Source: Chloroflexota bacterium
Lineage (GTDB): Bacteria > Chloroflexota > Anaerolineae > B4-G1 > SLSP01
Reading direction: 5' to 3'
Assembly: GCA_019873725.1 (NCBI GenBank)
Contig: JAIOAS010000004.1
Coordinates: 1-58,862, forward strand
Length of the DNA stretch: 58,862 bases
In this document: in pieces, positions 1 to 58,862 of the stretch
How the letters are laid out: each line of letters opens with the position of its first letter
Numbering within the stretch: position 1 is the stretch's first letter
Made by a program: the position numbers and the translations under genes
Notes under the pieces: model-generated
Told to the model about the DNA's origin: nothing
What the model saw: only the letters and a program-made list of their open reading frames with translations
Databases searched by the model: none

Positions 1-1378
1 CGGAAAGCTCAAGCCACACCGTCTCTGTCCCTTCATATACTGCATCGTCGGTGATAGGGACGGTGAACGTGATCTCGGTCTGCCCTGGCGCGAAGACGAG
101 GTTGCCGCTGATGGGCGGGTAATCTTGTCCTGGAGTAGCGGTGCCTTCGAGAGAGGCATAGGAGACGGTGACCGGTTCCGTCGCTGCGGGCGTCAATGTG
201 ACGGCGATGACAGCTTCACCGGCGCCTTCTGAGACGGTATACGTTGGCTGCGTGAAGTCAACGACCGGCTGTGGTGTCTCGGTTAGCCCACCAAACAGCG
301 TGACCTCATCCACGTAAACCGTACCACTGGTGCCGACGGGCAGCGCGAGCGCATAAGCCCACACTTCGGTGAGGGTGAGACCGTCGTTGGGCGCACCGAC
401 AGGCTGCCAGCCATCACGGAAGAACGCACCCCAGGGGATACTGATGTGTCGCCAACCTGTGCTCGTGTCGGCGAACTCGTAGGCGAAGCGTTCCGCCGTG
501 TCCTGGCTGGGGTCGGTCTTGTTGTCACTCAGGATGACGCGGAAGGTCGCCCCGCCGCCCAGCCCTTTGAACCAGAAGCTCAGGCCGTCATAGGCGCTCC
601 AGTCCTCCGGAGCAAGGTTGTTGCCGGTTCCCGCGCCCCAACCGGCGCTGTTGTAGGCGATGGATAGCACGTGATTGGTCGTTAAGCCCGGTACAGTGTT
701 GGTGACAGGCGTGGTCGTCGCAATGTTTGTGCCGGCGCCATAGTCGCCATACTGAAACCAGGTCGATGGTACACCCGCTTCGAAATTGTCCACGAGCGTT
801 AGTTTGAACAACCCGACTTGATCCATGTACACTGTGCCATTAGTGCCAATGGGCAGCGCGAGCGCGTAAGCCCACACCTCGGTGAGGGTGAGACCGTCGT
901 TGGGGGCGCCGACAGGCTGCCAGCCATCACGGAAGAACGCACCCCAGGGGATACTGATGTGTCGCCAACCTGTGCTCGTGTCGGCGAACTCGTAGGCGAA
1001 GCGCTCTGCCGTGTCCTGGCTGGGGTCGGTCTTGTTGTCACTCAGGATGACGCGGAAGGTCGCCCCGCCGCCCAGCCCTTTGAACCAGAAGCTCAGGCCG
1101 TCATAGGCGCTCCAGTCCTCCGGAGCAAGGTTGTTGCCGGTTCCCGCGCCCCAACCGGCGCTGTTGTAGGCGATGGATAGCACGTGATTGGTCGTTAAGC
1201 CCGGTACAGTGTTGGTGACAGGCGTGGTCGTCGCAATGTTTGTGCCGGCGCCATAGTCGCCATACTGAAACCAGGTCGATGGTACACCGGTTTCGAAATC
1301 ATCTACGATGTGTATCGCCGTTGTTGGCGCTGCAAAGGCTGTTTTCCCAGCTGCCAGCGACGATGTGCCGAACATCAT
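1..1378 (-). CDS. Secreted multidomain protein, partial (runs off window): two tandem CBM/CIA30-like beta-sandwich modules plus a Calx-beta-like domain
   Basis: The minus frame is open from ATGATG at 1378 to the window edge. It is absent from the ORF track because no stop lies in the window. My translation: MMFGTSSLAAGKTAFAAPTT..., then two ~171-aa modules with GWGAGTGNN..DWSAYDGLSFWFKG..ATFRVILSD, then VSEGAGEAVIAVTL..TVSYASLEGTATPGQDY..FAPGQTEITFTVPITDD (Calx-beta-like). Family names are from motif recollection. Confidence 0.65.
   Translation of the reverse strand, partial: MMFGTSSLAAGKTAFAAPTTAIHIVDDFETGVPSTWFQYGDYGAGTNIATTTPVTNTVPGLTTNHVLSIAYNSAGWGAGTGNNLAPEDWSAYDGLSFWFKGLGGGATFRVILSDNKTDPSQDTAERFAYEFADTSTGWRHISIPWGAFFRDGWQPVGAPNDGLTLTEVWAYALALPIGTNGTVYMDQVGLFKLTLVDNFEAGVPSTWFQYGDYGAGTNIATTTPVTNTVPGLTTNHVLSIAYNSAGWGAGTGNNLAPEDWSAYDGLSFWFKGLGGGATFRVILSDNKTDPSQDTAERFAYEFADTSTGWRHISIPWGAFFRDGWQPVGAPNDGLTLTEVWAYALALPVGTSGTVYVDEVTLFGGLTETPQPVVDFTQPTYTVSEGAGEAVIAVTLTPAATEPVTVSYASLEGTATPGQDYPPISGNLVFAPGQTEITFTVPITDDAVYEGTETVWLELS
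305..1308. repeat. Tandem 513-bp duplication (2 copies) inside the secreted-protein gene
   Basis: Anchors aggctgccag (401 vs 914) and acacc (771 vs 1284) both give an offset of 513. About 375 nt (401-775 vs 914-1288) are identical except for about 2 positions. Confidence 0.9.
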
Positions 1379-1563
1379 GGTCAACAACGACAACAACGTG
1401 AGACTTCGCAGTAGATTGGAAAGTTTTCTGTTCATTTCATATCCTCCGTCAGAATATTTTAATATGTAAAATTGTCGATCAAGGTATTTTTTATGGGCGA
1501 TAGCTACCTCCTTAACACTATGCTGTTGATCCTGTGAATCAAGGTTTGGTGTATCATGCCAGC

Positions 1564-2592
1564 TTAAGTCTTCGACTGAGTGCTGCCACACGATTCCCGA
1601 ATAACCAACTCGGTCTCCATAATCACCCGCCGAGGCGGTGTAGGGCCGTTTTTGATCACATCGAGCAGCATCTCCACGGCTTTCACACCGAAAGCGTGCA
1701 CGGGTTGATGGATGGTGGTCAGTTGGGGTCTGGCGATGGTCGCGGGGGGCAGGTCATCGAAGCTGACCACGGCGATGTCGTGGGGAACGGTCAGGCCGGC
1801 TTCGTGGATGGCTCTGAGCGCGCCGAGCGACATAGCGTCCGACGCGCTGAAGATGGCATCGGGTTTGTGCGGGAGGAGCCGCCGCATCGCCTCGTAGCCG
1901 CCGATTTCCGTGAAGTAGCCTTCGCAGACTAACGTCTCATCCACCGGCAGGTCATGCTCCTGTAAGGCCTTGCAATATCCTGCATATCGGTCGAGCGCGG
2001 CGGTGGTACGCATCTCACCGGTGATGGCCCCGATGCGTTTATGCCCCAGGTGCAGCAGGTGCGTCACGGCAGTGTGTGCGCCGGCGATGTTATCCACGTC
2101 GATATAGTTGGCGTTGGGCTGGTTGAGGGGGCGGCCGGCGACGACGGTGGGTACATCACTTTCCAACAAGCGGGCGATAAGGTCGTCGCCGATTTGCCCC
2201 ACTTGAATCACAATCCCGTCCAGCAAGCCCTTGCGGGAAATGCGCGGGTAGAATTTTTGCTCGTCGGCTTCGCATTGCATCATAAAGAGCGCCAGGGTGT
2301 AATCGTGATCGTTGCACGCCTGGGCAATGCCCTGGGTGAGCCGCGGAAAGTACGGGTCGTTGAACAGCGCCTCCGTCCGGCGCGGCAAGACCAGCCCGAT
2401 GACGTGTGACTGCTGGGACGCCAATGATTGCGCGACGGGGTGGGGGCGGTAACCGGTTTCGGCGATGACGCGCAGCACGCGCTCGCGCACTTCTGGGCGT
2501 ACATTGGGGCCGTCGTTGAGTACCCGAGAGGCGGTTGTGCGCGAGACGCCCGCGCGTTTGGCGACTTCATCCAGGGTCAGTTTGTCGGTCAT
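1564..2592 (-). CDS. LacI-family transcriptional regulator
   Basis: The N-terminal HTH is LDEVAKRAGVSRTTASRVLNDGPNVRPEVRERVLRVIAETGYRPHPVAQSL. It is followed by a periplasmic-binding-fold-like body (342 aa). Confidence 0.9.
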   Translation of the reverse strand: MTDKLTLDEVAKRAGVSRTTASRVLNDGPNVRPEVRERVLRVIAETGYRPHPVAQSLASQQSHVIGLVLPRRTEALFNDPYFPRLTQGIAQACNDHDYTLALFMMQCEADEQKFYPRISRKGLLDGIVIQVGQIGDDLIARLLESDVPTVVAGRPLNQPNANYIDVDNIAGAHTAVTHLLHLGHKRIGAITGEMRTTAALDRYAGYCKALQEHDLPVDETLVCEGYFTEIGGYEAMRRLLPHKPDAIFSASDAMSLGALRAIHEAGLTVPHDIAVVSFDDLPPATIARPQLTTIHQPVHAFGVKAVEMLLDVIKNGPTPPRRVIMETELVIRESCGSTQSKT

Positions 2593-2632
2593 TTTTCTCT
2601 CTTTTTCCTTTTGAGCGTTCTGGTGTTAAGCG

Positions 2633-2648
2633 TTGGAAGCGCTTTCAA
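2633..2648. promoter_or_regulatory. LacI-type operator half-palindrome (TTGGAAGCGCTTTCAA)
   Basis: Near-palindrome with a central GCGC, about 40 nt upstream of the lacI-family start. It matches the TGnAAGCGCTTnCA operator style. Confidence 0.6.
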
Positions 2649-2738
2649 TTGCTGCCACCTGTTTGTAAAAATTCAGGCAATCTGGGACAGATTTCAGTTC
2701 AATATGTGGTAACACGCGAGAGGAGGGCTACCACAGTT

Positions 2739-2754
2739 TTGGAAGCGCTTCCAA
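2739..2754. promoter_or_regulatory. LacI-type operator, perfect 16-bp palindrome (TTGGAAGCGCTTCCAA)
   Basis: Perfect palindrome. It is a second copy of the same operator, about 105 nt from the first. Confidence 0.65.
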
Positions 2755-2806
2755 TCACTACTATATCACAAATAGAGGGGATTTGTCAAGAGGGAATTGC
2801 TTCAGA

Positions 2807-3365
2807 CTACCGGCGGCGTTCGTCGAAGCGGTGCAATCCGGCCTCGCGCGCCTGCTGTACAGCAGCGGCGTACTCGGCGGGCGTCAGGCGACGGTCGAGG
2901 GGCAGCGCATCGTTGGCGCAGTCCCAGGCCTTGTAGGAGGGGTAGTATTGCGCCATGATGTTGATGTACGTTTCCGGCGAGATTTCTTCCACCAGGAAGC
3001 GGGCGATCTCGGCGGTCCCGGCCAGCCCGCCGGGCAGCACGAGGTGGCGAATAAGCAATCCTCGGCGGGCGATGCCGCGTTCGTCTATCACCAGGTCGCC
3101 GACTTGTCGGTGCATTTCTTTGACGGCAGCACGGTTAACCGCCGGATAGTCGCGGACGAGCGAGAGCTGCTGAGCGATGGCGGCGTCGGCGTATTTCATA
3201 TCGGGCATGTAGATGTCGATCAGGCCGTTCATCAGGCTGAGGGCCTGAGGCGCGTCATAGCCGCCGGTGTTGTAGACGATGGGCAGCCGCAGTCCGGCCT
3301 GGATGGCGACCGCCAGGCCCATCACAATCTGCGGGACGACGTGTGTCGGCGAGACCAGGTTCTAA
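2807..3365 (-). pseudogene. 5'-truncated radical SAM (PflX/COG1313-like) gene fragment
   Basis: Encodes only the C-terminal ~185 aa (NLVSPTHVVPQIVMGLAVAIQAGL...RFDERRR). This region is collinear with and highly similar to residues ~125-307 of the intact paralog at 5092..6021. Homology stops abruptly at ~3365, where the GC content drops. Confidence 0.8.
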
Positions 3366-3462
3366 GTCTGTACACAATCCACCATTCACATATCAACTCG
3401 TAAAACGCATCGTTCTCTCAGAAGGCTCGAAAGGCGTAAAAATGTTTGACGAATAGTTGTTT

Positions 3463-5044
3463 ATTGGACTTTGGACAAACAAATTAAGAGCAGCCCCTGT
3501 CGCATAGGTAGATAGGGACTTGTTAAAAAGAAGAACTGTGTCAAAAAGAGGGTATGGACACAGAAAACCATCCCTTAACACAGTTCCGATACACAGTATA
3601 CCAGAACTTTAACAAACGTGCTGACAGTGCGATGGATCTGCTGGATGCGTTATGCAGTACGCCGAATGCGCGCTCGGTGGTCGAATTGAGTCTCTCGCCG
3701 TACTTCCGCCGTGATTACAGCGCGTTGTTCAAGGTGATTGCCGAATCTGCGTTGACCGACCGCGACTTGGCACACTTGGCAGCGCCTTATCTGCCCGCCC
3801 CCCAGCGTCGCCCCTTCTGGCTCTTGGCCACCGATGTCACACCGCAGCCGCGCCCGTATAGTGACAAGTTAGCCGAACGGGGTTTCGTCTACCAGCCCAC
3901 CGGCATTAGCGGCAACCAACCTATTACCATCGGACATCAATACTCGACTGTAGTGGTGTTACCGGAGAAAGCTACGCCCACGGAGCCAGCCTGGGTGATT
4001 CCGCTGAGTGTGCGCCGTGTTCCGCTGGCCATGGACAAAGAGCGGCTGGGTGACGCGCAATTGCAGGCTCTTTTGGCGGACGAGGCTATGCCTTTTCATG
4101 GGCAACTTTGCGTGAGCGTGCGCGATGCAAGTTACAGCAAACCGGCGTGCCTGTACGCTGAACGGGCGCATGAGAACCTGGTTTCCCTGACGCGCGTGCG
4201 CAGCAATCGCGTTTTCTACCGGCCCTACACGCCGCCGGCGGACACTCCCACCACTCCCGGACACCCGCGTTGGTATGGTGAACGCTTTGCCCTATCTGAA
4301 CCGGAGACCTGGGGACCCCCGGATGAGCAGACCACCTCTCAAGTCCACACGCAACGCGGGCAGCACTATCAAGTCGAAATCCAGGCCTGGCACAATCTGC
4401 TCATGCGCGGTAAACGGCAGCCGGAAGTCGTGCCGATGCACCGCCAGCCATTCACGTTGCGCCGCGTGCAGCTTTACCGTGCGGATGGCACGCCACTCTA
4501 CCGCCGCGCGCTCTGGTTGGTGCTGATGGGCGCCCGCCGCACCGAAGTCACGCCCCCCCAAGCCTATCAGGCTTATGAGCAACGCTTTGACCAGGAGCAC
4601 AGCTACCGCTTTGCCAAACAGCGCCTCCTGCTGGACAGTTATCAAACTCCGGATGTGACGCATGAGGAACACTGGTGGCGCTTGGTCCACTTGGCCTCTG
4701 TGCAGTTGTGGGTGGCCCGCGAGGTCGCTGAACGGCTGCCGCGTTCCTGGGAACGCTACTTGCCGACGATGCGCACGACCGCCCCCTTGACGCCCACCCT
4801 AGTGCAGCGCGACTTCGGGCGGATTATTGGCGAGTTTGGCACCCCGGCGCGTCCCGCCAAACGCCGCGGTTATTCGCCCGGTCGGCAGCCAGGGATGCCA
4901 GGCCCCCTGCGCGAGCGTCAACCCGTGCTCAAAAAGCAAACCGCAGTAACTCCACAGAGCTAATTCAGCGCGTTTTCTCACTTTTCAAGGTACTTTTCAG
5001 CTTTGGCGTTTGTCAAAGCCGTTTCTTGTTGTCCAAAGTCCAAT
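3463..5044 (+). mobile_element. IS element (IS4/IS701-superfamily), 1582 bp, 16-bp perfect IRs, 5-bp TSD
   Basis: IR-L attggactttggacaa (3463-3478) pairs with IR-R ttgtccaaagtccaat (5029-5044). A direct repeat tgttt flanks the element at 3458-3462 and 5045-5049. It carries a single transposase ORF. Confidence 0.85.
3554..4963 (+). CDS. DDE transposase (IS4/IS701-like)
   Basis: 469-aa ORF lying between the IRs. The segment LLATDVTPQPRPY...ITIGHQYSTVVVL resembles the first-D region of IS701/IS4-type DDE enzymes. The family call is tentative. Confidence 0.7.
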   Translation: MDTENHPLTQFRYTVYQNFNKRADSAMDLLDALCSTPNARSVVELSLSPYFRRDYSALFKVIAESALTDRDLAHLAAPYLPAPQRRPFWLLATDVTPQPRPYSDKLAERGFVYQPTGISGNQPITIGHQYSTVVVLPEKATPTEPAWVIPLSVRRVPLAMDKERLGDAQLQALLADEAMPFHGQLCVSVRDASYSKPACLYAERAHENLVSLTRVRSNRVFYRPYTPPADTPTTPGHPRWYGERFALSEPETWGPPDEQTTSQVHTQRGQHYQVEIQAWHNLLMRGKRQPEVVPMHRQPFTLRRVQLYRADGTPLYRRALWLVLMGARRTEVTPPQAYQAYEQRFDQEHSYRFAKQRLLLDSYQTPDVTHEEHWWRLVHLASVQLWVAREVAERLPRSWERYLPTMRTTAPLTPTLVQRDFGRIIGEFGTPARPAKRRGYSPGRQPGMPGPLRERQPVLKKQTAVTPQS

Positions 5045-5091
5045 TGTTTAACACTGAAGACCGGGAACCCTCCTGGTTTTCTGTACATTTG

Positions 5092-6021
5092 CTATGCAAA
5101 ACGCCGGCGTTCATCGAAGCGATACAGCCCTGCTGTCTGTGCTTGCTGAACAGCCTTCTGGTATTCTTGTGGTGTAATACTCCGACCCAGCGGAGCATCA
5201 TCCGCGGCATAATTCCGTGCTTTGTAAGCTGGATGATATTGTCTCATCACGTTGATGTATGTATGTGGAGAGACCTCCTGTGCCAGAAAACGTGCGATCT
5301 CAGCGGTTCCTGCTAACTCACCAGGAAGAACAAGGTGTCGAACTAGCAGACCGCGTTGAGCAATGCCTTGCTCGTCAATTACTAAATCACCAACCTGGCG
5401 ATGCATTTCCTTGACCGCAGCTTGATTCACTGCTGGATACTCTTCGACTAACGAGACCCGCTTACCAATCTCCGGATTTGCATACTTCATATCAGGCATA
5501 TAGATGTCCACTAATCCATTCATCAAATTCAGAGCTAGAAGAGTGTCATAGCCACCGGTATTGTAAACCACAGGAATGTGCAAACCTGCCTTGATTGCTA
5601 ACACTAATCCTTGAATGATGTGTGGCACGACATGGGTTGGAGACACCAGGTTTACATTGTGGCAAAGTTGATTTTGGAGGTCCAACATCATTTCTGCTAG
5701 TTGTTGTGGCAATGTAGGTCGTCCTGTTACATGTTGGCTAATGTCATAATTCTGACAATAGATGCAGTGTAGATTGCATCCGGAGAAGAAAATGGTGCCG
5801 GAGCCGTATCGACCACGCAGGACATCCTCTTCACCGTGGTGCGGGCCGTAGTTGACGACATAGGCAATATCGCCAATTCCGCATGGCCCTGAACGTTGTG
5901 TGCGGTCGATACCGCAATGATTGCCACATAGATGACAGTTTTGCAGTGCTTTCTCGGCTTCAACGACTCGCCGCACAAGCTCACTATTCTTCAGTACTGA
6001 TAGATAGACAGGACTTGACAC
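5092..6021 (-). CDS. Radical SAM protein (PflX/COG1313-like activase homolog), intact
   Basis: Has the CNLHCIYCQN CxxxCxxC cluster, an upstream CHLCGNHCGIDR cysteine motif and a RFDERRR tail. Its GC content is visibly lower than the surroundings. Confidence 0.85.
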   Translation of the reverse strand: MSSPVYLSVLKNSELVRRVVEAEKALQNCHLCGNHCGIDRTQRSGPCGIGDIAYVVNYGPHHGEEDVLRGRYGSGTIFFSGCNLHCIYCQNYDISQHVTGRPTLPQQLAEMMLDLQNQLCHNVNLVSPTHVVPHIIQGLVLAIKAGLHIPVVYNTGGYDTLLALNLMNGLVDIYMPDMKYANPEIGKRVSLVEEYPAVNQAAVKEMHRQVGDLVIDEQGIAQRGLLVRHLVLPGELAGTAEIARFLAQEVSPHTYINVMRQYHPAYKARNYAADDAPLGRSITPQEYQKAVQQAQTAGLYRFDERRRFA

Positions 6022-6380
6022 TTGCTCCTCTTAATCCGTGAATGCGGGGATGTGTAGTGAAGTCACGTCTGGTTTTGATAAATCAGAAATAGGGAAAGTA
6101 TTGTCGGTGCTTTGCATTGTATCACCTGAGTTAAGCCAATATTGCTTGCTGCTGATTGTATAACTAACCGGCTTTGTGGCAATTTCGTCTGTTACAAACC
6201 TTGAAGAGGGCTTTTGTAGTGGCAGAAATATCCGGCACTGAGTGACGAAAAATCCGGCAGCGAGTGACGAAAAATTCGTAACTCGCCGACGGATCATTTT
6301 GCCTGTTTACGCTTAGTATTGTGAGTGTTTTACCGACGGTAGATGTGGTAAACAATAATCACAATTACGGAGGCGTAGAA

Positions 6381-6572
6381 ATGGCGACGGATAAATTCAC
6401 ACCGGAAGCACGAGAAGCCTTGGGGCGCTGTTATCGGTTGTTACTGCGATTGGCTAGGAGTGAGCAAAGGCAAGCAACGAGCAGTTCGATACCGCATTCG
6501 CAGCCACTAGATGATTTGCACGACGGCGTCAGCAGTTCAGGTAAGGACACTATTGAAAATGAAGCCGCGTAG
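6381..6572 (+). CDS. Small hypothetical protein (63 aa), paralog of 44725..44895
   Basis: GGAGG lies 8 nt upstream of the ATG. Shares FTPEAREALGRCYRLLLRLA with LSPEAQKALGNIYELLLKLA in the second small ORF. Confidence 0.35.
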   Translation: MATDKFTPEAREALGRCYRLLLRLARSEQRQATSSSIPHSQPLDDLHDGVSSSGKDTIENEAA

Positions 6573-7176
6573 ACTACTCTCGCCTCCACTGGCCTGGCTA
6601 TCCGTATTCGGCTTACTGGCGCTTTACCAGTGTTGCTTGGTTCCACTGTTCCACGTTGCCCGTGAGGAAGTCCGGATGTGGCTAGCAACACCCACGCCAA
6701 CGCCAGTCGCACTGCCCATCAACGTTGGCACAGAAGGCGATGAGGCCATCACCCGCGCGACTTTCAATGACTGGCTACGGGAACGGCACGGTCTCCAAGC
6801 CGCGCCCGATCCTGACCTGGAAGACCGGGCCTACTACCTGGCCGGGGAAGCGCCCAAGCTACGTTCTGCACAGACCTGGCCGCGCTGGTATGGCCTGCGC
6901 TACGCCGTTGGCCCGGCTTCCGGGGATTGGCTGCTCTACTGGCCTGGCTGCAATCTGTGTCCCCCAGGTGCAGCCTGTTTCTCATTGAGCACAGCGCCAC
7001 GTCAGTCACTGGCGACCGCGAGATATCCGGGCCTAGACAGCGCCACGGCTGTAGGCACAGCCGTCGTCTGGCGGGGCGAACAACCCTATCTGGCCGTGGT
7101 GTGGCCAGGGACTTGCCCTACGCCGCAACCAACGCCCACCTTCAGCAGTCCTGGCCCAACGGGGCCGGGGTGGTAA
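6559..7176 (+). CDS. Hypothetical membrane-anchored/secreted protein
   Basis: MKPRRLLSPPLAWLSVFGLLALY looks like a signal/anchor, followed by a Pro/Thr-rich linker. I recognise no family. Confidence 0.45.
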   Translation: MKPRRLLSPPLAWLSVFGLLALYQCCLVPLFHVAREEVRMWLATPTPTPVALPINVGTEGDEAITRATFNDWLRERHGLQAAPDPDLEDRAYYLAGEAPKLRSAQTWPRWYGLRYAVGPASGDWLLYWPGCNLCPPGAACFSLSTAPRQSLATARYPGLDSATAVGTAVVWRGEQPYLAVVWPGTCPTPQPTPTFSSPGPTGPGW

Positions 7177-7191
7177 GGAGACGACACCCCA

Positions 7192-7770
7192 ATGTGTTCG
7201 GGTGATGCGCGTGAATTTACGAAGGATGACCTGACGGCGCATCTGCCACTGGAATGGCGTATCGATGACGCCTACTTCGAGTTGGCATGCCAGTGTGTGC
7301 TGCCCGCCTTCGAAGCGTTGGATGCTGGGAACCAGGACCCTGAAGCCTTGCTCAGCGTGACGTTCAGTCCGGTGGCGTATATGGTGTTGACGTGCCTGAT
7401 GCCCACGGGTGTATGGAGCGTCCTGGACTTGCTGCGACGGCTGATCGGTCCGCCAGACGAAGAAGCTGTCATCGAATTCAGCACTGCGCCCCAGTTCCTG
7501 AAAAGGCGTTGGAAACGGGGCCGCCTGGCCGTGTTCGATCTGCGACCTGGCGGCGGAGGACAATTCGAGGACTACGCCTATGCGCCTCTCTACGACTGCC
7601 AGGGCCGGATCAGCACGTTCCACGCCGAGGCGCTGCCGTTGGTCGCCGCGGTGGTGCGCGGTTGGGGGATGACGACGATGGTCATTCACCAACAGCCGAC
7701 GCCGCTGCTGTCCTCATCTACAGTGAGAGCGCAGGCGCAAGTCCAATGGACGTTCTTAACCCAATCCTAG
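7192..7770 (+). CDS. Hypothetical protein
   Basis: 192-aa ORF in the same orientation as its neighbours. No recognisable motif. Confidence 0.4.
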   Translation: MCSGDAREFTKDDLTAHLPLEWRIDDAYFELACQCVLPAFEALDAGNQDPEALLSVTFSPVAYMVLTCLMPTGVWSVLDLLRRLIGPPDEEAVIEFSTAPQFLKRRWKRGRLAVFDLRPGGGGQFEDYAYAPLYDCQGRISTFHAEALPLVAAVVRGWGMTTMVIHQQPTPLLSSSTVRAQAQVQWTFLTQS

Positions 7771-7821
7771 ACAAGCAGGAGGATGCGATGTACCGATATG
7801 CCAAACAACTTCGCCATTCCA

Positions 7822-7875
7822 GGTATGAAGGAAAAAGACATGGCAGGACAAAAAGGGCGCTTTTTCCTTCATACC
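7822..7875. repeat. Conserved hairpin copy 1 (16-bp perfect stem GGTATGAAGGAAAAAG / CTTTTTCCTTCATACC)
   Basis: Arms at 7822-7837 and 7860-7875. Followed by GGCA, as in copy 2. Confidence 0.7.
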
Positions 7876-8033
7876 GGCAAGGGTCGAAATCGCTGCTCAA
7901 CCCTGGTTTTAGCGGCGTCACAGGGGGTTCGGCAGGGGTTTTGGCCCCGTATCTGCCCTGTTTAGGCCCCGGTGTGACGCTCTGGAACGCTCGGGGAGCC
8001 ATCACTGCCCCAAAATCGTTGTTTACAGTGTTA

Positions 8034-8077
8034 CGGTATGAAGGAAGTGCAAAAGTGGTCGTTTTTCCTTCATACCG
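8034..8077. repeat. Conserved hairpin copy 2 (CGGTATGAAGGAA / TTCCTTCATACCG)
   Basis: Arms at 8034-8046 and 8065-8077. Same GGTATGAAGGAA...TTCCTTCATACCGGCA core as copy 1. Confidence 0.7.
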
Positions 8078-8103
8078 GCATAGCCTTTTCCGGAGGTGAA
8101 ACG

Positions 8104-8526
8104 ATGTCTTACGAACTCAATGCGCTGATACGTCACCTGGTCGCGCTCGGCGGAGCAGACCCGCGCAAGGTGCGGCTGCCCGAAGGGAAACACAAGTTGC
8201 GCGTACACGCCCAGCGCATCGGCGACGTGCGGCTGATTACTGTAGCCCCGTTGCAAGGGCCACTGCCCGAAATCGATGCCCAGGATGTGGCCCATCTGTG
8301 CGCAGAGAATGACAAGGTGTTGTTACGTGGCATCGTCAGCGCGCCACCCCGCGCCGGGACGGTGTGGCTGGCCCTGGAAGGTGTGGGCGCTGTGCCCCTC
8401 GTCCCGGCCTCGCTCTCAGTCGAAAAAGCATTGCGCGCGTTGGTGGAACGCCGGGTCATCGTCCAGGGGAAATGCGCGACGCGCGGCATCGCCGTTGACA
8501 CCGTGCGCGTTGCACCGGAGAAATAA
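8104..8526 (+). CDS. Hypothetical protein (140 aa)
   Basis: ATG at 8104, preceded by GGAGG. No recognisable motif. Confidence 0.5.
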   Translation: MSYELNALIRHLVALGGADPRKVRLPEGKHKLRVHAQRIGDVRLITVAPLQGPLPEIDAQDVAHLCAENDKVLLRGIVSAPPRAGTVWLALEGVGAVPLVPASLSVEKALRALVERRVIVQGKCATRGIAVDTVRVAPEK

Positions 8527-8560
8527 ATGCCATATCACACAAAATCCAGGAGGAAACAAA

Positions 8561-9085
8561 ATGCGTAGACACTTCATCATCATTGGCCTGACCCTGGCCT
8601 TGATAGGGTTACCGCTCGGCGTGGGGTACGCGACCGCGCCGTGTGACAGCTTCGGCGCGCCGGTGGTGATGTCACCGTACCGGCTACGACAGCAGCGCTT
8701 CCTCACGGCCGCCACCCGCTGGGCCGATGCCGAGGAAGCGGTCGGCCTCACCCTGGACACCATTGCGCGTGGACCACAACCGCAGTCTACCGGCGCGGCG
8801 TTCCGGCTGGCCGAACAGGTGGGCCAGGCCGCCGGGCGACTGGACGCCCTGACACTGCCTGAAGCGCCAGCGGAGTACAGTTTGCTGGCCTTGACGATGC
8901 AGCAAACTACGGACACCTACGCCTACGCCGCCGAGCAATTGCTGACCTTCTACGGCAACAACGACGGCCAGGCTCTGGCGGAAGCGCGGGCCTCCGTGGC
9001 CCTGGCCCGGTTGGCGCTGGGCGACCTGCGCGCGGGCATCGCCGGTCTTACGTATCCCGCGTGCCGGGAGGTGTGGCGTGACTGA
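8561..9085 (+). CDS. Hypothetical secreted protein
   Basis: AGGAGG lies 8 nt upstream. MRRHFIIIGLTLALIGLPLGVGYATAPC looks like a signal peptide. The stop overlaps the next gene's start. Confidence 0.55.
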   Translation: MRRHFIIIGLTLALIGLPLGVGYATAPCDSFGAPVVMSPYRLRQQRFLTAATRWADAEEAVGLTLDTIARGPQPQSTGAAFRLAEQVGQAAGRLDALTLPEAPAEYSLLALTMQQTTDTYAYAAEQLLTFYGNNDGQALAEARASVALARLALGDLRAGIAGLTYPACREVWRD

Positions 9086-10463
9086 CACGAAAGATCAACC
9101 AGAGATCGAAAAGCTGAAAGCCGACTTTGCAATGCAGATGTATCTGCTCAAACAAGAACTATTGAGCAGTCAAATGCGCATCGCGACGAGTGTGCGCGCC
9201 CGTCATCGCACGGAAGCTATCCTGCAACAGTACCTCTCGATGCTGTGCCCTGAGGTCATCACGCAGGCGTTAGGCGCACAGATGAGCGTCACCGAAGCAG
9301 CGGAGTACATCTACACGCATCGTCTGTACGGCAGCGATCCGAAGAACCTGTTCCGATCCCCAAAAGCACAACCAGAGGAACAAGGAAAGGAAGAGGAAGG
9401 GGCAACGCCGACGTCACCTACGCCCGTGGTGGTCGTGGAGCCAGGTGTGGACCTTTCCAGTGACGCAGTCAAGTTTTTGTACGTGTTGGGGATAACCGTA
9501 GTGGCCAACGAAGCCCGCGACCTATGGGCACAGCACACCGGCAAGGCCGCCGGGAGCGCGAAACATACCGCCTTATCGGAGTTGCTGGACAAAGGCTTGC
9601 TGCGCGTGGAACAAATCCCGGTGCCACGGTATCTCACCGGGTACGTCAGCGACACCTGTTATGTCCTCACCGACGCAGGTCTGACCGAGTACCGGCGGCG
9701 CTTCAACAGTGAGCCGGCGAGCTACGAGGCCATCTACGCGCCCTACAAGTCGCCGGAGGCCTGGTGGATGATTCGGGCGACCAAAGCCCTGATTTTGGCG
9801 GGCAACGCGCACCCGGCCAACACCCGTTTCACCTACACCGTCTACGACCCGAAGGGAGATGCAGAGGCCATGCAAGCTGCCGGGTTCAGCAGCCGGTACG
9901 GGAATAGCGAACCGGACTTGGTTGTGGTGGTTAAATCGCGCTCCGCCGGCCAACCGCTGTGGCTGGCGGTGGAGTGCGAACGAGGGAAGTACAACAGCAC
10001 GCGGCTCAAGCAAAAGCTCGCCAAGAACCTGACAGACTACGCCACGGCGGGGTTTGGCGGCTGTTACTACATCGCCAACAACCGCGACACGGCACGTATG
10101 ATTGGTGGAACCCTCACCCGTCTCCGCGACAACCTCACCGCACGGCCTGATGCCAGCAGTACGCCGGGCTTCCTCGCCCTGTTCACCCTGGAAGCCTTGC
10201 GCGAGACGTGGTTGCCGACGCCGCGCTTTATCTTGACGGAGTTCCTCGACCGCAAGCTGCGGCAGCCCAACCCGAACTGGCCCGCGGAAGCGGCCAAGCC
10301 GGAACGGTATTTCAAGTATACGCCGGCGGACAGGGAGCAAGAGGCAGGAAGCAAGGGGCAAGAGGCAGGAAGCAAGGGACTTGTGGAGGACGAGGAAGAT
10401 GATATGGAAGGCACGTTGCCGGAGGCCGAGGACGAATGGGCGGACGAGGAAAGTGCAGCGTAA
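9078..10463 (+). CDS. Winged-helix plus PD-(D/E)XK-like protein (replication-relaxation-like), acidic tail
   Basis: ALSELLDKGLLRV..YVLTDAGLTEY looks like a winged helix. EPDLVVVVK...LWLAVECERGKY fits a D...ExK nuclease motif. The tail has a QEAGSKG x2 repeat and is rich in E/D. Family assignment is tentative. Confidence 0.5.
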   Translation: MTDTKDQPEIEKLKADFAMQMYLLKQELLSSQMRIATSVRARHRTEAILQQYLSMLCPEVITQALGAQMSVTEAAEYIYTHRLYGSDPKNLFRSPKAQPEEQGKEEEGATPTSPTPVVVVEPGVDLSSDAVKFLYVLGITVVANEARDLWAQHTGKAAGSAKHTALSELLDKGLLRVEQIPVPRYLTGYVSDTCYVLTDAGLTEYRRRFNSEPASYEAIYAPYKSPEAWWMIRATKALILAGNAHPANTRFTYTVYDPKGDAEAMQAAGFSSRYGNSEPDLVVVVKSRSAGQPLWLAVECERGKYNSTRLKQKLAKNLTDYATAGFGGCYYIANNRDTARMIGGTLTRLRDNLTARPDASSTPGFLALFTLEALRETWLPTPRFILTEFLDRKLRQPNPNWPAEAAKPERYFKYTPADREQEAGSKGQEAGSKGLVEDEEDDMEGTLPEAEDEWADEESAA

Positions 10464-10465
10464 GC

Positions 10466-10563
10466 AATCAGCAATCAGCAGTCAGCTATCAGCTATCAGC
10501 AATGCGCAGTGCCTGCTTGGCAGACAAAGCTGAAGGCTGAAAGCTGAAAGCTGAAGGCTAACA
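10466..10563. repeat. Convergent heptad arrays: 5x (W/A)nTCAGC, then 4-5x GCTGAAn
   Basis: Direct heptads run 10466-10500 and inverted heptads 10529-10563. The array starts 3 nt after the stop codon and is followed by TTTT at 10566-10569. Confidence 0.85.
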
Positions 10564-10586
10564 GCTTTTAAGGAAAGGATCACACA

Positions 10587-10820
10587 ATGACACTCGAAAC
10601 GTTTTTGACCTATGCCCTGCGACTCTGGTGGGCCGGGGCGCTGTACACGGGGGTTTTCCTCGTGCGCATTGGGCCGTTTGTGCTGGCAGTGCTTGGTTTC
10701 GTGGGCTGGCAATGGGCGCAGGGGACATCACCCTTGCACCGTCCCCGGAGGAAGACGGCGGCAGCCATGGCAGATGCGGCGCAAGCTGCGCCGGATACGC
10801 CGGCGTTCACGGTGCGCTGA
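10587..10820 (+). CDS. Small membrane protein (77 aa)
   Basis: Two hydrophobic segments (LRLWWAGALYTGVFLV, GPFVLAVLGFVGW). AGGAAAGGA lies upstream. Confidence 0.4.
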   Translation: MTLETFLTYALRLWWAGALYTGVFLVRIGPFVLAVLGFVGWQWAQGTSPLHRPRRKTAAAMADAAQAAPDTPAFTVR

Positions 10821-10837
10821 GGTAGAGAACGTCACAG

Positions 10838-12148
10838 ATGGCGAAAAACCTACTACCACCCCACAACATCGAAGCGGAGGAAGCAACCCTGGGCGCACTG
10901 CTGATCGACCCCAAGTGGGCGATCCCACAGGTGCAGCTGGTGCTCAAAGGGCCGGAGTTCTACTTGCAGAAGCATCGTTGGCTCTATGCCGTGCTCCTCG
11001 ACTTGTACGCCCGCCACGAGCCGGTGGACTTTCTCACGGTGACGACGGAACTGGAGAAGCGTGGGCAACTGGAAGCAGTGGGGGGCGCGGTCTTTATCAC
11101 GCAGTTGCTCAATGCCGTGCCCTCGGCGGCCAGTGCGGTCAGCTACGCCCACGAGGTGCGGCAGACCCACGTGCGGCGGCGCATCCTCGATGCCTGTAGC
11201 GCCGCCGCGCGTCTGGCCTACGATGCGCAGCGCCCCATCGAGCAAGTCGCCACCGAGGCCGAGGGCCTGTTCCTCACCATCCGCGACGACCTGGCCTACC
11301 AGGAGCGCTTGCAGCCCTTCGCGCAGATACTCCAACAGCTCTACGACGAGGCCGCCGCGCTGTATCACGATGGCATCCCCCTGGGGGTCGCCACCGGCAT
11401 GCCCGCGCTGGACAAGCTGCTCGGCGGTGGATTACGCAAGGGCACGCTCAACATTGTCGCGGCGCGGCCCGGCGTGGGGAAGTCCGTCTTGCTGGCGACG
11501 CTGGCCGTCCACGCGCTGCGCCTGGGCGTGCCTACGGCGCTCTTCTCCATCGAGATGCGCGGGCTGGAAGTGGCCGGGCGCATCGTGCAGAAGGAGTTAG
11601 GCCTGGATTACACCCGCCTGCGGGAAGGCGATTGGCCGCGCTTTGCGGACGGCTTGGGGCCACTCTCGGAGTTTCCCTTGTGGATCGACGACAGTCCCCG
11701 GCTGGCCATTGAAGACCTCTGCACCAAGGTCCGCCAACTCTATGCCCAGCACAACCTGGGCCTGGTGCTGCTGGACTACATTCAACTGGCCGAGACACAC
11801 CAACGCCTGGACTCGCGCTATCTCACCATCGGCCAAATCACGCGCGAACTCAAGCATCTGGCCCAGGAGTTGCAGATTCCCATTGTCGCCGCCAGCCAAC
11901 TGGGACGCGACGCCGACCATCGCCGCCCGACGCTGGGCGACCTGCGCGAATCGGGCAACCAGGAGGCCGACGCCGATGTGGTGCTGTTGCTGCACCGGCC
12001 CAACGGCGTGGACAACGCCCCCCTGGTGGAGACCGAGTTCATCCTCGCCAAGCATCGCCAGGGACAGGCCGGGCTGTTTACGATGGTGTTCCACAAGGCA
12101 CAGTTGCGTTTTGTGCCCCTCACGGATGCCACCAGCCAACTCGCTTGA
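10838..12148 (+). CDS. dnaB: Replicative DNA helicase DnaB
   Basis: The N-terminus LPPHNIEAEEATLGALLIDP is classic DnaB. Also has Walker A ARPGVGKS, the LVLLDYIQL motif and QLGRD. Confidence 0.92.
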   Translation: MAKNLLPPHNIEAEEATLGALLIDPKWAIPQVQLVLKGPEFYLQKHRWLYAVLLDLYARHEPVDFLTVTTELEKRGQLEAVGGAVFITQLLNAVPSAASAVSYAHEVRQTHVRRRILDACSAAARLAYDAQRPIEQVATEAEGLFLTIRDDLAYQERLQPFAQILQQLYDEAAALYHDGIPLGVATGMPALDKLLGGGLRKGTLNIVAARPGVGKSVLLATLAVHALRLGVPTALFSIEMRGLEVAGRIVQKELGLDYTRLREGDWPRFADGLGPLSEFPLWIDDSPRLAIEDLCTKVRQLYAQHNLGLVLLDYIQLAETHQRLDSRYLTIGQITRELKHLAQELQIPIVAASQLGRDADHRRPTLGDLRESGNQEADADVVLLLHRPNGVDNAPLVETEFILAKHRQGQAGLFTMVFHKAQLRFVPLTDATSQLA

Positions 12149-12174
12149 GGCGTGCCGAGGATAGGAAAGATTCT

Positions 12175-12235
12175 CTCAACGGATTCAACGGAATTGAACG
12201 GATATTTTTCCGTTTAATCCGTTCAATCCGTTGAG
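12175..12235. repeat. 61-bp near-perfect palindrome built from iterated (T/C)CAACGGA(T/A) units
   Basis: The left arm ctcaacggattcaacggaattgaacggat pairs with atccgtttaatccgttcaatccgttgag. It lies between dnaB and the Rep-like gene. Confidence 0.85.
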
Positions 12236-12261
12236 GCTATTGACAAGGAGCTTTTCCCGCA

Positions 12262-13731
12262 ATGTTTGCCGGATTTGCTTACCCTGAAGCCAACTGGTAC
12301 CGCTTGCCGAATGACTGGTTCGACGTATGGGCCGAGTTACGGCGGCAGACCGGGCGCGCACGCATCAAAGGGCCGTTGCAGGTGACGGAGTACGTCATCA
12401 AACACACCTGGGGCTGGCAAAACTTCGCCACGCCGGTGCGCCTGGCCTGGCACGATTTCCAGTATGGCCGGCGCAGCGGCACGCGCAACCTCGATCACGG
12501 CACGGGCCTCTCGCGCCGCGCGCTACGCCACGCCCTGGAAGACGCGCAGGCCTGGGGCTTGCTCGAACATCCACACGACGCCGCCGGGCAGCCGACCTAC
12601 ACGTATCGCCCCCGGATGTTGCCGCCAGACGCGAATACTCCTGCGGCTTTGTTGGATGAGGGCGCGGGTGGGGAATGGCGCGGTTTCGCGCCCCTGCGCA
12701 GTAACTTCTTCAAGGTGCCGGCACTGTGGACGGATATGAGCGCGCGGCTCGGTTCCGAGGTCGCCATTCTGAGCGTGGAGTACCTGTTCCGCCACACGTG
12801 GGGTTGGGAGACGTGGGATGGGCGCGCCTGTTGGCTCACCGAGGATGAGATCGCCCGCGGGCGGCAATATGCGAACGGGGAAGAACGCTATGATGCCGGC
12901 ATCGGTTACTCGACGCGGGCTGTTCACGACGGTCTGCGCGAGGCAGTGGTGCAGGGTTTGCTGGTCTGGCGGGACAATGGGGAAGTGCGGCAATACGCGC
13001 TATATCTGCAGGGGATGGTGATTAGCGACGAGGGTAAGTTCCAGGGATGGGCAACATCAACACCCGCGTCTGACAACACAGCAGAGCCACCACCGTCCCC
13101 ACAACCTGACCCTGACGTCTTGCCATCACAAGTTGCGGCAATCACACACCAGATTACGGCGCTGCTGAAGGTGTTGACCACCGCCGGAATCGCCCTGCCA
13201 CCCGGGTTCAGCACGGATGCAAGTATACCAGGGCTGGAAGCAAGTAGACCGCCCACAGAAGCAAGTAGACCGTCTTTGGAAGAAAGTACCCCACCTTATA
13301 TACAGACACTTACAGACACTCCAAAGACACTCTCATCATCAGACACCCACGCGTCGCGCGCGTCTTGCACGGACGGTGCAAAGACGGGTGATGATGCTGA
13401 GATTACACTTCCCGAAGACATTCAGCATGGGTTAGCGCAGATCGGTTTCCACCGCACCCGCAAAGCCTGGCGCGAAGTCCAGACCGTGTATGGCGCAGAC
13501 CCGGCTTACGTCCGGCAATGGCTGCACCACCTGGCTCACACACGGGCCGGCGATCCGCGTGCGGCGGGATTCTTCCGGCAAGCGGTGTTACGCGAGCGCG
13601 TGCCGTTGCCCGGGACGGGAAGGGAACCAGCGTGGGCTGACTGCCCTGAATGTCACGGGGCGGGCGTGGTGCTGGATAGCCGCGAGGAGAAAGCCGTGCG
13701 GTGCCCGGTATGCCAGAGGGGACAGGCATAG
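12262..13731 (+). CDS. Replication-initiator/replisome-organizer-like protein with duplicated winged-helix module and C-terminal zinc ribbon
   Basis: Two similar modules: YRLPNDWFDVW..VIKHTWGWQNF..GLSRRALRHALEDAQAWGLL and FFKVPALWTDM..LFRHTWGWETW..GYSTRAVHDGLREAVVQGLL. The C-terminus is CPECHGAGV..CPVCQ. Family call is tentative. Confidence 0.55.
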   Translation: MFAGFAYPEANWYRLPNDWFDVWAELRRQTGRARIKGPLQVTEYVIKHTWGWQNFATPVRLAWHDFQYGRRSGTRNLDHGTGLSRRALRHALEDAQAWGLLEHPHDAAGQPTYTYRPRMLPPDANTPAALLDEGAGGEWRGFAPLRSNFFKVPALWTDMSARLGSEVAILSVEYLFRHTWGWETWDGRACWLTEDEIARGRQYANGEERYDAGIGYSTRAVHDGLREAVVQGLLVWRDNGEVRQYALYLQGMVISDEGKFQGWATSTPASDNTAEPPPSPQPDPDVLPSQVAAITHQITALLKVLTTAGIALPPGFSTDASIPGLEASRPPTEASRPSLEESTPPYIQTLTDTPKTLSSSDTHASRASCTDGAKTGDDAEITLPEDIQHGLAQIGFHRTRKAWREVQTVYGADPAYVRQWLHHLAHTRAGDPRAAGFFRQAVLRERVPLPGTGREPAWADCPECHGAGVVLDSREEKAVRCPVCQRGQA

Positions 13732-13810
13732 TGCTAGATTAGACACGAACAACGACGTGCACCCGCACGACTGGCGCTGCGATTCAATACAGAAAAGCCT
13801 GTTTCGTATT

Positions 13811-13836
13811 TTGACAAGTTCCCGAAATGTTATACT
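13811..13836 (+). promoter_or_regulatory. Candidate CRISPR leader promoter (TTGACA, extended -10 TGtTATACT)
   Basis: TTGACA at 13811-13816 and TATACT at 13831-13836 with TG at -15/-14. The spacing is short (14 nt). It sits in an AT-rich leader about 190 nt upstream of repeat 1. Confidence 0.45.
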
Positions 13837-14023
13837 ATTAAAGCAGATGCGTGACCCAAGCGATGTAGAAGATGCTTTTTCAAGCCAAAAATCGGTCAAA
13901 AACGGCCAAAATGCGCGTTTTTTGCTATCTCAAAGGAGTCGTGCGCGAGCCACTAGCTCTGGGGGTTGAGACGCCCCAAAAGCAGTATACATCCACAACA
14001 TCTTGTGGTCAAGCCAAAATGCG

Positions 14024-14516
14024 GTCAGAGAGGCTTTAATCCCCGTAAGGGGTCGGAAACTTTTTAGTTGGCGGTTGACAATCGCCTCCTTCTGAATATC
14101 GTCAGAGAGGCTTTAATCCCCGTAAGGGGTCGGAAACGCGATTTGGGCGCAGCAGGTCGAGCAGTTCGTTGCGCCGGTCAGAGAGGCTTTAATCCCCGTA
14201 AGGGGTCGGAAACTCTTTACAGCGCCGGTGGGAAATCCGCACGTGAGTCAGGAAGTCAGAGAGGCTTTAATCCCCGTAAGGGGTCGGAAACCATCTTTCG
14301 GGATCAGATTCGGCTGTCCATGATCCCGAGTCAGAGAGGCTTTAATCCCCGTAAGGGGTCGGAAACTGACTGCCATCAATGCTCAAAAGTACTTCGTATT
14401 CAATGTCAGAGAGGCTTTAATCCCCGTAAGGGGTCGGAAACATAGATTTTGTTCGCCAATTCTCGGGCTTTATCCGAACGTCAGAGAGGCTTTAATCCCC
14501 GTAAGGGGTCGGAAAC
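14024..14516 (+). CRISPR. CRISPR array, leader-proximal part (repeats 1-7)
   Basis: The 37-nt repeat is GTCAGAGAGGCTTTAATCCCCGTAAGGGGTCGGAAAC. Copies start at 14024, 14101, 14177, 14255, 14330, 14405 and 14480. Spacers are 38-41 nt. Confidence 0.97.
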
Positions 14517-14731
14517 AAGCGAACTTTTTGTCAAATGCCGCCCGTGATGGGCCACCCATAGTCGGGTGATGTGGGCCACTCGTGTGCGGGTGGAGTGGGC
14601 CACACAGGGCGCATGGATCGTGCGTTGAGAGACAGCTCGACCATGCCCAAAAAAGTAACTCAACCGTGTTTTTCGCAATGCTTCATCCGTGTTAGCTCGC
14701 TGTCATCCACTGAGCACGTGTGGCTGGTGGA

Positions 14732-15511
14732 TTAGGTTTCGTTGGCTGTTGACAAAGTCGTGGTTGGGCTGGGTTCCTCCTTTCGGCGCTGCCGTTGGCG
14801 ATAGCTGCTACCGCGGATGGTCAGCGTGTGGGTATGATGGGTCAAACGGTCCAGCGCCGCGCTGGCTAACAGGTCATTGCCAAAGACCTCGGCCCATTCC
14901 TCGAAGGCGCGGTTGCTGGTGATGATGATCGAGGCCCGTTCGTAGCGTTCCGCGATGATCTCGTACAGGTCTTGCGCGGACTGTGAGGTCAGCGGATAGA
15001 GGCCAAAATCATCCAGAATGAGCAAGTCGGCGGTGAGGAGCTTGCTCCACAGTCGGGTATGCCCGCCGCTGGCCTGGGTGGCGTGCAGGCTCTTTAACAG
15101 ATGATGCACCGGATAGGACAAGACGCGCAAGTCGCGTTTCAGGGCTTCGATGCCCAGGCCATTCGCCAGGTGACTTTTCCCCACGCCACTGGGGCCACAC
15201 AACAGGATGTTTTCGTGGCGGGCGATGAAGGTGCAGGTGGCCAGGTCCTGGATCAAGGGGCGATTGACGCCCGGCGCCGCCCCAAAGTCAAAGTGCGCGA
15301 GTGTCTTTTGGCTGTCACAGCCCGATTGCGCCAGGTGCCGCGCCAGACGGCCCTGGTTGCGCCGTTCCAACTCATCGTCGAGCAACACGGCCAGGAATTC
15401 AAGCGGCGCGAGTTGCCGTTCAACAGCTTGCGCGGCCCGCAGGTCGAGGGTTTCCAGCATCCCCGAGAGACGCAGTTGGCGCAGTTTGGGGAGCAGCGGA
15501 TGGGTCATCAT
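14732..15511 (-). CDS. istB: IS21 helper ATPase IstB
   Basis: Starts MMTHPLLPKLRQLRLSGMLETL. Has Walker A GPSGVGKS and Walker B LLILDDFG. The longer track ORF is an upstream extension into istA. Confidence 0.92.
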   Translation of the reverse strand: MMTHPLLPKLRQLRLSGMLETLDLRAAQAVERQLAPLEFLAVLLDDELERRNQGRLARHLAQSGCDSQKTLAHFDFGAAPGVNRPLIQDLATCTFIARHENILLCGPSGVGKSHLANGLGIEALKRDLRVLSYPVHHLLKSLHATQASGGHTRLWSKLLTADLLILDDFGLYPLTSQSAQDLYEIIAERYERASIIITSNRAFEEWAEVFGNDLLASAALDRLTHHTHTLTIRGSSYRQRQRRKEEPSPTTTLSTANET

Positions 15512-17043
15512 GCCCTCACCTCCTCCGCGTCCACGGGGGCGCCGAAGAACTCGGCGCTGGTGCGCGCAAAGGCGTGTTTTTGCGGCGGGGCGTCCGGCGC
15601 TGGGTCGGGTAGCGGCTCGCGGTCCAGCGCGGCGTTGAGGATCGCCTTGATGCGCCGGTAGCTGGGATCGGCAAAATGCAGGGCGCGCGCACACGCGGCC
15701 TCCAAGCGCTCGCCGCCGACGCTCTCTTCCAGGCGCAGGATGGCTTGCACGGAGCGCAGACGGTACAGCGGGCGATCGCCCAGCAGGGTCGCGACAACCT
15801 GGCTGGTCGCCGCGCCGAGCCGCGTGGCCACGCGCTGGCAGTGCGCGGGCGTGTGTTCCAGATAGGCCGCCTTGGGCTCGGGATAGTCCGCCAGTCGCGT
15901 CCGCCACTCGCCCGGCTTGAGACTCCGCTCGTGGGTGGCGACCAGCTCCAGCCCGTGGTAGATTTCGACGATCCGCTCGCTGATGTAGGCGTCGAGCGTC
16001 TGGCCCACGTAGCGGTAGGGCACCGAATAGTAGCTTTTGTCGAGGCGCACGTGGCAGTCGGGATGCACCATGACCGGTTTGACTTCGCGCAGGGTAAACG
16101 GCGTTTCGGGCAAGGGTAGCAGCGCGGCCTGCTCGTGCGCGTGGAACAGCGCCAGGGGCGCCTGGTGCGTCGTGCCGTGTTCACGTACTCCGGCGCGCGC
16201 CTGCACCCAGGTGCGCAAGTGTTGGTTGGCGACCTGGATATCGAGGAACTCACGCCCGGCCATAAAGTTGCGCTGCACGTAATGCACGCCGCTTTCCACC
16301 TTGCCTTTGTGCTGAGGCGTGCGCGGCCGGGTGGGGCTGATCACGAACCCGTAGTGTTGCGCCATCCGCCGGTAGGCTTCACCGAGAATGGGATCGTGAA
16401 TCAACGCCTGCAGCACCGCCGCTTTCAGGTTGTCAGGCACGATCCGCCTGGGGACGCCGCCCCAACTCTCGAACGCGCGACGATGCAACTCAATCCAGGT
16501 GGCGGTCTTTTGATCGAAGACCAGCTCGGCGTACTGGTGGCGGCTGTAGCAGAGTGTGGCGACGAAGACGTAAGCGTGGCGCGCCTGCCCGCTGGCCGGG
16601 TCGTACAGATGGCCCACACTCCCAAAGTCGACCTGCGCCTCCTCGCCCGGCGCCGTATGCACCCGCACAAACACCTCTGGGGACTTGGCCCGCAGCTTGT
16701 TCACGAACCGGCGCACCGCCGAGTAGCTGCCCTGGTAGTGGTGATCATCCTGCAGGTACTGCCAAATCGCGGTCATTTCGACGCCTTGTTCCACCCACGC
16801 TTGCACCACTTCCCGGTAGGGCTCGACGCTCGATTCCACGCTGGGCGGTTGCGGTGGTTCGCCCCACGCAGCCGTCAGCGTGGCGTCGTCCGGCAAGGGC
16901 TGTGCTGCATCCAGGTAGCCCTGCGCCGCGGCCCAGGCCTGATACTTGCCCACCGTCGTGCGCGACAACTTCAGGTCCTTGGCGATGCGGCGCTGGCTCT
17001 CGCCAGCCCGCAAACGGTAAAGCAATTCTCGTAAGTAGTTCAT
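15508..17043 (-). CDS. istA: IS21 transposase IstA
   Basis: Starts with the HTH MNYLRELLYRLRAGESQRRIAKDLKLSRTTVGKY. Has an rve-type DDE core (QVDFG..., VPDNLKAAV). Its stop overlaps the istB start. Confidence 0.92.
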   Translation of the reverse strand: MNYLRELLYRLRAGESQRRIAKDLKLSRTTVGKYQAWAAAQGYLDAAQPLPDDATLTAAWGEPPQPPSVESSVEPYREVVQAWVEQGVEMTAIWQYLQDDHHYQGSYSAVRRFVNKLRAKSPEVFVRVHTAPGEEAQVDFGSVGHLYDPASGQARHAYVFVATLCYSRHQYAELVFDQKTATWIELHRRAFESWGGVPRRIVPDNLKAAVLQALIHDPILGEAYRRMAQHYGFVISPTRPRTPQHKGKVESGVHYVQRNFMAGREFLDIQVANQHLRTWVQARAGVREHGTTHQAPLALFHAHEQAALLPLPETPFTLREVKPVMVHPDCHVRLDKSYYSVPYRYVGQTLDAYISERIVEIYHGLELVATHERSLKPGEWRTRLADYPEPKAAYLEHTPAHCQRVATRLGAATSQVVATLLGDRPLYRLRSVQAILRLEESVGGERLEAACARALHFADPSYRRIKAILNAALDREPLPDPAPDAPPQKHAFARTSAEFFGAPVDAEEVRA

Positions 17044-17338
17044 ATGTATTCGCTCCATGTGGTTTATTCTCCAGATCGCACGGTCTAACTGTCTCTCTGG
17101 AGAGATGATGCCACACGTGCTAGCTTTCACAAACCGTGGCCTACAGCGAGCGACTACGGGTGGCCCACAGCGCGTGACGCTGACTGGCCCACACCGGGCG
17201 ATCATAGGTGGCCTACACCGGGCGGCTATGCCTGGCCCTTACCGGGTGACGATGGCTGGCCTACACCAGGCGGCTATGCATGGCCCAGTATAGACCGGTC
17301 AATCACACTTTTTGCGGGATAGCTTGTACAGCCTGTTG

Positions 17339-19397
17339 GTCAGAGAGGCTTTAATCCCCGTAAGGGGTCGGAAACAAGCGGGGCAATTATCATCCTCGGT
17401 ATCTAAAAAAAGTCAGAGAGGCTTTAATCCCCGTAAGGGGTCGGAAACTCTAGCGTGGGATATCGTCGTCCAGATCATCTTAACACGTCAGAGAGGCTTT
17501 AATCCCCGTAAGGGGTCGGAAACCAAAGATCGCGAGGACGATCGAAGCGATGATAGGCCAAGGTCAGAGAGGCTTTAATCCCCGTAAGGGGTCGGAAACT
17601 CACAATTTTTTGGCGTCTGCCTTGAGCTTCTGGAGTACAGTCAGAGAGGCTTTAATCCCCGTAAGGGGTCGGAAACTATATTGAAGGAATCTCTTCCTCC
17701 ATCGGGGATAGTCGTCAGAGAGGCTTTAATCCCCGTAAGGGGTCGGAAACGCGAGATATCCAGCACTTCACCGGGCCTGGCATATACGTCAGAGAGGCTT
17801 TAATCCCCGTAAGGGGTCGGAAACTTGCTACGATTTGCGGCAAATTTCGAGCTTCGCCGGTCGTCAGAGAGGCTTTAATCCCCGTAAGGGGTCGGAAACT
17901 AGCTACTACCGCTTCGACAGGCCCAAGCCCGTCTTGCGTCAGAGAGGCTTTAATCCCCGTAAGGGGTCGGAAACCGAATTTGACCAGTTACAATAATCGG
18001 CCGAGTCCAAAGTCAGAGAGGCTTTAATCCCCGTAAGGGGTCGGAAACAGGCAACCACCCTGAACCCCATAGGCTACAATGACTTTTGTCAGAGAGGCTT
18101 TAATCCCCGTAAGGGGTCGGAAACTGTACGTGTTCACAATCGAAGCCGCATCCCGCTTTCCGAGGTCAGAGAGGCTTTAATCCCCGTAAGGGGTCGGAAA
18201 CTTTGAGTGATAGGCGTGGATAAGGTTTGGGTGTATCCAAGTCAGAGAGGCTTTAATCCCCGTAAGGGGTCGGAAACACTGTTCAGTAGCTCCCCAGTCG
18301 ATGAAGATTGTGTCAGGTCAGAGAGGCTTTAATCCCCGTAAGGGGTCGGAAACGATAGTTTGCGGGTTTTGCCCAAACAAGTTTGCAGGTTTTGGTCAGA
18401 GAGGCTTTAATCCCCGTAAGGGGTCGGAAACCGCATCGGACAAGCCCGAAGTGCCTACCAGGGCATAGAAGTCAGAGAGGCTTTAATCCCCGTAAGGGGT
18501 CGGAAACCGTCTTGCAGACGTCGTTGACACACACTTCACCCGGATGTCAGAGAGGCTTTAATCCCCGTAAGGGGTCGGAAACTTCCCATAAGACCTCCTA
18601 TGCGGCTGGTCTGGCAATCGTCGTCAGAGAGGCTTTAATCCCCGTAAGGGGTCGGAAACTCATAATCTACAGCAGCAAGGGGATCAAGATCAGGATCGTC
18701 AGAGAGGCTTTAATCCCCGTAAGGGGTCGGAAACCGCCGCCACCGCGCATAGCATACCCACGCGCAATAGCTCGTCAGAGAGGCTTTAATCCCCGTAAGG
18801 GGTCGGAAACGCAAGACGCAGAGCGCGAACGCCGAGCTGGAGGACGAGTCAGAGAGGCTTTAATCCCCGTAAGGGGTCGGAAACTCTGAACCTTGCCCCT
18901 GCAGGGAGTACTTCATTCTCCCTGTCAGAGAGGCTTTAATCCCCGTAAGGGGTCGGAAACCCACATCTTCCGTTTGTCCATCACTTGCAGTGATTTCGTC
19001 AGAGAGGCTTTAATCCCCGTAAGGGGTCGGAAACTCACGTTATCCCGAAGGACGTCAGAGACAATGTGTCCGTCAGAGAGGCTTTAATCCCCGTAAGGGG
19101 TCGGAAACTTTCGCACGATCGAGGATCGTGTATGGCGTTAGTTGCGGGTCAGAGAGGCTTTAATCCCCGTAAGGGGTCGGAAACAATTTGAATGAAATGG
19201 ATACTAAACCGTCGCCACCTTCGTCAGAGAGGCTTTAATCCCCGTAAGGGGTCGGAAACGGTGTCACCACAGACGCTTGAGACACGGGTGCAGCTTTAGT
19301 CAGAGAGGCTTTAATCCCCGTAAGGGGTCGGAAACTCGAGAATATTGGTTCCCAGCAACGCCGGAAATCCTACGTCAGAGAGGCTTTAATCCCCGTA
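17339..19397 (+). CRISPR. CRISPR array, distal part (repeats 8-34 intact, repeat 35 truncated at nt 24)
   Basis: There are 27 identical 37-nt repeats from 17339 to 19335. A final copy starting at 19374 stops after GTCAGAGAGGCTTTAATCCCCGTA, where IS21-end sequence begins. Confidence 0.97.
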
Positions 19398-19465
19398 TGT
19401 CAAATGCCGCCCGTGATGGGCCACCCATAGTCGGGTGATGTGGGCCACGCGTGTGCGGGTTGAGG
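19398..19465 (+). mobile_element. Solo IS21 left-end remnant (~68 nt)
   Basis: tgtcaaatgccgcccgtgatgggccacccatagtcgggtgatgtgggccac... matches the left end of the IS at 14529 with 1-2 mismatches. Similarity is then lost. Confidence 0.9.
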
Positions 19466-19972
19466 CAATAAAAGACGGCCCCTCAAGTTGAGGAGCCGTT
19501 TTCGTTGACAGTTATCCTTCCAGGCGTATTGTTTCGGCGCTTTGCCGCGACGTTCCAGGACGCACGGCGCTTGTGCAGCCATAGAATTGGTGTCCACGGT
19601 TTCCAACGTGATCTCGAATTCCCATCGATCCCTGAGATCGAACAGAAAGATCATCGTCTGGCCTGGCGCCAACGGCAGTTCGCCGACGCGCACTACACTT
19701 GTCCAGGGGGCTTCTTCCAGATACGTATGGTTGATGTGGCACAGCTGGCCATACCGGTTTTGATAGGAAAAGCGATACAGGTGGTCGCCGTCGAACGAGT
19801 AGACATCCAGGATGAGCTGCGCCAGTTCATCCAACGTGGATGTCGCCGGCAGCGCCATTCGCCGCCACAGGTTCTTCCCCAGCGTGACTTTGAAAATATG
19901 GACGCCGTCGCGCACGGTCGCTTCGGCGGGCAACGGCAGAAGTGGTTCCCACTGCGGGATGTAGGGGCGCAA
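19400..19972 (-). CDS. PRiA4_ORF3-like (IS1096 TnpR-like) domain protein, possibly disrupted
   Basis: VHIFKVTLGKNLWRRMALPATSTLDELAQLILDVYSFDGDHLYRF...FLFDLRDRWEFEITLE fits the pRiA4b ORF-3-like fold motif. The start is TTG. The C-terminal ~35 aa are read through a terminator hairpin and IS21-end DNA. Confidence 0.5.
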   Translation of the reverse strand: MRPYIPQWEPLLPLPAEATVRDGVHIFKVTLGKNLWRRMALPATSTLDELAQLILDVYSFDGDHLYRFSYQNRYGQLCHINHTYLEEAPWTSVVRVGELPLAPGQTMIFLFDLRDRWEFEITLETVDTNSMAAQAPCVLERRGKAPKQYAWKDNCQRKRLLNLRGRLLLPQPAHAWPTSPDYGWPITGGI

Positions 19973-20370
19973 GGCCGGTTGTAACGTCCCCAGTGCAAGG
20001 CACTGATTTCCGGGAGGAGGCGTAAAGGCAGTTGTTGCATCGCGGTGACGGGCAAGGGGTGCGCGTAGACGTAATCCAGCAACGCGTCGAAATCATGAAC
20101 GATGGAGCCGGGGGTAGTTGCGGTAAAGTGTTGCTGTTGAATCAGGCGTTTGTCCCTGGCCGTGAGCTTTATCCTTTTGTATTGAGCGTCTATGATCCCC
20201 ATTGTGGCCTCCACAGGTCAGACTGTATTACGCGGGTTACTGGTCACGGTGGGTGTCTGGATCGGCAAGGATGTCGCCACTCCGTTTTAACAAGTTCCTG
20301 GACCACTGTACTATGATCTCGCCAGCGACATAAGACAGCATGCACACCTGGCGTTGAGCCTGCCCTCACC

Positions 20371-23300
20371 TCACCCCTCCACCGCTAGCACCCGTTCCCC
20401 CACCACGCTGCACACCCGACCCTGCCACTGCAACGTCCCTTCCACTACCACGAACCGTCCGCGCAGCGCCTCGCGATACGCCGCGAACACCTCCGGGCGC
20501 AGAACCACATTGACCACGCCCCCCTCGTCCTCCAACGCGATGAACGCCGTCCCCTGCGCCGTCGGCGGACGCTGCCGGGCAATGATCACCCCACCCACGC
20601 GCAGCTTCGTCCCGTCAGGCCAGTGGGATAACTCGGCTACCGGCGTCACCCCCATCGCACGCAAGGTCTGCGCCACGGTCTGCACCAGATGCCCTTGCGC
20701 TGTCACCCCCGTCGTCGCCACTTCCATCCACAGGCGCTCGGTGTCGGTGGCCCTGGGAAACGCCGGGCGCGTCCCCGGCTCGACGACGTCCAATTGCGGT
20801 GGCCCACCGATGGTCTCCATTGCTGCGCCCAGGTCCCACACCAACTGCCGCCGTGGGATACGCCACCCGTCGAAGGCCCCGCCCAGGATCAACGCCTCGA
20901 CCGCGCGCCGTCCCAGGCGCGTGCGCTGGCAGAAATCGGTGAGCGAGGTGAACGGCCCGTATTCCCGCGCCGTGACGATCTGCGCCCCGCCGCTTTCGCC
21001 CACGCCCGACACCGTTGCCAGCCCCAGACGGATGCCGGTGCCGTCCGCCGTCGCGGACACGTCCGACGCTTGCACGTCCGCGCCGAAAATCTGTATCCCG
21101 CAGCGCCGCGCCTCGTCCACGATCACCCGTGGCGGATAGAAGCCCATCGGCTGGTGGCGCAGCAGCCCGGCAAAGAAGGCGACCGGGTGGTAGCAGCGCA
21201 GCCACGCCGAGTGATAGGTCAGCACCGCGAAGGCCGCCGCGTGGCTCTTGGGGAAGGCGTAGCTGCCAAACGCCTGCATCTGGGCAAACACCGTCTCGAT
21301 GATCTTTTGCGGTACACCGTTGGCCTGCGCTCCGGCAAAGAACTGCGCCTTGAACTGCTGCAAGGTTTCCTCGGCGCGCTTGCGGCCCAGGCAGCGTCGC
21401 AGTTGCTCGGCCTGCCCTGGCGTAAACCCGGCCAGGTCCCGCGCCACCTTGAGCACCTGTTCCTGGAAGATCATCACCCCCAATGTTTCGGCCAGCGCGG
21501 GCTTGAGCAAGGGGTGAACATAGCGCACCGGCTCTTGCCCATAGCGCCGCCGCAGATATGGGCGTACGACGTTGGCTTGTAGCGGTCCGGGACGGATCAG
21601 CGCGATCTCCACTGTCAGATCGGCAAAACAACGGGGCTGGAAGTTGCGCACCAACTCCGCCTGCGCGCGGCTCTCCAACTGGAACACCCCGATGGTCTCC
21701 CCCCGGCACAACATATCGTAGACCGCCGGATCGTCGAAGGTCAACCGTTCCAGTTCAGGGCGCTCCCCGGTCATCGCCGCCACGATACACACCGCGTCCT
21801 CGATGGCCGACAGCATCCGCAGGCCCAGCAGGTCCACCTTGACGTACCCTGCGTCTTCCAGTCTCTCCTTGTCCCACTGCGTCACGATCCGGCCCGGCAG
21901 TGTCGCCGGTTCCAGGGGAATCAGTGTATTCAAGGCTGGCCCGGAGAGCACCATCCCGCCGTTGTGGATACCCAGGTGACGCGGCAAGCCGTCCAGTTGC
22001 GGGACGAGGCGCAGCAGGTGTTGGAACAAGGGGCTGTCCAGGTCTGCGCCCACTGCCGCTTGCAGTGACGGCGTCGCTGTCACGCTCTGTGGATCGTTGA
22101 CATCCAACGCCCCCACCAGGCGTTCCAACAGCGCCGGAGGCAGACCCAACGCTCGGCCCACATCGCGCACGGCGGAACGCGCGCGGAAGGTTACCAGCGT
22201 ACAAGCCATTGCCGCGTGATCGGGACCGTAACGCTGCATCACGTATTGGATGACCTCTTCACGGCGATCGGCGGCGATGTCGAGGTCAATGTCGGGCGGG
22301 CTGCGGCGCTCCGGTGACAGGAAGCGCTCGAACACCAGGTCGGCAGCCAATGGATCAATCGGGGTAATGCCCAACAGGTAGGCTACCAGCGAATTGGCCG
22401 CGCTGCCGCGGCCCTGGCAGCGGATACCGTGTTCGCGGGCGAAGCGCGCGATGTCCCACACGATGAGGAAGTAGTCGTCCAGACCCATCGCGTGGATGCT
22501 GGTCAACTCGTGTTCCAGTTGGGATAGAGCACGCACGGTGTCCACATAGCGGTCACGGAGTGCAGCCACGCACAACTGGCGCAAATAGGTGCTGGCGACG
22601 CTGCCGTCCGGCGTGGGGAACGCCGGCAACACTTGCGCGCCGTTCGGCAGAAAGGTCACGGCGGACGCACAATGGTCGGCGATGACGCGCGTGTTCGTGA
22701 TCGCTGCCGGCACGTTGGCGAACAAGGCCGCCATTTCGTCGGGGGTGCGGAAGCGGTATTCATCGTTGGGCCGCAGCAGGTCGCCCGCGTCTTCCAGGGT
22801 GACGTGGTGGCGGATACAGGTGAGGACGTCGTGAACCTCACGTTGCTCCGGGTACAGGTAGTGGACATTCCCCGTAGCGACTACCGGCAGGCGCAGGCGG
22901 TCGGCCAGGCCCACCAGGTGACCGAGCAAGCGCATCTCGCCGGGGTGATAGTGGCGTTGGACTTCGATGAAGAAATGCTCCGGCCCGAACAGCCGCGCGT
23001 AGCCCTGGGCTGCATCGAGTGCCGCAGCGTAGTCTCCAGCGACAATCCGCCGCGCCACAGCTCCCTGGCGACACCCCGACAGCGCGATGAGACCCGCCGA
23101 GTGTTCAGCCAGGTCGGCCAATGCCAGCCGCGCCGTACCTTTGGGTTGCCCACGATGCGCCAGGGTGAGGAGTTGGCAGAGGTTGGCATAGCCGTGCGGC
23201 GTCTCGGCCAGCAATGTCAGGTGCGCCGTGCCGTCACCGTCTGCCAGCGTCAATTCCGCGCCCAGCAGCGGCTTGATCCCTGCTGCTTCCGCTGTGCGGA

Positions 23301-23460
23301 TGAAGGGCACGGCCCCATACAGCCCGTCGTGATCGGTGAGGGCCAGCGCGGGCATTTCCAGGGATGCCGCGTGTTCGACCAGGCTCTGCGGCGAGACGAC
23401 GCCGTCCAGCAGGCTGTGACTGGAATGGGCGTGCAGTTCGACGTAGCAGGCGCGGTTCAT
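20371..23460 (-). CDS. dnaE2: Error-prone DNA polymerase III alpha subunit DnaE2
   Basis: Starts with the PHP domain, MNRACYVELHAHSSHSLLDG, and is about 1029 aa. The ATG at 23460 overlaps the imuB stop (ATGA). Confidence 0.9.
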   Translation of the reverse strand: MNRACYVELHAHSSHSLLDGVVSPQSLVEHAASLEMPALALTDHDGLYGAVPFIRTAEAAGIKPLLGAELTLADGDGTAHLTLLAETPHGYANLCQLLTLAHRGQPKGTARLALADLAEHSAGLIALSGCRQGAVARRIVAGDYAAALDAAQGYARLFGPEHFFIEVQRHYHPGEMRLLGHLVGLADRLRLPVVATGNVHYLYPEQREVHDVLTCIRHHVTLEDAGDLLRPNDEYRFRTPDEMAALFANVPAAITNTRVIADHCASAVTFLPNGAQVLPAFPTPDGSVASTYLRQLCVAALRDRYVDTVRALSQLEHELTSIHAMGLDDYFLIVWDIARFAREHGIRCQGRGSAANSLVAYLLGITPIDPLAADLVFERFLSPERRSPPDIDLDIAADRREEVIQYVMQRYGPDHAAMACTLVTFRARSAVRDVGRALGLPPALLERLVGALDVNDPQSVTATPSLQAAVGADLDSPLFQHLLRLVPQLDGLPRHLGIHNGGMVLSGPALNTLIPLEPATLPGRIVTQWDKERLEDAGYVKVDLLGLRMLSAIEDAVCIVAAMTGERPELERLTFDDPAVYDMLCRGETIGVFQLESRAQAELVRNFQPRCFADLTVEIALIRPGPLQANVVRPYLRRRYGQEPVRYVHPLLKPALAETLGVMIFQEQVLKVARDLAGFTPGQAEQLRRCLGRKRAEETLQQFKAQFFAGAQANGVPQKIIETVFAQMQAFGSYAFPKSHAAAFAVLTYHSAWLRCYHPVAFFAGLLRHQPMGFYPPRVIVDEARRCGIQIFGADVQASDVSATADGTGIRLGLATVSGVGESGGAQIVTAREYGPFTSLTDFCQRTRLGRRAVEALILGGAFDGWRIPRRQLVWDLGAAMETIGGPPQLDVVEPGTRPAFPRATDTERLWMEVATTGVTAQGHLVQTVAQTLRAMGVTPVAELSHWPDGTKLRVGGVIIARQRPPTAQGTAFIALEDEGGVVNVVLRPEVFAAYREALRGRFVVVEGTLQWQGRVCSVVGERVLAVEG

Positions 23461-24863
23461 ATCCGCCGCCGTTCCAGATACCAGGCGTCGTTCGCCAGGT
23501 CGCGGAAAACGATCTTCACCTGGCGGTCGCGCAGTTCGACGCGGTAGTAGTCGCGCAGCACGGGCTGTGTCCACCAACGCCGTCTTTCGCGCCAGTGCTC
23601 GTAGACGCGAGCCACGGGGTGAAAGCGTTGATCCCACACCAGGGCCAGCGGTTGCCCGGCAGCGTCAAGCGTGGTCTGGATCGCGCGCGGGCCGGGTGGG
23701 GCCAGCAGCGACGCCACGATGACGATCAGTTCCCCGAAACGCTGGCGCAGCCGCCGCAAGGTCTCCTGCAGGGCGCGCCCACGCGCGTCGCTGGGTGCGT
23801 TGAACAGCGCCAGTTGTGTCGCCGCGAGATACGCCGGACGCAGGGGGTACAGTGTCAGGGTCAGGCGAGTCACAGCGCGGGTAAGGGTGACGCGCATTGC
23901 CAATCCAACGGCCTGACGCTTGAGTTGGTCCACATCGTCCGTGGGCGGTTCGATGGCGGTGCTGACGATGTGTGTTTTCCCGGCTTCGTCTTCGAGCGTC
24001 AGGGTTATGCCCTGCGCCTGATGTTTGCGCTGTACCAGGTCGGTCGCCGCGCTTTCACCCAGCCGTGCAACGCGCGCGACCAGGGGGCCGGCATCGCGTA
24101 ACGGGGGTTCGCACAAGTGACTGCGTTCCACCACCAGGGGCGGGGCATCGGGGTAAACGCCGCGTGGATCGCGCCCGGCGGCTAGATCGTGGAACAGCCC
24201 CGCATCCGCACCGAACTGCCGCACGATGGCGGCGCGTGGCAAGGCCGCCAGTGTGCCCAGGGTGGTAATGCCGAGCAGGTGCAGGCGACGATGCATTTCA
24301 GGGTCGAGGGGCAGGGTCTCGATGGGCAGCGGAGACAGAAAGGTGCGTTCCTGGCCCGGCTGCACCGGACACCAGCCGTGAGGCCGGGCGGCACGCGCGG
24401 CTTGTTCGGCGGTGAAGCGTTGAGGAGCCAGGCCGATGCGGGCGTCCAGCGTGCTGACTTGCAGCACTTCCCGCGCCAGTGACCGGGCCAGTTCGACGTC
24501 TGCTTGCGCCGGATCGCGCCCTTGGGGGACACGCAGATCCGACACATCGGCAAACAGGTAGCCCAACCCCGCCGTCTCGACGCGGTCGGTGTGCTGGCGC
24601 AGCACGGCATCCAGCGCGGCGTGCGCTTCGCAGTAGACGGCTTCCCGCGCCGGGACGAAGGTTGCGCCGGGGCACACCTGCGCCGCGCGCGCCAGGCGCA
24701 TTCCCAGGCGCACCCCGGCAGAGGCGGCATCGGGGGAGCAGTCCAGCACCGCGCCGGGGTCCCACGGGCGTCCTCCAACGATGAGCGGCGCGGTATCCAG
24801 GGCTCCGGCTTGCTGTTCGACCTGAACCGGCAGATGAGCAGCGAGCAGGCAGATGATTTTCAT
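23457..24863 (-). CDS. imuB: Y-family polymerase-like ImuB
   Basis: Starts MKIICLLAAHLPVQVEQQ and has Y-family palm/little-finger-like features. It is translationally coupled to dnaE2, the canonical cassette order. Confidence 0.8.
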   Translation of the reverse strand: MKIICLLAAHLPVQVEQQAGALDTAPLIVGGRPWDPGAVLDCSPDAASAGVRLGMRLARAAQVCPGATFVPAREAVYCEAHAALDAVLRQHTDRVETAGLGYLFADVSDLRVPQGRDPAQADVELARSLAREVLQVSTLDARIGLAPQRFTAEQAARAARPHGWCPVQPGQERTFLSPLPIETLPLDPEMHRRLHLLGITTLGTLAALPRAAIVRQFGADAGLFHDLAAGRDPRGVYPDAPPLVVERSHLCEPPLRDAGPLVARVARLGESAATDLVQRKHQAQGITLTLEDEAGKTHIVSTAIEPPTDDVDQLKRQAVGLAMRVTLTRAVTRLTLTLYPLRPAYLAATQLALFNAPSDARGRALQETLRRLRQRFGELIVIVASLLAPPGPRAIQTTLDAAGQPLALVWDQRFHPVARVYEHWRERRRWWTQPVLRDYYRVELRDRQVKIVFRDLANDAWYLERRRI

Positions 24864-24888
24864 TGTCTGACTTGGCTCCAACGATATA

Positions 24889-24900
24889 GAACATAGGTTC
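24889..24900. promoter_or_regulatory. LexA (SOS) box GAAC-N4-GTTC
   Basis: GAACATAGGTTC sits within the larger palindrome TAGAACATAGGTTCTA, immediately downstream of the imuB -10 element. Confidence 0.75.
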
Positions 24901-24906
24901 TATTTC

Positions 24907-24935
24907 ATTATAACGAGCCGACTGGGGACGGTCAA
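24907..24935 (-). promoter_or_regulatory. imuB-dnaE2 promoter (TTGACC-17-TATAAT)
   Basis: On the minus strand, TTGACC is at 24935-24930 and TATAAT at 24912-24907, with a 17-nt spacer. Confidence 0.65.
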
Positions 24936-25034
24936 GTATATTCACATTTTGGGGCAAGGGGCATATATTTTGGGTGTAGAGATGATGACAGAATGTCGAC
25001 AAGATGATGAACATCGCAGTCCGATCTGCCAATG

Positions 25035-25070
25035 CAGACCTGACAGGTTTTCTGAAACCTGTCAGGTCTG
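25035..25070. repeat. Perfect 16-bp-stem hairpin (CAGACCTGACAGGTTT tctg AAACCTGTCAGGTCTG)
   Basis: Arms at 25035-25050 and 25055-25070. It lies between the divergent imuB and kinase promoters. Confidence 0.8.
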
Positions 25071-25091
25071 GCGAAACGCACCCTTATTAGT

Positions 25092-25120
25092 TTGACGTTT
25101 CTGCAAAATCCTCATATAGT
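25092..25120 (+). promoter_or_regulatory. Candidate promoter of DGR-target kinase 1 (TTGACG-17-TATAGT)
   Basis: TTGACG at 25092-25097 and TATAGT at 25115-25120. Confidence 0.45.
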
Positions 25121-25159
25121 ATGAGAGGATATTGCATCATCTCAATAAAAAGGGGAGAA

Positions 25160-25215
25160 GTGGGGGTTTGGGGGCGGGCGCAGCCCGCCCCCAAACCCCC
25201 ACCCCCAGATTTTTG
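25160..25215 (+). terminator. Leader hairpin with 20-bp perfect G/C-rich stem plus T-tract (attenuator-like)
   Basis: Arms at 25160-25179 and 25183-25202 with a 3-nt loop, followed by ccccagattttt. It lies about 35 nt after the predicted TSS and about 65 nt before the kinase ATG. Confidence 0.45.
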
Positions 25216-25267
25216 AGAAGATACAGGATATTGGCAATTGAAGGAAACGGCGGGCGAGGGACCAGCG

Positions 25268-27418
25268 ATGACACTGCGTATTATTGGCAAGTATGAACTC
25301 CTGGAAGAGGTGGGCCGCGGCGGTTTTGCCGTGGTGTACCGGGCGCGCGATACCACGTTGGATCGCGTGGTGGCCCTCAAGGTGCTGCACCCGCACTGGG
25401 TGACCGATCCCCAATTTGCCACGCGCTTCCGCCAGGAGGCGCGCGCCGCGGCGAACCTGCGCCACCCCAATATCGTCACCGTCCACGACACGGGTGAAAC
25501 CGACGGCCAGCTCTACATTGCGATGGCTTACCTGCCGGGACGCACATTGCACGACTTGCTGGAAGAACAGGGCGCGCTGCCCCTGGAAGCGGCCTTGCCC
25601 ATTTTGGAACAACTGGCTGACGCCCTGGACTACGCTCACGCGCAAGGCGTGGTCCACCGCGACGTGAAACCGCTCAACGTGATCGTGGAAGACACTGCGC
25701 GCGGCCCGCGTGCCACGTTGATGGACTTCGGCCTGGTCAAAGCGTTGGAGAGCAGCACGGCATTGACCTCGCAAGGCACGCTGCTGGGATCGCCGGAGTA
25801 TATGGCTCCGGAGCAGGCCGACCCCAACCGCCACGCTGAGATCGGACCGGCCACCGACCGCTACGCCCTGGGCATCGTGGCCTACCGGATGCTCGCCGGG
25901 CGCGTGCCCTTCCCCGGCAACACGCCCGGCACGCTCAACGCGCACCTGAACCTGAAGGTGCCCGATCCACGGGATTTTGTGCGGGACTTACCGCCGGAGG
26001 TGACCGCGGCCGTGCTGACGATGCTGGCGAAGGCCCCCGCCGACCGTTTCCCAACGGCGAACGCATTTGTGGCCCGGCTGCGCGAGGCTCAGGAAGCCGC
26101 GAGGCAGCGACAAACCCGCGAGACGCACCTGGCATCGCAGTACCAGATGCTCCAGGCTGCCATACAGCAAGGCGCCTGGGACAATGCCATACAGATAGGG
26201 CAGCGCATCCAGCAGAGCGCCCCCGATTACGCCGATGTGACGCGCCTGATAAGTCTGGCGCAGAAGAAACACCAGGAAGCGGAGGCCGCGCGGGCGGCGG
26301 CGCAGGCGCGCCGGGAAAACGAAGCGCGCCTGGCGCCTTTGCGCGCGCAGGTGCAGGCTGCTGTTGACCGGCAGGACTGGCCCGAAGTGCTGCGCATCGG
26401 TGGGCAAATCCAGGCGCTTGAGCCGGACGATCCCGTTGCCGCCCAATGGATTGCCCAGGCGCAAGAACAAGTGCGCCGCCCCGTACGAACGCCGCCCTCT
26501 GGTCCGACGCGAGCGCCCAGCCCTGTGCGCCAACCACAGCCCCTGCCTGACTGGCTCAAACCGGTGGGGATTGGCCTGGCGGCGGTGGTTGTGCTGGGGG
26601 TGTTGATTGGCGTGCTTGGTCCGCCGCTGTGGGAGGCCTTTTTTGCAGCTCAAACGCCTACACCTGAGCCGATGCCAGCTTTCTCTTTGCCCCCTTGTGA
26701 AACCGCTGGCGCGACCTGGACCCGCCCGACGGACGGGATGACGATGGTGTGCGTGCCCGGCGGCACATTCCAGATGGGCAGCGAGACCGGTGCTGATGAT
26801 GAAAAGCCGGTACATCCAGTGACGTTGAGCGCATTCTGGATTGACCAGACTGAGGTTACCAACGCGCAGTACGGGGAATGTGTGATAGACGGGGTATGCA
26901 CAGCTTCAACCTATGCCGACAATGCTGATTTTAACGGGAACCAGCAGCCTGTGGTTGGCATAGACTGGCACAATGCGGAGAAGTATTGCGCCTGGGCCGG
27001 CGGGCAGTTGCCGACCGAAGCGCAATGGGAATACGCGGCGCGGGGGCCAGAGGGGTATGTTTATCCGTGGGGCAATGTCGGGCCTGATTGTACTAAAGCA
27101 AATTACTGGGGTAAAGAGAATGGTTGTGTAGGAAAGACGTCACCGGTCGGTTCTTATCCGGAAGGGAAAAGCTGGGTTGGCGCGTTAGATATGGCCGGCA
27201 ACGTATGGGAATGGACGGCGGATTGGTACGATAAGTATCTTTCTGAGTCTCAGACGGATCCTGAAGGGCCGACAGAAGGACAATCCAAGGTGGTGCGTGG
27301 GGGTTCCTGGAGCCACAGCGTGAACCACGTGCGCGCTACGAACCGGAACGGGAACCCGCCAACGAACTCGAACTACTACCTGGGGTTTCGGTGTATGGTG
27401 GTACGCGCCCAGGATTAA
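25268..27418 (+). CDS. Transmembrane Ser/Thr protein kinase with C-terminal FGE-sulfatase/C-type-lectin-fold domain (DGR target 1)
   Basis: Kinase motifs GRGGFAVVY, HRDVKPLN, DFG and SPEYMAPE. One TM segment (VGIGLAAVVVLGVLIGVLGPPLW). FGE-sulfatase motifs (MVCVPGGTFQMGS, QLPTEAQWEYAARG, VVRGGSW). VR1 is at the C-terminus. Confidence 0.92.
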   Translation: MTLRIIGKYELLEEVGRGGFAVVYRARDTTLDRVVALKVLHPHWVTDPQFATRFRQEARAAANLRHPNIVTVHDTGETDGQLYIAMAYLPGRTLHDLLEEQGALPLEAALPILEQLADALDYAHAQGVVHRDVKPLNVIVEDTARGPRATLMDFGLVKALESSTALTSQGTLLGSPEYMAPEQADPNRHAEIGPATDRYALGIVAYRMLAGRVPFPGNTPGTLNAHLNLKVPDPRDFVRDLPPEVTAAVLTMLAKAPADRFPTANAFVARLREAQEAARQRQTRETHLASQYQMLQAAIQQGAWDNAIQIGQRIQQSAPDYADVTRLISLAQKKHQEAEAARAAAQARRENEARLAPLRAQVQAAVDRQDWPEVLRIGGQIQALEPDDPVAAQWIAQAQEQVRRPVRTPPSGPTRAPSPVRQPQPLPDWLKPVGIGLAAVVVLGVLIGVLGPPLWEAFFAAQTPTPEPMPAFSLPPCETAGATWTRPTDGMTMVCVPGGTFQMGSETGADDEKPVHPVTLSAFWIDQTEVTNAQYGECVIDGVCTASTYADNADFNGNQQPVVGIDWHNAEKYCAWAGGQLPTEAQWEYAARGPEGYVYPWGNVGPDCTKANYWGKENGCVGKTSPVGSYPEGKSWVGALDMAGNVWEWTADWYDKYLSESQTDPEGPTEGQSKVVRGGSWSHSVNHVRATNRNGNPPTNSNYYLGFRCMVVRAQD
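27287..27412 (+). repeat. DGR variable repeat VR1
   Basis: 126 nt collinear with the TR. There are 11 mismatches; 10 fall on TR adenines and 1 is a T-to-G. Confidence 0.93.
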
Positions 27419-27546
27419 AAATCATTGTCCTCTGTCCATTGAAAATCTGTCCTTTTCTTGCTGGAGCAGGCATCTGGTAGGGGCGCAAGTTCCTCCGGGG
27501 GGAGTCCAGAGGGGCGTAGCCCCTCTGGACGCGGCAAAATGAAAAT

Positions 27547-28632
27547 TTGGGGTCTGCTGTGAAAACGTACAAAAACCTGTACCCGCAAATCTACGCTTTC
27601 GACAATCTCTACCAGGCGTTCCGTGAAGCGCGCAAGGGCAAGCGCAGCAAGCCGGAGGTCGCCGCGTTTGAGTATCACCTGGAGCCGGAACTGTGGCAAT
27701 TGCAGCAAGAGCTGCAGGAGCACACGTACCAGCCCGGTCCCTATCACCACTTCTACATCATCGAACGCAAAAAGCGCAAAATCAGCGCCGCGCCCTTCCG
27801 CGACCGGGTCGTGCATCACGCGCTGTGCCGCGTCATCCAACCCATTTTCGAGGCGCGCTTCATCCACGATTCCTACGCCTGCCGCGTGGGAAAGGGCACA
27901 CACCGCGCCGCCGACCGCGCGCAGGAGTTTGCGCGGCGCAACGCCTACTGCCTCAAAGGCGATGTGCAACAGTTCTTCCCGTCGATTGACCACGCCCTCC
28001 TCCGCGAGATCCTCGCCCGGCGCATCGCCGATACGGAGGTGTTGTGGCTGATTGACCAGATTCTGCATAGCGGCGCGGGCGTGCTTGATAGCGAGTACAC
28101 AATGCAGTGGTTCCCCGGCGACGATCTGTGGGCGGGATTGCGTCCACGCGGTTTGCCGATCGGCAACCTCACCAGCCAGTTTTGGGCCAACACCTACCTC
28201 GACCGGTTGGATCAATTCGTCAAACGCGAGCTGAAATGCGCGGCCTATCTCCGCTACGCGGATGATTTCTTGCTTTTTCACGCCGACAAAGCGGTGTTGC
28301 ACGGCTGGCGCGAGGCGGTGATCGCCTGCCTGGCGGAGCTGCGGCTCAAGCTGCACGAGCGCAAATCGGTGGTCTTTCCCACAGCCGACGGCATCGACTT
28401 CGTGGGCTACCGCATCTTCGCGGATCACCGGCGGCTGCGCAAAGACAACGTGCGCGCGTTCGCCCACCGCCTGCGCACATTCCGGGACGCTTACCGGCGG
28501 GGTGAAGTGACGCTAAGCGCGATTCAGCCGTCGATCCAATCCTGGATCGCGCACGCCGCCCACGCGGACACCTACCGCCTGCGCGAGCGGCTGTTTGCGG
28601 AAGTCACATTTTCAGGCGGAGTCCGATCATGA
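27547..28632 (+). CDS. DGR reverse transcriptase
   Basis: Has the YADDFLLF catalytic motif, the DGR-type motif 4 LPIGNLTSQ, and a KTYKNLYPQIYAFDNLYQAFREARKGK N-terminus like Brt. The start may be GTG at 27559. Confidence 0.92.
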   Translation: MGSAVKTYKNLYPQIYAFDNLYQAFREARKGKRSKPEVAAFEYHLEPELWQLQQELQEHTYQPGPYHHFYIIERKKRKISAAPFRDRVVHHALCRVIQPIFEARFIHDSYACRVGKGTHRAADRAQEFARRNAYCLKGDVQQFFPSIDHALLREILARRIADTEVLWLIDQILHSGAGVLDSEYTMQWFPGDDLWAGLRPRGLPIGNLTSQFWANTYLDRLDQFVKRELKCAAYLRYADDFLLFHADKAVLHGWREAVIACLAELRLKLHERKSVVFPTADGIDFVGYRIFADHRRLRKDNVRAFAHRLRTFRDAYRRGEVTLSAIQPSIQSWIAHAAHADTYRLRERLFAEVTFSGGVRS

Positions 28633-28997
28633 GTGGACCGCAGAGCGGATACCCGATCTTCCCTAAAACGCACGATTTGATCAAGTGGCTGATGGAGCAT
28701 ACCGCCGGCTTTCCCCGCAACCAGCGCTTTATGCTGGCCAAACGGGTGCAGGATGCCGTGATGGATTTTTACGAATGTATCATTGCCGCGCGCAAAGTCC
28801 CGCTGCGGCAACGGGCTGAAATGTTGTTGCGCGCGGACGTGGCCCTGGAAACATTGCGCCTGCATCTGCGGCTGTGTTACGACTTGAAATTGTCCAGCGC
28901 GGATCAATACAAGTACGCCTCGCAGAGTGTCAACGAGATCGGCAAGCTGTTGGGCAAATGGATCCAGGGCGTCAAAGCGGGCAACGAGAGCCGTTAG
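28629..28997 (+). CDS. avd: Avd-like accessory variability determinant (four-helix-bundle / 23S rRNA IVS family)
   Basis: 122 aa. YPIFPKTHDLIKWLMEHTAGFPRNQRFMLAKRVQDAVMDFYECII is typical of the family. It overlaps the RT stop by ATGA. Confidence 0.85.
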   Translation: MSGPQSGYPIFPKTHDLIKWLMEHTAGFPRNQRFMLAKRVQDAVMDFYECIIAARKVPLRQRAEMLLRADVALETLRLHLRLCYDLKLSSADQYKYASQSVNEIGKLLGKWIQGVKAGNESR

Positions 28998-29042
28998 CCG
29001 GCCGTGCGCCGCTCACGACTCTGGTTGTGGGGATTGGGCCAT

Positions 29043-29168
29043 AAGGTGGTGCGTGGGGGTTCCTGGAACAACAACGAGAACAACGTGCGCTCTACGAACC
29101 GGAACAGGAACACGCCAACGAACACGAACAACAACCTGGGGTTTCGGTGTATGGTGGTACGCGCCCAG
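29043..29168 (+). repeat. DGR template repeat (TR)
   Basis: Non-coding copy of the last ~42 codons of the target domain. It contains 12 AAC codons. Its 24-nt 5' end and 34-nt 3' end are identical to both VRs. Confidence 0.93.
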
Positions 29169-29359
29169 CGCTCCCCGATCGGAATGTTTCGTGCTCACGG
29201 GTGCGAAACCGGAATTTGGGGAATCCAGGCCTGGTTCCCGGTCGTACGGCTGGCATGGCCAGTCGTGCGGCCAAAGATCAACCGGCCCCGCCCCTCGTGG
29301 TAGGCAACGAAGCCCGGGGCGGGGCCACCCTGAAAGTATAACGTGAAGAGGACGATTCT

Positions 29360-31684
29360 ATGGCGACACACATCGGCAAATACGAGATCATCGAAGAAAT
29401 CGGCCGGGGCGCATTCTCCGTCGTCTACAAAGCGCGCGACGCGCGTTTGGGTGAGATGGCGCTGAAAGTGCTCAAGGCGGACTACACCAGCGAGCCGGAA
29501 GTCGTCACGCGCTTCCTGGAAGAGGCGCGCAAGACCTTCGGGTTGCGGCACCGCAATATCGTGCGCATCTACGCGGTGGATGAAGATCAGGGCGTGCCCT
29601 ACATCGCGATGGAATACTTGCCCGGCGGCGCATTGACCGACCGGCTGGGCGGCGACCCACTGCCGCTGGATGCGGCGCTGGCCATTCTGGGGCAGGTCGC
29701 CGCGGCATTGGATTATGCCCACCAGCGCAAGCTGGTGCATCGCGACGTCAAACCCTCGAACATCCTGTTCGATGATGAAGGCCAGGCGGTGTTGGTGGAT
29801 TTTGGCCTGGTCAAATCCCTGGTGGCCAGCCGGCTGACCACCGCCGAGACGATCCTGGGCACGCCGCACTATATGGCGCCGGAGCAATTCACAGCCAAAG
29901 ACACCGTGGATGCGCGCGCCGACATCTACAGTTTAGGCGTCGTAGCCTACGAGATGCTCACCGGGAAGCGGCCTTTCGAGGCTGATACTACGGCGGCGGT
30001 GCTCATGGCGCACCTCAACGAAAGCCCACCCGATCCCCGCGCGGCCAATCCAGGCCTGGATGCCGGTGTGTGCGATGCCATACGCAAAGCATTGGCGAAA
30101 TCGCCGGACGGCCGCTTCGACAGCGCCGGCGCCTTTGTGCACAGCCTGCGCCAGGCCTGGAGCGACGTCAAGCAAACCCGGCAGACGGAATCCACCCTGG
30201 ATGCGCTTTACACCCAGGCACAAACTGCGCTGAAAGCCGAACAGTGGGCCGAACTGGCCCGCCTGTGCCTGGAAATGCGCGATCTCAATCCCGACTTTCG
30301 CGATGTCACCACACTGCTGGCGCTGGCCACAGGCCGGGTCCTCGAAGAAGACAAAAAGCGCCAGCAAGAACTGGCCTATCGCCAGCAATATGCCGATGCG
30401 CTGCAATTGTTGGCAGACCATGCCTATGCCGAAGCGATCGCGGCATTAGAGGCGCTGCCTCCCGGCTTCGCCGACGTGGCCCAACAGGTGCAGCAAGCAC
30501 GCGCCGGACAGATCAAGGTCGAGCTGTACGCCCAGGCCAAAACGAAATTGGCAGAACACCTGTACGCAGAGGCCTGCACCGACCTGCTCACGTTGCTGGA
30601 ACAGGACGCCGATTATGAAGACGCCGCCGCTTGCCTGCGCGCCGCCACAGCGGGCGCCCTGGAACACCTGAACGCCGTGCAGTCCGAATTGGAAACGGCG
30701 CGCGCGTCGTTAGCGCGCAGCCAGGGGGAGAACCAGGAGGCGCGCGCCCGTGCGACCGCCTTGGAAGCCCAGCTTGCGGAAGCCACTGCCGCGCACAAAC
30801 GTCTGGAAAAAGCCTTGCGGGAGGCCCAAAAGCGGACAAGCGATTTGGAAACCCAGACGCGGGAGGCGCAGGCCCAAGTCTCCGCGTATGACCAGGTGCT
30901 GCTGGCGCTGGAAGACCGCGCGCACGAAAAAGCCCTGTCCCTGGCCGAACCCCTGGCCGGCAACGACCTGCCAGGGATTGTCCGTGTGTTAGCGCGTTTG
31001 CAGGCGCTCGCGTCTGCCGCACAGCCAAAGCCGCCCACGGCGAAAGGCGATGTGTGGGTGCATCCCAAAGACGGGAAAACGATGGTGCGCGTCCCGGCAG
31101 GTGATTTCCTGTATGGCGATGACAAAGAAAAGCGCACGCTGCCGGAATTCTGGATCGACAAGACGCCGGTGACGAACGCTGAATACGCTCAGTTTGTGCA
31201 AGCAACAGATCACAAGCCGCCGCAACATTGGCAGGGGAAAACACCGCCAAAGGGAATGGCTGATCATCCGGTCACCTATGTGTCCTGGCACGATGCCGTA
31301 GCTTACGCAGAATGGGCCGGGAAGCGCTTGCCTACCGAGGAAGAATGGGAAAAGGCAGCGCGTGGGACGGACGGGCGTGTGTATCCGTGGGGCAATCAAC
31401 AACCAACACGTGAGCTTTGTAACTTCGATGGAAACGAGAAAGGTACAACGCCGGTAGGCAAATATTCTCCACAAGGTGATAGCCCGTATGGATGCGTGGA
31501 TATGGCGGGGAATGTCTGGCAGTGGACGGCGAGTGATTATGACAAGCACAGCAAGGTGGTGCGTGGGGGTTCCTGGGACTTCAACGGGAACAGCGTGCGC
31601 TCTACGTACCGGAGCAGGGACACGCCCTCGGACACGATCTACTCCCTGGGGTTTCGGTGTATGGTGGTACGCGCCCAGGATTAA
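29360..31684 (+). CDS. Ser/Thr protein kinase with coiled-coil region and C-terminal FGE-sulfatase/CLec domain (DGR target 2), no TM segment seen
   Basis: Kinase motifs GRGAFSVVY, HRDVKPSN, DFG and TPHYMAPE. A long Ala/Glu/Gln-rich helical region follows. FGE-sulfatase motifs include RLPTEEEWEKAARG and VVRGGSW. VR2 is at the C-terminus. Confidence 0.92.
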   Translation: MATHIGKYEIIEEIGRGAFSVVYKARDARLGEMALKVLKADYTSEPEVVTRFLEEARKTFGLRHRNIVRIYAVDEDQGVPYIAMEYLPGGALTDRLGGDPLPLDAALAILGQVAAALDYAHQRKLVHRDVKPSNILFDDEGQAVLVDFGLVKSLVASRLTTAETILGTPHYMAPEQFTAKDTVDARADIYSLGVVAYEMLTGKRPFEADTTAAVLMAHLNESPPDPRAANPGLDAGVCDAIRKALAKSPDGRFDSAGAFVHSLRQAWSDVKQTRQTESTLDALYTQAQTALKAEQWAELARLCLEMRDLNPDFRDVTTLLALATGRVLEEDKKRQQELAYRQQYADALQLLADHAYAEAIAALEALPPGFADVAQQVQQARAGQIKVELYAQAKTKLAEHLYAEACTDLLTLLEQDADYEDAAACLRAATAGALEHLNAVQSELETARASLARSQGENQEARARATALEAQLAEATAAHKRLEKALREAQKRTSDLETQTREAQAQVSAYDQVLLALEDRAHEKALSLAEPLAGNDLPGIVRVLARLQALASAAQPKPPTAKGDVWVHPKDGKTMVRVPAGDFLYGDDKEKRTLPEFWIDKTPVTNAEYAQFVQATDHKPPQHWQGKTPPKGMADHPVTYVSWHDAVAYAEWAGKRLPTEEEWEKAARGTDGRVYPWGNQQPTRELCNFDGNEKGTTPVGKYSPQGDSPYGCVDMAGNVWQWTASDYDKHSKVVRGGSWDFNGNSVRSTYRSRDTPSDTIYSLGFRCMVVRAQD
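31553..31678 (+). repeat. DGR variable repeat VR2
   Basis: 126 nt collinear with the TR. All 15 mismatches fall on TR adenines. Confidence 0.93.
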
Positions 31685-31829
31685 CAATCATTGTCCCCCT
31701 GTCCATTGATTCTCTGTCTTTTTCTGGCTGTAGCGAGTATCTGGTCTGGCGCCAGTCTCGCCCCTGGGGTCTGGGGCGTTAGCCCCAGCCGCGCGAAAAT
31801 TGAATTTTGAGGCATCGAAGGAACATTGA

Positions 31830-34715
31830 ATGGGCTTCTGTTCACACTGTGAAACCTATCTCCCGCCAGAGACAGCCGCCTGCCCGGTGTGTGGCGTTTC
31901 TGCACCCGCACCGGCAGCGCTTGTACCCGCCTGGGCCGTACCCTTGCCCTCATCGCTATCCGGTGCGCCGGTGGCATTCGCTGGGGGGATACTGGCGGCC
32001 AGCCACACGGAGCGCGCTGCCGTCCTGGAATGGCGCGCTATCGCAAACGGGCACAGGGGGTGGCACTGCACCTTCGACAACACCTTGATCACCGGCATGG
32101 TCGCCACCGGAGAACGCCTCCTGGTCAGCCTCACCAGCACAGACCCGCTGCACGGACAGGGCGCGCTCGTGGCCCTGGATGCGGCAGGGCACGAGGTCTG
32201 GCGCTGGACGACAGAAATACAGCACATCTCTGCCCCCGTTATCGCCGGAGATGCCGTCTACGTCACTGCCGGCGCCGGTCATCTGGTCGTCGTGGATATC
32301 ACCACCGGCGCGGAACAAGGGCGCTGGGCGTTGCCCGTTTCCGTGTCGCTCGCCGCGCCCGCCGTCGCCGGGGAAACGCTCTACCTGCCGTGCCGCGGGC
32401 CGCACCTGCTGGCCGTCACCCTCTCCGGCGCGCTGCGCTGGCGCTTCGACGCTCCGCTGCCGGAAAACGCCTGGCTGCACCACACGCCAGCGCTTTGGCA
32501 GAATACCGTCTTTGCCGCCAGCAGCGCCGGGCTGATCTTCGCGTTGCAGGCGGATAGCGGCATAGTGCGCTGGCAGGTCCCGGTCGGCCCGCTGGACCGG
32601 CCCCTGAGTCCGCCCGTCACAGACGGCGAACGCCTCTACGTGGGCGCGCGGGATGGTCTGCACGCCCTGACCCTGAACGGCGAACCGCTCTGGCATTTCC
32701 CCACCGCACAGAAAATCACCGCTGCACCGGTCGTCGTGGGTGGTGTGGTGTATGCCGCGTGTTGGGACCGCTGCCTCTACGCGCTGGATGCCGTCACGGG
32801 CCGGAAATTGTGGCGCTATCCGGTGGAACGGCACATTGAAGTCGCGCCGCTCATTTTCTCGGCCGATACCGATCAGGCCTACGCCGTGATCGCCGATGCG
32901 GGCGGCACGCTCACCGCGCTCATCCGCCCTCGCAGCGCTGCCGAACAGGAGGCCGCCGGGCAATGGCAAGAAGCCGCGTGCGCCTACGCCGCGCTGGATC
33001 AACCCGCGCGTGGAGCCGCGCTCCTGGAAGCGCACGGCCAACCGTACCAGGCCGCGCAATTGTGGGAAGTCGCCGATGAACCGGAGCGGGCAGCCATACA
33101 GTACGAAATAGCCGGACATTGGGAGCAAGCCGCCGGTCTGTGGGCCAGGCTAGGACAACCCTTGCGCCAGGCGGAAGCGTTGCAACAACACGCGCGTTCC
33201 CTGGCAGAGGGGAAGACGCCATTGGACATCCAGGCCGCGCTCTGGGAGCAGATCGCCGCCCTCTACGCCGAACACAATCAGCCCACATTGGCAGAACACT
33301 GCCGTCGCGAGGTCGCCCGCTGCCGTCAGCAACCGGTCATCGCCTTGACCATTGAACACAGCGGATTGGTGCTGGGTGAATGGTCGTTGGTGCACTTCAT
33401 CGTGCACAACGCCGGGTTTGGTCCGGCGCGCAATCTGGTCATCCACACCGACAAGGCGTGCTTCGTCGGACAGGTGACGCAGACGCAGCGCATCACCACC
33501 TTGAAGGCGGGGGAGCAAGAAGTGCGCACGCTCGACCTCAAGCCGTTGGAAGCCGGCAGTGCGCCATTGCGAGTAACGGTGGAGTTCACCGATCAGTCCG
33601 GTAAGCCGATGCCCTGGGAGAAGACTATCCACCTGCCTGTGGCGCGGGAAGCTGCCGCGCGCGCAACGCAGACACATACGCAGGTCTTCCGCGCCACGCG
33701 CTTTGTGGACCTGGAAATCCGCATCTTCAAACGCGCGGAGGCGGGCTATCCCGTCGAAATCACGCTGGCCGGGCAGCAGCACTTCGCCGGTATCATTGCC
33801 GCAGACCTGGCCCACTGGATTCCCTCCGCCGATACCACAGTCGATGGTCGCGCCTTGTTCGCTGCGCTCACCGCCGACCCGGCACTGGCGAATGCCTGGG
33901 CGCGCTGTCGCGGGCAGGCTCCACAGCGGCGGGTCCGCCTGTGGCTCGATGTGGCTGCGCCAGAACTGCACAGTATTCCGTGGGAATGTCTATGTGCAGA
34001 CACGCTCCCCCTCGCGGCAGACGCGGCCACGCCTTTCTCACGCTACCTGCCCACGCAGGACGAATGGGGCGCTGTCATCACCACCCGTCCGGTGCGCGTC
34101 CTGGCCGCTATCGCCAATCCCACCGACCTGGCGAAGTACAATCTGGCCAGGCTGGATGTGGAGCAGGAACAGGCACTTGTCACAAGTGCGTTGAGCGGCG
34201 TAGATAACTTTCAGGTGGACTTCCTCCCTGTGCCGGTGACGTTGGCGCGCCTGGAAGAACGCTTGCGTGCCGGGTATCATCTGCTGCACCTGGTCGGTCA
34301 CGGCGTCTACAATCCCCGCCAACACACAACGGCTTTGTGCTTGCAGGGTAAAGCCGGCCAAACGCAGCTTGTCACCGACGCAGAGTTCGGTGCAATGTTA
34401 ACCCGCCAGGGGATACGCCCACGTTTGGTCGTGCTGGCCGCCTGTCACGGCGCGACGCGCTCCACCGCCGATGCGTGGCGCGGGATAGCGCCCGCACTGG
34501 TGCAGGCCGGCGTCCCGGCTGTCGTGGCGATGCAGGGCGCAGTCGCAATACCGACAGCGCAGGCGTTCACCGCCGCATTCTACCGCGCGCTGGCCGAGCA
34601 CGGCGCGGTCGACCTGGCCCTCAACCAGGCCCGCAGCCTGCTCATCAGCCAGGGCTGCTGCGATGTTGCCCTGCCGGTGCTTCTGATGCGACTGCAGGAT
34701 GGGCAGATCGTGTGA
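31830..34715 (+). CDS. Multidomain CHAT (caspase-HetF) protease: zinc ribbon, PQQ-like beta-propeller, TPR-like helices, Ig/CARDB-like domain, CHAT
   Basis: CSHCETYLPPETAACPVCG is the zinc ribbon. Repeated G.VY..a..G.L.AL....G...W blades form the propeller. The CHAT dyad context is HLLHLVGHG and LVVLAACHGA. Confidence 0.8.
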   Translation: MGFCSHCETYLPPETAACPVCGVSAPAPAALVPAWAVPLPSSLSGAPVAFAGGILAASHTERAAVLEWRAIANGHRGWHCTFDNTLITGMVATGERLLVSLTSTDPLHGQGALVALDAAGHEVWRWTTEIQHISAPVIAGDAVYVTAGAGHLVVVDITTGAEQGRWALPVSVSLAAPAVAGETLYLPCRGPHLLAVTLSGALRWRFDAPLPENAWLHHTPALWQNTVFAASSAGLIFALQADSGIVRWQVPVGPLDRPLSPPVTDGERLYVGARDGLHALTLNGEPLWHFPTAQKITAAPVVVGGVVYAACWDRCLYALDAVTGRKLWRYPVERHIEVAPLIFSADTDQAYAVIADAGGTLTALIRPRSAAEQEAAGQWQEAACAYAALDQPARGAALLEAHGQPYQAAQLWEVADEPERAAIQYEIAGHWEQAAGLWARLGQPLRQAEALQQHARSLAEGKTPLDIQAALWEQIAALYAEHNQPTLAEHCRREVARCRQQPVIALTIEHSGLVLGEWSLVHFIVHNAGFGPARNLVIHTDKACFVGQVTQTQRITTLKAGEQEVRTLDLKPLEAGSAPLRVTVEFTDQSGKPMPWEKTIHLPVAREAAARATQTHTQVFRATRFVDLEIRIFKRAEAGYPVEITLAGQQHFAGIIAADLAHWIPSADTTVDGRALFAALTADPALANAWARCRGQAPQRRVRLWLDVAAPELHSIPWECLCADTLPLAADAATPFSRYLPTQDEWGAVITTRPVRVLAAIANPTDLAKYNLARLDVEQEQALVTSALSGVDNFQVDFLPVPVTLARLEERLRAGYHLLHLVGHGVYNPRQHTTALCLQGKAGQTQLVTDAEFGAMLTRQGIRPRLVVLAACHGATRSTADAWRGIAPALVQAGVPAVVAMQGAVAIPTAQAFTAAFYRALAEHGAVDLALNQARSLLISQGCCDVALPVLLMRLQDGQIV

Positions 34716-35986
34716 GCGGATTTTCGGTTTTAGAAGTGAAGGTGAACGCGGTATTTCCTGTTCCAACTCAACGGTTTGGCTCGCTCCTGGTCAGTGCCAA
34801 CGGACGTTACTTCGTGGATCGCCACGGCACGCCGGTGTTCTGGCTTGGCGATACACTGTGGGAGCTGTTCCGCTGCTTCGATGCAGACACCGCACTTCAG
34901 TTGCTCCGTCGACGCCAGGCGCAGGGCTTCAACGTGACCCTGGTGATGCTCACCGGCGTGGATACTCCGCGCTTTGGCCTGGATGCGCCACCGGCGTACC
35001 GTAATCTAGCAGGTGAAGTGCCCTGGCTGGACAACGATCCGCTGCGGCCCAACGAGCGCTACTTTCAACCCATCGACACACTGATCCGGCTGGGGGAACA
35101 GACCGGACAGACATTGGTGGTGGGTGTGTATCACCAGTGGCACGTGGACACCATCACGCTGGCCAAGGCGCGTCCCTGGGCGCGCTGGGTGGCACAGCGT
35201 TACCGCGACGTTCCGAACCTGATCTGGTCGATGTACCCGCAGGCGACGCCGGAGTACATTCCCGTGTGCCGGGAGTTGGCTGTCGGTTTGCAGGAAGGCG
35301 ATGGCGGGGCGCATCTCATCTCGGTCCACCCGGACCCGGCAGTGGCCTCGTCCAGTTTTCTGCACACCGAACCGTGGCTGGCGTTCAATATGATCCAGAC
35401 GTGTATTGACTACGAACAGATTCCGACTGCCGTGACCACCGACTATCAGCGTGTGCCGGCCAAGCCGGTGGTGATGGCTGAAGGCGGCTATGAGGGGGTG
35501 GAGTTTGGCAGACGGCAGACCGCGTTGGAGATTCGCCGGCAGGCGTATTGGACGCAGTTGGCCGGTGGGCATCACGTCTACGGGCACAATGACGCCTGGA
35601 CCGCGCCACAACGGTGGGCGGAATGGGTGGACACGCCAGGAGCAGCCAGTCTGCGGGTACTGCGCGACATCCTGACAGGTTTGCCGGAATGGTGGCAGAT
35701 CGTCCCGGATGCGACGCTCTTGATAGCCGGGGCGGGAAGCGGGGCGACGCAGAACCTGGCGGCGCGTCACAGCGCCGGAGCGTGGGTGTTGGTCTATCTT
35801 AGCACGCCGGGCACGGTGTCTGTACGGTTGGACGCTTTGGCTGGGGGCTGCCCTTGCCGCGCCGAGTGGATTGATCCCCGCGACGGCGCGCGTGTGCCGG
35901 CGGGTGCAATCGCCGGACAGCCGGTGATGACGTTCACTTCGCCGCCAGACTGGGAAGATGCGCTGTTGTATATTGGAAGCACGTAA
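34712..35986 (+). CDS. DUF4038/GH140-like glycoside hydrolase
   Basis: LVSANGRYFVDRHGTPVFWLGDTLWELF...RRRQAQGFNVTLVM matches my recollection of the DUF4038 N-terminus. GTG 34712 overlaps the CHAT stop, and the start is uncertain. Confidence 0.55.
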   Translation: MSGFSVLEVKVNAVFPVPTQRFGSLLVSANGRYFVDRHGTPVFWLGDTLWELFRCFDADTALQLLRRRQAQGFNVTLVMLTGVDTPRFGLDAPPAYRNLAGEVPWLDNDPLRPNERYFQPIDTLIRLGEQTGQTLVVGVYHQWHVDTITLAKARPWARWVAQRYRDVPNLIWSMYPQATPEYIPVCRELAVGLQEGDGGAHLISVHPDPAVASSSFLHTEPWLAFNMIQTCIDYEQIPTAVTTDYQRVPAKPVVMAEGGYEGVEFGRRQTALEIRRQAYWTQLAGGHHVYGHNDAWTAPQRWAEWVDTPGAASLRVLRDILTGLPEWWQIVPDATLLIAGAGSGATQNLAARHSAGAWVLVYLSTPGTVSVRLDALAGGCPCRAEWIDPRDGARVPAGAIAGQPVMTFTSPPDWEDALLYIGST

Positions 35987-36014
35987 CGCATTGACATTTC
36001 CACAAGAAGCTGAG

Positions 36015-36692
36015 ATGACTATATCCGGTCACGGATTACAACCCTACCGCCTTCCGGCCGAAACCGTGCCCGCCTTTGCCCGCACCAACGCGCAGACCAT
36101 CGCCCAGCGGGTGACCTTGCTGCGTGAACTACTGCCCGATGTACGCGCCATTGGAGAACTGTGCTGCGGGGATTGCGCGCGGCAATGGGCGGCGTATCGC
36201 CAGGCATTCCCCGATGTCAGCTACCGGGGACTGGACATCGCTCCACATATCGTCGCGGCGAATCAAGCCCGGGGCATAGCGTGTGCCTGTGGCGATGTAA
36301 TGAACCCGGAAATCTTACGCCAGTTCCTCGGCTGTGACGTGCTTTTCTTCGGGCCGCCACTCTCGCAAGGGTGCGATGGGCACAATCTATTGGCCTTTCA
36401 CGAGGTCATTCCCACGTATACTGACTTTGCGCGTCTGCTGTGGGGTGACTTGGACTATCAGGGGACGCTGGTCTGTATCTGTCCCAATACGACAACAATG
36501 GGCGATGTACAACGGCTGTACGCGCAGACGCGCATTGCGCGGCCCGATGTCAATCTGCGCTTGCTCCATTACAGCTACGCCACCCGCACAGGGCACGATG
36601 AGGTTACGCCGCTACGCCTGAAATACGGGGAACTGTGGTTTTCCACGGTGCTGCCCGATGTGTGGGAAGTGCGAGAGTTAGGGCCGGACTAA
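36015..36692 (+). CDS. Hypothetical protein, possibly class I SAM-dependent methyltransferase-like
   Basis: AIGELCCGDC fits a Gly-rich motif I and VLFFGPPLS is a motif IV-like segment. The evidence is weak. Confidence 0.4.
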   Translation: MTISGHGLQPYRLPAETVPAFARTNAQTIAQRVTLLRELLPDVRAIGELCCGDCARQWAAYRQAFPDVSYRGLDIAPHIVAANQARGIACACGDVMNPEILRQFLGCDVLFFGPPLSQGCDGHNLLAFHEVIPTYTDFARLLWGDLDYQGTLVCICPNTTTMGDVQRLYAQTRIARPDVNLRLLHYSYATRTGHDEVTPLRLKYGELWFSTVLPDVWEVRELGPD

Positions 36693-36695
36693 CGG

Positions 36696-39269
36696 TCAGT
36701 GTCGTATGACAAGGGGTAGATACACCGTCCGTACAGGCGATAAGCGTACTAGCAGCGGGTAATCTTTCACCCGCAGATTTCGAATCACCAACGCTTGCCC
36801 CTCATCCTGCGTCACCAACGGCTGCACCAGGCTGTGTAACGGGTCGATGCCCACCGCTGACTGACCGGCGAAGCCTGGCAGGCGCAGGGTCGTGCTGATG
36901 CCGGGGTCTTCATCGGTGGCGATCCCGTCATTCCACAGCGCCAGCAGATGCCGGTCATCCGGCAGAGCAAAGGTATACGTTGCCACTTGGGTCATCGTCG
37001 TCTGCGCCTGGATCGGGATGATTTCCACCTTGGCTCCGGCGAAAACCGTGGACAGATTTTGCAGGACGGTGTACGATTCTTGGCGCAGGCTGGACATACC
37101 AGTAGGATTCACGTCGAGGTCCAGTCCCAGGTTGATGACGATGCCGCGGGCGTAGTACTTGGCCGCGGTGCTGTTGGTGTACAATGGGTCCTCCGGCGCA
37201 CACCACGGACAATCAGGGCTGCGCCAGACGATCTCGTCGCCGCGAAACTCGCCGTCAAAGCCGTGCGCAATGGCTTCATCCCTGAGGTGCTGCACGATGG
37301 TTGGGTAGGCATAGTAATAGTCGGCGTGATCAGGATAGGCCGGCGATGTACCGAACATCGAGTGCCAGGCGACCACATCGACCAACGGCATCAAGTTCGA
37401 CTGAACCACGGTGAGCATATACTGGTACGAATCGGGATTTTTCAGGTAAGATGTGCTGCCCACTACAATCTTGGCTTGGGGACACGCACTCCGGATGATC
37501 GGGATGAGAGTGTGCGTAACCGAGATGTAATCTTGTGGCTCGATGTACTGTACTGGACTGGCCGCGTTGTCCGGCTCGCTCCAGATGTCAAAGTAGGGGA
37601 CACGTCCGCAGAAGTGGGGAACGATGAATTGCACGAACTCCTGGAAACGCTGTACGTCTTCGACAGTCTTGAACCGCGAGGTGATTCCCGTCCAGCCGTC
37701 GGGGTGATTGGCTTTGTCCCAGAAGTTCAGGTAGTAGGTCAGGGTTAGGCCGTGGCTGACGACATGGGTGATCCAAGCGTCGTAATAAGGATCGATGGAC
37801 AGTTCCGGTTTAGTCCAATCGATGGGTTCTTCACCCTCCTGCACGGACAACCTGAAGCGTGTGACGCCGGAGGTCGCTATCTCCTGGTCGAACCAGGCAT
37901 ACAGATCCCCCAATGTCCACAACGCTCCTGCGCCACTGCCAATGCGGTTGTCGGCCAACTCCTCGGAGCGCCGGGGTTCCAAAGGAGAGATGAAGCGGTA
38001 GTTATCCTCCTGGATGATCCATTCCACGCCTGATCCGCTGGTGGGCGGCGAAAAGGCACTGGTGTTTCCCGCCGCGTCCGTCGCCGTCGCCGTGAGATGC
38101 GGGCCGGTCAGGGGCGCGCCTTTGGCAAACACAAAGAGTCCCGTCGCGTCTGCCGAGGTCTGACCTTCATAGACTGCGCCCTGGTCGCCGGAATCCGAGA
38201 AGACTTCTACCATACACCCGGCGCAGGCGCGACCCCAAACGCTGCCTTCTGCCAGGTTAAAGGCCATCAGGAAGGGCGCAGGCAGATTGCCGTTGCCACC
38301 ATCGTCCAGACGAATGCCTTGTTCGGTATTGCTGTAGATGCTGTTCCCGGTGATGGTATTGCCCACGCTGGCAGCCGTGTCAACCTGCACACCAAAGGGA
38401 TTGTGTGCGATGCTGTTACCTGGCCCGACAGTGTTGTGACTCGCGCCATCGTGAAACCAGACTCCGAACATCGTGTTGGGAATAGGCTGGTGTCCATCAA
38501 TGCCCACGCCGATTAAGTTATCGCGGATGACGTTGTAACTGCTGTCGGTGTTGCAGCAACCCTGAATCGCACTGGCGTTGCCGCTGATTACGTTCTCTTG
38601 GATGATATTGTGGTTGGCGCTGTTGATGTGAATGCCATCATACTGGTTCCCCCACGCCTGCAAGCCGGTGCGGTCAACGCCAATAAGATTCCCCTGGATG
38701 GTGTTGTAGGCCGTCGTGGCATCCCACATCCCAATGCCACAGACGCCGTTGCCGCTGATGAGGTTGCCCTGGCCGAGTGGCCCACTGCCTGTTTGCCGGT
38801 CGCCGCCGATAGTGTTGTGCTGCCCGCGCAGTTCGATGCCACAACCGGTGAAGTTGACGATGTGCAAACCGCGCACCGTCACCCCGTTGGCGCGAATGTC
38901 CAGGCCCGGTGTGCTGGCACCACCGGCAGCGCTGCCATCCAGGATCACGCCGACGTCACTGGCATCGATGGTCAGGTTATCTTGAGTGATTGGTGGCAGA
39001 GCACTGAGCAATGTAATCGTTGCCGGATCGGCAGGGGAAAACACTGCTGCAGAGAAAACAATGCTGTCACCGGCAGACGCATCGAGCAGTGCCTGACGCA
39101 GTGTGCCTGGTCCCGCATCGGCATTGCTGGTTACGGCGTAGACACCGGCGCCGAACGATGCCCTTTCGGCTAAACCGATAGGCGGCACGTCGCCCGTTGC
39201 GAATGTGTGAAGCAACACCATCACGATGAGCAAAGCCACAGTCAAAGTACCGAGTCGATAGCCTTTCAT
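36696..39269 (-). CDS. Secreted right-handed parallel beta-helix repeat protein with C-terminal glycoside-hydrolase-like TIM-barrel region
   Basis: Has a signal/anchor (MKGYRLGTLTVALLIVMVLL), many NxIxGNxI-type beta-helix repeats, and FDIWSEPDN and VVAWHSMF motifs in the C-terminal half. Confidence 0.75.
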   Translation of the reverse strand: MKGYRLGTLTVALLIVMVLLHTFATGDVPPIGLAERASFGAGVYAVTSNADAGPGTLRQALLDASAGDSIVFSAAVFSPADPATITLLSALPPITQDNLTIDASDVGVILDGSAAGGASTPGLDIRANGVTVRGLHIVNFTGCGIELRGQHNTIGGDRQTGSGPLGQGNLISGNGVCGIGMWDATTAYNTIQGNLIGVDRTGLQAWGNQYDGIHINSANHNIIQENVISGNASAIQGCCNTDSSYNVIRDNLIGVGIDGHQPIPNTMFGVWFHDGASHNTVGPGNSIAHNPFGVQVDTAASVGNTITGNSIYSNTEQGIRLDDGGNGNLPAPFLMAFNLAEGSVWGRACAGCMVEVFSDSGDQGAVYEGQTSADATGLFVFAKGAPLTGPHLTATATDAAGNTSAFSPPTSGSGVEWIIQEDNYRFISPLEPRRSEELADNRIGSGAGALWTLGDLYAWFDQEIATSGVTRFRLSVQEGEEPIDWTKPELSIDPYYDAWITHVVSHGLTLTYYLNFWDKANHPDGWTGITSRFKTVEDVQRFQEFVQFIVPHFCGRVPYFDIWSEPDNAASPVQYIEPQDYISVTHTLIPIIRSACPQAKIVVGSTSYLKNPDSYQYMLTVVQSNLMPLVDVVAWHSMFGTSPAYPDHADYYYAYPTIVQHLRDEAIAHGFDGEFRGDEIVWRSPDCPWCAPEDPLYTNSTAAKYYARGIVINLGLDLDVNPTGMSSLRQESYTVLQNLSTVFAGAKVEIIPIQAQTTMTQVATYTFALPDDRHLLALWNDGIATDEDPGISTTLRLPGFAGQSAVGIDPLHSLVQPLVTQDEGQALVIRNLRVKDYPLLVRLSPVRTVYLPLVIRH

Positions 39270-39658
39270 CGATACACTCTCCTTTCTCGTACACGGACAG
39301 TAACGATGTACGGTGATGCTCGAATGGGGAAGATGCGGTGCGTACCCGAATGAGGATGAAGCTTGATTGACAATTCTACAGCAAACTGCCAGGTGCGCAA
39401 TGATTCACCGAAAGCTCAATCGGTATTCGATCTCTTGCTCCTTATTCAGTTGATCAACATCGTTTTTGCGATATGATAACAGGCGGGCGCAATTCAGCAA
39501 AGTTCACATCGTCGACGGTCGAACTCTCCTGGGAAACCCTTGCCTCCCGAACAATTTTCGCTCAATCCTAGCCCGTTTGGGGTTGACCTAGTCATAACCA
39601 GTTTGCCCCAACACATCTGTATTCGTTTCTATACCGGCGCAATAGAACAGGTGAGGGT

Positions 39659-41971
39659 ATGACAGAATTGATGGGTCAGGCCATTGGAGCGTACCGGCTC
39701 ATCGCCAAGTTGGGCGAAGGCGGGATGGCTGAAGTCTACAAGGCGTACCAACCTCGCCTCGAACGCGAGGTCGCACTCAAGTTCATCCGCCCTGAACTTG
39801 CCGCCGATGCGGAGTTTCGGGGGCGTTTCGAGCACGAGGCGCAAGCGATAGCCCGCCTGAGCCACCCCAACATAGTTCACGTCTATGACTTTGGCGAGGA
39901 AGGCACTCGCTATTACCTGGTGATGGAATACGTCCCTGGCCAAACCCTTAAGGGACGCCTGGAATCACTGCGCGCTGCCGGGAAGACGATGGACTGGGAC
40001 GAGGCCTGCCGCATCATCAACCAGATCGCCGCGGCATTGGACTATGCTCATCAGCAGGGCATCATCCATCGTGACGTGAAGCCGGCTAACATTATGCTGA
40101 CCCCCGACGGGCGCGCGTTGCTCAATGACTTCGGCATCGCCAAGATGCTCGGTACGTCACAGGCGCTGACACAGACCGGCGGCACCATCGGCACGCCCGC
40201 CTATATGTCGCCGGAACAAATTCGCGGCGACAAAGAACAGCTTGGCCCGACCAGCGATCTCTATTCACTTGGCATCGTGTTGTACGAAATGTTGACCGGG
40301 CGCGTACCTTTCGTTGCAGACACGCCACTGGCGGTGTTGTACAAACACTTGCACGACCCCATTCCACTGCCACGCACCCTTGCGCCGACCTTGCCCGAAG
40401 CCACTGAACGGGTGCTCCTCAAGGCGTTGGCCAAAGACCCCACAGATCGCTATCCCGATGGACAAAGCTTGACTCAGGCTCTGCAAGCCAGCTTTTCCAC
40501 GCCTACACTACCCCTACCGACTCCCCGACGGACACGAACGCGCCCGGTCTGGCTCATTCCGGTTATCATTGTTGCAATGTTGGCGACGGTCATTTACGGT
40601 GTTTTGGCGTGGCGCACCGAACAGTCGCGCTTCTTACAGCCGCAACAACCAGCGACGCAGACTATGGCTGTCTCTGATGCGACAGCCACCTTCACCGCTG
40701 TTGCAGCTACCGCGATCCCCACTGCGACTTCCACGACGACGGCCATGTTCCCCACTCCCACCGCCACACCACGGCCACAGGCCACCCCCTGGGGGACAAC
40801 CGCTACTTCTGCAACATTGATCACTGTGGTGCAGCAGTTCGCGGCCCCCGGTTACCGTGCCGAAGGTCTCACGTGGGATGGTACGCATCTGTGGGTTGCG
40901 GATAATTCGGGGACGATCTTCCAGGTAGATGCTGCCGGTCGAACACTCGGCGCTTTCGCAGCGCCAGAAGTGACCCCGCAGGGCTTGGTCTGGGATGGCA
41001 CAAGTTTCTGGGTCTTCACCACCAATTATGGCCGCATTTACCAGTTCCAAATCGAGGGTACAGAGACGCGCACGTTGGGCTCCTTTGAGACCCCGGCGCG
41101 CGTTTTTGGTGGCGACATCAGCCAGGAGCTGGCCTGGGATGGCACGCATTTGTGGTACGCCAACCAGTTCAACGTCTACCAGTTGGATACGTCCGGCAAC
41201 ACCCTCTGCACCTTCGCCTTCGCGCAGAATGTGGCCGGCCTGGAATGGGACGGCGAACGTCTTTGGCTAGCGTACGGAGGGTGGCCGGCGCTTTCAACCC
41301 TCGCGGTGGTCGATGCGACAGGAAACGTGATGATGACCTTTTCTGCTCCGGTTCACGGGATTCTGGCGCTGGCGTGGGGTGACAATACGTTGTGGGCATT
41401 GGGGCGCGAGTTACACGGGACTGCGATCCAAATTTACCAACTGGACGTATCCCGTGCATATGCAACCCTCACTCAGATTTCTGATTCATCCTGGCAAGCC
41501 GAGGCGCAAGCCGTGCGTAGGGCGTCTACCTTGCGCGCTTACACTGCCACGCCAAGCGATACCAAAGCCCCGCACGTGGCCGAAGCCGGGACAGTATTTC
41601 TGGTGGTTGATTTGGGGCTACGTGGCTCAGAAAAGGGCGTACTCCTGAACCTGGAGGATGTACGAGTGACGGATAACCAGGGGCGCGCTTATCCCGTGAT
41701 GGGAATGGCCTTGTCGTCGGACGACGGTTTTGCCCTTGGTGAAACCAGCGGCATGATCCATATGCTAAACCTTGATCCACCCGCGCTGGACATCCAATTC
41801 ACGATTGTGCAAAGCGGAGTGTGGGGATCCGAGACCATTGAGGGAAACATGCTGGTCAATGCTCCCAGCGGTGCGTGGCCGGTGGTGCAACTTGTCTTTG
41901 TCGTGCCTGAAGATGCTGGCGGATTGCAGCTAGCTGGTCTTGGAACGGGGACCGATTTGGTCATTCCTTGA
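39659..41971 (+). CDS. Transmembrane Ser/Thr protein kinase with extracellular beta-propeller-like repeats
   Basis: Kinase motifs GEGGMAEVY, HRDVKPAN, DFG and TPAYMSPE. One TM segment (VWLIPVIIVAMLATVIYGVLAW). Repeated W(D/E)GTHLW blades. Confidence 0.9.
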   Translation: MTELMGQAIGAYRLIAKLGEGGMAEVYKAYQPRLEREVALKFIRPELAADAEFRGRFEHEAQAIARLSHPNIVHVYDFGEEGTRYYLVMEYVPGQTLKGRLESLRAAGKTMDWDEACRIINQIAAALDYAHQQGIIHRDVKPANIMLTPDGRALLNDFGIAKMLGTSQALTQTGGTIGTPAYMSPEQIRGDKEQLGPTSDLYSLGIVLYEMLTGRVPFVADTPLAVLYKHLHDPIPLPRTLAPTLPEATERVLLKALAKDPTDRYPDGQSLTQALQASFSTPTLPLPTPRRTRTRPVWLIPVIIVAMLATVIYGVLAWRTEQSRFLQPQQPATQTMAVSDATATFTAVAATAIPTATSTTTAMFPTPTATPRPQATPWGTTATSATLITVVQQFAAPGYRAEGLTWDGTHLWVADNSGTIFQVDAAGRTLGAFAAPEVTPQGLVWDGTSFWVFTTNYGRIYQFQIEGTETRTLGSFETPARVFGGDISQELAWDGTHLWYANQFNVYQLDTSGNTLCTFAFAQNVAGLEWDGERLWLAYGGWPALSTLAVVDATGNVMMTFSAPVHGILALAWGDNTLWALGRELHGTAIQIYQLDVSRAYATLTQISDSSWQAEAQAVRRASTLRAYTATPSDTKAPHVAEAGTVFLVVDLGLRGSEKGVLLNLEDVRVTDNQGRAYPVMGMALSSDDGFALGETSGMIHMLNLDPPALDIQFTIVQSGVWGSETIEGNMLVNAPSGAWPVVQLVFVVPEDAGGLQLAGLGTGTDLVIP

Positions 41972-42604
41972 CATTCGACAAGGGTGATAGGCAATGCATC
42001 GTCCGCGAATTTGTTTTGTCGCTTCGTCAATCTGTGCTACACTCCTCATAGCTCATATCCAGCGAGGTCAGCCAGCGATGAGCGTCAAGATTGTCCTGAC
42101 TGGACATCCCAAAGACTTACATATCCATAGGGCATCGTTACCTGCCGCACCGTAGCCGGCCCGGTGTCTAGCACCGCGCCCAAAGGCTTGCCGCTGTTCA
42201 AGGTCGTGACTTACAACGACCAGTGCAGCGAACGGCAATACAACCAGGGCGTGCGCACGCCGACGATTACTCCGATCAATCATCGAGGGTGGCCGGGAAC
42301 CGCGCCTCGGCGACCACGGCAAACCTTATTTTGCCGTGGTCGCTACGTCAATGGTGAACCAGCCTGCGCAGAACGAGAAGAAGTTGCCGCAACTCCGTGA
42401 CCAATTCGCGCAGGCCGAGGAGGTTACGCTGCCGCCTGTGCCGCCCACGGGGGAGATTCTCCCCAAGCGCAGGCCGCGCAAGCACAGTGGACGGCGCTGA
42501 AAGACGGCCTGTTGAAGTTCCTGGACAAGCACCCGGAGTTTCAGGGGCGGAGTTTGGTGTGAAGAAAGACGATTTTCTGCTGCGCCTGCGCTTGGGAGAG
42601 AACC

Positions 42605-43483
42605 GTGGCTGAGCCGTTTTGGGAGACCAACTTGATCTACCGCGTGGTCATTGGCAGCCAGGCGTATGGCCTGGCGAACGCTGACAGTGACCTGGACACC
42701 TGCGGCGTCTGTATCCCGCCGCGCTGGTATCTCTTGGGGCTGACGCCGTTCGAGCAACACGTGGCGCACGGGGCGGAGCGCGACACGGTGGTGTATGCGC
42801 TGGTCAAGTTCGCGCGGCTGGCGTTGGAGTGTAACCCGAACATCATCGAAGCGCTATACGTCGAACCACGCCATATCTTGCACTGTGACAGCTATGGCGA
42901 ACGCTTGCGCGCGCAGCGGCATCTGTTCCTCACCCGCAAGGCCGGGCAAACCTTTTCCGGCTATGCGATCAGCCAGTTGCGGCGCCTGGAACGGCATCAT
43001 CGTTGGCTGGAGAATCCGCCGGATCACCAACCCACCCAGGAAGAATACGGGGGACGCAACATTGACGGGCGCTACAAGTTCCCAGATCACGATGCGGAGA
43101 AGGCGTATCGCAGTGCGCTCAAGCATTGGAATCACTACCAGGCGTGGCGGCGAGAACGCAACCCGGCGCGGGCTGAACTGGAAGCACGCTATGGCTACGA
43201 CACCAAGCACGCGATGCACTTGTTGCGGTTGCTACGCATGGGAATGGAAATTCTGGAAACCGGGGAAGTCCACGTCTATCGCCCTGACCGTGAGTGGTTG
43301 TTAGCCGTGCGGAATGGGCTGTTGCAGTACGAGGAACTGTTGGCGCTTGCGGCGGAGTACGAGGCGCGGCTGGCAACATTGGAGGCGACTTCGACACTGC
43401 CGGAAACGCCGGATGTGGCGCAGGTGGAAGAGTTGGTGATGGCGTTGCAAACGGAGTGGTTAGGGGCAAGGGGGGAATTGTAA
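42605..43483 (+). CDS. Nucleotidyltransferase (PF10127/RlaP-like)
   Basis: VIGSQAYGLANADSDLDTCGV is the pol-beta-type GS..D.D motif typical of this family. GTG start. Confidence 0.7.
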   Translation: MAEPFWETNLIYRVVIGSQAYGLANADSDLDTCGVCIPPRWYLLGLTPFEQHVAHGAERDTVVYALVKFARLALECNPNIIEALYVEPRHILHCDSYGERLRAQRHLFLTRKAGQTFSGYAISQLRRLERHHRWLENPPDHQPTQEEYGGRNIDGRYKFPDHDAEKAYRSALKHWNHYQAWRRERNPARAELEARYGYDTKHAMHLLRLLRMGMEILETGEVHVYRPDREWLLAVRNGLLQYEELLALAAEYEARLATLEATSTLPETPDVAQVEELVMALQTEWLGARGEL

Positions 43484-43760
43484 AAACTGGAGAGTAGGGA
43501 TTGCGAATAGCTTTAGCTTTGTTGATTACTGCGCATCTTCACATAATACTACCCACAGGCGGCCATTTCGCTCACTGCTTAGGGGATCAACAGCCAGATG
43601 TTTTGGCGTTAGATTAGCCGCAAGATTTATCGAATTAGGCATCTAGTCTTGAAAAGCGAGGAGACTACCGGGATGGCCAACCTTTTGGATGCGCGCTTAT
43701 TACGGCATACATACGATCCTGTTCACCAAGAGACCTCGCTTCGGCGTCCAGTTTTTGGGG

Positions 43761-44276
43761 TTACTTCACCCCGCAGTCTTGGTACAATTCCCGTAGAAGT
43801 TGTTCTGCGACTGATTGCCCGCGTTCGGTTAGCACACCGGCACTATCGGCAAGCCATTGTTGCTTGTATGCCATTTTGAAATGAGGGACATGCAAACCCT
43901 TGTGGGAGTTACCACAAGGGGAGGTAAGCTTAATCTCAATGTCGTTTGTGGCCAGGCTCACGATTTCCCCGGTTACTGTTTGCCCATCAATTATCAAAGT
44001 TATCGGAAGACCAGATAGTACAATTTCGGGCGAGATATGTGGCGCAATTGCTTTCAAGAAGTCACGGGCTTCTTCTGCACTTACCTCAACGTAAGGGCTA
44101 TCGCCACCTATACCAGAAGCTGCCAGCAAACCAGGGTTGTCAACCCATTTCCCAGAAATGGGATCGTAACGCTCTAAAGTTACCCAGTCTTTAGAAGCAC
44201 GGTGCAGAGATTGCGGCTTTTGTCTCTCATCGGCTTCGTCCTGAACAGACATTGATATATAGTATCTGTATTTCAT
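43761..44276 (-). CDS. Hypothetical protein (low GC)
   Basis: 171-180 aa ORF, starting at ATG 44276 or 44303. No motif recognised. Confidence 0.45.
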   Translation of the reverse strand: MKYRYYISMSVQDEADERQKPQSLHRASKDWVTLERYDPISGKWVDNPGLLAASGIGGDSPYVEVSAEEARDFLKAIAPHISPEIVLSGLPITLIIDGQTVTGEIVSLATNDIEIKLTSPCGNSHKGLHVPHFKMAYKQQWLADSAGVLTERGQSVAEQLLRELYQDCGVK

Positions 44277-44478
44277 CTTAGCTACTCTCCCTAATATGCT
44301 CAATGACGTTTTGTAGTTTTTTCGACACTCGCCATCACGTCAAACCAGTAAATCCACTTTGGAATAACCCGGGATTGTTCTTTCAAAATGTGAATGACGG
44401 GTTAATCGAAGCGGAATTGTGTAAGCTCCTCCCTGCAGTCAATGTTATGCAGAAACTCCGAAAAGGCAAATTGCACAT

Positions 44479-44692
44479 TGTGATTGACCGGTCTATACTG
44501 GGCTATGCATAGCCGCCTGGTGTAGACCAGGCATCGTCACCCGGTCAGGACCAGGCATAGCCGCCCAGAGTAGGCCACCTGTGATCGTTCGATGTGGGTT
44601 ATGGATAGTCGCCCGGTGTGGCCCACTCAACCCGCACACGAGTGGCCCACATCACCCGACTATGGGTGACCCATCACGGACGGCATTTGACA
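44479..44692 (-). mobile_element. MITE-like non-autonomous derivative of the IS21-family element (214 bp)
   Basis: In reverse complement it begins tgtcaaatgccgtccgtgatgggtcaccc... (about 80 nt of the IS left end). It ends ...caccaggcggctatgcatagcccagtatagaccggtcaatcaca (about 130 nt of the IS right end). It has no ORF. Confidence 0.85.
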
Positions 44693-44724
44693 GAGGGAAA
44701 TAAGTAAACTACAGAGGTACCACT

Positions 44725-44895
44725 ATGAAGAATACAAACGCTGAAGACGAATCCTGTTTACCACCTACAGATGGAACTGTGTCACCGGAGTTGACTACCG
44801 AAGATAAGAAACTCAGCCCAGAGGCTCAGAAGGCTCTAGGCAATATCTATGAGCTTCTATTGAAGCTGGCAGCAACAGGGCAAATCAAAAAATAG
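44725..44895 (+). CDS. Small hypothetical protein (56 aa), paralog of 6381..6572
   Basis: MKNTNAEDES...KKLSPEAQKALGNIYELLLKLAATGQIKK. It is below the ORF-track length cutoff. The shared motif with 6381..6572 supports it. Confidence 0.35.
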   Translation: MKNTNAEDESCLPPTDGTVSPELTTEDKKLSPEAQKALGNIYELLLKLAATGQIKK

Positions 44896-45046
44896 ACTTG
44901 TCAACCTATACGCTCTGGTGATTACCCACGTGTTGCATGACGCACCGATTTCATTTACCGCAGAGGTCATAAAGTGCGCAGAGAAAGTTTTTTACATATC
45001 TCTGCGGTCTCAGCATGCTCTGCGTTGAGATATGGGTAATCACCAA

Positions 45047-47582
<2,536 letters not shown>

Positions 47583-47713
47583 CCTGCGCCGTAGGCGCAG
47601 GCTGACGCGCGGCCAGCGGACTGGCCGCGCCGTTGCCGCGTGCCTGCCGCCTGATTTCCAGTCCGCGCTGCGTTCTGGAGGAAGTCATTTATCCCCAAAA
47701 CTGACCGCCACTG

Positions 47714-48146
<433 letters not shown>

Positions 48147-48149
48147 CTT

Positions 48150-48209
48150 GGACAGGATTGACAGGATGCACAGGATTTCTCTATCCTGGAAATCCTGTGA
48201 ATCCTGTCC
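48150..48209. promoter_or_regulatory. Operator-like array: 3 direct plus 3 inverted ACAGGAT boxes at 9-bp spacing, overlapping a TTGACA-18-TATCCT promoter
   Basis: ACAGGAT at 48152, 48161 and 48170. ATCCTG(T) at 48183, 48192 and 48201. TTGACA at 48158-48163 and TATCCT at 48182-48187. Confidence 0.5.
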
Positions 48210-48249
48210 AAAACATATATTCATAGACAGAAAGGGGAAGAAACACACA

Positions 48250-48648
48250 ATGCCATATTTGATCCTGACCTTACATATCCTGGCCCTCGTCCTGGCTCCC
48301 GGCGCACTACGCTGGGCCTTGGCCCCGATGTGGGGCGCGGCAGCGGCGCTGGCCTACTTCAAGCCCGATGACCGGGCGGCGACCACGAACTACATCTACT
48401 TCTTCCTCGCGGGCAACGCCGGTCTGCTCTTTGCCTACCGCATCGCCGCGTTGCTAGTCAGCGGGACACCGGAGCCAGGGGCGACGACGCTCTACGGCAT
48501 CTCGGTGTGGCTGCTGGGCTTTGCCGTGATGTCGGCCATCGGCTTCTACGCCTATGTTCTGCGCTTCCTGTTCTGGGATCGCAGCACGCCGTTCTTCGGC
48601 GGACGGATGACGACGCGCGACGTATTGCGGCAGGTGAAAAGGCAGTAG
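48250..48648 (+). CDS. Small integral membrane protein (132 aa, ~4 TM segments)
   Basis: AAAGGGGAAG RBS. Hydrophobic segments include ILTLHILALVLAP, MWGAAAALAYF, YIYFFLAGNAGLLFAYRIAALLV and ISVWLLGFAVMSAIGFYAYVL. Confidence 0.65.
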   Translation: MPYLILTLHILALVLAPGALRWALAPMWGAAAALAYFKPDDRAATTNYIYFFLAGNAGLLFAYRIAALLVSGTPEPGATTLYGISVWLLGFAVMSAIGFYAYVLRFLFWDRSTPFFGGRMTTRDVLRQVKRQ

Positions 48649-48715
48649 ACGGAATACGGTAGACGGTAGACAGGGGGGACTATCCCCGTCTACCGTCTAC
48701 GGTCTACCGTCTACC
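48645..48715. repeat. Palindromic array of GGTAGAC heptads
   Basis: GTAGAC/GGTAGAC occurs 3x (48645-48671), then a G6/C4 loop region, then GTCTACC 4x (48688-48715). The first unit overlaps the stop codon. Confidence 0.8.
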
Positions 48716-48731
48716 ACATCAAGGAGAACCT

Positions 48732-51700
48732 ATGAACAACACAAACACCGCCAACAACACCTTCTCAATGACCCTCACCCCTGACGGCGCATCCTTGCAC
48801 GCCTACGCCTGGGCCTTGCCCCACGGCTGGCGGGCATGGTCGCCGCACGCGCTGCGTATCCTGCGTAAGCCCTACCGCCACGCGCGGACGCACCTGGAAC
48901 TCACCGATGACGTGGTAAGCAGCCTGTACGACCCGCAAGGCGCGCGCAACATGGCTGCCGCCTTTGGCCTGGCCAACGTGCCGGAATTGGGCCTTGTCCA
49001 GGTCTACGGTGGGCTGGCAATGGGCAAGACCCAGGAACAGGCCGTGCAAGCTGCGGCCCTGAACTCGGCGCGCCTGGTTGCGGCGCTGCAAGGGCGCTTC
49101 CGGCAGTCGCGCTTTACCTTGCTATCCGCCGATGAAGCCTCGGCCTTGTACAATCACTTGTGGGCTTGTCGCCACACCGCTTCCCTGATTGGCCAAATGG
49201 TGCCGCGCATCGCACCCGGAATGGGATCCAGCCACGGCATCAACCAACTGGTCACCACCGACGCGCAAGAGCAGCTCGAAGTCATCGCCGCCGCGCTGGC
49301 CGGGGAACCGTTCGCCGTCTTGACCCTGGCGCATCCCTTACACGCGCTGGACATCCGGCGGATGTTGACTGACACTGCCCAAGCCCTGAGCTACTTCGCC
49401 TCCAAGGTGAAACAGAGCGAGTCGGCTAACGTGAGTGCGGTGCTGCCCCTGTTCCTCAACCCGGTGGCGGTCTTCAGCGAGCAGACGCATCGTGCGACGC
49501 AGGTGACGCGGGCCGATCAACGCCTGCGCACCGAGCAGAACGCCCATCGCCTGGCCGCCGGGCAGTCCGATGCGGTCAGCGCCTACCGCCGTGAAACTGC
49601 GAGCCGCGAGGCGCACCAGGGACAGGAGAACACCGGCTACTACGAGAAACAGCACGTGCGTGAAGATGTGCGCGAACACGAGGAAGCGCAGGTCAACCTG
49701 GAACGCGACTATGCCGACAACTACAGCCTGTCCCGGTCGTACAGCGGCAGCGAGGCCGGCGTGATGCAGACCCAGGGCGCACGCGATGCCACCCAGCAGG
49801 GCAACCGCCAGCAGCACACCGACGAGACCGGCCAGTTGCACAGCGTCGAGAGCATCGATGAGCGCGTCAGCGGCGTGCGCTCCGGGGCAGGCAGCCGGTC
49901 TAGCGTGGAAGCCTTCAGCGTCGGAGAACGCTACACCGGTGGCAGCAGCCGGACCTGGGAAGGGGGCTACAACGAACAGACCGAGCGGTCGTTCAGCGGC
50001 GCGGGCAACGAACACACCCAAGGCGGCTACCAACAGGCCGAAATCGGCGTCAGCAACGAGGCGAGCAGCGAGGGCTTTGTGCGCAACACCGAAAGCGATG
50101 TACACGGCGATGGGGCGCAGATGCAGACCTACGCTGAACAAGGCGTCGAAGGCAGCCTTTCCCCGCGCATCTTCGGCATCGGCGGCGGCGAGACGATGGA
50201 AGCCGGGGAGCGGGGCAATATGTACGAGTCCCGCGATCACGAATTGGCCAATGTCACCGGTAGCCTGGACACCGACCGCGGCAGCCAGCAAAGCGCGCTC
50301 ACGGGCGGAATCCAACAGGCCAACAACGCCTACAAGCGCAGCGGCAACCAGCAAGAGGCGCTGGGCCAGACCTGGCAGGGTAACGAGACGGTGCAGACCG
50401 CGGAGTGGCGCAGCGGCGGCGGGGTGCGGTCGAGTCAGATGACCTATGGCTACAGCGAAGCCTACCAGGACGCCAGCCATACCGACCGCGCAGCGCAGCG
50501 CGCCTGGGAGAGCGCCGTGGATCAGGACGCCGCCTGGCAGCAGGCCACCCGCGACGGCTATCAAGGGGTGGAACACTTCGCCCGCACCTTTGGCGGCAGC
50601 TATGCCGAGACCGGGCAGCGCAGCGGGCATCTCTCGCAGCAGGATACCATCATCGCCGACCGCGCGCTACAACGCGAGTCCGACCGGGTGGTCAACGGCT
50701 TCCGCAGCGAGACGTTTGACGGCTACCGCAATTCACAAGAGCAGACCAGCGGGGCTGAAGCCCGGCAAGAGGCGATGATCGGTGAGGGGCGCGAGTACGT
50801 GCAAGCCCAGGCCGCCGAACAGGTCGGGGCGACGCTGGCGAACGTGGGGCGTACCCAGGTGACGACACGGGGCGTGATGGGGCCGTCCGGCGGTTCCCTT
50901 GTAGCGGGCCTGGCCTTCGCCCGGCAGATCGTGGACACGCAGCGTGACTTGGTGGCGCAGTTGCTCGACCAGCAGGTGCGCCGCTTGAGCGCCGGGCTGG
51001 ACACCGGGCTGTTCCTGACGCAGGTGACGCTGCTGGCCCCCGACGAGGCCCGGTTAGAACGCCTGGCTGCCGCGTCCATTGCGGCGATGCGCGAGGAGAA
51101 CGTCGTCGTGCCCGTCGCCGCGCGCGCAGGGGACGAGACGCTGTGGCAACGGGCGATCACGTTGGACTTCGATGCCCGCACGGAAGACGCTGGGCCATTT
51201 GATACCTTGCGCCACGCCCAAACCCTGACGGCCAACGAATTAGCGGCGCTCGTGCATCCAATCCGCATCTCGGACGGCACGATCTCGGCCTCGCTGGATG
51301 CCTGGCCGGAAGACCTGTCGCACCGTCGCACGCAAGGGGAAATCGCGCTAGGTCTGGTGCTGGACGTCAATCTGCAGCCGGATCCCAATAATGTCCACCG
51401 CTTCCGCGCTGACGAACTGATGCACACCGTCATCGTTGGGGATTCTGGCTCCGGCAAATCCAACTCCGCGCTGTGGTTTGTCTCGCAAGTGGTGAATACA
51501 GTGCGACAAGATGAACACGGTATTCCGATCCCTGCCCCCATCATCGGGCCGGTACGGACCGGCGCGGCAGGTGGGACGCCGCGCATCGGGGTGACGGTCT
51601 TCGATCCAACGGGGGAATGGCGTAAGTTGGGTAAATTGGTTCCGGCCCGCGACTTTCAGTTCTACTCGTTGACCGATCCAGGGGAATATCCATTGCAGTT

Positions 51701-52700
51701 CAACCCGTTACGCATCCCCAGCCCGTACCTGCACCCGGCGAAGTGGGCGGCGGCATTTGCCAAACACTGGCTGCTGGCCTATCCCGCCGGGGCGACCGGT
51801 TTCCACCAGCTCAAGGGCGCGGTGCTGGACGCTTACCGCGCGGCGGGCGTCATCGAGGAGGACGGCAGGGTGTACCTGGAACGTTCGGCGAACTTGTGTA
51901 TGAAGGACTTACACACCGCCCTGGTCGCACGCTACAAGGTACTCAGCGAAGAACGCAGCGACACCATCACGGCGGGCGTAGTCAAGCGCATCATCGACAA
52001 GGTGGAAGAGTTCTTGCCGAAGGGGGTGTACTGTAGCGCCTTCGGGCAACCAGGGGGCACGACGGTCGCCGAGTGGACAGCCCCGGACAAGGCGACGGTC
52101 ATCACGGGCAAATTCGGCGATGACGGGCCGCTGAAGCAGTTCATCATTGGCCTGATGGTGTCCGGCATCTACCAACATGCAGACGAACGCTATGAGCATT
52201 ACTTACGTCAAGGGCAACCCATTCCGCAGCATCTCCTGTTCGTCGAAGAAGCGCACGTGGTGATGCGCTCGGACGCCTCGACCCAAACGGAGATCGCCCA
52301 GGCTATCGGCGAGGACGCGGGGCTGTGGAACAACATCACCGACCGGGGCCGTAAGTTGGGGCTGTACCTGTGGACATCGGCGCAGCATTGGGAGCCGCTG
52401 CCGTCTGGTGTCGTCACGTCCAGTAGCATTGCCATTATTCAGAAGGTGAGCACGGTGAAGGACGCCGAAATCGCGGTGTCGAAGGCCGGGCGCTTGCCGG
52501 GGAAGACCAGCCTTGACGACTACTCCAAGTGGACGCTGAGTGTGCTCAATATGCCCACGGGGGTCGGCTATGTGCGGCGTACACGCAAGACGTTGAGCCA
52601 GGAAAGCGAAATGGAGATTTTCCCGGTACAATTTGTGGACATTTCGGGGATCGTCCCGCCTGCGGATGCGGAGTTGGAGTGGATTGTGGGAGGAGGGTAA
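48732..52700 (+). CDS. Giant HerA/FtsK-superfamily (DUF87-like) P-loop ATPase with novel N-terminal domain and ~450-aa low-complexity insert
   Basis: AAGGAG RBS. Walker A is HTVIVGDSGSGKSNS, followed by VFDPTGEW. Walker B is LLFVEEAH, and RGRKLGLYLWTSAQ follows. Residues ~250-700 are Q/E/G/S/R/A/T-rich and almost free of hydrophobic runs. Confidence 0.75.
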   Translation: MNNTNTANNTFSMTLTPDGASLHAYAWALPHGWRAWSPHALRILRKPYRHARTHLELTDDVVSSLYDPQGARNMAAAFGLANVPELGLVQVYGGLAMGKTQEQAVQAAALNSARLVAALQGRFRQSRFTLLSADEASALYNHLWACRHTASLIGQMVPRIAPGMGSSHGINQLVTTDAQEQLEVIAAALAGEPFAVLTLAHPLHALDIRRMLTDTAQALSYFASKVKQSESANVSAVLPLFLNPVAVFSEQTHRATQVTRADQRLRTEQNAHRLAAGQSDAVSAYRRETASREAHQGQENTGYYEKQHVREDVREHEEAQVNLERDYADNYSLSRSYSGSEAGVMQTQGARDATQQGNRQQHTDETGQLHSVESIDERVSGVRSGAGSRSSVEAFSVGERYTGGSSRTWEGGYNEQTERSFSGAGNEHTQGGYQQAEIGVSNEASSEGFVRNTESDVHGDGAQMQTYAEQGVEGSLSPRIFGIGGGETMEAGERGNMYESRDHELANVTGSLDTDRGSQQSALTGGIQQANNAYKRSGNQQEALGQTWQGNETVQTAEWRSGGGVRSSQMTYGYSEAYQDASHTDRAAQRAWESAVDQDAAWQQATRDGYQGVEHFARTFGGSYAETGQRSGHLSQQDTIIADRALQRESDRVVNGFRSETFDGYRNSQEQTSGAEARQEAMIGEGREYVQAQAAEQVGATLANVGRTQVTTRGVMGPSGGSLVAGLAFARQIVDTQRDLVAQLLDQQVRRLSAGLDTGLFLTQVTLLAPDEARLERLAAASIAAMREENVVVPVAARAGDETLWQRAITLDFDARTEDAGPFDTLRHAQTLTANELAALVHPIRISDGTISASLDAWPEDLSHRRTQGEIALGLVLDVNLQPDPNNVHRFRADELMHTVIVGDSGSGKSNSALWFVSQVVNTVRQDEHGIPIPAPIIGPVRTGAAGGTPRIGVTVFDPTGEWRKLGKLVPARDFQFYSLTDPGEYPLQFNPLRIPSPYLHPAKWAAAFAKHWLLAYPAGATGFHQLKGAVLDAYRAAGVIEEDGRVYLERSANLCMKDLHTALVARYKVLSEERSDTITAGVVKRIIDKVEEFLPKGVYCSAFGQPGGTTVAEWTAPDKATVITGKFGDDGPLKQFIIGLMVSGIYQHADERYEHYLRQGQPIPQHLLFVEEAHVVMRSDASTQTEIAQAIGEDAGLWNNITDRGRKLGLYLWTSAQHWEPLPSGVVTSSSIAIIQKVSTVKDAEIAVSKAGRLPGKTSLDDYSKWTLSVLNMPTGVGYVRRTRKTLSQESEMEIFPVQFVDISGIVPPADAELEWIVGGG

Positions 52701-52717
52701 ACGGATTTTTCGCCAGT

Positions 52718-52740
52718 GTTGCTGATCATCATTCAGCAAC
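52718..52740. terminator. Bidirectional terminator-like hairpin between convergent genes
   Basis: gttgctga tcatcat tcagcaac forms an 8-bp stem in the 54-nt convergent gap. Confidence 0.45.
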
Positions 52741-52754
52741 GCAGGCGACGACAA

Positions 52755-54155
52755 TTACACTGTGCTGAGATCAGAACCACCCTCGGTAGCAGGCGTGTCA
52801 GCATTGAGCGCCTGCTCCAACAGCGCGAACACCGGTTCCAAACCCTCAATACCGGCAGCGCGGATGAGTTCCAGGTCACGGAAGGCATCACGCACAACGC
52901 CGGGGGCAGAGGTGATGTCCAGCGCGTGGCGATACTCAGTCAACGCAGGGGCAAGGAGATCATCACGTTGGGCAACATCAATCCAGCGTGGATCAAGTAT
53001 GGCCTGGCAAGTTAGTGCGGTAGCCAACGCATAACTCGGGATATAAAGCATGGGCGCTTCTTCCAATTTCAATTTACATCGAGTAATTGATCGAGTAAAC
53101 GCTTCTTCAGCGAGTGAGAAAGACTGTAGATACAGAAATGCGACACCTAGCATCAATGCGGCTTGGAAATCAGTCTCTGGGAACTCCATCTGCAATGCTT
53201 GGGTACAATAGTCTCGAGCCTGAGCGGGCTCTCCAATCCTTAGCATTGTCTTTCCTAACTGAAGTAATTGATAACTCTCATTCCAACGACCACCGATCTC
53301 GTGAGCGATTCCTAGACCTTCACGATGACATTCTATTGCTTCTTGCCAGCGCCCCAAATCTTGATAGGTCTGCCCTAAATAGCCAAGGTTCACAGCTTGA
53401 TTTACGCGCAGATCAATTTCGCGGGCTATTTTTAGTGCTCGTGCGTAACTTTCCACAGCGCGTTCAGGTTGATCGAGAGCGTTGTATATATGGCCGAGAC
53501 GAGTCAGATTGACGGACTCTTCCCAATCATCGTTGTTTTGCTGTGCAGTAGCGAGAGACTTTTCCACTATCATAGCAGCAAGCTCGAATTGTCCAAACGC
53601 AAGATAAAACCAGCTCAGACTTCCTGCTCGAGTCATCTTAAGTGTTGTGTCACCCAGCGCATATGTAAGTTTTAGCGAATCTTCGAAACATTGCATAGCG
53701 CGCTGGGTTTGGCCCTGATCTCGATAAGCAAATCCGAGTTGATAAAGTGCTTCACACGCATTACGGCGGTCTTTGTTATCTTGCGCAAGCTTGACTGTTA
53801 GTTCAAGATATTCAATCGCTTGCTCCGTTTGTCCTAAAACGCGCGACACTCGCCCCAAACCAACTAAGTTGGCAATTTGCATCTCCGGCGTCATCGGATG
53901 ACCAACGAGACGTTTTCTTAATTCGGATAACCACTGGCAATGTCCCCAAAGGTATAAGTAGCGGTAGTCAATGCACTCAAGCACTCTAGCGACCGCATCA
54001 AAGTCACCTGCCTGAATTCGATGGCTAATTTCGTTCAATTGCGGTTCCAGATCTTTTAGCGATATCCAGGCACTTTCTGGCTTACGGATGCTGACATAAT
54101 ATTCCGCTGCTCGCAGTTCCACGTTGCGACGATTGTAGGAGGTGACGTTATCCAT
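52755..54155 (-). CDS. TPR-repeat protein, STAND sensor-like cassette 1
   Basis: Starts MDNVTSYNRRNVELRAAEYYVSIRKP. Has about 10 TPR-like repeats and the tail DLELIRAAGIEGLEPVFALLEQAL. The ATG overlaps the cassette 2 stop (ATGGATAA). Confidence 0.85.
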   Translation of the reverse strand: MDNVTSYNRRNVELRAAEYYVSIRKPESAWISLKDLEPQLNEISHRIQAGDFDAVARVLECIDYRYLYLWGHCQWLSELRKRLVGHPMTPEMQIANLVGLGRVSRVLGQTEQAIEYLELTVKLAQDNKDRRNACEALYQLGFAYRDQGQTQRAMQCFEDSLKLTYALGDTTLKMTRAGSLSWFYLAFGQFELAAMIVEKSLATAQQNNDDWEESVNLTRLGHIYNALDQPERAVESYARALKIAREIDLRVNQAVNLGYLGQTYQDLGRWQEAIECHREGLGIAHEIGGRWNESYQLLQLGKTMLRIGEPAQARDYCTQALQMEFPETDFQAALMLGVAFLYLQSFSLAEEAFTRSITRCKLKLEEAPMLYIPSYALATALTCQAILDPRWIDVAQRDDLLAPALTEYRHALDITSAPGVVRDAFRDLELIRAAGIEGLEPVFALLEQALNADTPATEGGSDLSTV

Positions 54156-55500
54156 TCAATGCCCCTTCCAGAAGTTCAAACACTGGTTCCAGACCTTCAA
54201 CACCGGCGGCACGGATCAGTTCAAGGTCACGCAGCGCCTCACGCACTACGCCTAGTGCAGTAGTAATATCGAGAGCGCGACGGTATTCGGTCAAAGTAGG
54301 GAGAAGGAGAACCGAACTTTGTGTAGCAGCAGACCAATGTGAGTCACAAACGGCTTGACCGATTCGCGCAGCCGCAAGTGTATATTGCGCATCATACAAG
54401 TCTGTGGTAAGCTGTAATCGCCTCTGGCAATAATCTATCGCACGTTCGAATTGTTCAATTGCTGGTTGGTGTTGACAGAGACGTGCTATCCCCAAAGCTA
54501 GTACAGCCTGGTAATTGGTTTCGGTAACATTGAAATCGCACGCTTTTTCAAAACAGTGTTCCGCTGTGGCAAATTCACCAATGCTTAACCATATTCTCCC
54601 ACATTCCCACCAACGGTAACTTGCTATACGAGGATCATTGAGTACCTCGGCCAGAGCCAACGCCTCACGAACTAGAACGAGGGCTTGCTCGGAACGTTGC
54701 TGGATTGCATAGAGTGACCCCAAAAAACCCAACCAGACGCATATTCGCCGCCGATCTTGTAGGGATCGAGCAATCTGCAAAGCTATTTCACAACAATGGA
54801 GCGCATCCTCTAGGCGTCCCAATCTGCAGTAGGTAATGCCTAGACGGCCAGTTTGTACACCTTCTTCCAGACGATTATCAATGCGCCGTGCTATTGCTAG
54901 AGACTGTTGGTAACATTCCACCGCTGCATCAAATCGCCCAATACTGTTGTAGGCATGCCCCAAGTTACCAAGAATTTCGACTTCAGTGTCAGGAGTATTG
55001 TTTGCCTGGGCGAGTTGCAAGGCGGCTTGATCCATCGCGATAGCCCGATTGATCTGCCCAAGAGTACGATATGCCCGGCCTAGACGCAGTAGCTGAACAC
55101 TCTCCATCTGGTGATCGCCTATTTGACGTGCCAGTGCCAGCGCCTGGTGGTAGAAGTCGAGCGATATGTCAACTTGGTTGCGTGAGTAATATGCCAGACC
55201 CAGACTGCTGTAATTCGTGAGTCGCAGATAGGGATCACTCAAGTGCCCGCTGAGTTGTTGGCGCAATGTTGTCAGAAGTTCCACGTGCCCCCAACGATAC
55301 AAATATGCATAATCAATACTATCCAACAAGCGTGCAGCCACTTCGTAATCTATAGCCCGCACACGATGCACAAGTTCAGTCAATTGGGGCATCAAATCTT
55401 CAGTGGTCTGCCACTCACTTGGCGGTTTACGGATACTGGCATAGTAGTCCGCTGCGCGTAATTCAGCTTCGCGCTGAGTATAATTGGCTCGACTATTCAC
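54148..55500 (-). CDS. TPR-repeat protein, STAND sensor-like cassette 2
   Basis: By alignment with the paralogs, the start is GTG 55500 (MNSRANYTQREAELRAADYYASIRKP), with GGAG upstream. The tail is DLELIRAAGVEGLEPVFELLEGALNG. The start overlaps the NTPase stop. Confidence 0.85.
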   Translation of the reverse strand: MNSRANYTQREAELRAADYYASIRKPPSEWQTTEDLMPQLTELVHRVRAIDYEVAARLLDSIDYAYLYRWGHVELLTTLRQQLSGHLSDPYLRLTNYSSLGLAYYSRNQVDISLDFYHQALALARQIGDHQMESVQLLRLGRAYRTLGQINRAIAMDQAALQLAQANNTPDTEVEILGNLGHAYNSIGRFDAAVECYQQSLAIARRIDNRLEEGVQTGRLGITYCRLGRLEDALHCCEIALQIARSLQDRRRICVWLGFLGSLYAIQQRSEQALVLVREALALAEVLNDPRIASYRWWECGRIWLSIGEFATAEHCFEKACDFNVTETNYQAVLALGIARLCQHQPAIEQFERAIDYCQRRLQLTTDLYDAQYTLAAARIGQAVCDSHWSAATQSSVLLLPTLTEYRRALDITTALGVVREALRDLELIRAAGVEGLEPVFELLEGALNG

Positions 55501-57307
55501 CTTGCTCCTGTTCTCCTTCTGGAATCCGCCGGTACACATACTCGCGATCCATCGGGTGCAAACTATACTCCCCCGTCGCCCGATTGAAGGTCACGAAGTA
55601 GCTGTTGACCAAACGCCGCAGGCTGGCGCGCACATCCAACGCCGGGAACCAGGGTTGCAGCAGAAAGGCAATCGCCGTAGCATCGACAGGACGGTTGAAG
55701 ACCGCCAACGCTTCCATCACGCGACGTTCTTCTTCTCCCAAACGTTCATACCCGGCAGCGATCAAGCCTTCCATCACTTGTTCGCCAAACACGGTTTCAT
55801 CGGCCAATAGCTCAGTCAACGTCAACGTCGGGTCCCGATCCAGGATGCCGGCCAGGACTTCCAGGGCGCGCGGGATGCCCTGCGTGAGCTGCGCAGCGCG
55901 ACGCAGATCAGCTTCTGGCGCGTCACGCAATCCCAGGCGACCGTCGGGGTCGAAATCGCGCAGCAAAGCCATAGCATCATCTTCCGGCAGCCCTTCGCGT
56001 AGAGGGATGTGCCGCGCGCTTCGTACTGCCGCTGGCGCTACGGAGACTTGCTCCCGCGAGGTCGTAATCAATCGCGTCCCACCCGGTTGCAGCATACAGC
56101 GTTCTACGAAGAGCCGCAGTCCTTCCTCTTGAATGGCGTTGTCGTCATCCAACACATCTTCCAGGTTATCGAGCAAAATGACGTACACACCTTCTTGCAG
56201 TGTTTCCAGCAAATACTCCACCTTGGCGGCCAATGGCGTGTCGCGATCAGCCCACCGCGCGGCCAGGCGACTCGCTACGGGGTCGCCCAACATGCGGCCC
56301 ACATCGGTGTAGAGGCGTTCCAGGCTCAGTCCCGTGCTTCGCGCACTCAGGTAGAGTATCCCGTCCACCACTTGCGCCGCTGTCTTGCCCTGTGCCCCGG
56401 ATGCCGTTTCCACGGGTGCGTTTGTCAATATCGTTAGCTCGTCCGCCAGTTCGAGTAACCGGCGCTGGTTGGCGTCGCCATATTCCGTTTGTTCACTCAA
56501 AACGTGCAACAACAGCACCAGCGCATTCTCTGCGTGACCGGAAATGTCAGCCGTGTGGGCAAATAAGAAGGCAATCGTCCGCTGAATACGAGCAAAGACG
56601 CTATCGGCTTCGGGAATTTGGCTCTGCCAGGGAGCCAACCGCGCATCCACGAAGATAGCACGCAAGGCCGCGTCACTGTCGAATGCCCCACATGTCTGCA
56701 AAGCCGCACGTAGGCGACTGTAAAGCGCAGGGGGAATCCCAGCCGGTCGTTCACCAGGCACTGCTTCGGTAACGGGCGCGATCATCTCTTCCAGATCGGC
56801 CAGCACGTAACTGACCAACGCCGTCTTTCCCATACCTCCACGCCCTACCACACTGACCAAACGCACCGTGCCGTCGGTCAGATGCTCCCGCAATGCCAGG
56901 GCTTCGCGCACGCGATCCTTGAAAGTGTGCGTGACGTCCAGAGGGCGGACATTGACCACACGCTGTCGTTCGCGCCGCTCGCGGCGGTCGGCGTCATCCC
57001 AATCGCGCTTGGCACGCCACCAGGCCATATCCGCATCGAGCTGCGCCTGCGACCAGGCGGCAATGGCGGCATCCCAGGCCACATCAGGACGAATGGTTTT
57101 GCCGGCGTTCACCAATTCATAGACGCGATCTTCCTGGACAATGCGTTTGAGCAGCTCGCGTGCCTTGTGGCCTTGCTCTTGAGCCGGCAGTGCGTCGTAA
57201 TCCAGGCCTAAGTCAAAGCAGAGCGTACTCAAGTCATCGGCGGTCATCTGTGCAGCCAGTACCTGGCGCAGCGGGCTGAGATGCTGGGTCAAACTTGGTG
57301 TGGTCAT
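55493..57307 (-). CDS. NB-ARC/STAND NTPase lacking its own repeat sensor, with N-terminal EAD/death-like adaptor
   Basis: Has P-loop VVGRGGMGKTALV, Walker B VYVILLDNLED, GGTRLITTSRE, a GLPLAL-like QGIPRALEV and a winged-helix end YSLHPMDREYVYRRI. The N-terminus is LRQVLAAQMTADDLSTLCFDLGLDYDALP...KARELLKRI. Confidence 0.85.
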   Translation of the reverse strand: MTTPSLTQHLSPLRQVLAAQMTADDLSTLCFDLGLDYDALPAQEQGHKARELLKRIVQEDRVYELVNAGKTIRPDVAWDAAIAAWSQAQLDADMAWWRAKRDWDDADRRERRERQRVVNVRPLDVTHTFKDRVREALALREHLTDGTVRLVSVVGRGGMGKTALVSYVLADLEEMIAPVTEAVPGERPAGIPPALYSRLRAALQTCGAFDSDAALRAIFVDARLAPWQSQIPEADSVFARIQRTIAFLFAHTADISGHAENALVLLLHVLSEQTEYGDANQRRLLELADELTILTNAPVETASGAQGKTAAQVVDGILYLSARSTGLSLERLYTDVGRMLGDPVASRLAARWADRDTPLAAKVEYLLETLQEGVYVILLDNLEDVLDDDNAIQEEGLRLFVERCMLQPGGTRLITTSREQVSVAPAAVRSARHIPLREGLPEDDAMALLRDFDPDGRLGLRDAPEADLRRAAQLTQGIPRALEVLAGILDRDPTLTLTELLADETVFGEQVMEGLIAAGYERLGEEERRVMEALAVFNRPVDATAIAFLLQPWFPALDVRASLRRLVNSYFVTFNRATGEYSLHPMDREYVYRRIPEGEQEQGE

Positions 57308-58719
57308 ACGGTATTCTCCTGTAAGCTTGTAGGCGACGGCAAAGCGTCACCCGGTAAGGGTTGCCAATCAGCTATGGCCTGTTCTAACAAGACAAATGCC
57401 GGTTCTAGGCCGTCGATGCCGGCAGCACGGATGAGTTCCAGGTCACAAATAACATCTTTTACTACACCAGGTGCAGAACACATCTTTATTGCTTTTCGAT
57501 ACTCTTTTAATGATGGTATAAGTAGTTCGTGACGATTACATTGTGTTTTCCACTTTTCAGTGGCGACTACAAAACCCGCCAAAGCAGTGGCCAGTGAATA
57601 ACGGGGACGGTATAAGGTCACGGCATTGCTTAACAATGACTTGCTCTGAGTGATTGCCTCGGCAAATACATTTTTAGCGTTTGGATCAGACTGATGTAAC
57701 ATCGTGATGCCTAACACTAAAGTCGCGTTGTACTGGATATCTGGGATATCAGACACTATGGCTGCGGTGCAGCAGCTAAAGGCTTCAGAGATAGCACCAA
57801 TAGATAGCAAGGCTCTCCCCAGCATCGTTAATGCGTAGCTTACCGCACGTTCTTCGTGAATTCCTCGAGCGATTTCTAAAGAAACTTCATGACAGCGAAT
57901 AGCCTGTCTGAAATCTCCTAGGCTCTGATGTGCTATACCAATACAATTATGCAATATACACTCACTACGACGGTTGCCTATTTTTTGATTTATCTTCATG
58001 GCTTCTTCATACAACTCGATCGCTTCCTCAAATTGCCCCAGAGCTTGATAGATCAGTCCCAAGCCATGTAGATTCAATACAGTATTACCAGAATCTTCCA
58101 TTTCCCTTGCAATTGCCAAGCCATACCTATAAAACTTAGTTGCTTCTCCTATCTTCCCCAGTGTAAAATTAACAGAGCCAAGGTTTCCATATTGAGATGA
58201 TTCTAATTGCTGATCGCCAATAACCCGTGAAATAGCAAGGGATTTCTTGTATGATAGCATTGCTAGTTTTATTTGCCCAAGGATTTGATAAGTCTTACCA
58301 AGAGAGTTATGCAAATGAGCCTCAAGATAGGGTACGTTGATTCCTTGCGCGATACTCAGTGCTTGTGTATATAACTGACTGGCATGTTCTATATGACCCA
58401 TAGCATAATGAACGAATCCCAGATTGCTTAAGTTCATAGAACGTTGACCAGGGTCTATCAAGTATTTCTGGAGTTGCTGACGCATTTGTGCTAAGCGCTC
58501 ATAATATCCCCAGGTGGAGAGGTAATTTCGATCAACCGATTCAAGAATTTCAAACGCTTCTTTGATGTTTTGGCTGCATAATCTATGTTCAAACTCTGCT
58601 AGTTGTGGGGTCAAGTCATCAATTGTCTTCCACTCATCTTTCGGCTTGCGGATACTGGCATAATACTGCGCGGCACGCAGTTCCAGGGATCGGCAGGTGT
58701 AGGAGCTAACGTTGTTCAT
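57304..58719 (-). CDS. TPR-repeat protein, STAND sensor-like cassette 3 (very low GC)
   Basis: Starts MNNVSSYTCRSLELRAAQYYASIRKP. Has TPR repeats and the tail DLELIRAAGIDGLEPAFVLLEQAI. Its stop overlaps the NTPase ATG (ATGA). Confidence 0.85.
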   Translation of the reverse strand: MNNVSSYTCRSLELRAAQYYASIRKPKDEWKTIDDLTPQLAEFEHRLCSQNIKEAFEILESVDRNYLSTWGYYERLAQMRQQLQKYLIDPGQRSMNLSNLGFVHYAMGHIEHASQLYTQALSIAQGINVPYLEAHLHNSLGKTYQILGQIKLAMLSYKKSLAISRVIGDQQLESSQYGNLGSVNFTLGKIGEATKFYRYGLAIAREMEDSGNTVLNLHGLGLIYQALGQFEEAIELYEEAMKINQKIGNRRSECILHNCIGIAHQSLGDFRQAIRCHEVSLEIARGIHEERAVSYALTMLGRALLSIGAISEAFSCCTAAIVSDIPDIQYNATLVLGITMLHQSDPNAKNVFAEAITQSKSLLSNAVTLYRPRYSLATALAGFVVATEKWKTQCNRHELLIPSLKEYRKAIKMCSAPGVVKDVICDLELIRAAGIDGLEPAFVLLEQAIADWQPLPGDALPSPTSLQENTV

Positions 58720-58862
58720 GCAATGCTCCTTCCAGGAGTTCAAAGGCCGGTTGAAGTGCGCCCATAAAACTGGACACCAAAACGAAGTTTCTTAGTGAAT
58801 ATGCTCGGCAGCATCCGTCGCGTTCGCATAAAATTGTGCCTCAAATTCCACTGGGGTCAAGT

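Follow-up and report, generated by a model that had tools for sequence, protein, structure and literature searches.

How a long CRISPR array came to stand on a contig of an uncultured Anaerolineae bacterium (Chloroflexota) without any cas gene beside it is the question raised by this locus. The stretch of DNA analysed here (the window) is the entire 58,862-bp contig, and the strain is otherwise represented only by a 6.2-kb Logan contig. The array is a genuine CRISPR array. Its 37-nt repeat (GTCAGAGAGGCTTTAATCCCCGTAAGGGGTCGGAAAC) occurs in 34 full copies without a mismatch, all on the + strand and spanning positions 14024–19335, while the number of copies expected by chance was 0 (100 shuffles). 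The 34 spacers are 36–41 nt long and no two are alike. Near-identical direct repeats of 23–50 nt with regular, unique spacers of similar length, which mark CRISPR arrays in general, are thus present, as is an A/T-richer leader with a predicted promoter before the first repeat. This leader extends over 216 nt (13808–14023, + strand). Its predicted promoter (13811–13839, + strand) is of the extended -10 type, with TTGACA at 13811 followed after 14 nt by TGTTATACT, and reached a sigma-70 match of 10/12 in a promoter scan. The leader is 79–94% identical to leaders preceding identical-repeat arrays in more than 10 other contigs, some of them beside cas6 and cas10, and the promoter motif is kept in more than 10 homologous leaders. 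The repeat contains a hairpin, the folding energy of which is unexceptional (z = -0.61). The sequence-only reading of this DNA had described uniform repeats and spacers less GC-rich than their surroundings, and both observations were borne out, the latter by a mean spacer GC content of 50.7% compared to 59.8% for the remaining window. Its proposal of + strand transcription from an AT-rich leader with an extended -10 promoter is likewise supported.

The array is not the unbroken one that this reading implied. An IS21-family insertion sequence of 2,779 bp (14529–17307, - strand) lies inside spacer 7, and the 35th repeat (19374–19397, + strand) is a stump of only the first 24 nt, abutting a solo IS terminus. 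Array segment 1 (14024–14528, + strand) comprises repeats 1–7, spacers 1–6 and the first 12 nt of spacer 7, and array segment 2 (17308–19373, + strand) the remainder of spacer 7, repeats 8–34 and spacers 8–34. The element carries istA (15508–17043, - strand, 511 aa; Pfam rve and the Mu-transposase C domain Mu-transpos_C_2) and istB (14732–15514, - strand, 260 aa; Pfam IstB_IS21 at 232 bits). Its ends (TGTCAAATG... and ...ATCACA) contain multiple GTGGCC(C/T)ACA subterminal repeats with a 24-nt periodicity, and it is flanked by a 5-bp target duplication, CTTTT, at 14524–14528 and 17308–17312. Deletion of the element and one CTTTT in silico restored a 38-nt spacer 7. All features that define the IS21 family were therefore found (istA with istB, terminal inverted repeats with subterminal repeats, and a target duplication of 4–8 bp). 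The element also resembles other family members in its overlapping istA (rve DDE) and istB (IstB_IS21 AAA+) genes, TGT...ACA ends and length of 2.8 kb. Particular to it are its location within a CRISPR spacer, a solo 67-nt end that caps arrays in several lineages, and a 214-bp MITE-like derivative on the same contig (44479–44692, - strand), which is a fusion of both element ends without transposase genes.

The solo end (19398–19464, + strand) corresponds to the istB side of the element, is 97% identical to 14529–14595 and has the orientation of the full IS. With its right boundary unchanged, it also trails the array in the related contigs L005, L006/L009 and L013. The position of the junction between repeat and IS shifts, from repeat nt 24 in the window to nt 22/23 in L013 and nt 33 in L005, L006 and L009. 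Such a shifting junction with a fixed right boundary fits repeated trimming, in which insertion would be followed by recombination. Because the full IS copy in spacer 7 and the solo end are co-oriented, a single further recombination could delete 27 repeats. The insertion has probably already deprived 27 of the 34 spacers of transcription from the leader promoter. The trimming also weakens the earlier argument that uniform repeats indicate recent activity: the repeats are indeed uniform, but the old end of the array was removed by an IS end, and this truncation is part of the reason why no degenerate terminal repeat is seen.

Cas proteins were not detected in the 30 long ORFs of the window by Pfam, nor by NCBIfam, PHROGs and PADLOC in the ORFs left unannotated, and 15 Cas proteins of related loci gave no match to the window in tblastn. 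Within these 58.9 kb, the array is thus accompanied by no cognate cas6 or effector gene (Pfam, NCBIfam, PADLOC, tblastn), in agreement with the initial impression that the window has no recognisable Cas protein.

The type of system that the array belongs to could be approached through its repeat. The identical repeat was found at 7 loci in genomes and 18 in metagenomes, all from Chloroflexota/Anaerolineae except one probable mis-bin. The genes immediately next to the array in L024 and in the MAG contig DAOSNS010000060.1 encode Cas10, Csx10 (TIGR02674; 235.6 bits at a cutoff of 177.3), Csx7 (186.9 at a cutoff of 108), Csx19, a TIGR03986 RAMP and Cas6, and a complete III-D operon is seen in L027. 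Repeat and leader together are linked to the III-D signature genes csx10, csx19 and cas10 and to cas6 in DAOSNS010000060.1 (L003/L007/L005), L024, L023 and L002/L031. These associations support the assignment of the window repeat to a Cas6-processed, type III-D-associated family. A resemblance to Cas6-processed type I/III repeats had been suspected, and the identical repeat beside cas6 and III-D effector genes points to type III.

The III-Dv repeat of Synechocystis sp. PCC 6803 (CRISPR2/Cas6-2a; PMC11026444) equals the window repeat in length (37 nt), in the position of the CCCCGTNAGGGG hairpin (nt 18–29) and in the GAAAC 3' end, and 25 of the 37 positions are identical. Spacers are 36–41 nt long in the window array and 34–46 nt long in Synechocystis. 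The systems differ in gene content: the Synechocystis adaptation genes lie downstream of cas6-2a, whereas the related Anaerolineae operons have no adjoining cas1-cas2, some of them include a gene for a TPR/Death-like-domain protein, and the window contig has no cas gene at all. By analogy with what is established for type III systems, transcription of the array would start from the leader promoter at ~13811 and run along the + strand. A PF10040-family Cas6 would then cleave on the 3' side of the CCCC-GUAA-GGGG hairpin in every repeat, leaving an 8-nt 5' handle (UCGGAAAC) on the crRNAs, which would load a Cas10/Csx10/Csx7/Csx19 effector.

The same chromosomal site looks different in relatives. 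Its conserved left flank is orf489 (12262–13731, + strand), which encodes an Anaerolineae-only protein of 489 aa. In the DAOSNS MAG, which offers the best comparison, the end of the orf489 gene is followed by a leader, array A, the III-D operon, a second leader, array B and the solo IS end. Both outer flanks of this arrangement are present in the window, with a single array between them. Positions 13718–14023 match the DAOSNS contig start and leader A, and the tail of the window array (truncated repeat and 67-nt IS end) is that of DAOSNS array B. A-type tails are different, with a conserved last spacer and a degenerate repeat before cas10. In L023, the C-terminal region of orf489 is followed by leader A, array A and cas10. 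In relatives that share the module upstream of the array, a type III operon comes right after orf489, inverted in L037-39 and L042 and direct in L046. Cas-less alleles were independently assembled in L010 and in L006/L009, and the L006/L009 allele is decayed, with 4 of its 8 repeats mutated and its leader truncated. On the right side of the array, a remnant of a PRiA4_ORF3-domain gene (Pfam; 19400–19972, - strand) is shorter than its 415-aa L010 homologue, and its 3' part enters the IS end. Judged by these comparisons, the array sits in a hypervariable CRISPR-cas hotspot between orf489 and the PRiA4/dnaE2 genes, where relatives carry type III cas genes.

Because relatives keep type III cas genes at this site, loss of the array's own cas operon is probable. 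We therefore favor, as the best and a reasonably probable reading, a III-D-associated array whose own operon was deleted and whose erosion by IS elements continues. Two routes could have led to this state. Homologous recombination between the identical repeats of the co-oriented arrays A and B would delete the operon; alternatively, an IS21 copy would insert in array A and its end would recombine with the solo 67-nt end downstream of array B. Deletion is the most likely cause of the missing operon, although the direction of change is unproven: we infer loss rather than gain, and a cas cassette could equally have been acquired by recombination within an ancestral single array. A deletion between identical repeats would be scarless and hence not open to direct demonstration. 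In addition, DAOSNS array B stops at the contig end, and its run into the PRiA4/dnaE2 genes is deduced from L013 and L006. The condition of the window array also speaks against a relic, since 34 perfect repeats, an intact leader and promoter, and private spacers suit an array in use and growing. Either the loss must therefore have happened recently, or cas genes in trans serve the array.

In the latter case, processing, use and extension of the array would fall to a compatible III-D effector operon, an adaptation module and cas6 located at other places in the genome, an explanation that we consider a serious one, if somewhat short of an even chance. It is compatible with an earlier deletion at the site, after which the array would be fully functional today, as one of several. 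For the array to be active at all, the genome must hold compatible cas6, effector and cas1-cas2 genes at another place. Its perfect repeats (34/34) and conserved leader and promoter are as expected from service in trans, and so is its wholly private spacer set, as 0 of the 34 spacers were found in 25 other arrays. None of the 7 type III loci of the clade has cas1-cas2 nearby, and adaptation is therefore already in trans in this group; moreover, the III-D operon of MAG E05-031 (L030) has no array within 10 kb. Approximately 35% of surveyed arrays lie outside CRISPR-Cas loci, and among them it is common to find distant arrays that are compatible with cas genes acting in trans (Bernheim et al. 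2020, PMC7145637). The window array is similar to these distant and orphan arrays in having a typable repeat and no neighboring cas cluster, and the allele of MAG DAIUDK shows the drift expected after abandonment. It differs from them in that the cas-containing allelic state of its site is visible in relatives, which makes the origin of the orphan reconstructible; on a single contig, the classes 'distant' and 'orphan' are indistinguishable. Service in trans is opposed by the observation that no cas gene is attributable to this genome, as the close Cas6 homologues that were looked up belong to other samples. Furthermore, the IS21 genes are oriented against the array and probably block leader-driven transcription of spacers 8–34, and in MAG DAIUDK the cas-less allele is decayed and a close Cas6 was not found in a search of limited sensitivity.

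The surroundings of the array had also led to the proposal that it follows dnaB and a 'Rep-like' gene and is carried by a plasmid-like element. A gene for a dnaB-family replicative helicase (Pfam; 92–94% identical across relatives) is indeed located at 10838–12148 (+ strand). A Rep-like nature could not be established for the 489-aa product of orf489, which has 37 homologues and no match to Rep, plasmid or phage families or to the PDB. Its AF2 model (pLDDT 72.5) suggests a tandem pair of winged-helix-like domains and a helical domain, along with a disordered Pro/Ser linker and a CxxCxGxG...CxxC zinc ribbon. Foldseek with this model returned generic wHTH matches only (E >= 0.04), and the RepA_N entries 4pql and 4pt7 were insignificant (E ~0.6–0.8). 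Together with six conserved ORFs of no assigned function (6511–10820, + strand), dnaB and orf489 form an 8-gene module. The six ORFs gave no family match in Pfam, NCBIfam, PHROGs or PADLOC, and in one of them, orf9078 (9078–10463), a PD...ExE..K-like motif was spotted by eye. The module is syntenic with L037 (86–89% nt), and also with L042, L045 and L046.

This block could serve as replication core for a plasmid or an integrative element with type III systems as its usual cargo, of which the window would keep the guides and use the cas genes of the host. We regard this as unlikely. The module stays together as a block while the genes to its left vary (YdjM/LysM in L045, radical SAM genes in L037 and the window), it flanks type III loci in relatives, and in L046 it is followed by an AAA_25 ATPase, a DnaG-like primase and then the type III operon. 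The predicted tandem winged helices of orf489, with their weak RepA_N-like fold matches, are reminiscent of iteron-binding initiators, palindromic AACGGA repeats and heptamer arrays occur in the intergenic regions of the module, MAG DAIUDK carries 2 copies of orf489, and 3% of plasmids bear CRISPR-Cas systems or isolated arrays (PMC7145637). To this part of the proposal are opposed the missing Rep, plasmid or phage family match of orf489 (best fold match at E = 0.04), the absence of partition, integrase, relaxase and T4SS genes among the annotated ORFs of the window, and contig ends without overlap or other sign of circularity. In relatives, the module lies on contigs of 56–326 kb, the DnaB conservation of 92–94% is core-gene-like, and IMG/VR viral contigs do not contain the repeat. 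Comparison of relatives points more directly to loss of the cas operon than to plasmid-like carriage. It is even less probable that the block (DnaB, the PD-(D/E)XK-like protein and the leader-abutting orf489) is the core of an Anaerolineae replicon family with cas1-cas2-less type III cargo, and the window a 'guides-only' member feeding crRNAs to host Cas proteins. If true, such a member could, for example, fight competing elements. More remotely, the block itself could stand in for Cas1-Cas2 by helping to take up spacers or to maintain the array.

An assembly artefact, in which arrays A and B were joined through their identical repeats and the cas operon between them was skipped, is very improbable: arrays of the clade do share identical repeats and many related contigs break within arrays, but a unique 36–41-nt spacer separates every pair of repeats, so that assembly words exceeding the repeat length occur only once; the contig cleanly crosses a full IS, a MITE and a solo IS end, a rare achievement for collapse-prone assemblies; and independent assembly yielded the cas-less arrangement in L010 as well as, twice, in L006 and L009.

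A cas-less array in an uncultured member of Anaerolineae is a known and common kind of object and an ordinary outcome. Its value is that of a worked example of a CRISPR-Cas locus falling apart stepwise, as the same chromosomal site is readable in ~10 related assemblies and the steps of decay can therefore be followed. Under the favored reading of operon loss, the series leads from a III-D operon between two co-oriented arrays, through loss of the operon and repeated IS trimming of the old array end, to a fresh IS copy poised to delete most of the remainder and, in one relative, to point-mutational decay. The conserved DnaB module that keeps company with cas1-cas2-less type III loci in Anaerolineae could merit a dedicated look.

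The CRISPR array itself was borne out, with corrections to its size and continuity. It consists of 34 copies of a 37-nt repeat (GTCAGAGAGGCTTTAATCCCCGTAAGGGGTCGGAAAC), all on the plus strand at 14024-19335 and without a single mismatch, where none would be expected by chance, and of a 35th copy (19374-19397) that ends after 24 nt. The 34 spacers are 36-41 nt long, no two are alike, and their mean GC content is lower than that of the remainder of the window (50.7% versus 59.8%), as had been proposed. The array is preceded by a 216-nt leader (13808-14023), in which the promoter motif TTGACA...TGTTATACT was detected by a consensus scan. This motif is nearly invariant across more than 10 homologous leaders, in agreement with the promoter-bearing leader expected before the array. 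The repeat can form a CCCC/GGGG stem with a GUAA loop, although its folding energy is unexceptional for such a short sequence, and processed crRNAs of the array would begin with UCGGAAAC. A promoter-like motif at 20285-20314 (TTTTAACAAGTTCC...TGTACTAT) is 73% like the leader promoter over 30 nt; it was rejected as the remnant of a second leader because the homology spans at most 14 nt, with no more leader likeness after the motif.

The sequence-only reading had treated the array as one uninterrupted unit, which was incorrect. Spacer 7 is split by an IS21-family element of 2,779 bp (14529-17307), with istA (rve and Mu-transposase C-terminal domain in Pfam) and istB (IstB_IS21, 232 bits) on the minus strand and with multiple subterminal repeats at its ends. 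The 5-bp target duplication (CTTTT) is clean, and in silico excision of the element together with one CTTTT gave a 38-nt spacer 7. With its genes opposed to the array, the insertion probably disconnects spacers 8-34 from transcription by the leader promoter. The truncated 35th repeat is fused directly to a solo 67-nt istB-side IS end (19398-19464), which has the same orientation as the full element and is 97% identical to 14529-14595. A MITE-like fusion of both IS21 ends (44479-44692, minus strand, 214 bp), 95% and 85% identical to the ends of the full copy, contains no transposase genes and has no obvious target duplication.

No Cas protein was found in the window by Pfam on 30 long ORFs or by NCBIfam, PHROGs, and PADLOC on the unannotated ORFs, which upholds the earlier impression. 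A search of its six-frame translation with 15 Cas proteins of related loci likewise revealed no Cas, the sole match being a Death-like domain (56357-56740). Rfam gave no family match in the window. The window covers the entire 58,862-bp contig; the strain is otherwise known only from a 6.2-kb Logan contig (SRR16606022), and the two closest Cas6 homologues in Logan (91% and 82% identity) belong to other samples.

The exact repeat was found at 7 loci in GTDB genomes (Chloroflexota/Anaerolineae MAGs and one probably mis-binned contig) and at 18 metagenome loci. The contig in question (DYJM01000262.1, L001, 1.3 kb), which is binned as Acidithiobacillus ferrivorans and is probably mis-binned, has the Anaerolineae repeat and a palindromic spacer of the related MAG S1bins75. 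The best comparator is the Anaerolineae MAG contig DAOSNS010000060.1 (DAOSNS), retrieved as the pieces L003, L007, and L005, the order of which was confirmed by L029. It starts with the last bases of a homologue of orf489, the 489-aa protein gene (12262-13731, plus strand) that adjoins the leader in the window. This is followed by leader A, array A (15 repeats, the last one degenerate), cas10, csx10 (TIGR02674, 235.6 bits; cutoff 177.3), csx7, further genes, csx19, a TIGR03986 RAMP gene, a TPR/Death-like-domain gene, a Csx14/Crn1-like gene, cas6, leader B, array B (34 repeats), a truncated repeat and, at the contig end, the same 67-nt IS end. The arrangement of leader, array A, and cas10 recurs in L024 and L023, and L027 carries a complete homologous operon with cas6 last. 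The Cas6 belongs to PF10040 and has hundreds of homologues among the Anaerolineae. [quoted passage not shown] The linkage of the identical repeat to cas genes in relatives and this III-Dv likeness thus support the earlier guess of a Cas6-processed type I/III repeat and sharpen it to type III-D.

A DDE_5-family transposase element (3463-5043) shows 87% DNA identity to a copy in a metagenome contig (L019 3072-4655, L018), and that copy adjoins another array bearing the identical repeat. At 52755-58743 (minus strand), three TPR proteins surround a protein with EAD7 and a bacterial Death-like domain (bDLD1). This bDLD1 is 40% identical to that of the TPR-bDLD1 gene inside the DAOSNS type III-D operon (L007 2018-3574), which hints at a link of these conflict-system domains with type III CRISPR in the clade. 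A 961-aa protein (31830-34715) combines a PQQ-type beta-propeller with a C-terminal CHAT protease domain, the latter weakly matched by PADLOC SAVED_CHAT; in S1bins75, a CHAT-nSTAND1 NTPase is located immediately upstream of cas6 (L031 4788-7064). Next to its array, this MAG retains only Cas_NE0113 and cas6, and the 10 kb upstream contains neither Cas10 nor RAMP genes. The 1322-aa serine-rich protein at 48732-52700 matches NCBIfam NF033849 (ser_rich_anae_1) at 362 bits, under the 650-bit cutoff.

The array may still be used, with cas genes acting in trans, and there are points on both sides. Its repeats are perfect, its leader is intact, and its spacer set is private. At all seven type III loci examined in this Anaerolineae clade (L003/L007, L024, L027, L030, L031, L037, and L046), cas1 and cas2 were absent within reachable sequence, yet arrays there grow to 55-67 repeats; the genes for adaptation must lie elsewhere, and adaptation in trans is the norm in the clade. 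The related MAG E05-031 has a III-D operon without an array nearby. Use of arrays in trans is also well documented (PMC7145637). On the other hand, the IS21 insertion probably cuts spacers 8-34 off the leader promoter, no cas gene is tied to the strain of the window, and the cas-less allele of the MAG DAIUDK (L006/L009) has decayed, with 4 of 8 repeats mutated and ~110 nt of the leader gone. The spacers gave no match against 50,697 phage and 72,556 plasmid records (all 34; blastn, E ≤ 1) or against the rest of the window and every fetched locus, and the 24-29-nt cores of seven had no exact match in IMG/VR. The repeat was absent from viral contigs. Such a lack of targets is expected for an uncultured lineage and is uninformative either way on use of the array.

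A perfect palindrome with a 16-bp stem (CAGACCTGACAGGTTT-tctg-AAACCTGTCAGGTCTG, 25035-25070) is matched at 30 of 30 positions by the oldest, duplicated spacer of the S1bins75 array (L004 66-105 and L002 spacer 5; also in L001), and may be a candidate protospacer or a widespread hairpin element. It lies between an imuB-like gene and a complete diversity-generating retroelement (25238-31745). This retroelement comprises two target genes for Ser/Thr kinase plus FGE-sulfatase (C-type-lectin fold) proteins (25238-27418 and 29360-31684), a reverse transcriptase (27547-28632), bAvd (28629-28997), a template repeat that begins at 29042, and variable repeats that begin at 27286 and 31552 (~127 nt each). 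In the repeat core, most differences between template and variable repeats affect adenines of the template (13 and 18 sites).

To the left of the array, dnaB, orf489, and six unknown ORFs make up an 8-gene block (6577-13715) that has 86-89% DNA identity to L037-L039 (56-195 kb contigs) and is also kept in L042, L045, and L046. Beyond orf489, L037-L039 and L042 carry an inverted type III operon (Cas6, SLFN_AlbA_2, AAA_15/21, RAMPs, and Csx19); L046 carries AAA_25, a DnaG-like primase, and then cas10 and RAMPs; DAOSNS and L023 carry leader A, array A, and the III-D operon; L041 carries unrelated genes and then the dnaE2 end; and L010, L006/L009, and L044 carry only a leader and an array. In the right flank of the window, the truncated repeat is followed by the 67-nt IS end, a PRiA4_ORF3 remnant, and dnaE2; this flank aligns with L006/L009 and L013 at 82-87%, and with L010 from PRiA4 on. 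On its right, the variable site has a conserved border, an error-prone polymerase cassette (20371-24881, minus strand) that is also present in L010 and L041; its products are a 1088-aa DnaE2-type Pol III alpha and an ImuB-like homologue of the Y-family polymerases. Arrays preceding the III-D operon (A-type) end with a conserved last spacer and a degenerate repeat, followed by cas10. The window has an A-type head (orf489 flank and leader) and the IS-end tail of the arrays that follow the operon (B-type), not an A-type tail, and it lacks the III-D operon that parts arrays A and B in DAOSNS. The site between orf489 and dnaE2 is a CRISPR-cas hotspot, of which the window carries a cas-less allele. 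An 18-nt leader block was rejected as an A-type marker because leader B of S1bins75 has it too, so that only the upstream flank is diagnostic.

The dnaB gene ahead of the array is real and was confirmed. Of the claim that a cas-less array with a type I/III-like repeat sits on a replicon-like carrier, the array, repeat family, and absence of cas genes stood, whereas the carrier was not established, with no Rep-family match and no transfer genes. It is improbable that the 8-gene block is a mobile replication module. Its orf489 belongs to a family of about 37 clusters restricted to Anaerolineae, without sequence matches in Pfam, NCBIfam, PHROG, PADLOC, or PDB. The AlphaFold model (pLDDT 72.5) contains a tandem pair of winged-helix-like domains together with a disordered linker, a helical domain, and a zinc ribbon; apart from very weak RepA_N matches, Foldseek returned nothing but generic wHTH regulators (best E = 0.04). 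The tandem winged-helix architecture would suit such a module, as would the varying left neighbours of the block, the occurrence of orf489 twice in one MAG, the genes for a primase and AAA_25 that come after the block in L046, and the repeats around dnaB. The latter comprise, between dnaB and orf489 (12175-12235), a large palindrome in which three AACGGA units in direct orientation precede their three inverted counterparts, and, upstream of dnaB (10463-10566), two sets of six tandem heptamers (AGCAATC-type and AAAGCTG-type); they could be operator or origin elements of the conserved module. However, there are no partition, integrase, or transfer genes, the contig ends without circular overlap, DnaB is 92-94% conserved, and the block is carried on contigs of up to 326 kb. 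A miniature Cas12/TnpB-like effector, suggested by the C-terminal zinc ribbon of orf489 adjoining the leader, was rejected because of the absence of a RuvC/OrfB match, the tandem winged-helix model, and family members that no array follows.

The cas operon was probably lost at the window site, by either of two routes that we infer from the allelic comparison and that both fit the data. In the first, arrays A and B, which are co-oriented and have identical repeats, would have undergone homologous recombination with each other at these repeats. The DAIUDK cas-less allele and the cas-bearing array B of DAOSNS have the same repeat/IS junction, after repeat nt 33, so the solo IS end is older than the DAIUDK loss, in which this tail was retained. 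In the second route, a new IS21 copy would insert into the array in the same orientation and its end would then recombine with the solo 67-nt end, which would move the left junction to wherever the new copy had landed but leave the right boundary unchanged. With an insertion in array A, one such event would delete whatever remained of A together with the cas operon and array B with its leader. The repeat/IS junctions lie at repeat nt 24 in the window, nt 22/23 in L013, and nt 33 in L005, L006, and L009, and at all of them the IS terminus is intact and the right boundary identical, exactly the pattern that insertion followed by recombination predicts. The same IS trimming would explain why the window array has no degenerate terminal repeat and why the lineages have no old spacers in common despite their common tail. 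The full element in spacer 7 and the solo end, 4,869 bp downstream of it, have the same orientation, and the window is now again in the pre-deletion configuration. The window array is a known kind of object, a type III-D-family CRISPR array parted from its cas genes, and comparison of the alleles allows its particular history, with loss of the cas operon and erosion driven by IS21, to be reconstructed.

Follow-up and report, generated by a model that had tools for sequence, protein, structure and literature searches.

A diversity-generating retroelement with a single template repeat between two Ser/Thr kinase genes of a Chloroflexota bacterium

The window, by which we mean the whole 58,862-nt stretch of DNA analysed, very probably carries an intact chromosomal diversity-generating retroelement (DGR) of a member of the Chloroflexota, in which one cassette of reverse transcriptase (RT), Avd and template repeat (TR) templates two sensor kinases. 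The element extends over ~6.5 kb, with its parts in the order target 1 (ending in a first variable copy of the repeat, VR1), RT, avd, TR and target 2 (ending in a second, VR2), all on the plus strand (Table 1), as the initial annotation, made from the sequence alone, had set out. The central claim of that annotation, that the DGR is complete and has one RT-Avd-TR cassette flanked by the two kinase genes, is supported by the repeats, the protein domains, the Avd score, the RT match and the RNA stem.

Table 1. Features of the DGR and of the gene that follows it, with positions in the window.
Feature	Position	Strand	Basis or description
Target gene 1 (716 aa)	25268..27418	+	Pfam Pkinase E=1.6e-47; FGE-sulfatase E=4.5e-57
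Predicted single TM helix of target 1	26564..26632	+	aa 433-455, VGIGLAAVVVLGVLIGVLG...; Kyte-Doolittle 19-residue mean 2.68
VR1 (final 42 codons of target 1, followed by Asp-stop)	27287..27412	+	126 nt collinear with TR
VR1 3′ flank	27413..27530	+	degenerate YCTG repeats, then 12-bp GC-rich hairpin
DGR reverse transcriptase (357 aa, GTG start)	27559..28632	+	RVT_1 E=8.6e-20
avd accessory gene (122 aa)	28629..28997	+	NCBIfam NF033474 DivGenRetAVD 97.6 bits, cut-off 80; Pfam bAvd E=5.8e-16
TR (template repeat, non-coding)	29043..29168	+	126 nt; 36 adenines; 12 AAC codons in the reading frame of the targets
Structured spacer after TR (presumed 'Sp' equivalent)	29169..29359	+	fold prediction; inverted repeats
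Candidate Avd-binding stem-loop of the DGR RNA	29186..29209	+	10-bp stem, CACG tetraloop, starts 18 nt past TR
Target gene 2 (774 aa)	29360..31684	+	Pkinase E=1.2e-48; FGE-sulfatase E=5.7e-53
VR2 (final 42 codons of target 2, followed by Asp-stop)	31553..31678	+	in-frame copy of TR
VR2 3′ flank	31679..31788	+	YCTG repeats, then GC hairpin CTGGGGC-GTTA-GCCCCAG (31771-31788)
PQQ-like beta-propeller and CHAT (caspase-like) protease gene (961 aa)	31830..34715	+	PQQ_2 E=3.4e-28; CHAT E=4.9e-28

A repeat search of the window found exactly three in-register copies, TR, VR1 and VR2, which are identical to one another over a 24-nt 5′ end and a 34-nt 3′ end. Exact searches of the window with the 24-nt 5′ end and with 33 nt of the 3′ end each returned three sites, at the positions of the three copies, and none of 100 shuffled controls held any match. 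Base-by-base comparison gave 11 mismatches between VR1 and TR, 10 of them at TR adenines and one a T>G at TR 29091, and 15 between VR2 and TR, every one (15/15) at a TR adenine; all are confined to a 68-nt tract, TR 29067-29134. The adenine bias is significant by the hypergeometric distribution both over the repeat (36 A in 126 nt; P=1.2e-5 for VR1 and 5.4e-10 for VR2) and within the 68-nt tract alone (31 A; P=1.1e-3 and 6.8e-7, respectively). The initial annotation had reported a 126-nt TR collinear with the last ~42 codons of both kinases, the identical 24-nt and 34-nt ends, 12 AAC codons in TR and, from an alignment made by hand, the same mismatch counts, and all of these were reproduced.

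TR adenines fall at codon positions 1 or 2 in 34 of 36 cases, a stop codon is unreachable from any variable codon of the TR-templated region, and the 18 variable codons give ~4e17 protein variants per target. The contig is a short-read, metagenome-type assembly; because the three copies share 34 nt, the joining of a VR core to its 3′ flank is assembler-dependent, and, with no more than 24 nt shared at the 5′ end, each VR core is anchored to the gene upstream of it.

The best solved relative of the RT in a PDB search is the DGR RT of a Bordetella phage (8ub7; E=3.2e-49, 171.5 bits), followed by a group II intron RT (E=2.2e-17, 66.7 bits). Within the LPIGNLTSQ and YADD motifs to which the initial annotation had drawn attention, PIGNLTSQ corresponds to PIGSLTSQ, and YADD to YMDD, in the alignment with the Bordetella phage enzyme; placement of the RT in the DGR clade rests on the PDB search, these motifs and the repeats of its relatives. 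The GTG start and the length of 357 residues are those of the Logan gene call. The avd gene, also noted earlier as overlapping that of the RT, does so by 4 nt at the RT stop codon, and its product is recognized by the Avd family model.

A stem-loop lies shortly after TR, and the RNAalifold consensus for 17 loci, picked with their windows by eye around a YACGG motif, has compensatory changes at 9/9 pairs. In the same set, 89% of the stem-loop cells are paired, compared with 61% in shuffles, none of 500 shuffles reaching 89%, and with 37–59% in slid controls. An Avd-binding stem-loop has been described in 207 of 278 Avd-type DGRs (bioRxiv 10.1101/2023.10.23.563531), and the element at 29186-29209 matches it and is likely to be the Avd contact. 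The spacer contains further hairpins at 29240-29272 and 29284-29326; in the second of these, as read by eye, one C-G pair is replaced by T-A in a relative, the JGI contig L082. By homology with the Bordetella phage element, a complex of RT and Avd would bind an RNA made up of the avd 3′ end, TR and the structured spacer, this RNA would be reverse transcribed with random nucleotides placed opposite template adenines, and the cDNA would be substituted for the homologous 126-nt VR with which the 3′ end of one or other kinase gene is furnished.

Judged by their motifs, both targets are intact Hanks-type (eukaryotic-like) Ser/Thr kinases: GxGxxG, ALK, HRDVKPLN, DFG and APE are present in target 1, and the Hanks catalytic motifs are complete in both. 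Target 1, for which the 716-residue form is the sequence on record, begins with a Hanks Ser/Thr kinase, continues through a TPR-like or coiled stretch and one TM helix, and finishes with an FGE-sulfatase-type C-type-lectin (CLec) fold ending in VR1; target 2 has a Hanks kinase at its N terminus and an FGE-type lectin fold, ending in VR2, at its C terminus, with a long coiled-coil region between them. The Pkinase and FGE-sulfatase matches in both agree with the fusion of an FGE-sulfatase/CLec fold to kinase domains that had been proposed. The two had also been called paralogs, which stands, but they are just 44–45% identical, in both domains, and differ in predicted topology, two points that had been missed. 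No TM helix was found in target 2, where the highest Kyte-Doolittle 19-residue mean is 1.30. The helix of target 1 would put the variable domain outside the cytoplasm, because the N-terminal kinase has no signal peptide. Target 1, with its lectin fold across the membrane helix, would be an outward-facing receptor kinase; target 2 would be a soluble protein with a coiled coil that uses the fold as a sensor in the cytoplasm, and a ligand on the variable tip would control kinase output. A domain search found no NTPase, MoxR/vWA, STAND or EAD domain in either target, and the STAND-NTPase antigen-sensor class of targets (the clade of Doré et al. with NACHT/nSTAND targets) was rejected for both kinases because they have no NTPase domain. 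The target kinases match PADLOC (PD-T4-6) in a generic way, and the score is higher for another, third kinase of the window that is not a target.

The nearest relatives of the RT, at 55–67% identity, are from Anaerolineae and Caldilineales, and its relatives are mostly Chloroflexota. Adenine-biased TR/VR pairs were found at 64 of the 80 loci encoding these relatives, among which the order target-RT-avd-TR is conserved. More than half of the targets in this RT clade (14/26) are NACHT proteins, and TIR, KAP NTPase and trypsin are found among them too; none of the 26 is a kinase. The L082 cassette, with the TR spacer region included, is 93.5% identical to that of the window, but L082 has no second kinase, and a PQQ gene stands directly after its TR spacer. 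The L082 homologue of the PQQ-CHAT gene that follows target 2 here is 45% identical in amino acid sequence (E=4e-32), and another relative (L005) has a CHAT match downstream of avd. The contig of the window is chromosomal and carries genes of conflict-system type, CHAT and a gene for an EAD7/Death-like/NB-ARC protein; no EAD, vWA or MoxR component was found adjoining the cassette. The PQQ-CHAT gene is a possible downstream partner of the target kinases.

The role that we favour, tentatively and at close to but below an even chance, is to sense ligands that are foreign or changing in an anticipatory way. Anticipatory sensing in this RT clade would usually fall to NACHT/STAND targets, and the kinases may act with the adjacent CHAT protease. 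It is quite plausible, if less than probable, that variation instead tunes regulation and is no part of immunity, the kinases responding to endogenous substrates or environmental small molecules without any link to defence or to CHAT. The cyanobacterial kinase-CLec architecture has been interpreted in that way (PMC7517822), and the absence of MoxR/vWA, STAND and EAD from both targets and the non-specific nature of the PADLOC kinase matches point in the same direction. The predominance of conflict-system domains among the targets of the clade argues the other way, though indirectly, as do, again indirectly, the PQQ-CHAT gene adjoining the cassette both here and in L082, the CHAT match in L005 and the presence of the EAD7/Death-like/NB-ARC protein on the contig. 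Anticipatory sensing could be carried further, to a two-compartment 'antigen receptor' in which an outward receptor kinase and a cytoplasmic kinase share one repertoire and signal by phosphorylation, possibly to the CHAT protease, as the kinase counterpart of the NACHT/STAND sensors of the clade, the second target having been recruited recently by way of a portable module of VR, TTCTG repeats and hairpin that would be a previously undescribed DGR target-recognition signal; taken as a whole, we consider this improbable.

That the element diversifies its targets we infer from fixed, adenine-specific differences in one assembly. The kinases of the window are singletons in the protein collection, no variant closer than 80% identity was found in the protein and contig collections, and exact scans with the TR 3′ end gave no match. 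Logan unitigs of SRR16606022 are uninformative on heterogeneity, because they break where the 31-mer graph must break at a three-copy repeat. The single assembly and the failure to find variant alleles in the collections searched would suit a fossil DGR, formerly active but no longer diversifying, whose VRs are now ordinary fixed sequences, as would the one non-adenine difference between VR1 and TR and flank repeats that are degenerate by comparison with those of relatives; the T>G change opposite TR 29091 may also mean that the last homing into VR1 is old. We nevertheless regard a fossil as unlikely. Neither the RT nor avd is truncated: the RT has its catalytic YADD as well as the SQ motif, and the Avd score exceeds the curated cut-off. 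The stem-loop close to TR is intact. Furthermore, only one of the 26 VR-TR differences, in two 126-nt comparisons, is non-adenine and the constant ends are identical in three copies, which argues against long neutral drift.

Because the 34-nt 3′ ends of TR and the VRs are identical, there being no distinction of IMH and IMH* inside the repeats, any cue for direction must sit in the flank. The first 70 nt of the VR1 and VR2 flanks are 80% identical, compared with 53% for the coding DNA just upstream, and contain three and four copies of TCTG, respectively, whereas only 0.66% of background 70-nt windows have at least three; clade-wide, at least three occur in 23 of 29 VR flanks and in 0 of 25 TR flanks. 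The VRs of the clade are followed by TTCTG repeats and then by a GC hairpin. In the window, a GC hairpin lies ~92 nt past both VR1 and VR2 and none follows TR; the arms of the first (27504-27515 and 27519-27530, loop GTA) are 100% complementary. The CTG repeats here are degenerate and spaced 13–15 nt apart, compared with 7–8 nt in relatives, and the GC hairpin of phage DGRs lies 4–34 bp from the VR. The VR flank is a putative target-recognition element, and a repeat flank specific to the clade may replace the IMH; the YCTG repeats and GC hairpin after both VRs, absent after TR, would probably set the flow from TR to VR and never the reverse.

It is distinctly unlikely that just one of the targets is live, whether target 2 is a recent insertion that brought a VR and flank module with it or target 1 is an old copy into which cDNA has ceased to be written. 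Such an asymmetry would fit the 93.5% identical L082 cassette without a second kinase and the substitution counts (adenine, 15 in VR2 and 10 in VR1; non-adenine, none and one), but the 24-nt and 34-nt homology ends are perfect in VR1 and VR2 alike, the flank signature and hairpin stand at equal spacing on both, and in three relatives (L015, L025 and L030) the cassette is flanked by two VRs, one to either side and each adenine-diversified. A downstream VR was detected in a fourth relative (L007).

In both kinases, the variable codons would lie on the ligand-binding face of an FGE-type lectin fold without the FGE catalytic cysteines. A sequence search matched the fold to TvpA, the variable protein of a Treponema DGR (2y3c, E=2.7e-16). 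Alignment to 6muj placed Ser and Val in target 1 at the catalytic, copper-binding Cys pair of FGE (CxxxxC), the first of the two positions being a TR-templated variable codon, and on this replacement a catalytic FGE identity of the target 1 domain was rejected. That the C-terminal domains are working FGE or sulfoxide-synthase-type enzymes, with repeats arising from gene conversion among paralogs, is extremely improbable, for although FGE enzymes are the strongest matches of the lectin domain (E=1e-33) and similarities to EgtB, SenA and GldK were seen, all below the NCBIfam cut-offs, target 1 has lost the catalytic Cys pair, TR, the third copy, does not code for protein and sits next to RT-avd, and the differences have an adenine-specific direction that gene conversion does not produce.

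Kinase targets, two-target cassettes and Chloroflexota DGRs are already published. Among DGR-internal targets in cyanobacteria, kinase-CLec proteins are the commonest type (Vallota-Eastman et al. 2020, PMC7517822); the initial annotation, too, had pointed to kinase-linked targets in cyanobacterial surveys. A kinase target architecture, 'b12', was catalogued in 2018 (Wu et al., PMC5758913). The novelty of a two-kinase arrangement, which had been called unusual, was overstated: two-target cassettes make up 50 of 372 DGRs, or 13% (Wu et al. 2018, PMC5758913), paired targets in the DGRs of filamentous Chloroflexi were described in 2024 (Doré et al., PMC10907252), and the three relatives named above have a VR on both sides. 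What is locally unusual is the presence of kinase targets in an RT clade with none among 26, the lack of kinase 2 from a 93.5% identical relative, and VR flanks of TTCTG and GC hairpin.

The locus is a clean, complete and compact DGR directed at signalling proteins instead of phage fibres or adhesins of the cell surface. With one TR for a predicted membrane receptor kinase and a soluble kinase, it offers a natural system for asking what the lectin domains sense and how binding leads to phosphorylation; and since its RT clade normally diversifies NACHT-type immune sensors, it is a natural domain swap with which to ask if kinases do the same job. The TTCTG-repeat and hairpin VR flank and the covarying stem-loop after TR are candidates for the poorly understood steps of target recognition and cDNA integration.

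Among known systems, the prototype, the DGR of Bordetella phage BPP-1 (mtd-avd-TR-brt), has an RT of the same family, an Avd and an adenine-specific flow from TR to VR. In both elements the VR stands at the C terminus of a C-type-lectin fold and is followed by a GC-rich inverted repeat, and a stem-loop comes shortly after TR. However, the BPP-1 element is phage-borne and diversifies a tail fibre, whereas the present element is chromosomal, is ordered target-RT-avd-TR-target and has two targets, both signalling kinases; the shared 34 nt hold no IMH/IMH* difference, and the hairpin lies ~92 nt from the VR, with YCTG repeats between, instead of 4 bp. The cyanobacterial kinase-CLec DGRs (PMC7517822; 'b12', PMC5758913) resemble it in having, inside the DGR locus, an N-terminal Hanks kinase with a C-terminal CLec/FGE fold that carries the VR, in having several targets or paralogs per TR and in their proposed sensory or regulatory role. 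The likeness is one of target architecture; the host here belongs to the Chloroflexota and the nearest RTs are those of Chloroflexota DGRs with mostly NACHT targets; in addition, one target here is predicted to span the membrane and the other to be soluble. The DGRs of multicellular bacteria with putative antigen sensors (Doré et al. 2024, PMC10907252; Kaur et al. 2020, PMC7159879) likewise belong to a lineage of filamentous bacteria, with two CLec/FGE targets to a cassette, some predicted in the cytoplasm and some outside it, and with CHAT, Death-like and NB-ARC genes nearby; the NACHT domain in 14 of the 26 targets of the RT relatives is a further likeness. Here, however, a protein kinase replaces the STAND NTPase or MoxR-vWA as the module on the variable lectin domain, and no EAD, vWA or MoxR was found next to the cassette. 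Finally, TvpA of Treponema denticola (2y3c) has the same FGE-sulfatase subtype of C-type-lectin fold with a C-terminal VR, yet it is a lipoprotein without an enzymatic N-terminal domain, whereas in the present targets the fold forms the C-terminal part of a kinase.

A repeat search between 24 and 33 kb returned one three-copy, in-register family, with copies starting at approximately 27286, 29042 and 31552, and its 24-nt 5' segment and 33-nt 3' segment each occur at exactly three sites in the 58.9-kb window, namely in the template repeat (TR) and the two variable repeats (VR1 and VR2), which none of 100 shuffles matched. Compared with the TR base by base, VR1 shows 11 mismatches, 10 at TR adenines and the other a T>G change opposite TR position 29091, and VR2 shows 15, all of them (15/15) at TR adenines; every mismatch is confined to 29067-29134. 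The TR contains 36 A in its 126 nt, and the hypergeometric probability of this adenine bias is 1.2e-5 for VR1 and 5.4e-10 for VR2 over the whole TR, or 1.1e-3 and 6.8e-7, respectively, within the A-rich 68-nt tract only. The TR frame matches that of both target genes, with 12 AAC codons and 34 of the 36 adenines in codon positions 1 or 2; the 18 variable codons would give approximately 4e17 protein variants, and none of them can turn into a stop codon. The three in-register copies, the adenine-directed mismatches and the 12 AAC codons described in the initial annotation are thus confirmed.

Compared with solved structures, the RT is closest to that of the Bordetella phage DGR (bRT; 8ub7, E = 3.2e-49); matches to RTs of group II introns and retrons are much weaker (E = 2e-17 or weaker). 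The PIGNLTSQ and YADD motifs of the window RT align with those of bRT. The Avd scores 97.6 bits against the NCBI curated DGR Avd cut-off of 80 bits. Loci encoding RT relatives are mostly from Chloroflexota (Anaerolineae, Caldilineales and Chloroflexia; 55-67% identity), and a simple detector, able to pick up both TR-VR pairs of the window itself, found adenine-biased repeat pairs at 64 of 80 such loci; the order target-RT-avd-TR is kept across the Chloroflexota group. These results support the earlier reading of the region as a complete DGR.

Features of the DGR and its neighbourhood
Feature	Position	Strand	Description
DDE_5 transposase	3554-4963		IS element near the DGR
ORF	12262-13731		Large, no Pfam match
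istA/istB pair	14732-17205		IS21-type; IS element near the DGR
imuB-like and dnaE2-type genes	20371-24881	minus	Y-family polymerase and error-prone Pol III alpha; divergent from target 1
Target 1	25268-27418	plus	716 aa; VR1 at 27287-27412
VR1 flank	27413-27500	plus	3 TCTG, degenerate, spacing 13-15 nt
RT	27559-28632	plus	Probable GTG start at 27559, 357 aa; independent gene call agrees
avd	28629-28997	plus	Overlaps RT stop by 4 nt
TR	29043-29168	plus	
Stem-loop	29186-29209	plus	10-bp stem, CACG tetraloop, 18 nt past TR
Target 2	29360-31684	plus	774 aa; VR2 at 31553-31678
VR2 flank	31679-31770	plus	4 TCTG, degenerate, spacing 13-15 nt
PQQ-CHAT gene	31830-34715	plus	Next gene after target 2; 961 aa: Cys-rich zinc-ribbon-like N-terminal start, PQQ-type beta-propeller, C-terminal CHAT caspase-like protease
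Third Hanks Ser/Thr kinase	39659-41971		770 aa, without FGE domain or VR copy; 8 kb downstream of the DGR
ORF	45240-47582		Large, no Pfam match
ORF	48732-52700		Large (1322 aa), no Pfam match
EAD7/bacterial Death-like/NB-ARC (STAND) gene	52755-58743	minus	With three flanking TPR genes

No Rfam family matched anywhere in the window. The stem-loop that follows the TR was recovered in an alignment with 16 relatives and covaries strongly, with compensatory changes at 9/9 predicted pairs; paired cells make up 89%, compared with 61% in shuffles (0/500 matching) and 37-59% in slid controls, figures that carry the bias of loci and windows picked by eye. Among the 16 related loci the stem is 9-10 bp long, is capped by a YACG tetraloop and lies 15-45 nt after the TR. 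Of 278 Avd-type DGRs, 207 are reported to have an Avd-binding stem-loop immediately past the TR (bioRxiv 10.1101/2023.10.23.563531); the window stem-loop matches this element and probably has the same Avd-binding role in the DGR RNA.

Both targets combine Pkinase and FGE-sulfatase domains, with every Hanks catalytic motif present, and share 44-45% identity per domain, their middle regions being unrelated. In target 1, a single, strongly hydrophobic helix separates the kinase from the lectin domain (residues 433-455, hydropathy 2.68); it is absent from target 2, where hydropathy reaches a maximum of 1.30 and a long coiled-coil stretch occupies that place; from this difference, the variable domain is predicted to face outward in target 1 and to be cytoplasmic in target 2. 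At the sequence level, the C-terminal domain matches both FGE structures and TvpA, a DGR variable protein of Treponema (E = 2.7e-16), and these matches settle its fold. The FGE catalytic cysteines are replaced by Ser and Val, the first position being a TR-templated variable codon; with both cysteines missing, a role as an FGE enzyme was rejected and, judged on its sequence, the domain is a binding fold. Ligand binding would control kinase output, and the CHAT protease encoded downstream may be linked to the kinases. Matches of the target kinases to the PADLOC models PD-T4-6 and mad6 were rejected as evidence for a defence function, because the non-target third kinase scores higher.

The closest relative seen, locus L082 (JGI 3300037851), shares 93.5% DNA identity with window positions 28890-29305 (avd 3' end, TR and spacer). 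There, a gene homologous to the PQQ gene (45% amino acid identity) comes immediately after the TR spacer and the second kinase is lacking, so that not even this relative preserves the two-kinase layout. The cassette is far better conserved than the neighbouring gene, a gap that suggests either mobility of the cassette or an insertion or deletion of the kinase-2 module, and the second target has probably been gained or lost recently.

Kinase domains were found in none of 26 target proteins of the RT's Chloroflexota relatives, which include 14 NACHT, two TIR, one KAP NTPase and one trypsin protein. VRs lie on both sides of the cassette in three relatives (L015, L025 and L030), and a VR was detected downstream of the cassette in L007. 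Kinase-FGE fusions do occur at several Chloroflexota loci, sometimes as tandem arrays, and no RT lies within 8 kb of them; those of the Anaerolineae MAGs L084, L085 and L103 may represent either undiversified paralogs or targets at a distance from their cassette. Locus L035, where kinases lie near an RT, was rejected as a kinase-targeting DGR, no TR/VR pair being detected and the RT match being partial. Positions 300-3443 of L149 (from a Caldilineaceae MAG, the same genome as L025) carry the 3' end of an RT, avd and a TR, then a target-1-like transmembrane kinase with no FGE match in its C-terminal region, so that a kinase here adjoins a DGR cassette without being its target. By eye, the C-terminus of this kinase looks to be of the periplasmic-binding-protein type.

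The TR and VRs part exactly after ...CGCGCCCAG, and both VRs then run into a common non-coding sequence. The two flanks share 80% DNA identity over the first 70 nt and 72% over the first 125 nt; between the two targets, identity is 53% in the stretch coding for the FGE domain immediately before the VR and 48% in the 125 nt that come after the flank. Both flanks close with a GC hairpin starting approximately 92 nt past the VR, with a 12-bp stem and GTA loop after VR1 and a 7-bp stem and GTTA loop after VR2. In the Chloroflexota relatives, NNTTCTG repeats fill the 70 nt after every VR, with 91 of 122 spacings giving a period of 7-8 nt, and a G-rich hairpin usually comes next. VR flanks of 70 nt contain on average 3.8 TCTG (n = 29, 27 from relatives at loci L002-L034 and the window's two), compared with 0.24 for TR flanks (n = 25) and 0.25 for random windows, and at least three TCTG are present in 23/29 VR flanks, 0/25 TR flanks and 0.66% of background windows. 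TTCTG repeats also follow the second, downstream targets of L015, L025 and L030, and therefore go with the VR rather than with the RT gene. Among more distant RT relatives, none of 49 VR flanks carries the repeats (0/49 with at least three TCTG); these flanks instead have a GNRA-type hairpin near the VR. Efficient homing in BPP-1 needs a hairpin located 4-34 bp beyond the VR (PMC3240598), whereas the spacer in the window and its clade is longer and filled with repeats, and appears to be a clade variant. The NNTTCTG-repeat flank may represent an undescribed target-recognition element; targeted literature searches returned no description of a repeat-filled VR spacer, although this absence is not proof that none exists.

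Exact scans of genome and metagenome contig collections for the TR/VR 3' constant segment, run to find population variants, gave no match. Both kinases are singletons in protein clusters, and no homologue of the C-terminal domain exceeds 62% identity for target 1 or 80% for target 2, with no RT near the 80% homologue on its contig. Logan unitigs of SRR16606022 match the window at 100% identity and stop exactly at the points where a 31-mer graph must break at the repeats; these breaks are purely repeat-related and uninformative on heterogeneity.

The window is the entire 58,862-nt NCBI contig, and its genes include a dnaB helicase; no phage structural protein was matched by Pfam among the ORFs scanned. 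A damage-inducible mutagenesis cassette (imuB-like/dnaE2) adjoins the targeted hypermutation cassette, which is probably a coincidence. A CHAT match was also found downstream of avd in the relative L005, and the EAD7/Death-like/NB-ARC and TPR cluster is of the conflict-system type typical of multicellular bacteria. Promoter-like sites cluster only in the divergent imuB/kinase-1 region and no terminator-like sites were found between genes, in scans too weak to define transcripts. GC skew on the plus strand is weakly positive (0.00 to 0.045), which is compatible with, but not decisive for, targets co-directional with replication.

The initial annotation had considered two kinases around one cassette unusual; its DGR interpretation holds, but the novelty was overstated. 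Kinase-CLec proteins are the commonest DGR-internal target type in cyanobacteria, with a proposed sensory or regulatory role (PMC7517822), and both the kinase architecture and two-target cassettes (13% of 372 DGRs) have been catalogued (PMC5758913). DGRs of multicellular bacteria, filamentous Chloroflexi included, have also been described, their paired CLec targets being assigned to the cytoplasm or periplasm and associated with CHAT, TIR, kinase and STAND domains (PMC10907252; PMC7159879). The window DGR is therefore of a known kind. Its local peculiarities remain: kinase targets inside an otherwise NACHT-targeting RT clade, the predicted pairing of a membrane target with a soluble one and, probably, the recency of the second target's gain or loss.

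Follow-up and report, generated by a model that had tools for sequence, protein, structure and literature searches.

We suggest that two neighbouring genes of a Chloroflexota bacterium encode a membrane-tethered DNA translocase that takes part in a conjugation-like system linked to a Tad pilus. This is the reading which we favour, although judged from the sequence comparisons below it falls somewhat short of being probable. The module is found on the forward strand of the window, by which we mean the whole stretch of 58,862 nucleotides that was analysed, and comprises the gene of a small membrane protein and the gene of a large ATPase. In the initial annotation its function was called open, with DNA transfer and defence as candidates. 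The function appears less open than claimed, as the ATPase is of the HerA clade, falls at the periphery of the named family NF033849 and belongs to a conserved cassette linked to Tad genes, even if the family itself is uncharacterised.

Architecture and family of the ATPase

The ATPase gene (48732–52700, plus strand) is one unbroken frame of 1322 amino acids. Full-length orthologues of 1317–1338 amino acids with 77–92% identity were recovered by protein search from more than ten independent assemblies, and thus the long frame noticed initially is real. The protein is built of an N-domain (residues 1–245, nucleotides 48732–49466), a low-complexity region free of lysine and proline (residues 246–715, 49467–50876), a pre-ATPase region (residues 716–895, 50877–51416) and the catalytic domain (residues 896–1322, 51417–52697). 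The four HerA/DUF87-type motifs quoted in the initial annotation are all located in the protein, and the catalytic motifs are intact: Walker A GDSGSGKSNS (residues 903–912, 51438–51467), FDPTGEW (residues 957–963), Walker B LLFVEEAH (residues 1168–1175, 52233–52256) and GRKLGLYLWTSAQ (residues 1206–1218).

The assignment of the C-terminal half to the HerA clade is borne out by several comparisons. PADLOC returned HerA at 2e-7, a family profile of the ATPase matched DUF87/HerA chains of the PDB with E values of 4e-19 to 1e-16, aligning Walker A, Walker B and the GRK...Q motif, and Foldseek placed the C-domain next to DndH-C, TdpA and HerA (3e-9 to 1e-5). Searches with the single sequence gave less: Pfam DUF87 stayed below threshold (14.8 versus 23.2 bits), and PDB searches were uninformative. 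The HerA equivalog models scored the family relatives at 18–28 bits, far below their cutoffs of 800–970, so that similarity at the level of HerA proper is lacking. The AlphaFold model of the C-domain comes from a shallow alignment, with an overall pLDDT of 57, and is poor outside about residues 200–445 of the construct; residues 716–895, the site where a HAS-barrel would precede the ATPase domain, are modelled at a pLDDT below 50.

It is established that nearly all HerA-clade members characterised so far act on DNA (Iyer et al. 2004, as cited in PMC6668835). The best profile and fold matches are the HerA/DUF87 ATPases of HerA–NurA repair and of HerA–Sir2, HerA–DUF4297 and DndH/DptH defence, which share the RecA-like core, Walker A, Walker B (EEAH) and GRK...Q. 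The window protein differs from them by its additional 245-residue N-domain, its 470-residue low-complexity region, its separate membrane partner and, in relatives, its pilus-operon context. One could think of a HerA-based anti-phage or anti-plasmid defence, possibly together with the neighbouring STAND/TPR/EAD7 genes, as the best PDB sequence matches are HerA proteins of defence systems, PADLOC gave weak HerA and mad8 matches, and nSTAND, EAD7-bDLD1, TPR, CHAT and kinase genes surround the module in the window and in its close relatives. However, NurA, Sir2 and DUF4297 genes were seen in none of the loci examined, nor is any other effector nuclease co-oriented with the module, and the membrane partner has no PADLOC match. 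The TPR/EAD7-bDLD1 STAND island (52755–58743) lies on the opposite strand, differs in its content from copy to copy, is missing from all distant relatives and is not part of the system, whereas what is conserved around the module are pilus and DNA-handling genes. We thus regard a role in defence as very unlikely; of the two functions first floated, DNA transfer fits better.

The N-domain was described at first as an unfamiliar domain of about 240 residues, and in fact it has no significant match in Pfam, NCBIfam-domain, PHROGs, PDB or BFVD. Its AlphaFold model is good (pLDDT 75). Foldseek against PDB and BFVD offered T3SS-chaperone/YbjN-like, VirB4 N-domain and Rep/HUH-like folds as its best matches, none of them significant (E at least 0.007, TM below 0.3). 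The ATPase carries no transmembrane segment; its maximum KD19 value of 1.68 is located in the N-domain.

The low-complexity region is indeed nearly devoid of lysine (0.4%) and proline (0.2%), as had been noticed. Its 470 residues consist mainly of G (12%), Q (10.6%), A (10.6%), E (10%), S (9.6%) and R (8.9%), with a net charge of −25. It had been taken for a disordered insert, a description that needs correction: the region is conserved nearly as well as the folded domains and shows no indels among close relatives, so that it is not a passive spacer. A strongly constrained region of 400–900 residues without lysine and proline, situated between a putative docking domain and a presumed ring ATPase, is a structural feature worth studying in its own right.

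On its sequence the ATPase is best placed as a divergent outlier at the periphery of NF033849 ('ser_rich_anae_1', "serine-rich protein"), a curated and named but uncharacterised NCBIfam family, and so is no orphan. The model aligns with residues 39–1316 at 362.2 bits (E 4e-108), below the curated cutoff of 650, which is passed by the distant N-domain relatives P0043, P0044, P0050 and P0063 (793–1128 bits). As the end-to-end alignment with the model and our family alignment A6 indicate, both have the same layout of N-domain, long low-complexity region and C-terminal P-loop ATPase. The members WP_013483306.1 (Ruminococcus albus 7, plasmid pRUMAL01) and WP_212382473.1 (Alkaliphilus plasmid pB6464) share the N-domain, the HerA-type C-domain, the partner, the cassette and the Tad context. 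The window protein differs by a middle region rich in Q, E, G and R instead of serine, and its identity with the clostridial members is 23–24%. An exhaustive search with the N-domain found the ATPase family to be rare, with 61 clusters among 1.84 billion representatives. This wider family was reached only by that search: indexed searches with the full protein and with N-domain and C-domain profiles yielded about 30 close clusters or fragments, as low-complexity and P-loop words saturate the candidates. The relative at locus L016 is split by a frameshift. A phage origin was considered and dismissed, as a tblastn search of 50,697 phage records came back empty.

The membrane partner and the conserved cassette

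The gene upstream (48250–48648, plus strand) codes for a polytopic membrane protein of 132 amino acids counted from ATG, which bears a conserved YFKPDDR loop and ends in a basic tail. The length given initially is correct; its four transmembrane segments are better counted as three to four. The protein has no match in PADLOC, PHROGs, Pfam or NCBIfam, but it is homologous across phyla, where the two-gene layout recurs. In every locus with upstream DNA the gene stands directly upstream of the ATPase gene, and in six distant loci, most of those examined at that distance, both genes overlap by 1–29 nucleotides. Judged by this gene order the small protein is a true partner of the ATPase, as was first supposed.

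In about ten independent lineages (Chloroflexota MAGs, unassigned metagenome contigs and two clostridial megaplasmids) the ATPase gene is part of one conserved cassette, with the order membrane protein, winged-helix and PD-(D/E)xK (MOB_C-like) protein, tiny transmembrane protein, partner and ATPase. Most lineages have a Tad/Flp pilus operon next to it, usually directly downstream. The ATPase gene is contiguous with CpaE, CpaF, TadB, TadC, Flp and TadE genes in L005, L015, L029, L024/25, L032 and L033, Flp, TadE and TadG-like genes lie just upstream in L026 and L031, and in L028 and L006 the first downstream Tad-associated genes are visible.

This linkage would also be expected if the ATPase and its partner formed an auxiliary motor or scaffold within the Tad pilus machinery that handles no DNA and serves retraction, septal positioning or the export of a pilus-associated adhesin. 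FtsK-superfamily ATPases are able to move proteins, for example VirB4 and EccC. The ATPase gene is often the first of the Tad operon, and giant PKD/Big adhesin-like proteins are encoded in L026 and L031. In addition, the only pili of filamentous Chloroflexales are Tad pili, for which a role in gliding was proposed, and a canonical retraction ATPase is missing from these bacteria (PMC7332563). Nevertheless, the motors that extend and retract pili come from the PilB/PilT/CpaF family and not from the HerA clade, the ATPase family is rare while Tad loci are frequent, L010 and L034 keep the module with no Tad gene next to it, and the conserved wHTH/PD-(D/E)xK protein, SSB and replication-gene neighbours would be left unaccounted for. 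Such a role in the pilus machine is in our view unlikely. That the ATPase is a protein-secretion motor, comparable in function to EccC/EssC, and exports substrates associated with Tad is hardly to be expected at all: some loci do encode large surface proteins and Foldseek found weak matches to EccC/EssC (E 0.1–1.4), but the similarity to HerA-type DNA ATPases is far stronger, and DNA-handling genes are conserved instead of WXG-like or other substrate genes.

These DNA-handling genes include SSB near the cassette in L024, L031, L032, L033 and L034, primase and DnaE flanking it in L032/L033 and a ParM-like gene following the ATPase gene in L031. A 141-residue protein in L030 was considered as a further SSB and set aside as weakly SSB-like (E 0.057). 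In cultured Clostridia the cassette is located on megaplasmids. All three PLSDB matches are megaplasmids of 420–898 kb without conjugation machinery according to MOB-suite, two of them typed as non-mobilizable and the third as mobilizable. We take these genes and this location as pointing to DNA transfer. The protein might alternatively be a membrane-anchored FtsK-like DNA pump that maintains large replicons, by segregation, decatenation or replication-coupled handling, and has no part in intercellular transfer. For this speak primase, DnaE and SSB adjoining the module on two megaplasmids, a TubZ-like gene and SSB on the third, the ParM-like gene of L031 and the DnaB gene following the window's cassette half. 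Against it, the repeated joining of the module to a whole pilus operon would find no explanation, the ATPase lacks an FtsK gamma-type DNA-recognition domain and resembles FtsK in the P-loop only (E 2e-4), and several loci look chromosomal. We consider replicon maintenance distinctly unlikely.

The initial annotation stated that neither a nuclease partner nor a classical conjugation gene set is present. This holds within positions 48250–52700 only, since a PD-(D/E)xK-type cassette partner is encoded at 9078–10463, and a MOB_C-like protein and the Tad operon accompany the module in most lineages. The window's cassette half (8276–10820), which is followed by the DnaB gene, comprises on the plus strand a homolog of 269 amino acids (8276–9085) of 'up186', a cassette protein with a membrane anchor in L005, the candidate DNA-processing protein of 461 amino acids (9078–10463) and a tiny transmembrane protein of 77 amino acids (10587–10820), homologous to 'up81' of L005, the member found directly 5′ of the partner in other loci.

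The candidate DNA-processing protein is MOB_C/Replic_Relax-like and combines a coiled coil with a winged-helix-like segment and the PD-(D/E)xK motif PDLVV...VECERG...K...Y. It is a homolog of 'up446' of L005 (31% identity), and in alignment A7 a wHTH-like block is followed by PDLIV...VEVERG...K...Y, with E299, E301, K313 and Y330 invariant. The family thus has an HTH followed by the PD-(D/E)xK catalytic motif as in MOB_C, the wHTH matches being weak. PF13814 (Replic_Relax), a PD-(D/E)xK fold that corresponds to MOB_C (PMC3424549, PMC5357655), was found on three members of the family with E values of 9e-4, 4e-3 and 7e-3 and scores of 17.9, 19.8 and 16.9 bits (range 16.9–19.8), below the gathering threshold of 25.3; the window protein itself gave no match to PF13814. 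A 390-residue neighbour of the Pontibacillus module was examined as a further relaxase-like member and rejected (hhalign probability 0.2).

Several observations count against a role in transfer. The cassette half is about 37 kb away from the module, and none of the Tad/Flp genes (CpaF/TadA, TadB, TadC, Flp, TadE/F, TadZ/CpaE) is found in the window. In L010 (81% identity) metabolic genes follow the module and no Tad gene lies within 10 kb, the module of L030 stands among housekeeping genes, and the Pontibacillus locus has no adjacent Tad genes. Nor did we find an oriT, an integrase or a canonical relaxase. As to the window itself, a TPR/STAND island separates the ATPase gene from a DUF4352-like gene in L007, L001 and L009. 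In L007 this gene and a ParA-like gene resume beyond the island, and these are the first genes downstream of the ATPase gene in Tad operons of the L005 type. By comparison with L007 and L001, the Tad genes of the window's lineage probably lie past the island, beyond the contig end.

Proposed mechanism and comparison with known systems

Returning to a Tad-linked translocase as the reading we favour, the HerA-clade P-loop ATPase, presumably ring-forming, would be held at the cytoplasmic membrane by its obligate partner with three to four transmembrane segments. The N-domain would dock to this partner, and the long lysine- and proline-free linker would lie between it and the ATPase. The MOB_C-like protein would bind and process the DNA, the Tad pilus would provide the cell contact or a conduit, and the ATPase would pump the DNA across the membrane in a conjugation-like or a DNA-export or import process.

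For single elements of this scheme there are precedents. TdtA of ICETh1 from Thermus thermophilus is the DNA-donation ATPase of transjugation; like our protein it is a HerA/FtsK-superfamily ATPase, and it is encoded on a mobile element, pushes DNA out of the donor and works with a type IV pilus-type apparatus (PMC5365140). It differs, as far as it is described and compared by description only, by lacking the N-domain and low-complexity architecture, and the Thermus pilus-like system belongs to the recipient. The Ced system of Sulfolobales imports DNA between cells with the membrane-associated HerA/FtsK-superfamily ATPases CedB and CedD and the small, polytopic membrane proteins CedA, CedA1 and CedA2, alongside type IV (Ups) pili (PMC11823120). 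However, this system is archaeal and its pili are VirB2-like, not Tad. Relatives of the ATPase match CedD and CedB weakly (1e-10 and 7e-5) and far below the cutoffs (40 versus 600 bits), and the window ATPase itself gave no match to CedB/CedD.

TraB of Streptomyces and the type IV coupling proteins TrwB/VirD4 are membrane-anchored ring ATPases of the same superfamily which pump DNA in conjugation. Unlike the window ATPase they bear transmembrane segments in the same polypeptide. Foldseek related the C-domain to TrwB and Cag-beta at about 1e-4, while the family sequence profile found no TrwB and matched FtsK at the level of the P-loop only. None of the loci examined showed VirB4 or other T4SS genes. 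With no transmembrane segment, no such genes nearby and only the Foldseek matches near 1e-4, the ATPase does not qualify as a coupling protein of the VirD4/TrwB type. In C. acnes plasmids tad loci lie beside FtsK-like and VirB4 genes (PMC5696575), and Flp-pilus-dependent transformation is a functional precedent (PMC4322843). A description of the cassette was not found in the literature on Tad together with HerA/DUF87/FtsK, on Chloroflexus Tad pili, on pRUMAL01 or on Tad-based conjugation; the preprint on the 'Hodor' megaplasmid deals with an unrelated, T4SS-based system.

A more far-reaching proposal, which we regard as doubtful, is a new conjugative apparatus without a VirB4-type T4SS. In such an apparatus the Tad/Flp pilus would act in mating, and DNA would be moved by the 'serine-rich' HerA-clade ATPase together with its partner as translocase or coupling motor, with the MOB_C-like PD-(D/E)xK protein as the relaxase; it would be common to Anaerolineae and to clostridial megaplasmids for which current typing reports no conjugation machinery. 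Tools for plasmid typing judge mobility from whether known relaxases and VirB4-type mating systems are present, and for this reason pB6464, of 436 kb, and the Pontibacillus plasmid, of 898 kb, are called non-mobilizable. Should a Tad pilus and a HerA-type motor move DNA, a class of large replicons and Chloroflexota elements would have to be reclassified as self-transmissible, and Tad pili would gain a function beyond adhesion. NF033849 would gain a testable role, for which Ruminococcus albus 7 and Alkaliphilus sp. B6464 are cultured plasmid-bearing hosts.

Regulatory sequences

The module had been placed under an operator-rich promoter. An inverted repeat with 29-nucleotide arms and ACAGGAT units (48148–48211) does overlap a weak promoter-like site (TTGACA-18-TATCCT) and is a possible operator; it is present in most close relatives and missing from L014. 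The picture has to be corrected by a stronger promoter upstream, TTGAAA-18-TATAAT at 47929–47958, which heads a leader region (47929–48147) with a conserved, structured leader of about 180 nucleotides (folding z-score −5, no Rfam family) and an intrinsic terminator with a T-run (48099–48138). A second inverted repeat, with 31-nucleotide arms and GTAGACG heptads (48645–48714), lies between the partner stop codon and the ribosome-binding site of the ATPase gene and differs in length and repeat units between close relatives. All these elements are on the plus strand. Expression of the module is probably regulated by the leader and terminator together with the inverted-repeat operator, and as the window's cassette is dispersed, we propose that the module is expressed on its own. 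For the leader and the hairpins Rfam named no family: spurious matches of miRNA models to perfect hairpins were discarded, and Chloroflexi-1 reached 19 bits against a threshold of 80. In the window's subclade the leader element occurs once per locus and always 5′ of the partner gene. The eight leader copies are very alike, and that of the window contains a tandem duplication of 21 nucleotides at 48045–48086.

A HerA-clade ATPase with a conserved middle region

The large gene at position 48732–52700 (plus strand) is one unbroken open reading frame of 1322 amino acids, as the initial annotation had claimed. Orthologues in more than 10 independent assemblies (1317–1338 aa, 77–92% identity) and two relatives of 40% identity found by protein search are full length too. 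Given the full-length orthologues across independent assemblies, the reading frame is not an assembly artefact. In the related locus L016 (position 8010–11898) the orthologous gene is found in two overlapping frames of 675 and 680 aa; this split is a frameshift that either marks a pseudogene or stems from an error in sequencing.

All four HerA/DUF87-type motifs that had been noticed are present in the protein: the Walker-type motif GDSGSGKSNS (residues 903–912), FDPTGEW (957–963), LLFVEEAH (1168–1175) and GRKLGLYLWTSAQ (1206–1218). For the single sequence, DUF87 was the sole Pfam match and remained sub-threshold, and the PADLOC HerA matches were weak (2e-7). A profile built from 48 family members matched DUF87/HerA proteins in the PDB with E-values of 4e-19 to 1e-16, with the Walker A, Walker B and GRK...Q motifs aligned, and further archaeal HerA (2e-11), DptH (4e-11) and TdpA (4e-9); FtsK was matched at the P-loop only (2e-4). 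The AlphaFold model of residues 715–1322 is poor overall (pLDDT 57) with a confident ATPase core, and Foldseek ranked DndH-C, TdpA and HerA at the top with this model (3e-9 to 1e-5) and the coupling proteins TrwB and Cag-beta at ∼1e-4. Both comparisons bear out the proposed C-terminal HerA-like ATPase and place the large protein securely in the HerA clade. There is no support for counting it as HerA proper.

The protein aligns end to end (residues 39–1316, E 4e-108) with the NCBIfam family NF033849 ('ser_rich_anae_1', 'serine-rich protein'); its 362 bits fall short of the curated 650-bit cutoff. When phmmer was run exhaustively with the N-domain alone, just 61 clusters (at 50% identity) were found in 1.84 billion representatives; most are 1100–1760 aa long and carry the domain N-terminally. 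Distant N-domain relatives score 793–1128 bits on NF033849. Judged by its 362 bits against the scores of these distant members, the window ATPase forms a divergent outlier clade of this curated, functionally uncharacterised family. Family proteins that are named in their sources appear there as 'hypothetical', 'ATP-binding protein' or 'HerA-like ATPase'; where an organism is indicated, it is an Anaerolineae MAG.

The N-terminal domain, previously described as unfamiliar, yields a confident alpha/beta model (residues ∼10–230, mean pLDDT 75, core above 90) with no significant structural match in PDB or BFVD, and it remains a new domain. The adjoining residues 246–715 have the expected composition, being rich in G, Q, A, E, S and R and sparse in hydrophobics, with 0.4% K, 0.2% P and a net charge of −25. 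This middle region is no freely drifting linker. Its identity to the closest relative (P0009) is 87% compared to 92–97% in the folded domains, to P0012 and P0013 67–71% compared to 80–89%, and to the 40%-identity relatives P0017 and P0018 35–36% compared to 43–46%. Among close relatives there is not a single indel over 470 residues, and the motifs LERDYAD.Y.L.RSY, SGGG.R, YGYSEAY and GGSY.E.G.R.G.LSQ.D are invariant. Family-wide, the region is ∼380–880 residues long and its composition shifts between Ser-rich and Q/E/G-rich, yet it is always nearly free of Lys and Pro.

The membrane partner

The partner gene starts with an ATG at position 48250 and codes for a hydrophobic protein of 132 aa; in all loci with upstream DNA included, it lies directly upstream of the ATPase gene. 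The relatives of 40–49% identity have partner homologues at 36–39% identity with the common motifs YFKPDDR, TPEPGATTLY and RYLFWE. In more distant loci, including two clostridial plasmids, the partner-like protein has 155–186 aa with an unchanged layout: TM helices 1 and 2, a P(D/N)(D/E)R loop, TM helix 3, an (N/D)TP motif, TM helix 4 and a basic tail in which one Arg is invariant. These distant proteins are joined by BLAST links. In six distant loci the partner stop overlaps the ATPase start by 1–29 nt, an overlap which suggests that both genes are translationally coupled there; in the window both genes are separated by a spacer of 83 nt which holds a hairpin of GTAGACG heptads. No match to the partner was found in Pfam, PADLOC, NCBIfam or PHROGs.

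A conserved cassette beside Tad pilus operons

The initial annotation had stated that neither a nuclease partner nor a conjugation gene set is present. This is correct within 48250–52700 and does not hold when other loci are compared, as these reveal a cassette together with Tad genes. We regard this comparison as the decisive evidence, which changes the picture of the module. In the loci L005 and L006 (40% identity) genes for a 186-aa, a 446-aa and an 81-aa TM protein precede partner and ATPase, and genes for a DUF4352-like lipoprotein, two small ParA-like proteins, a Zn-ribbon protein and a CpaB-like protein follow; in L005 these continue with CpaE, CpaF, TadB, TadC, Flp and three TadE genes. 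L015 (52%) and L029 (49%) are contiguous with a Tad operon, and in L028 the contig breaks off after the first ParA-like and CpaB-like genes. The same neighbourhood recurs with bona fide NF033849 members. L024/L025 comprise SSB, genes for 222, 466, 55 and 182 aa, the ATPase, RcpC, CpaE, CpaF, TadB, TadC, Flp, TadE and a TadG-like gene. In L026 and L031 TadE, a TadG-like gene and a gene for a giant PKD/Big protein lie just upstream of genes for 410–418, 67–71 and 182–186 aa and the ATPase; Flp adjoins the TadE/TadG-like genes in L031 only, not in L026, and L031 additionally carries SSB and a ParM-like gene.

Cultured Clostridia provide two complete megaplasmids, pRUMAL01 of R. albus 7 (420 kb) and pB6464 of Alkaliphilus sp. 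B6464 (436 kb), which carry SSB, genes for ∼280, ∼490, ∼66 and ∼180 aa and an ATPase annotated as 'serine-rich protein', followed by RcpC-like, TadZ-like AAA, CpaF, two T2SSF, Flp, A24 prepilin peptidase and TadE genes, and both clusters adjoin primase and DnaE. BLAST confirmed that the cassette members are homologous across phyla. On a third megaplasmid, from Pontibacillus (898 kb), a TubZ-like gene and SSB accompany genes for a partner-like TM protein and a DUF87 protein, and no Tad genes are adjacent. Altogether, Tad components are at most 10 kb away in ∼10 of 13 independent contexts; for a random gene a few percent would be expected, a rough figure of our own that takes each genome to have one to three Tad loci.

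The cassette proteins of 410–560 aa align over a common coiled coil, a winged-helix-like block and a C-terminal PD-(D/E)xK signature (PDLIV...VEVERG...K...Y) with four invariant residues, E299, E301, K313 and Y330 in the numbering of the window protein (position 9078–10463). Three different members gave sub-threshold matches to PF13814 (Replic_Relax), with E-values of 3.6e-3, 9.4e-4 (profile positions 28–170 of 191) and 7.2e-3 (positions 1–171 of 191), the latter two spanning most of the model; the window copy had no Pfam match. PF13814 is a PD-(D/E)xK family mostly fused to an HTH domain (PMC3424549) and corresponds to the MOB_C relaxase class (PMC5357655). We take the assignment of these proteins to MOB_C/Replic_Relax as a lead.

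Almost all characterised ring ATPases of the HerA/FtsK superfamily are DNA pumps (Iyer et al. 2004, as cited in PMC6668835). Membrane-associated ATPases of this kind move DNA between cells, namely TdtA in Thermus transjugation (PMC5365140) and, as cited in PMC5696575, TraB of Streptomyces; CedB and CedD of the Sulfolobales do so in concert with small membrane proteins, acting beside type IV pili (PMC11823120). In addition, transformation of Micrococcus luteus needs Tad pili (PMC4322843), and on C. acnes plasmids Tad genes adjoin FtsK-like and VirB4 genes (PMC5696575). These precedents, SSB, the relaxase-like protein and the occurrence on megaplasmids together best support a reading of the cassette as a Tad-pilus-linked DNA-transfer apparatus, in which the ATPase would act as DNA translocase and the partner would hold it at the membrane. 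Alternatively, the module might be an accessory motor of the pilus, a pump for replicon maintenance, a defence system or an ATPase for protein secretion, but each of these accounts less well for the whole set of conserved neighbours than DNA transfer does. The ATPase superfamily, the idea of membrane-tethered DNA pumps and the NCBIfam entry are already known. Our literature search found no description of the obligate membrane partner of NF033849-type ATPases, of a cassette with a MOB_C-like protein or of its systematic fusion to Tad operons, on megaplasmids or in Chloroflexota. The chance that the cassette is a new class of conjugation machinery is low but real.

The split cassette of the window

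Homologues of the three upstream L005 proteins are encoded in the window in the same order and strand at 8276–9085 (186-aa protein, 41% identity by tblastn), 9078–10463 (446-aa protein, 31% by tblastn) and 10587–10820 (81-aa TM protein). With partner and ATPase much farther downstream, the window thus holds the cassette, but split. A DnaB-type helicase gene (10838–12148) directly follows the upstream half, and next to it 12262–13731 encodes an unassigned 489-aa protein with a C-terminal zinc-ribbon-like motif. Some 37 kb of further genes lie between 10820 and the partner, among them IS21, a reverse transcriptase, a DnaE2/ImuB-type pair, kinases, a transposase-like frame and a gene for a CHAT protein. 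The DnaE-type polymerase gene with its ImuB/IMS-like gene is located at 20371–24881. Because of DnaB and DnaE here and of primase and DnaE beside the cassette on the clostridial megaplasmids, the contig could be part of a large extrachromosomal replicon. Mobile-element traffic is heavy, as seen from a stand-alone RVT_1 reverse transcriptase (27547–28632), IS21-type IstA/IstB (14732–17205) and a DDE_5 transposase (3554–4963).

Between RlaP and the module a 780-aa frame of strong negative GC skew (45240–47582, plus strand) overlaps a sigma-70-like frame at 45136–45831. It matches no family, and by eye its C-terminal half is DDE-transposase-like (FGYK...DAGEGYDD). As it is absent in all related loci, it is probably a lineage-specific insertion.

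Downstream of the ATPase a TPR/EAD7-bDLD1 STAND block on the minus strand (52755–58743) reaches the contig end. In L007 (93% identity) plus-strand DUF4352-like and ParA-like genes come after a similar block, and in L001–L003 a DUF4352 gene turns up again at the border of the region that was fetched. From this gene order we infer that the Tad part may lie just past the window's end and that the TPR/STAND island was inserted into a former operon. As a caveat to this, in L010 (81% identity) metabolic genes follow, and the second copy in its MAG (L015) is inside a Tad operon. Conflict or signalling genes are dense at 52755–58743 (minus strand), 31830–34715 and 39659–41971. They encode several paralogous TPR proteins that flank an EAD7-bDLD1 STAND NTPase, Ser/Thr kinases with a fused FGE-sulfatase or propeller domain, and a PQQ-propeller-CHAT protein. 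The gene number of the TPR/STAND block differs among 90%-identical copies. Several Anaerolineae MAGs contain the whole module two or three times, STAND island included (L007/L008/L014, L009/L012 and L010/L015). These copies are ∼90% identical or more and could be paralogous loci or mixed bins of related populations.

The leader upstream of the partner

Upstream of the partner a strong sigma-70-like promoter (47929–47958) is followed by a structured leader of ∼180 nt with three conserved hairpins and an intrinsic terminator with T-run (48099–48138). In the window's subclade this unit (47929–48147) is found exactly once per locus at a constant position upstream of the partner; it is ∼90–95% identical in eight related loci, has a folding z of −5 and matched no Rfam family. 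The window copy contains a 21-nt tandem duplication (48045–48086) missing in relatives. L010, L016, L020 and L021 (81–87% identity) have a simple promoter without the leader unit, and relatives of 40–52% identity have a terminator hairpin just 5′ of the partner. The unit may be a candidate attenuator, riboswitch-like leader or separate small RNA. The hairpins at 48148–48211 (ACAGGAT, 9-nt spacing) and 48645–48714 (GTAGACG heptads) are made of short tandem units, as are hairpins of GGTGACA-type units downstream of the partner in L007, L008 and L014; the copy number of these units differs between otherwise near-identical loci, and they resemble heptanucleotide STRR-type repeats.

Follow-up and report, generated by a model that had tools for sequence, protein, structure and literature searches.

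How does a STAND-type NTPase that ends before any sensor relate to the three TPR genes lying directly against it? This question is raised by one end of a 58,862-nucleotide stretch of Chloroflexota DNA, the whole of which was analysed (hereafter, the 58.8-kb window). An ORF check found all four minus-strand genes, TPR-A, NTPase, TPR-B and TPR-C, where a first-pass annotation had placed them, and the junction sequences bore out the overlaps of 4, 8 and 8 nt that it had described (Table 1). The same window also holds a DGR diversifying kinase-FGE proteins and a CHAT protein. The interpretation of that annotation, one molecular switch with several exchangeable sensor subunits, is partly supported by the results described below.

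Table 1. Features of the four-gene locus (window coordinates) and the evidence for each.
Feature	Position	Strand	Description and evidence
TPR-A	57304-58719	-	471 aa; stand-alone arm-plus-sensor cassette; ORF, Pfam, alignment
NTPase	55493-57307	-	604 aa; EAD7, linker helix, NBD with bDLD1 insert, HD1, winged helix
TPR-B	54148-55500	-	450 aa cassette; GTG start; internal-type tail (..LLEGALNG, then stop)
TPR-C	52755-54155	-	466 aa cassette; terminal-type tail (..NADTPATEGGSDLSTV, then stop)
EAD7 adaptor domain	57086-57271	-	NTPase residues 13-74; Pfam PF19960, E = 6.5e-12; modelled helical bundle at residues 6-72
Walker A GRGGMGKT	56822-56845	-	NTPase residues 155-162; motif
Insertion of ~135 aa holding bDLD1	56369-56773	-	NTPase residues 179-313, between P-loop helix and strand beta-2
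bDLD1 death-like domain	56453-56740	-	NTPase residues 190-285, between disordered linkers; Pfam PF20689, E = 6e-12
Walker B VILLDN	56165-56182	-	NTPase residues 376-381; motif
MHD-like LHP motif	55553-55561	-	NTPase residues 583-585, last helix of the winged-helix domain; model and motif
Shine-Dalgarno GGAAGGAG of TPR-A	58726-58733	-	Precedes the ATG; encoded by L-E-G-A codons of the tail scar; junction sequences
Shine-Dalgarno GGAAGGGG of TPR-C	54162-54169	-	Lies in the conserved LLEGAL codons of the TPR-B tail; junction sequences
Scar of an earlier cassette	58706-58762	-	18-codon tail remnant (GALQPAFELLEGALHEQR, then stop); 14-nt overlap with the start of TPR-A

The NTPase matches NB-ARC at 30.7 bits, against a Pfam gathering score of 23.5. 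Its Walker A, Walker B, sensor I, GxP and MHD-like motifs are all intact, and so is its nucleotide switch. The best Foldseek matches of its AF2 model (pLDDT 80.9) are Apaf-1, NRC1/2, CED-4, 6mfv and MalT. The protein ends ~10-19 residues past the LHP motif and has no repeat domain, so that both the model and the position of the motif agree with the earlier claim that it stops right after its winged helix. Pfam revealed no DNA-binding domain in it, and its only extra domains are two non-enzymatic adaptors, EAD7 at the N-terminus and bDLD1 looped out of the NBD. The bDLD1 insertion is modelled as six helices at residues 193-296, with pLDDT below 50 at 179-185 and 298-311; fused relatives are devoid of it, and NTPase residues 1-178 and 314-597 align contiguously to them. 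The two adaptor domains, as well as the absence of an enzyme domain, had been overlooked in the first-pass annotation.

All three TPR proteins match TPR_12 in Pfam (1e-29 to 5e-31), with weak matches to the TPR models of AfsR, NsdA and MalT. Each aligns end to end with the entire C-terminal arm of fused relatives and, therefore, the break falls in a linker of ~7 residues. In those relatives the head motif comes immediately after the NOD (consensus ..HPLDREYAYRxLPxxxxxxxYxxRNLELRAA), as had been proposed, and the shared tail DLELIRAAG..GLEP.F.LLE was also confirmed and found in the fused proteins. Across the cassettes, pairwise identity averages 0.62-0.69 for the head, 0.66-0.80 for the tail and 0.26-0.36 for the TPR body, a pattern of constant ends and variable body that is far from chance. 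Within the bodies, scaffold positions are conserved and surface positions are variable. Head and tail are equally conserved in the fused relatives, being family-wide features; they are not specific adaptations to the split, and alone would be no sign of adaptation to work in trans. The product of each TPR gene comprises a complete arm of four constant head helices, a TPR solenoid that varies and a C-terminal cap that is constant. The AF2 model of TPR-C (pLDDT 93.6, pTM 0.90) is a continuous TPR superhelix, whose Foldseek matches include peptide-binding TPRs of the LGN/Pins type and the STAND-TPR arm of the solved structure 6mfv.

The four genes constitute one translationally coupled operon with no internal terminators, in which the conserved tail codons of one gene also supply the ribosome-binding site for the gene that follows. 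The stop codon of TPR-A lies on the ATG of the NTPase (ATGA, 4 nt), and the other two overlaps are GTGAATAG and ATGGATAA, of 8 nt each. For TPR-B, an alignment of 25 cassettes favours the GTG start over the ATG that lies further upstream, at 55539. TPR-A ends in a 'pre-NTPase' extension (..ADWQPLPGDALPSPTSLQENTV). Upstream of it, three-frame translation indicates that the reading frame is closed 5' of the tail scar, and the -14 nt junction of the scar with TPR-A is of the same class as the intact cassette junctions in loci L003, L006 and L109. An independent assembly (L001) carries the identical four-gene arrangement.

A survey of gene neighbourhoods, suggested by the first-pass annotation along with the HMM searches, found NTPase-only genes with TPR-only paralogues in relatives. 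The NTPase orthologues form 14 clusters, 73-94% identical and from independent metagenomes, all of them ~600-aa NTPase-only proteins, and separate TPR-only genes are present in every relative with enough contig. Syntenic loci hold arrays of 1 to 7 cassettes, and independent assemblies that encode an identical NTPase protein differ in having 2 or 3 cassettes downstream of it. Single-cassette splits, which are independent, are also present in other subclades of the same family. With dN/dS values of 0.07-0.11 for the NTPase and 0.13-0.23 for the cassettes, all genes of the locus are under purifying selection. The lineage is also rich in fused paralogues and, therefore, the split may be a neutral fission.

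The subunits had also been called exchangeable, and at the genetic level this is supported, as cassettes vary in number, are replaced and contain mosaic breakpoints. Among 57 complete cassettes there are at least 28 types, 30-47% identical between types. In the closest locus, L011, an orthologue of TPR-B (91% identical) occupies the same slot; the TPR-C body (~52990-54074) has no nucleotide homologue there and both of its flanks match, TPR-C being replaced within the same slot relative to L011. Another cassette, L009_2, is a mosaic at the DNA level, and for the same locus pairs the dS of the cassettes is lower than that of the NTPase. Tails are specific to position (pre-NTPase, internal or terminal), independently of body type, and the scar upstream of TPR-A also counts among the evidence for recombination. 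Closely related strains differ in how many cassettes they carry and in which ones, via recombination in the constant head and tail, and the DNA mosaics show that cassette bodies have been swapped or deleted through these ends.

We consider it probable that the locus encodes a STAND signalling system of the NLR/Apaf-1 kind, most likely devoted to immunity or other conflict, whose usual single chain is broken in the linker joining winged helix and 'arm'. One NOD hub would be served in trans by alternative arm-plus-sensor subunits and, by way of EAD7 and bDLD1, would signal to effectors whose genes lie elsewhere. That the TPR proteins dock on the NTPase and act as alternative sensors is inferred, as are the triggers and effectors. 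The constant head would dock in trans on the NOD, mimicking the intramolecular NOD-arm contact, and would keep it closed and ADP-bound, as in fused STANDs; in MalT, contacts with the arm are reported to stabilise the closed NOD (PMC4381067). The NOD pool would thereby be shared out among the different sensor subunits. Once a cognate ligand, a protein or a peptide, bound in the variable groove of the TPRs of any cassette, the NOD would be released for nucleotide exchange and oligomerisation, and the clustered EAD7 and bDLD1 would then recruit, by homotypic contacts, effectors with the same adaptors from other sites of the genome. Fusions known from other organisms join bDLD1 relatives to Peptidase_C14 (caspase), CHAT, TIR and trypsin, and EAD7 relatives to Mrr-FGE (Mrr-type nuclease), HD-CE and TIR. 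A search of the 58.8-kb window, the flanks of related loci and the MAGs carrying the system found no effector with EAD7 or bDLD1. With several cassettes per NOD, the relevant sensor would sit on only a fraction of NOD molecules, which would count against this hub. If true, the split lets the recognition repertoire grow, shrink or be swapped with the signalling module neither duplicated nor disturbed. In this sense, an Apaf-1/NLR-like switch lacking its sensor arm, together with separate arm genes that vary between strains, suggests one immune-type switch with an exchangeable library of detectors.

STANDs without a sensor tend to auto-activity, and the TPR proteins could instead be trans-acting inhibitors or buffers of a sensor-less NOD, triggered by their depletion or displacement, e.g. 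by a pathogen protease or a drop in translation, in a guard-type logic. The architecture would be the same as for the hub, with cassettes in stoichiometric excess, in translational coupling both upstream and downstream of the NTPase gene, and a head that is the conserved NOD-proximal arm. However, pure inhibitors would need neither TPR bodies diverged to 26-36% identity with conserved scaffold and variable surface, nor at least 28 types maintained under purifying selection, nor a fast turnover of cassette type between strains, and we regard this reading as unlikely. Similarly improbable, in our view, is that the module transduces housekeeping or developmental signals in the manner of STAND regulators such as MalT, AfsR or the GutR type, with the TPR paralogues as scaffolds for different endogenous partners. 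Transcription regulators do exist among bacterial STANDs, the cassettes weakly resemble regulator TPRs, and the locus is chromosomal and syntenic with no recognisable mobile element, but the NTPase lacks a DNA-binding domain and has EAD7 and the death-like bDLD1 as its only additional domains. Descriptions of these two adaptors are confined to conflict systems (Kaur, Burroughs, Iyer, Aravind, eLife 2020 and 2021), and relatives of both occur in fusions with caspase, CHAT, TIR, trypsin and nuclease domains. Polymorphism in presence/absence and in type among near-identical strains is what immunity loci typically show, unlike core regulators, and the neighbourhood, with its DGR, kinase-FGE and CHAT proteins, is rich in conflict genes.

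It could also be thought that the cassettes form a silent store, comparable to pilS copies or orphan Rhs/CDI toxin cassettes, each active only once homologous recombination has fused it to the NTPase gene at an expression site. Constant head and tail, with recombination clear in both, would fit, and the standalone cassettes of polymorphic toxin systems are a precedent (PMC3482391); yet we hold it to be very improbable, given that a fused form occurs in 0 of the 14 orthologue clusters, that every cassette is full length with its own start codon and SD and is under purifying selection, that cassettes upstream of the NTPase gene cannot become its C-terminus by simple replacement, and that the locus has no inverted repeats and no recombinase. 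The explanation by artefact or decay, either a frameshifted or mis-assembled fused gene or pseudogenes, is effectively refuted. All sequences are metagenome assemblies of uncultured Anaerolineae, where such artefacts do occur: contig L107 (2x coverage) has some broken cassettes, and an apparent TPR-NTPase fusion in L015 was ruled out, being a scaffold gap of N bases. Nevertheless, the same split boundaries recur across independent samples and assemblers (JGI, ENA, NCBI, Logan) and dN/dS is far below 1. The NTPase-to-TPR junctions occur in all three relative reading frames among loci, each with intact stop and start; therefore, a conserved recoding fusion is excluded. The first-pass annotation had named gene boundaries of artefactual origin, or relatives with no conserved split, as what would overturn its reading, and the relatives contradict both.

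Among known systems, the locus falls within the EAD-coupled STAND (AP-ATPase) conflict systems known from multicellular bacteria, in which the NTPase is typically in the same polypeptide as the repeats (Kaur, Burroughs, Iyer, Aravind, eLife 2020 and 2021). It shares with them an AP-ATPase/NB-ARC-type NOD with TPR repeats as sensing or scaffolding module, a core carrying effector-associated adaptors (EAD7; bDLD1 = EAD3) instead of an enzyme, and occurrence in filamentous Chloroflexota. In contrast, here the repeats are never fused and form 1 to 7 separate paralogous genes, bDLD1 sits inside the NBD and not at a terminus, and no adjacent effector gene with the same EAD was found. The fused NOD-TPR paralogues of the Anaerolineae/Thermoflexales family (e.g. 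P0015, P0018, P0023; 885-1050 aa) have a NOD core ~70% identical, the head motif directly adjoining the end of the winged helix, the same tail, the TPR_12 body type and, in many, EAD7 at the start. Unlike the split form, they are single polypeptides without the bDLD1 insert, with EAD7, DUF4062 or trypsin at the N-terminus, and their TPR bodies are less divergent (0.41-0.53 vs 0.26-0.36).

In NAIP-NLRC4 inflammasomes and plant sensor-helper (NRC) NLR networks, several paralogous, often tandem sensors of differing specificity feed one common signalling NOD. The analogy is functional only, with NRC structures among the best fold matches of the NTPase model; each sensor there is a complete NLR with its own NOD, whereas here NOD-less sensors would complete a single NOD in trans. 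A split-TPR variant of Avs1, an antiviral defence STAND with its TPR sensor encoded apart from the NTPase, has a one-line mention in Evans et al. (Nat Commun 2026, PMC13601566); we found multiple alternative cassettes described nowhere for it. Avs proteins carry an N-terminal effector enzyme, whereas the present NTPase has adaptors only and matches no PADLOC model, Avs models included. The earlier statement that the organisation is not a recognised one thus needs qualification: the NTPase has EAD7 and bDLD1, the adaptors by which EAD-coupled STAND systems are defined, and a split-TPR Avs1 has been mentioned, but in the literature we found no description of a multi-cassette TPR array. As in the Rhs/CDI polymorphic toxins (Zhang et al. 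2012, PMC3482391), variable cassettes with a constant junction lie beside a constant gene, and junction recombination generates strain diversity; in those systems, the cassettes are C-terminal toxin tips used only once recombined onto the main gene, whereas here each cassette is a gene translated independently and under selection, and it is the sensor that varies, not the toxin.

We found that the operon of TPR-A, NTPase, TPR-B and TPR-C encodes a nucleotide switch (NOD) carrying two adaptor domains and, apart from it, complete arm-sensor-cap proteins. The NB-ARC reading of the NTPase in the first-pass annotation holds (30.7 bits against a Pfam gathering score of 23.5, the match being limited to residues 139-175), but it was incomplete, since it overlooked two domains that Pfam places above their gathering scores: EAD7 at residues 13-74 (E = 6.5e-12) and the bacterial death-like domain bDLD1 at residues 190-285 (E = 6e-12). 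Both are kept in the orthologues. Walker A (GRGGMGKT, residues 155-162), Walker B (VILLDN, residues 376-381), the sensor-I TSR, GIP and the MHD-like LHP (583-585) are intact. By BLAST, the fused relatives (single-chain NOD-TPR proteins of the same Anaerolineae/Thermoflexales family) match residues 1-178 and 314-597 over an unbroken stretch, so residues ~179-313 are inserted between the P-loop helix and strand beta-2. The AF2 model (pLDDT 80.9) has the order of elements expected for a tripartite NOD: helical EAD7, a long linker helix (78-112), beta-1 and the P-loop helix, a six-helix domain (193-296) between disordered linkers, which agrees with the bDLD1 insertion, then the remaining NBD, the helical domain and the winged helix to ~594. 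A PDB sequence search with the NTPase gave no match and fold comparison alone succeeded, the best Foldseek matches being Apaf-1 (1z6t, 3e-7), the NB-ARC domains of tomato NRC1/NRC2, CED-4, the archaeal STAND-TPR protein 6mfv and MalT. As regards membership in the STAND AP-ATPase / NB-ARC clade, the Walker motifs, the tripartite NOD and the MHD-type histidine are present. A repeat sensor (TPR, WD40 or LRR) on the NOD chain is typical of this clade, if not strictly defining; here it is missing, the NTPase ending 19 residues past LHP and the proteins of all 14 orthologue clusters being ~600 aa long. We found no description of a bDLD1 inside an NBD in the open-access literature, and a death-like domain looped out in this manner is relevant to the way in which oligomerising proteins present bacterial death-fold adaptors.

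TPR-A, TPR-B and TPR-C give strong TPR_12/TPR_1 matches, and each of these cassettes (stand-alone TPR genes; residues ~7-450) aligns end to end with the entire C-terminal arm of the fused relatives (e.g. P0018). The cassette match starts 1-5 residues past the end of the NTPase match and reaches the C-terminus of the fused protein. Because the two matches abut, and given the fused-protein consensus at the junction (..HPLDREYAYRxLPxxxxxxxYxxRNLELRAA), the split is placed within the ~7-residue linker between winged helix and arm. The TPR-C model is one continuous solenoid (pLDDT 93.6, pTM 0.90) with four head helices (9-81), regular ~40-residue TPR units (90-~306) and capping helices up to 452, similar to the peptide-binding TPRs of LGN/Pins and to the TPR arm of 6mfv. 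The N-terminally extended cassette-like proteins, considered as evidence for other split points, turned out to be truncated fused STANDs.

The junction sequences bear out the gene overlaps claimed earlier, namely ATGA, GTGAATAG and ATGGATAA. TPR-B likely starts at the GTG rather than at the ATG at 55539, as the position of the former coincides exactly with the starts of the other 24 cassettes and AGAAGGAGAACAGGAG precedes it. A Shine-Dalgarno (SD) site lies 6-8 nt 5' of every start in the operon, and the SD of a cassette (GGAAGGAG or GGAAGGGG) is written in the conserved L-L-E-G-A-L tail codons of the cassette before. When the operon was scanned against shuffled sequence no internal terminators were found (1 weak terminator-like match vs 5.6 expected from shuffles). 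The genes are translationally coupled, and the same four-gene layout occurs in the independent assembly L001. The window edge truncates an unrelated same-strand gene, whose 3' end (..LTPVEFEAQFYANATDAAEHIH and stop) lies at 58793-58862 (-), 70 nt upstream of the operon; at the related locus L003 the upstream genes are divergent, and the upstream flank of the window is therefore unlike that of relatives. The G+C content of 52001-58000, which holds the operon, is 52-55%, that of most of the window 57-66% and that of the adjacent gene for a 1322-aa protein 63-65%. Horizontal origin or the codon composition of TPRs could account for the low value.

Features of the operon and of its surroundings in the window
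Feature	Position	Strand	Remark
TPR-A	57304-58719	-	ORF
NTPase, 604 aa	55493-57307	-	ORF
TPR-B	54148-55500	-	ORF; GTG start at 55500
TPR-C	52755-54155	-	ORF
Tail scar, 18 codons, upstream of TPR-A		-	Remnant of cassette tail
DGR reverse transcriptase	27547-28632	+	RVT_1, 8.6e-20
DGR template repeat (TR)	~29042-29168	+	
VR1	27286-27412	+	3' end of kinase-FGE-sulfatase gene 25238-27418
VR2	31552-31678	+	3' end of kinase-FGE-sulfatase gene 29360-31684
Zinc-ribbon-PQQ-beta-propeller-CHAT (caspase-like) protein	31830-34715	+	Without EAD7, bDLD1
Ser/Thr kinase, possible beta-propeller	39659-41971	+	Without EAD7, bDLD1
RlaP-family nucleotidyltransferase	42605-43483	+	Without EAD7, bDLD1
DDE_5 transposase	3554-4963	+	
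IS21-type pair	14732-17205	-	IstB-like ATPase 14732-15907; rve/Mu-type transposase 15508-17205

The first-pass annotation had called for a survey of genomic neighbourhoods, and this indeed revealed NTPase-only genes beside separate TPR-only genes, the number of cassettes varying from 1 to 7. The outlier L002 (73%) has one cassette and a decayed remnant upstream, the window three and the tail scar, L012 four, L010/L005 five and L003 seven (3 upstream, 4 downstream); at least three are found in L106 (a 76% orthologue) and at least four in L109. In independent assemblies, an identical NTPase protein (P0001) is followed by either 3 or 2 cassettes. Since the flanks are 80-90% identical between loci on both sides, the loci are syntenic positions in related populations. 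The idea of 2-3 paralogous modules per genome was dropped, these being syntenic loci, probably of co-binned related strains. Single-cassette splits are also present in other subclades of the family: L022 has a DUF4062-NTPase and then a TPR gene, and L023 an EAD7-NTPase and then a TPR-ADP-ribosylglycohydrolase gene. In L025 a DUF4062-NTPase shares an overlap with the start of the following gene, which the contig end truncates. A kinase-EAD7-kinase protein is encoded directly upstream of the L022 pair (L022 5557-7944), and the L023 pair (L023 9466-11889; L023/L024) lies downstream of helicase, DUF87 (HerA-like) and DUF8166 genes. All sequences come from metagenomes of uncultured Anaerolineae, and no close relatives were found in phage and plasmid collections.

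The cassette complement is hypervariable, a product of recombination at the constant ends. The 25 cassettes from 8 non-redundant loci are mostly 30-47% identical, with few orthologous groups at 74-97%, and with < 60% identity as the threshold between types, the 57 complete stand-alone cassettes (database proteins included) represent at least 28 types. Identity averaged over pairs is 0.62-0.69 for the head (1-40), 0.66-0.80 for the tail (401-440) and 0.26-0.36 for the body, where the scaffold is conserved (L, G, Y, G, A, AL, IA) and the positions in between are highly variable. The constant head and tail recur in the fused relatives, so the constant ends are features of the family and not adaptations to the split; their bodies are less divergent (0.41-0.53). 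Comparison of loci shows that cassette bodies have been replaced or deleted through recombination in the constant ends, on three kinds of evidence. The cassette L009_2 shares ~90% DNA identity with the internal cassettes L003_5 and L012_3 to nt ~1500 and then 92-100% with terminal cassettes, and this mosaic, with its breakpoint in the tail, is present in three independent assemblies. The TPR-C body (~52990-54074) has no nucleotide homologue in the closest locus, L011, which TPR-B, the TPR-C tail and the downstream flank match at 86-87%. Also, dS of orthologous cassettes is often below NTPase dS for the same locus pairs (0.27 vs 0.66; 0.22 vs 0.94). Inversion or shufflon-type switching was discarded, as inverted repeats were not found and the cassettes are all co-oriented.

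The extreme C-terminus follows the position in the operon and not the type of body: internal cassettes end in ..LLEGALNE or ..LLEGALNG, the last cassette in ..NADTPATEGGSDLSTV and the one preceding the NTPase in ..ADWQPLPGDALPSPTSLQE[N/D]TV. An ending ..[ST/DN]-T-V-COOH occurs in both terminal and pre-NTPase cassettes (window 52755-52766 and 57304-57315, minus strand; equivalent sites in L003, L010 and L012). In DNA terms, however, the TV endings of the two tail classes are not homologous (ACAGTGTAA vs ACCGTATGA). We take these T-V termini to resemble a class-I PDZ-binding C-terminus, which may be coincidence.

Gene boundaries of this kind might be frameshift or assembly artefacts of a single fused gene, the outcome that the first-pass annotation had named as fatal to its claim, and an apparent TPR-NTPase fusion was seen in L015; the latter is a scaffold gap of N bases. 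Against an artefact, the split is kept in 14 of 14 NTPase orthologue clusters from NCBI, JGI, ENA and Logan assemblies (73-94% identical, all 599-609 aa with EAD7 and bDLD1), and L001 repeats the four-gene layout. Conserved recoding, by frameshift or readthrough, into a fused protein is excluded by the variable distance from the NTPase stop to the next cassette start (-8, -4, +15, +10 or +26 nt) and by junctions in all three relative frames. In addition, dN/dS is low in the NTPase (0.07-0.11) and in orthologous cassettes (0.13-0.23), so that, as judged from substitution patterns, NTPase and cassettes are all functional genes. These values bear as well on the possibility that the cassettes constitute a silent reservoir. 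The likeness to silent or orphan-cassette systems (pilS, Rhs/CDI) lies in conserved junctions as recombination sites. However, pilS and Rhs/CDI orphans have no translation signals of their own and come into use only after recombination into an expression site, whereas every split-STAND cassette has its own start codon and SD and is under purifying selection, and no fused expression copy exists among the 14 NTPase orthologue clusters.

A possible reading of the split STAND, which we hold tentatively and at somewhat less than even odds, is a bacterial germline-encoded modular receptor repertoire: a NOD hub with death-fold and EAD adaptors only would be completed in trans by whichever ligand-bound arm-plus-TPR subunit, and sensor genes would pass between strains as cassettes recombining at constant ends, which also hold the ribosome-binding site of the next gene. 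In the mechanism that we favour, the constant head would dock in trans on the NOD, mimicking the NOD-arm contact that keeps fused STANDs closed, an arm concept taken from work on MalT (PMC4381067). A ligand in the variable groove of any single cassette would free the NOD, and its oligomerisation may then cluster EAD7 and bDLD1 and recruit effectors. Alternatively, the cassettes could be trans-inhibitors of the NOD, or the system could have a non-immune regulatory role. If the modular repertoire is real, it would parallel, in a prokaryote, NAIP/NLRC4 or sensor-helper NLR networks, having arisen through the splitting of a single NLR instead of the duplication of entire NLRs, and the STAND NOD-arm interface would be able to act as an intermolecular plug-in socket.

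As to signal output, EAD7 and bDLD1 (= EAD3) were introduced as adaptors that are predicted to link core components to effectors via homotypic contacts, with the partner gene lying adjacent or at another place in the genome (Kaur et al. 2020/2021). When the bDLD1 insert served as query in an exhaustive HMMER search, 1069 representative proteins were recovered, and the best matches carry fusions to Peptidase_C14, CHAT, TIR, trypsin plus metallophosphoesterase, Roc-COR and other STANDs. The fusion partners of EAD7 in Chloroflexota are Mrr-nuclease-FGE, HD-CE, TIR-AAA_35, nSTAND1-WD40 and unknown domains. No second EAD7 or bDLD1 turned up with local HMMs (E <= 1) in the window or the locus flanks, nor with Pfam (E <= 10) on the conflict-type proteins of the window, and in a pattern scan of the carrier MAGs, which are incomplete genomes, based on the EAD7 alignment the NTPases themselves were the only matches. 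The PQQ-CHAT protein of the window was rejected as effector: it is without bDLD1 and resembles the bDLD1-bearing P0204 in the propeller and helical part only.

The split STAND belongs with the EAD-coupled AP-ATPase conflict systems, an EAD being present on its core regulatory component (EAD7 + bDLD1). Every relative carries an Anaerolineae, Thermoflexales or Chloroflexota label, which is consistent with the multicellular/filamentous preference of EAD-coupled systems. In those systems, according to Kaur et al. (2020/2021), the repeats typically share a polypeptide with the NTPase, whereas here they are on separate genes; the sole precedent for separation in the 2020 paper is an FxSxx-type system with TPRs on a vWA protein and the AP-ATPase as a separate gene. 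A 2026 systematic STAND survey mentions 'split proteins' solely in its methods. The Avs families, including the split-TPR Avs1 variant, are characterised by an N-terminal effector enzyme and by phage protection triggered through a conserved phage protein, whereas the N-terminus of the split-STAND NTPase consists of the non-enzymatic EAD7 and a linker helix. No PADLOC model matches the NTPase, and the cassettes match generic TPR models only. The first-pass annotation did not recognise the organisation as a described defence or signalling system; its kind is a described one, that of the EAD-coupled AP-ATPase systems, but in the open-access literature we found no account of a NOD-only gene surrounded by alternative TPR cassettes that form an array and recombine.

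Innate immunity in animals, plants, fungi and bacteria relies centrally on STAND/NLR receptors, which, to our knowledge, are almost always described as single chains, with the sensor covalently joined to the switch. Known routes to a larger repertoire are whole-gene duplication and DGR hypermutation; a sensor set that is truly split and strain-variable would be a second route to wider recognition. It would also offer a handle on the control of the NOD by arm and sensor, with halves mixable without engineering, and would hint at a design for programmable sensors in which detectors plug into a single signalling hub.

A diversity-generating retroelement (DGR) lies about 21 kb from the split STAND, at 25238-31696 (+), and differences between its VRs and the TR fall almost exclusively on TR adenines. 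It is of a known kind, kinase-FGS sensors diversified by DGRs in multicellular bacteria being reported in a PNAS paper of 2024. The 1322-aa protein (48732-52700, +) is convergent with TPR-C, 54 nt apart. An N-terminal domain is followed by a long low-complexity stretch rich in Ser/Gly/Glu/Gln and, at the C-terminus, by a HerA/FtsK-like P-loop; the match to NCBIfam ser_rich_anae_1 (4e-108) is below cut-off, and the PADLOC HerA matches are weak. The protein is 90-93% conserved beside every close orthologous locus and split into two ORFs in L006-L009; its adjacency is synteny (flanks 80-90% identical) and therefore not independent evidence for functional linkage. A DnaE polymerase gene at 20371-23637 shows the window to be chromosomal.
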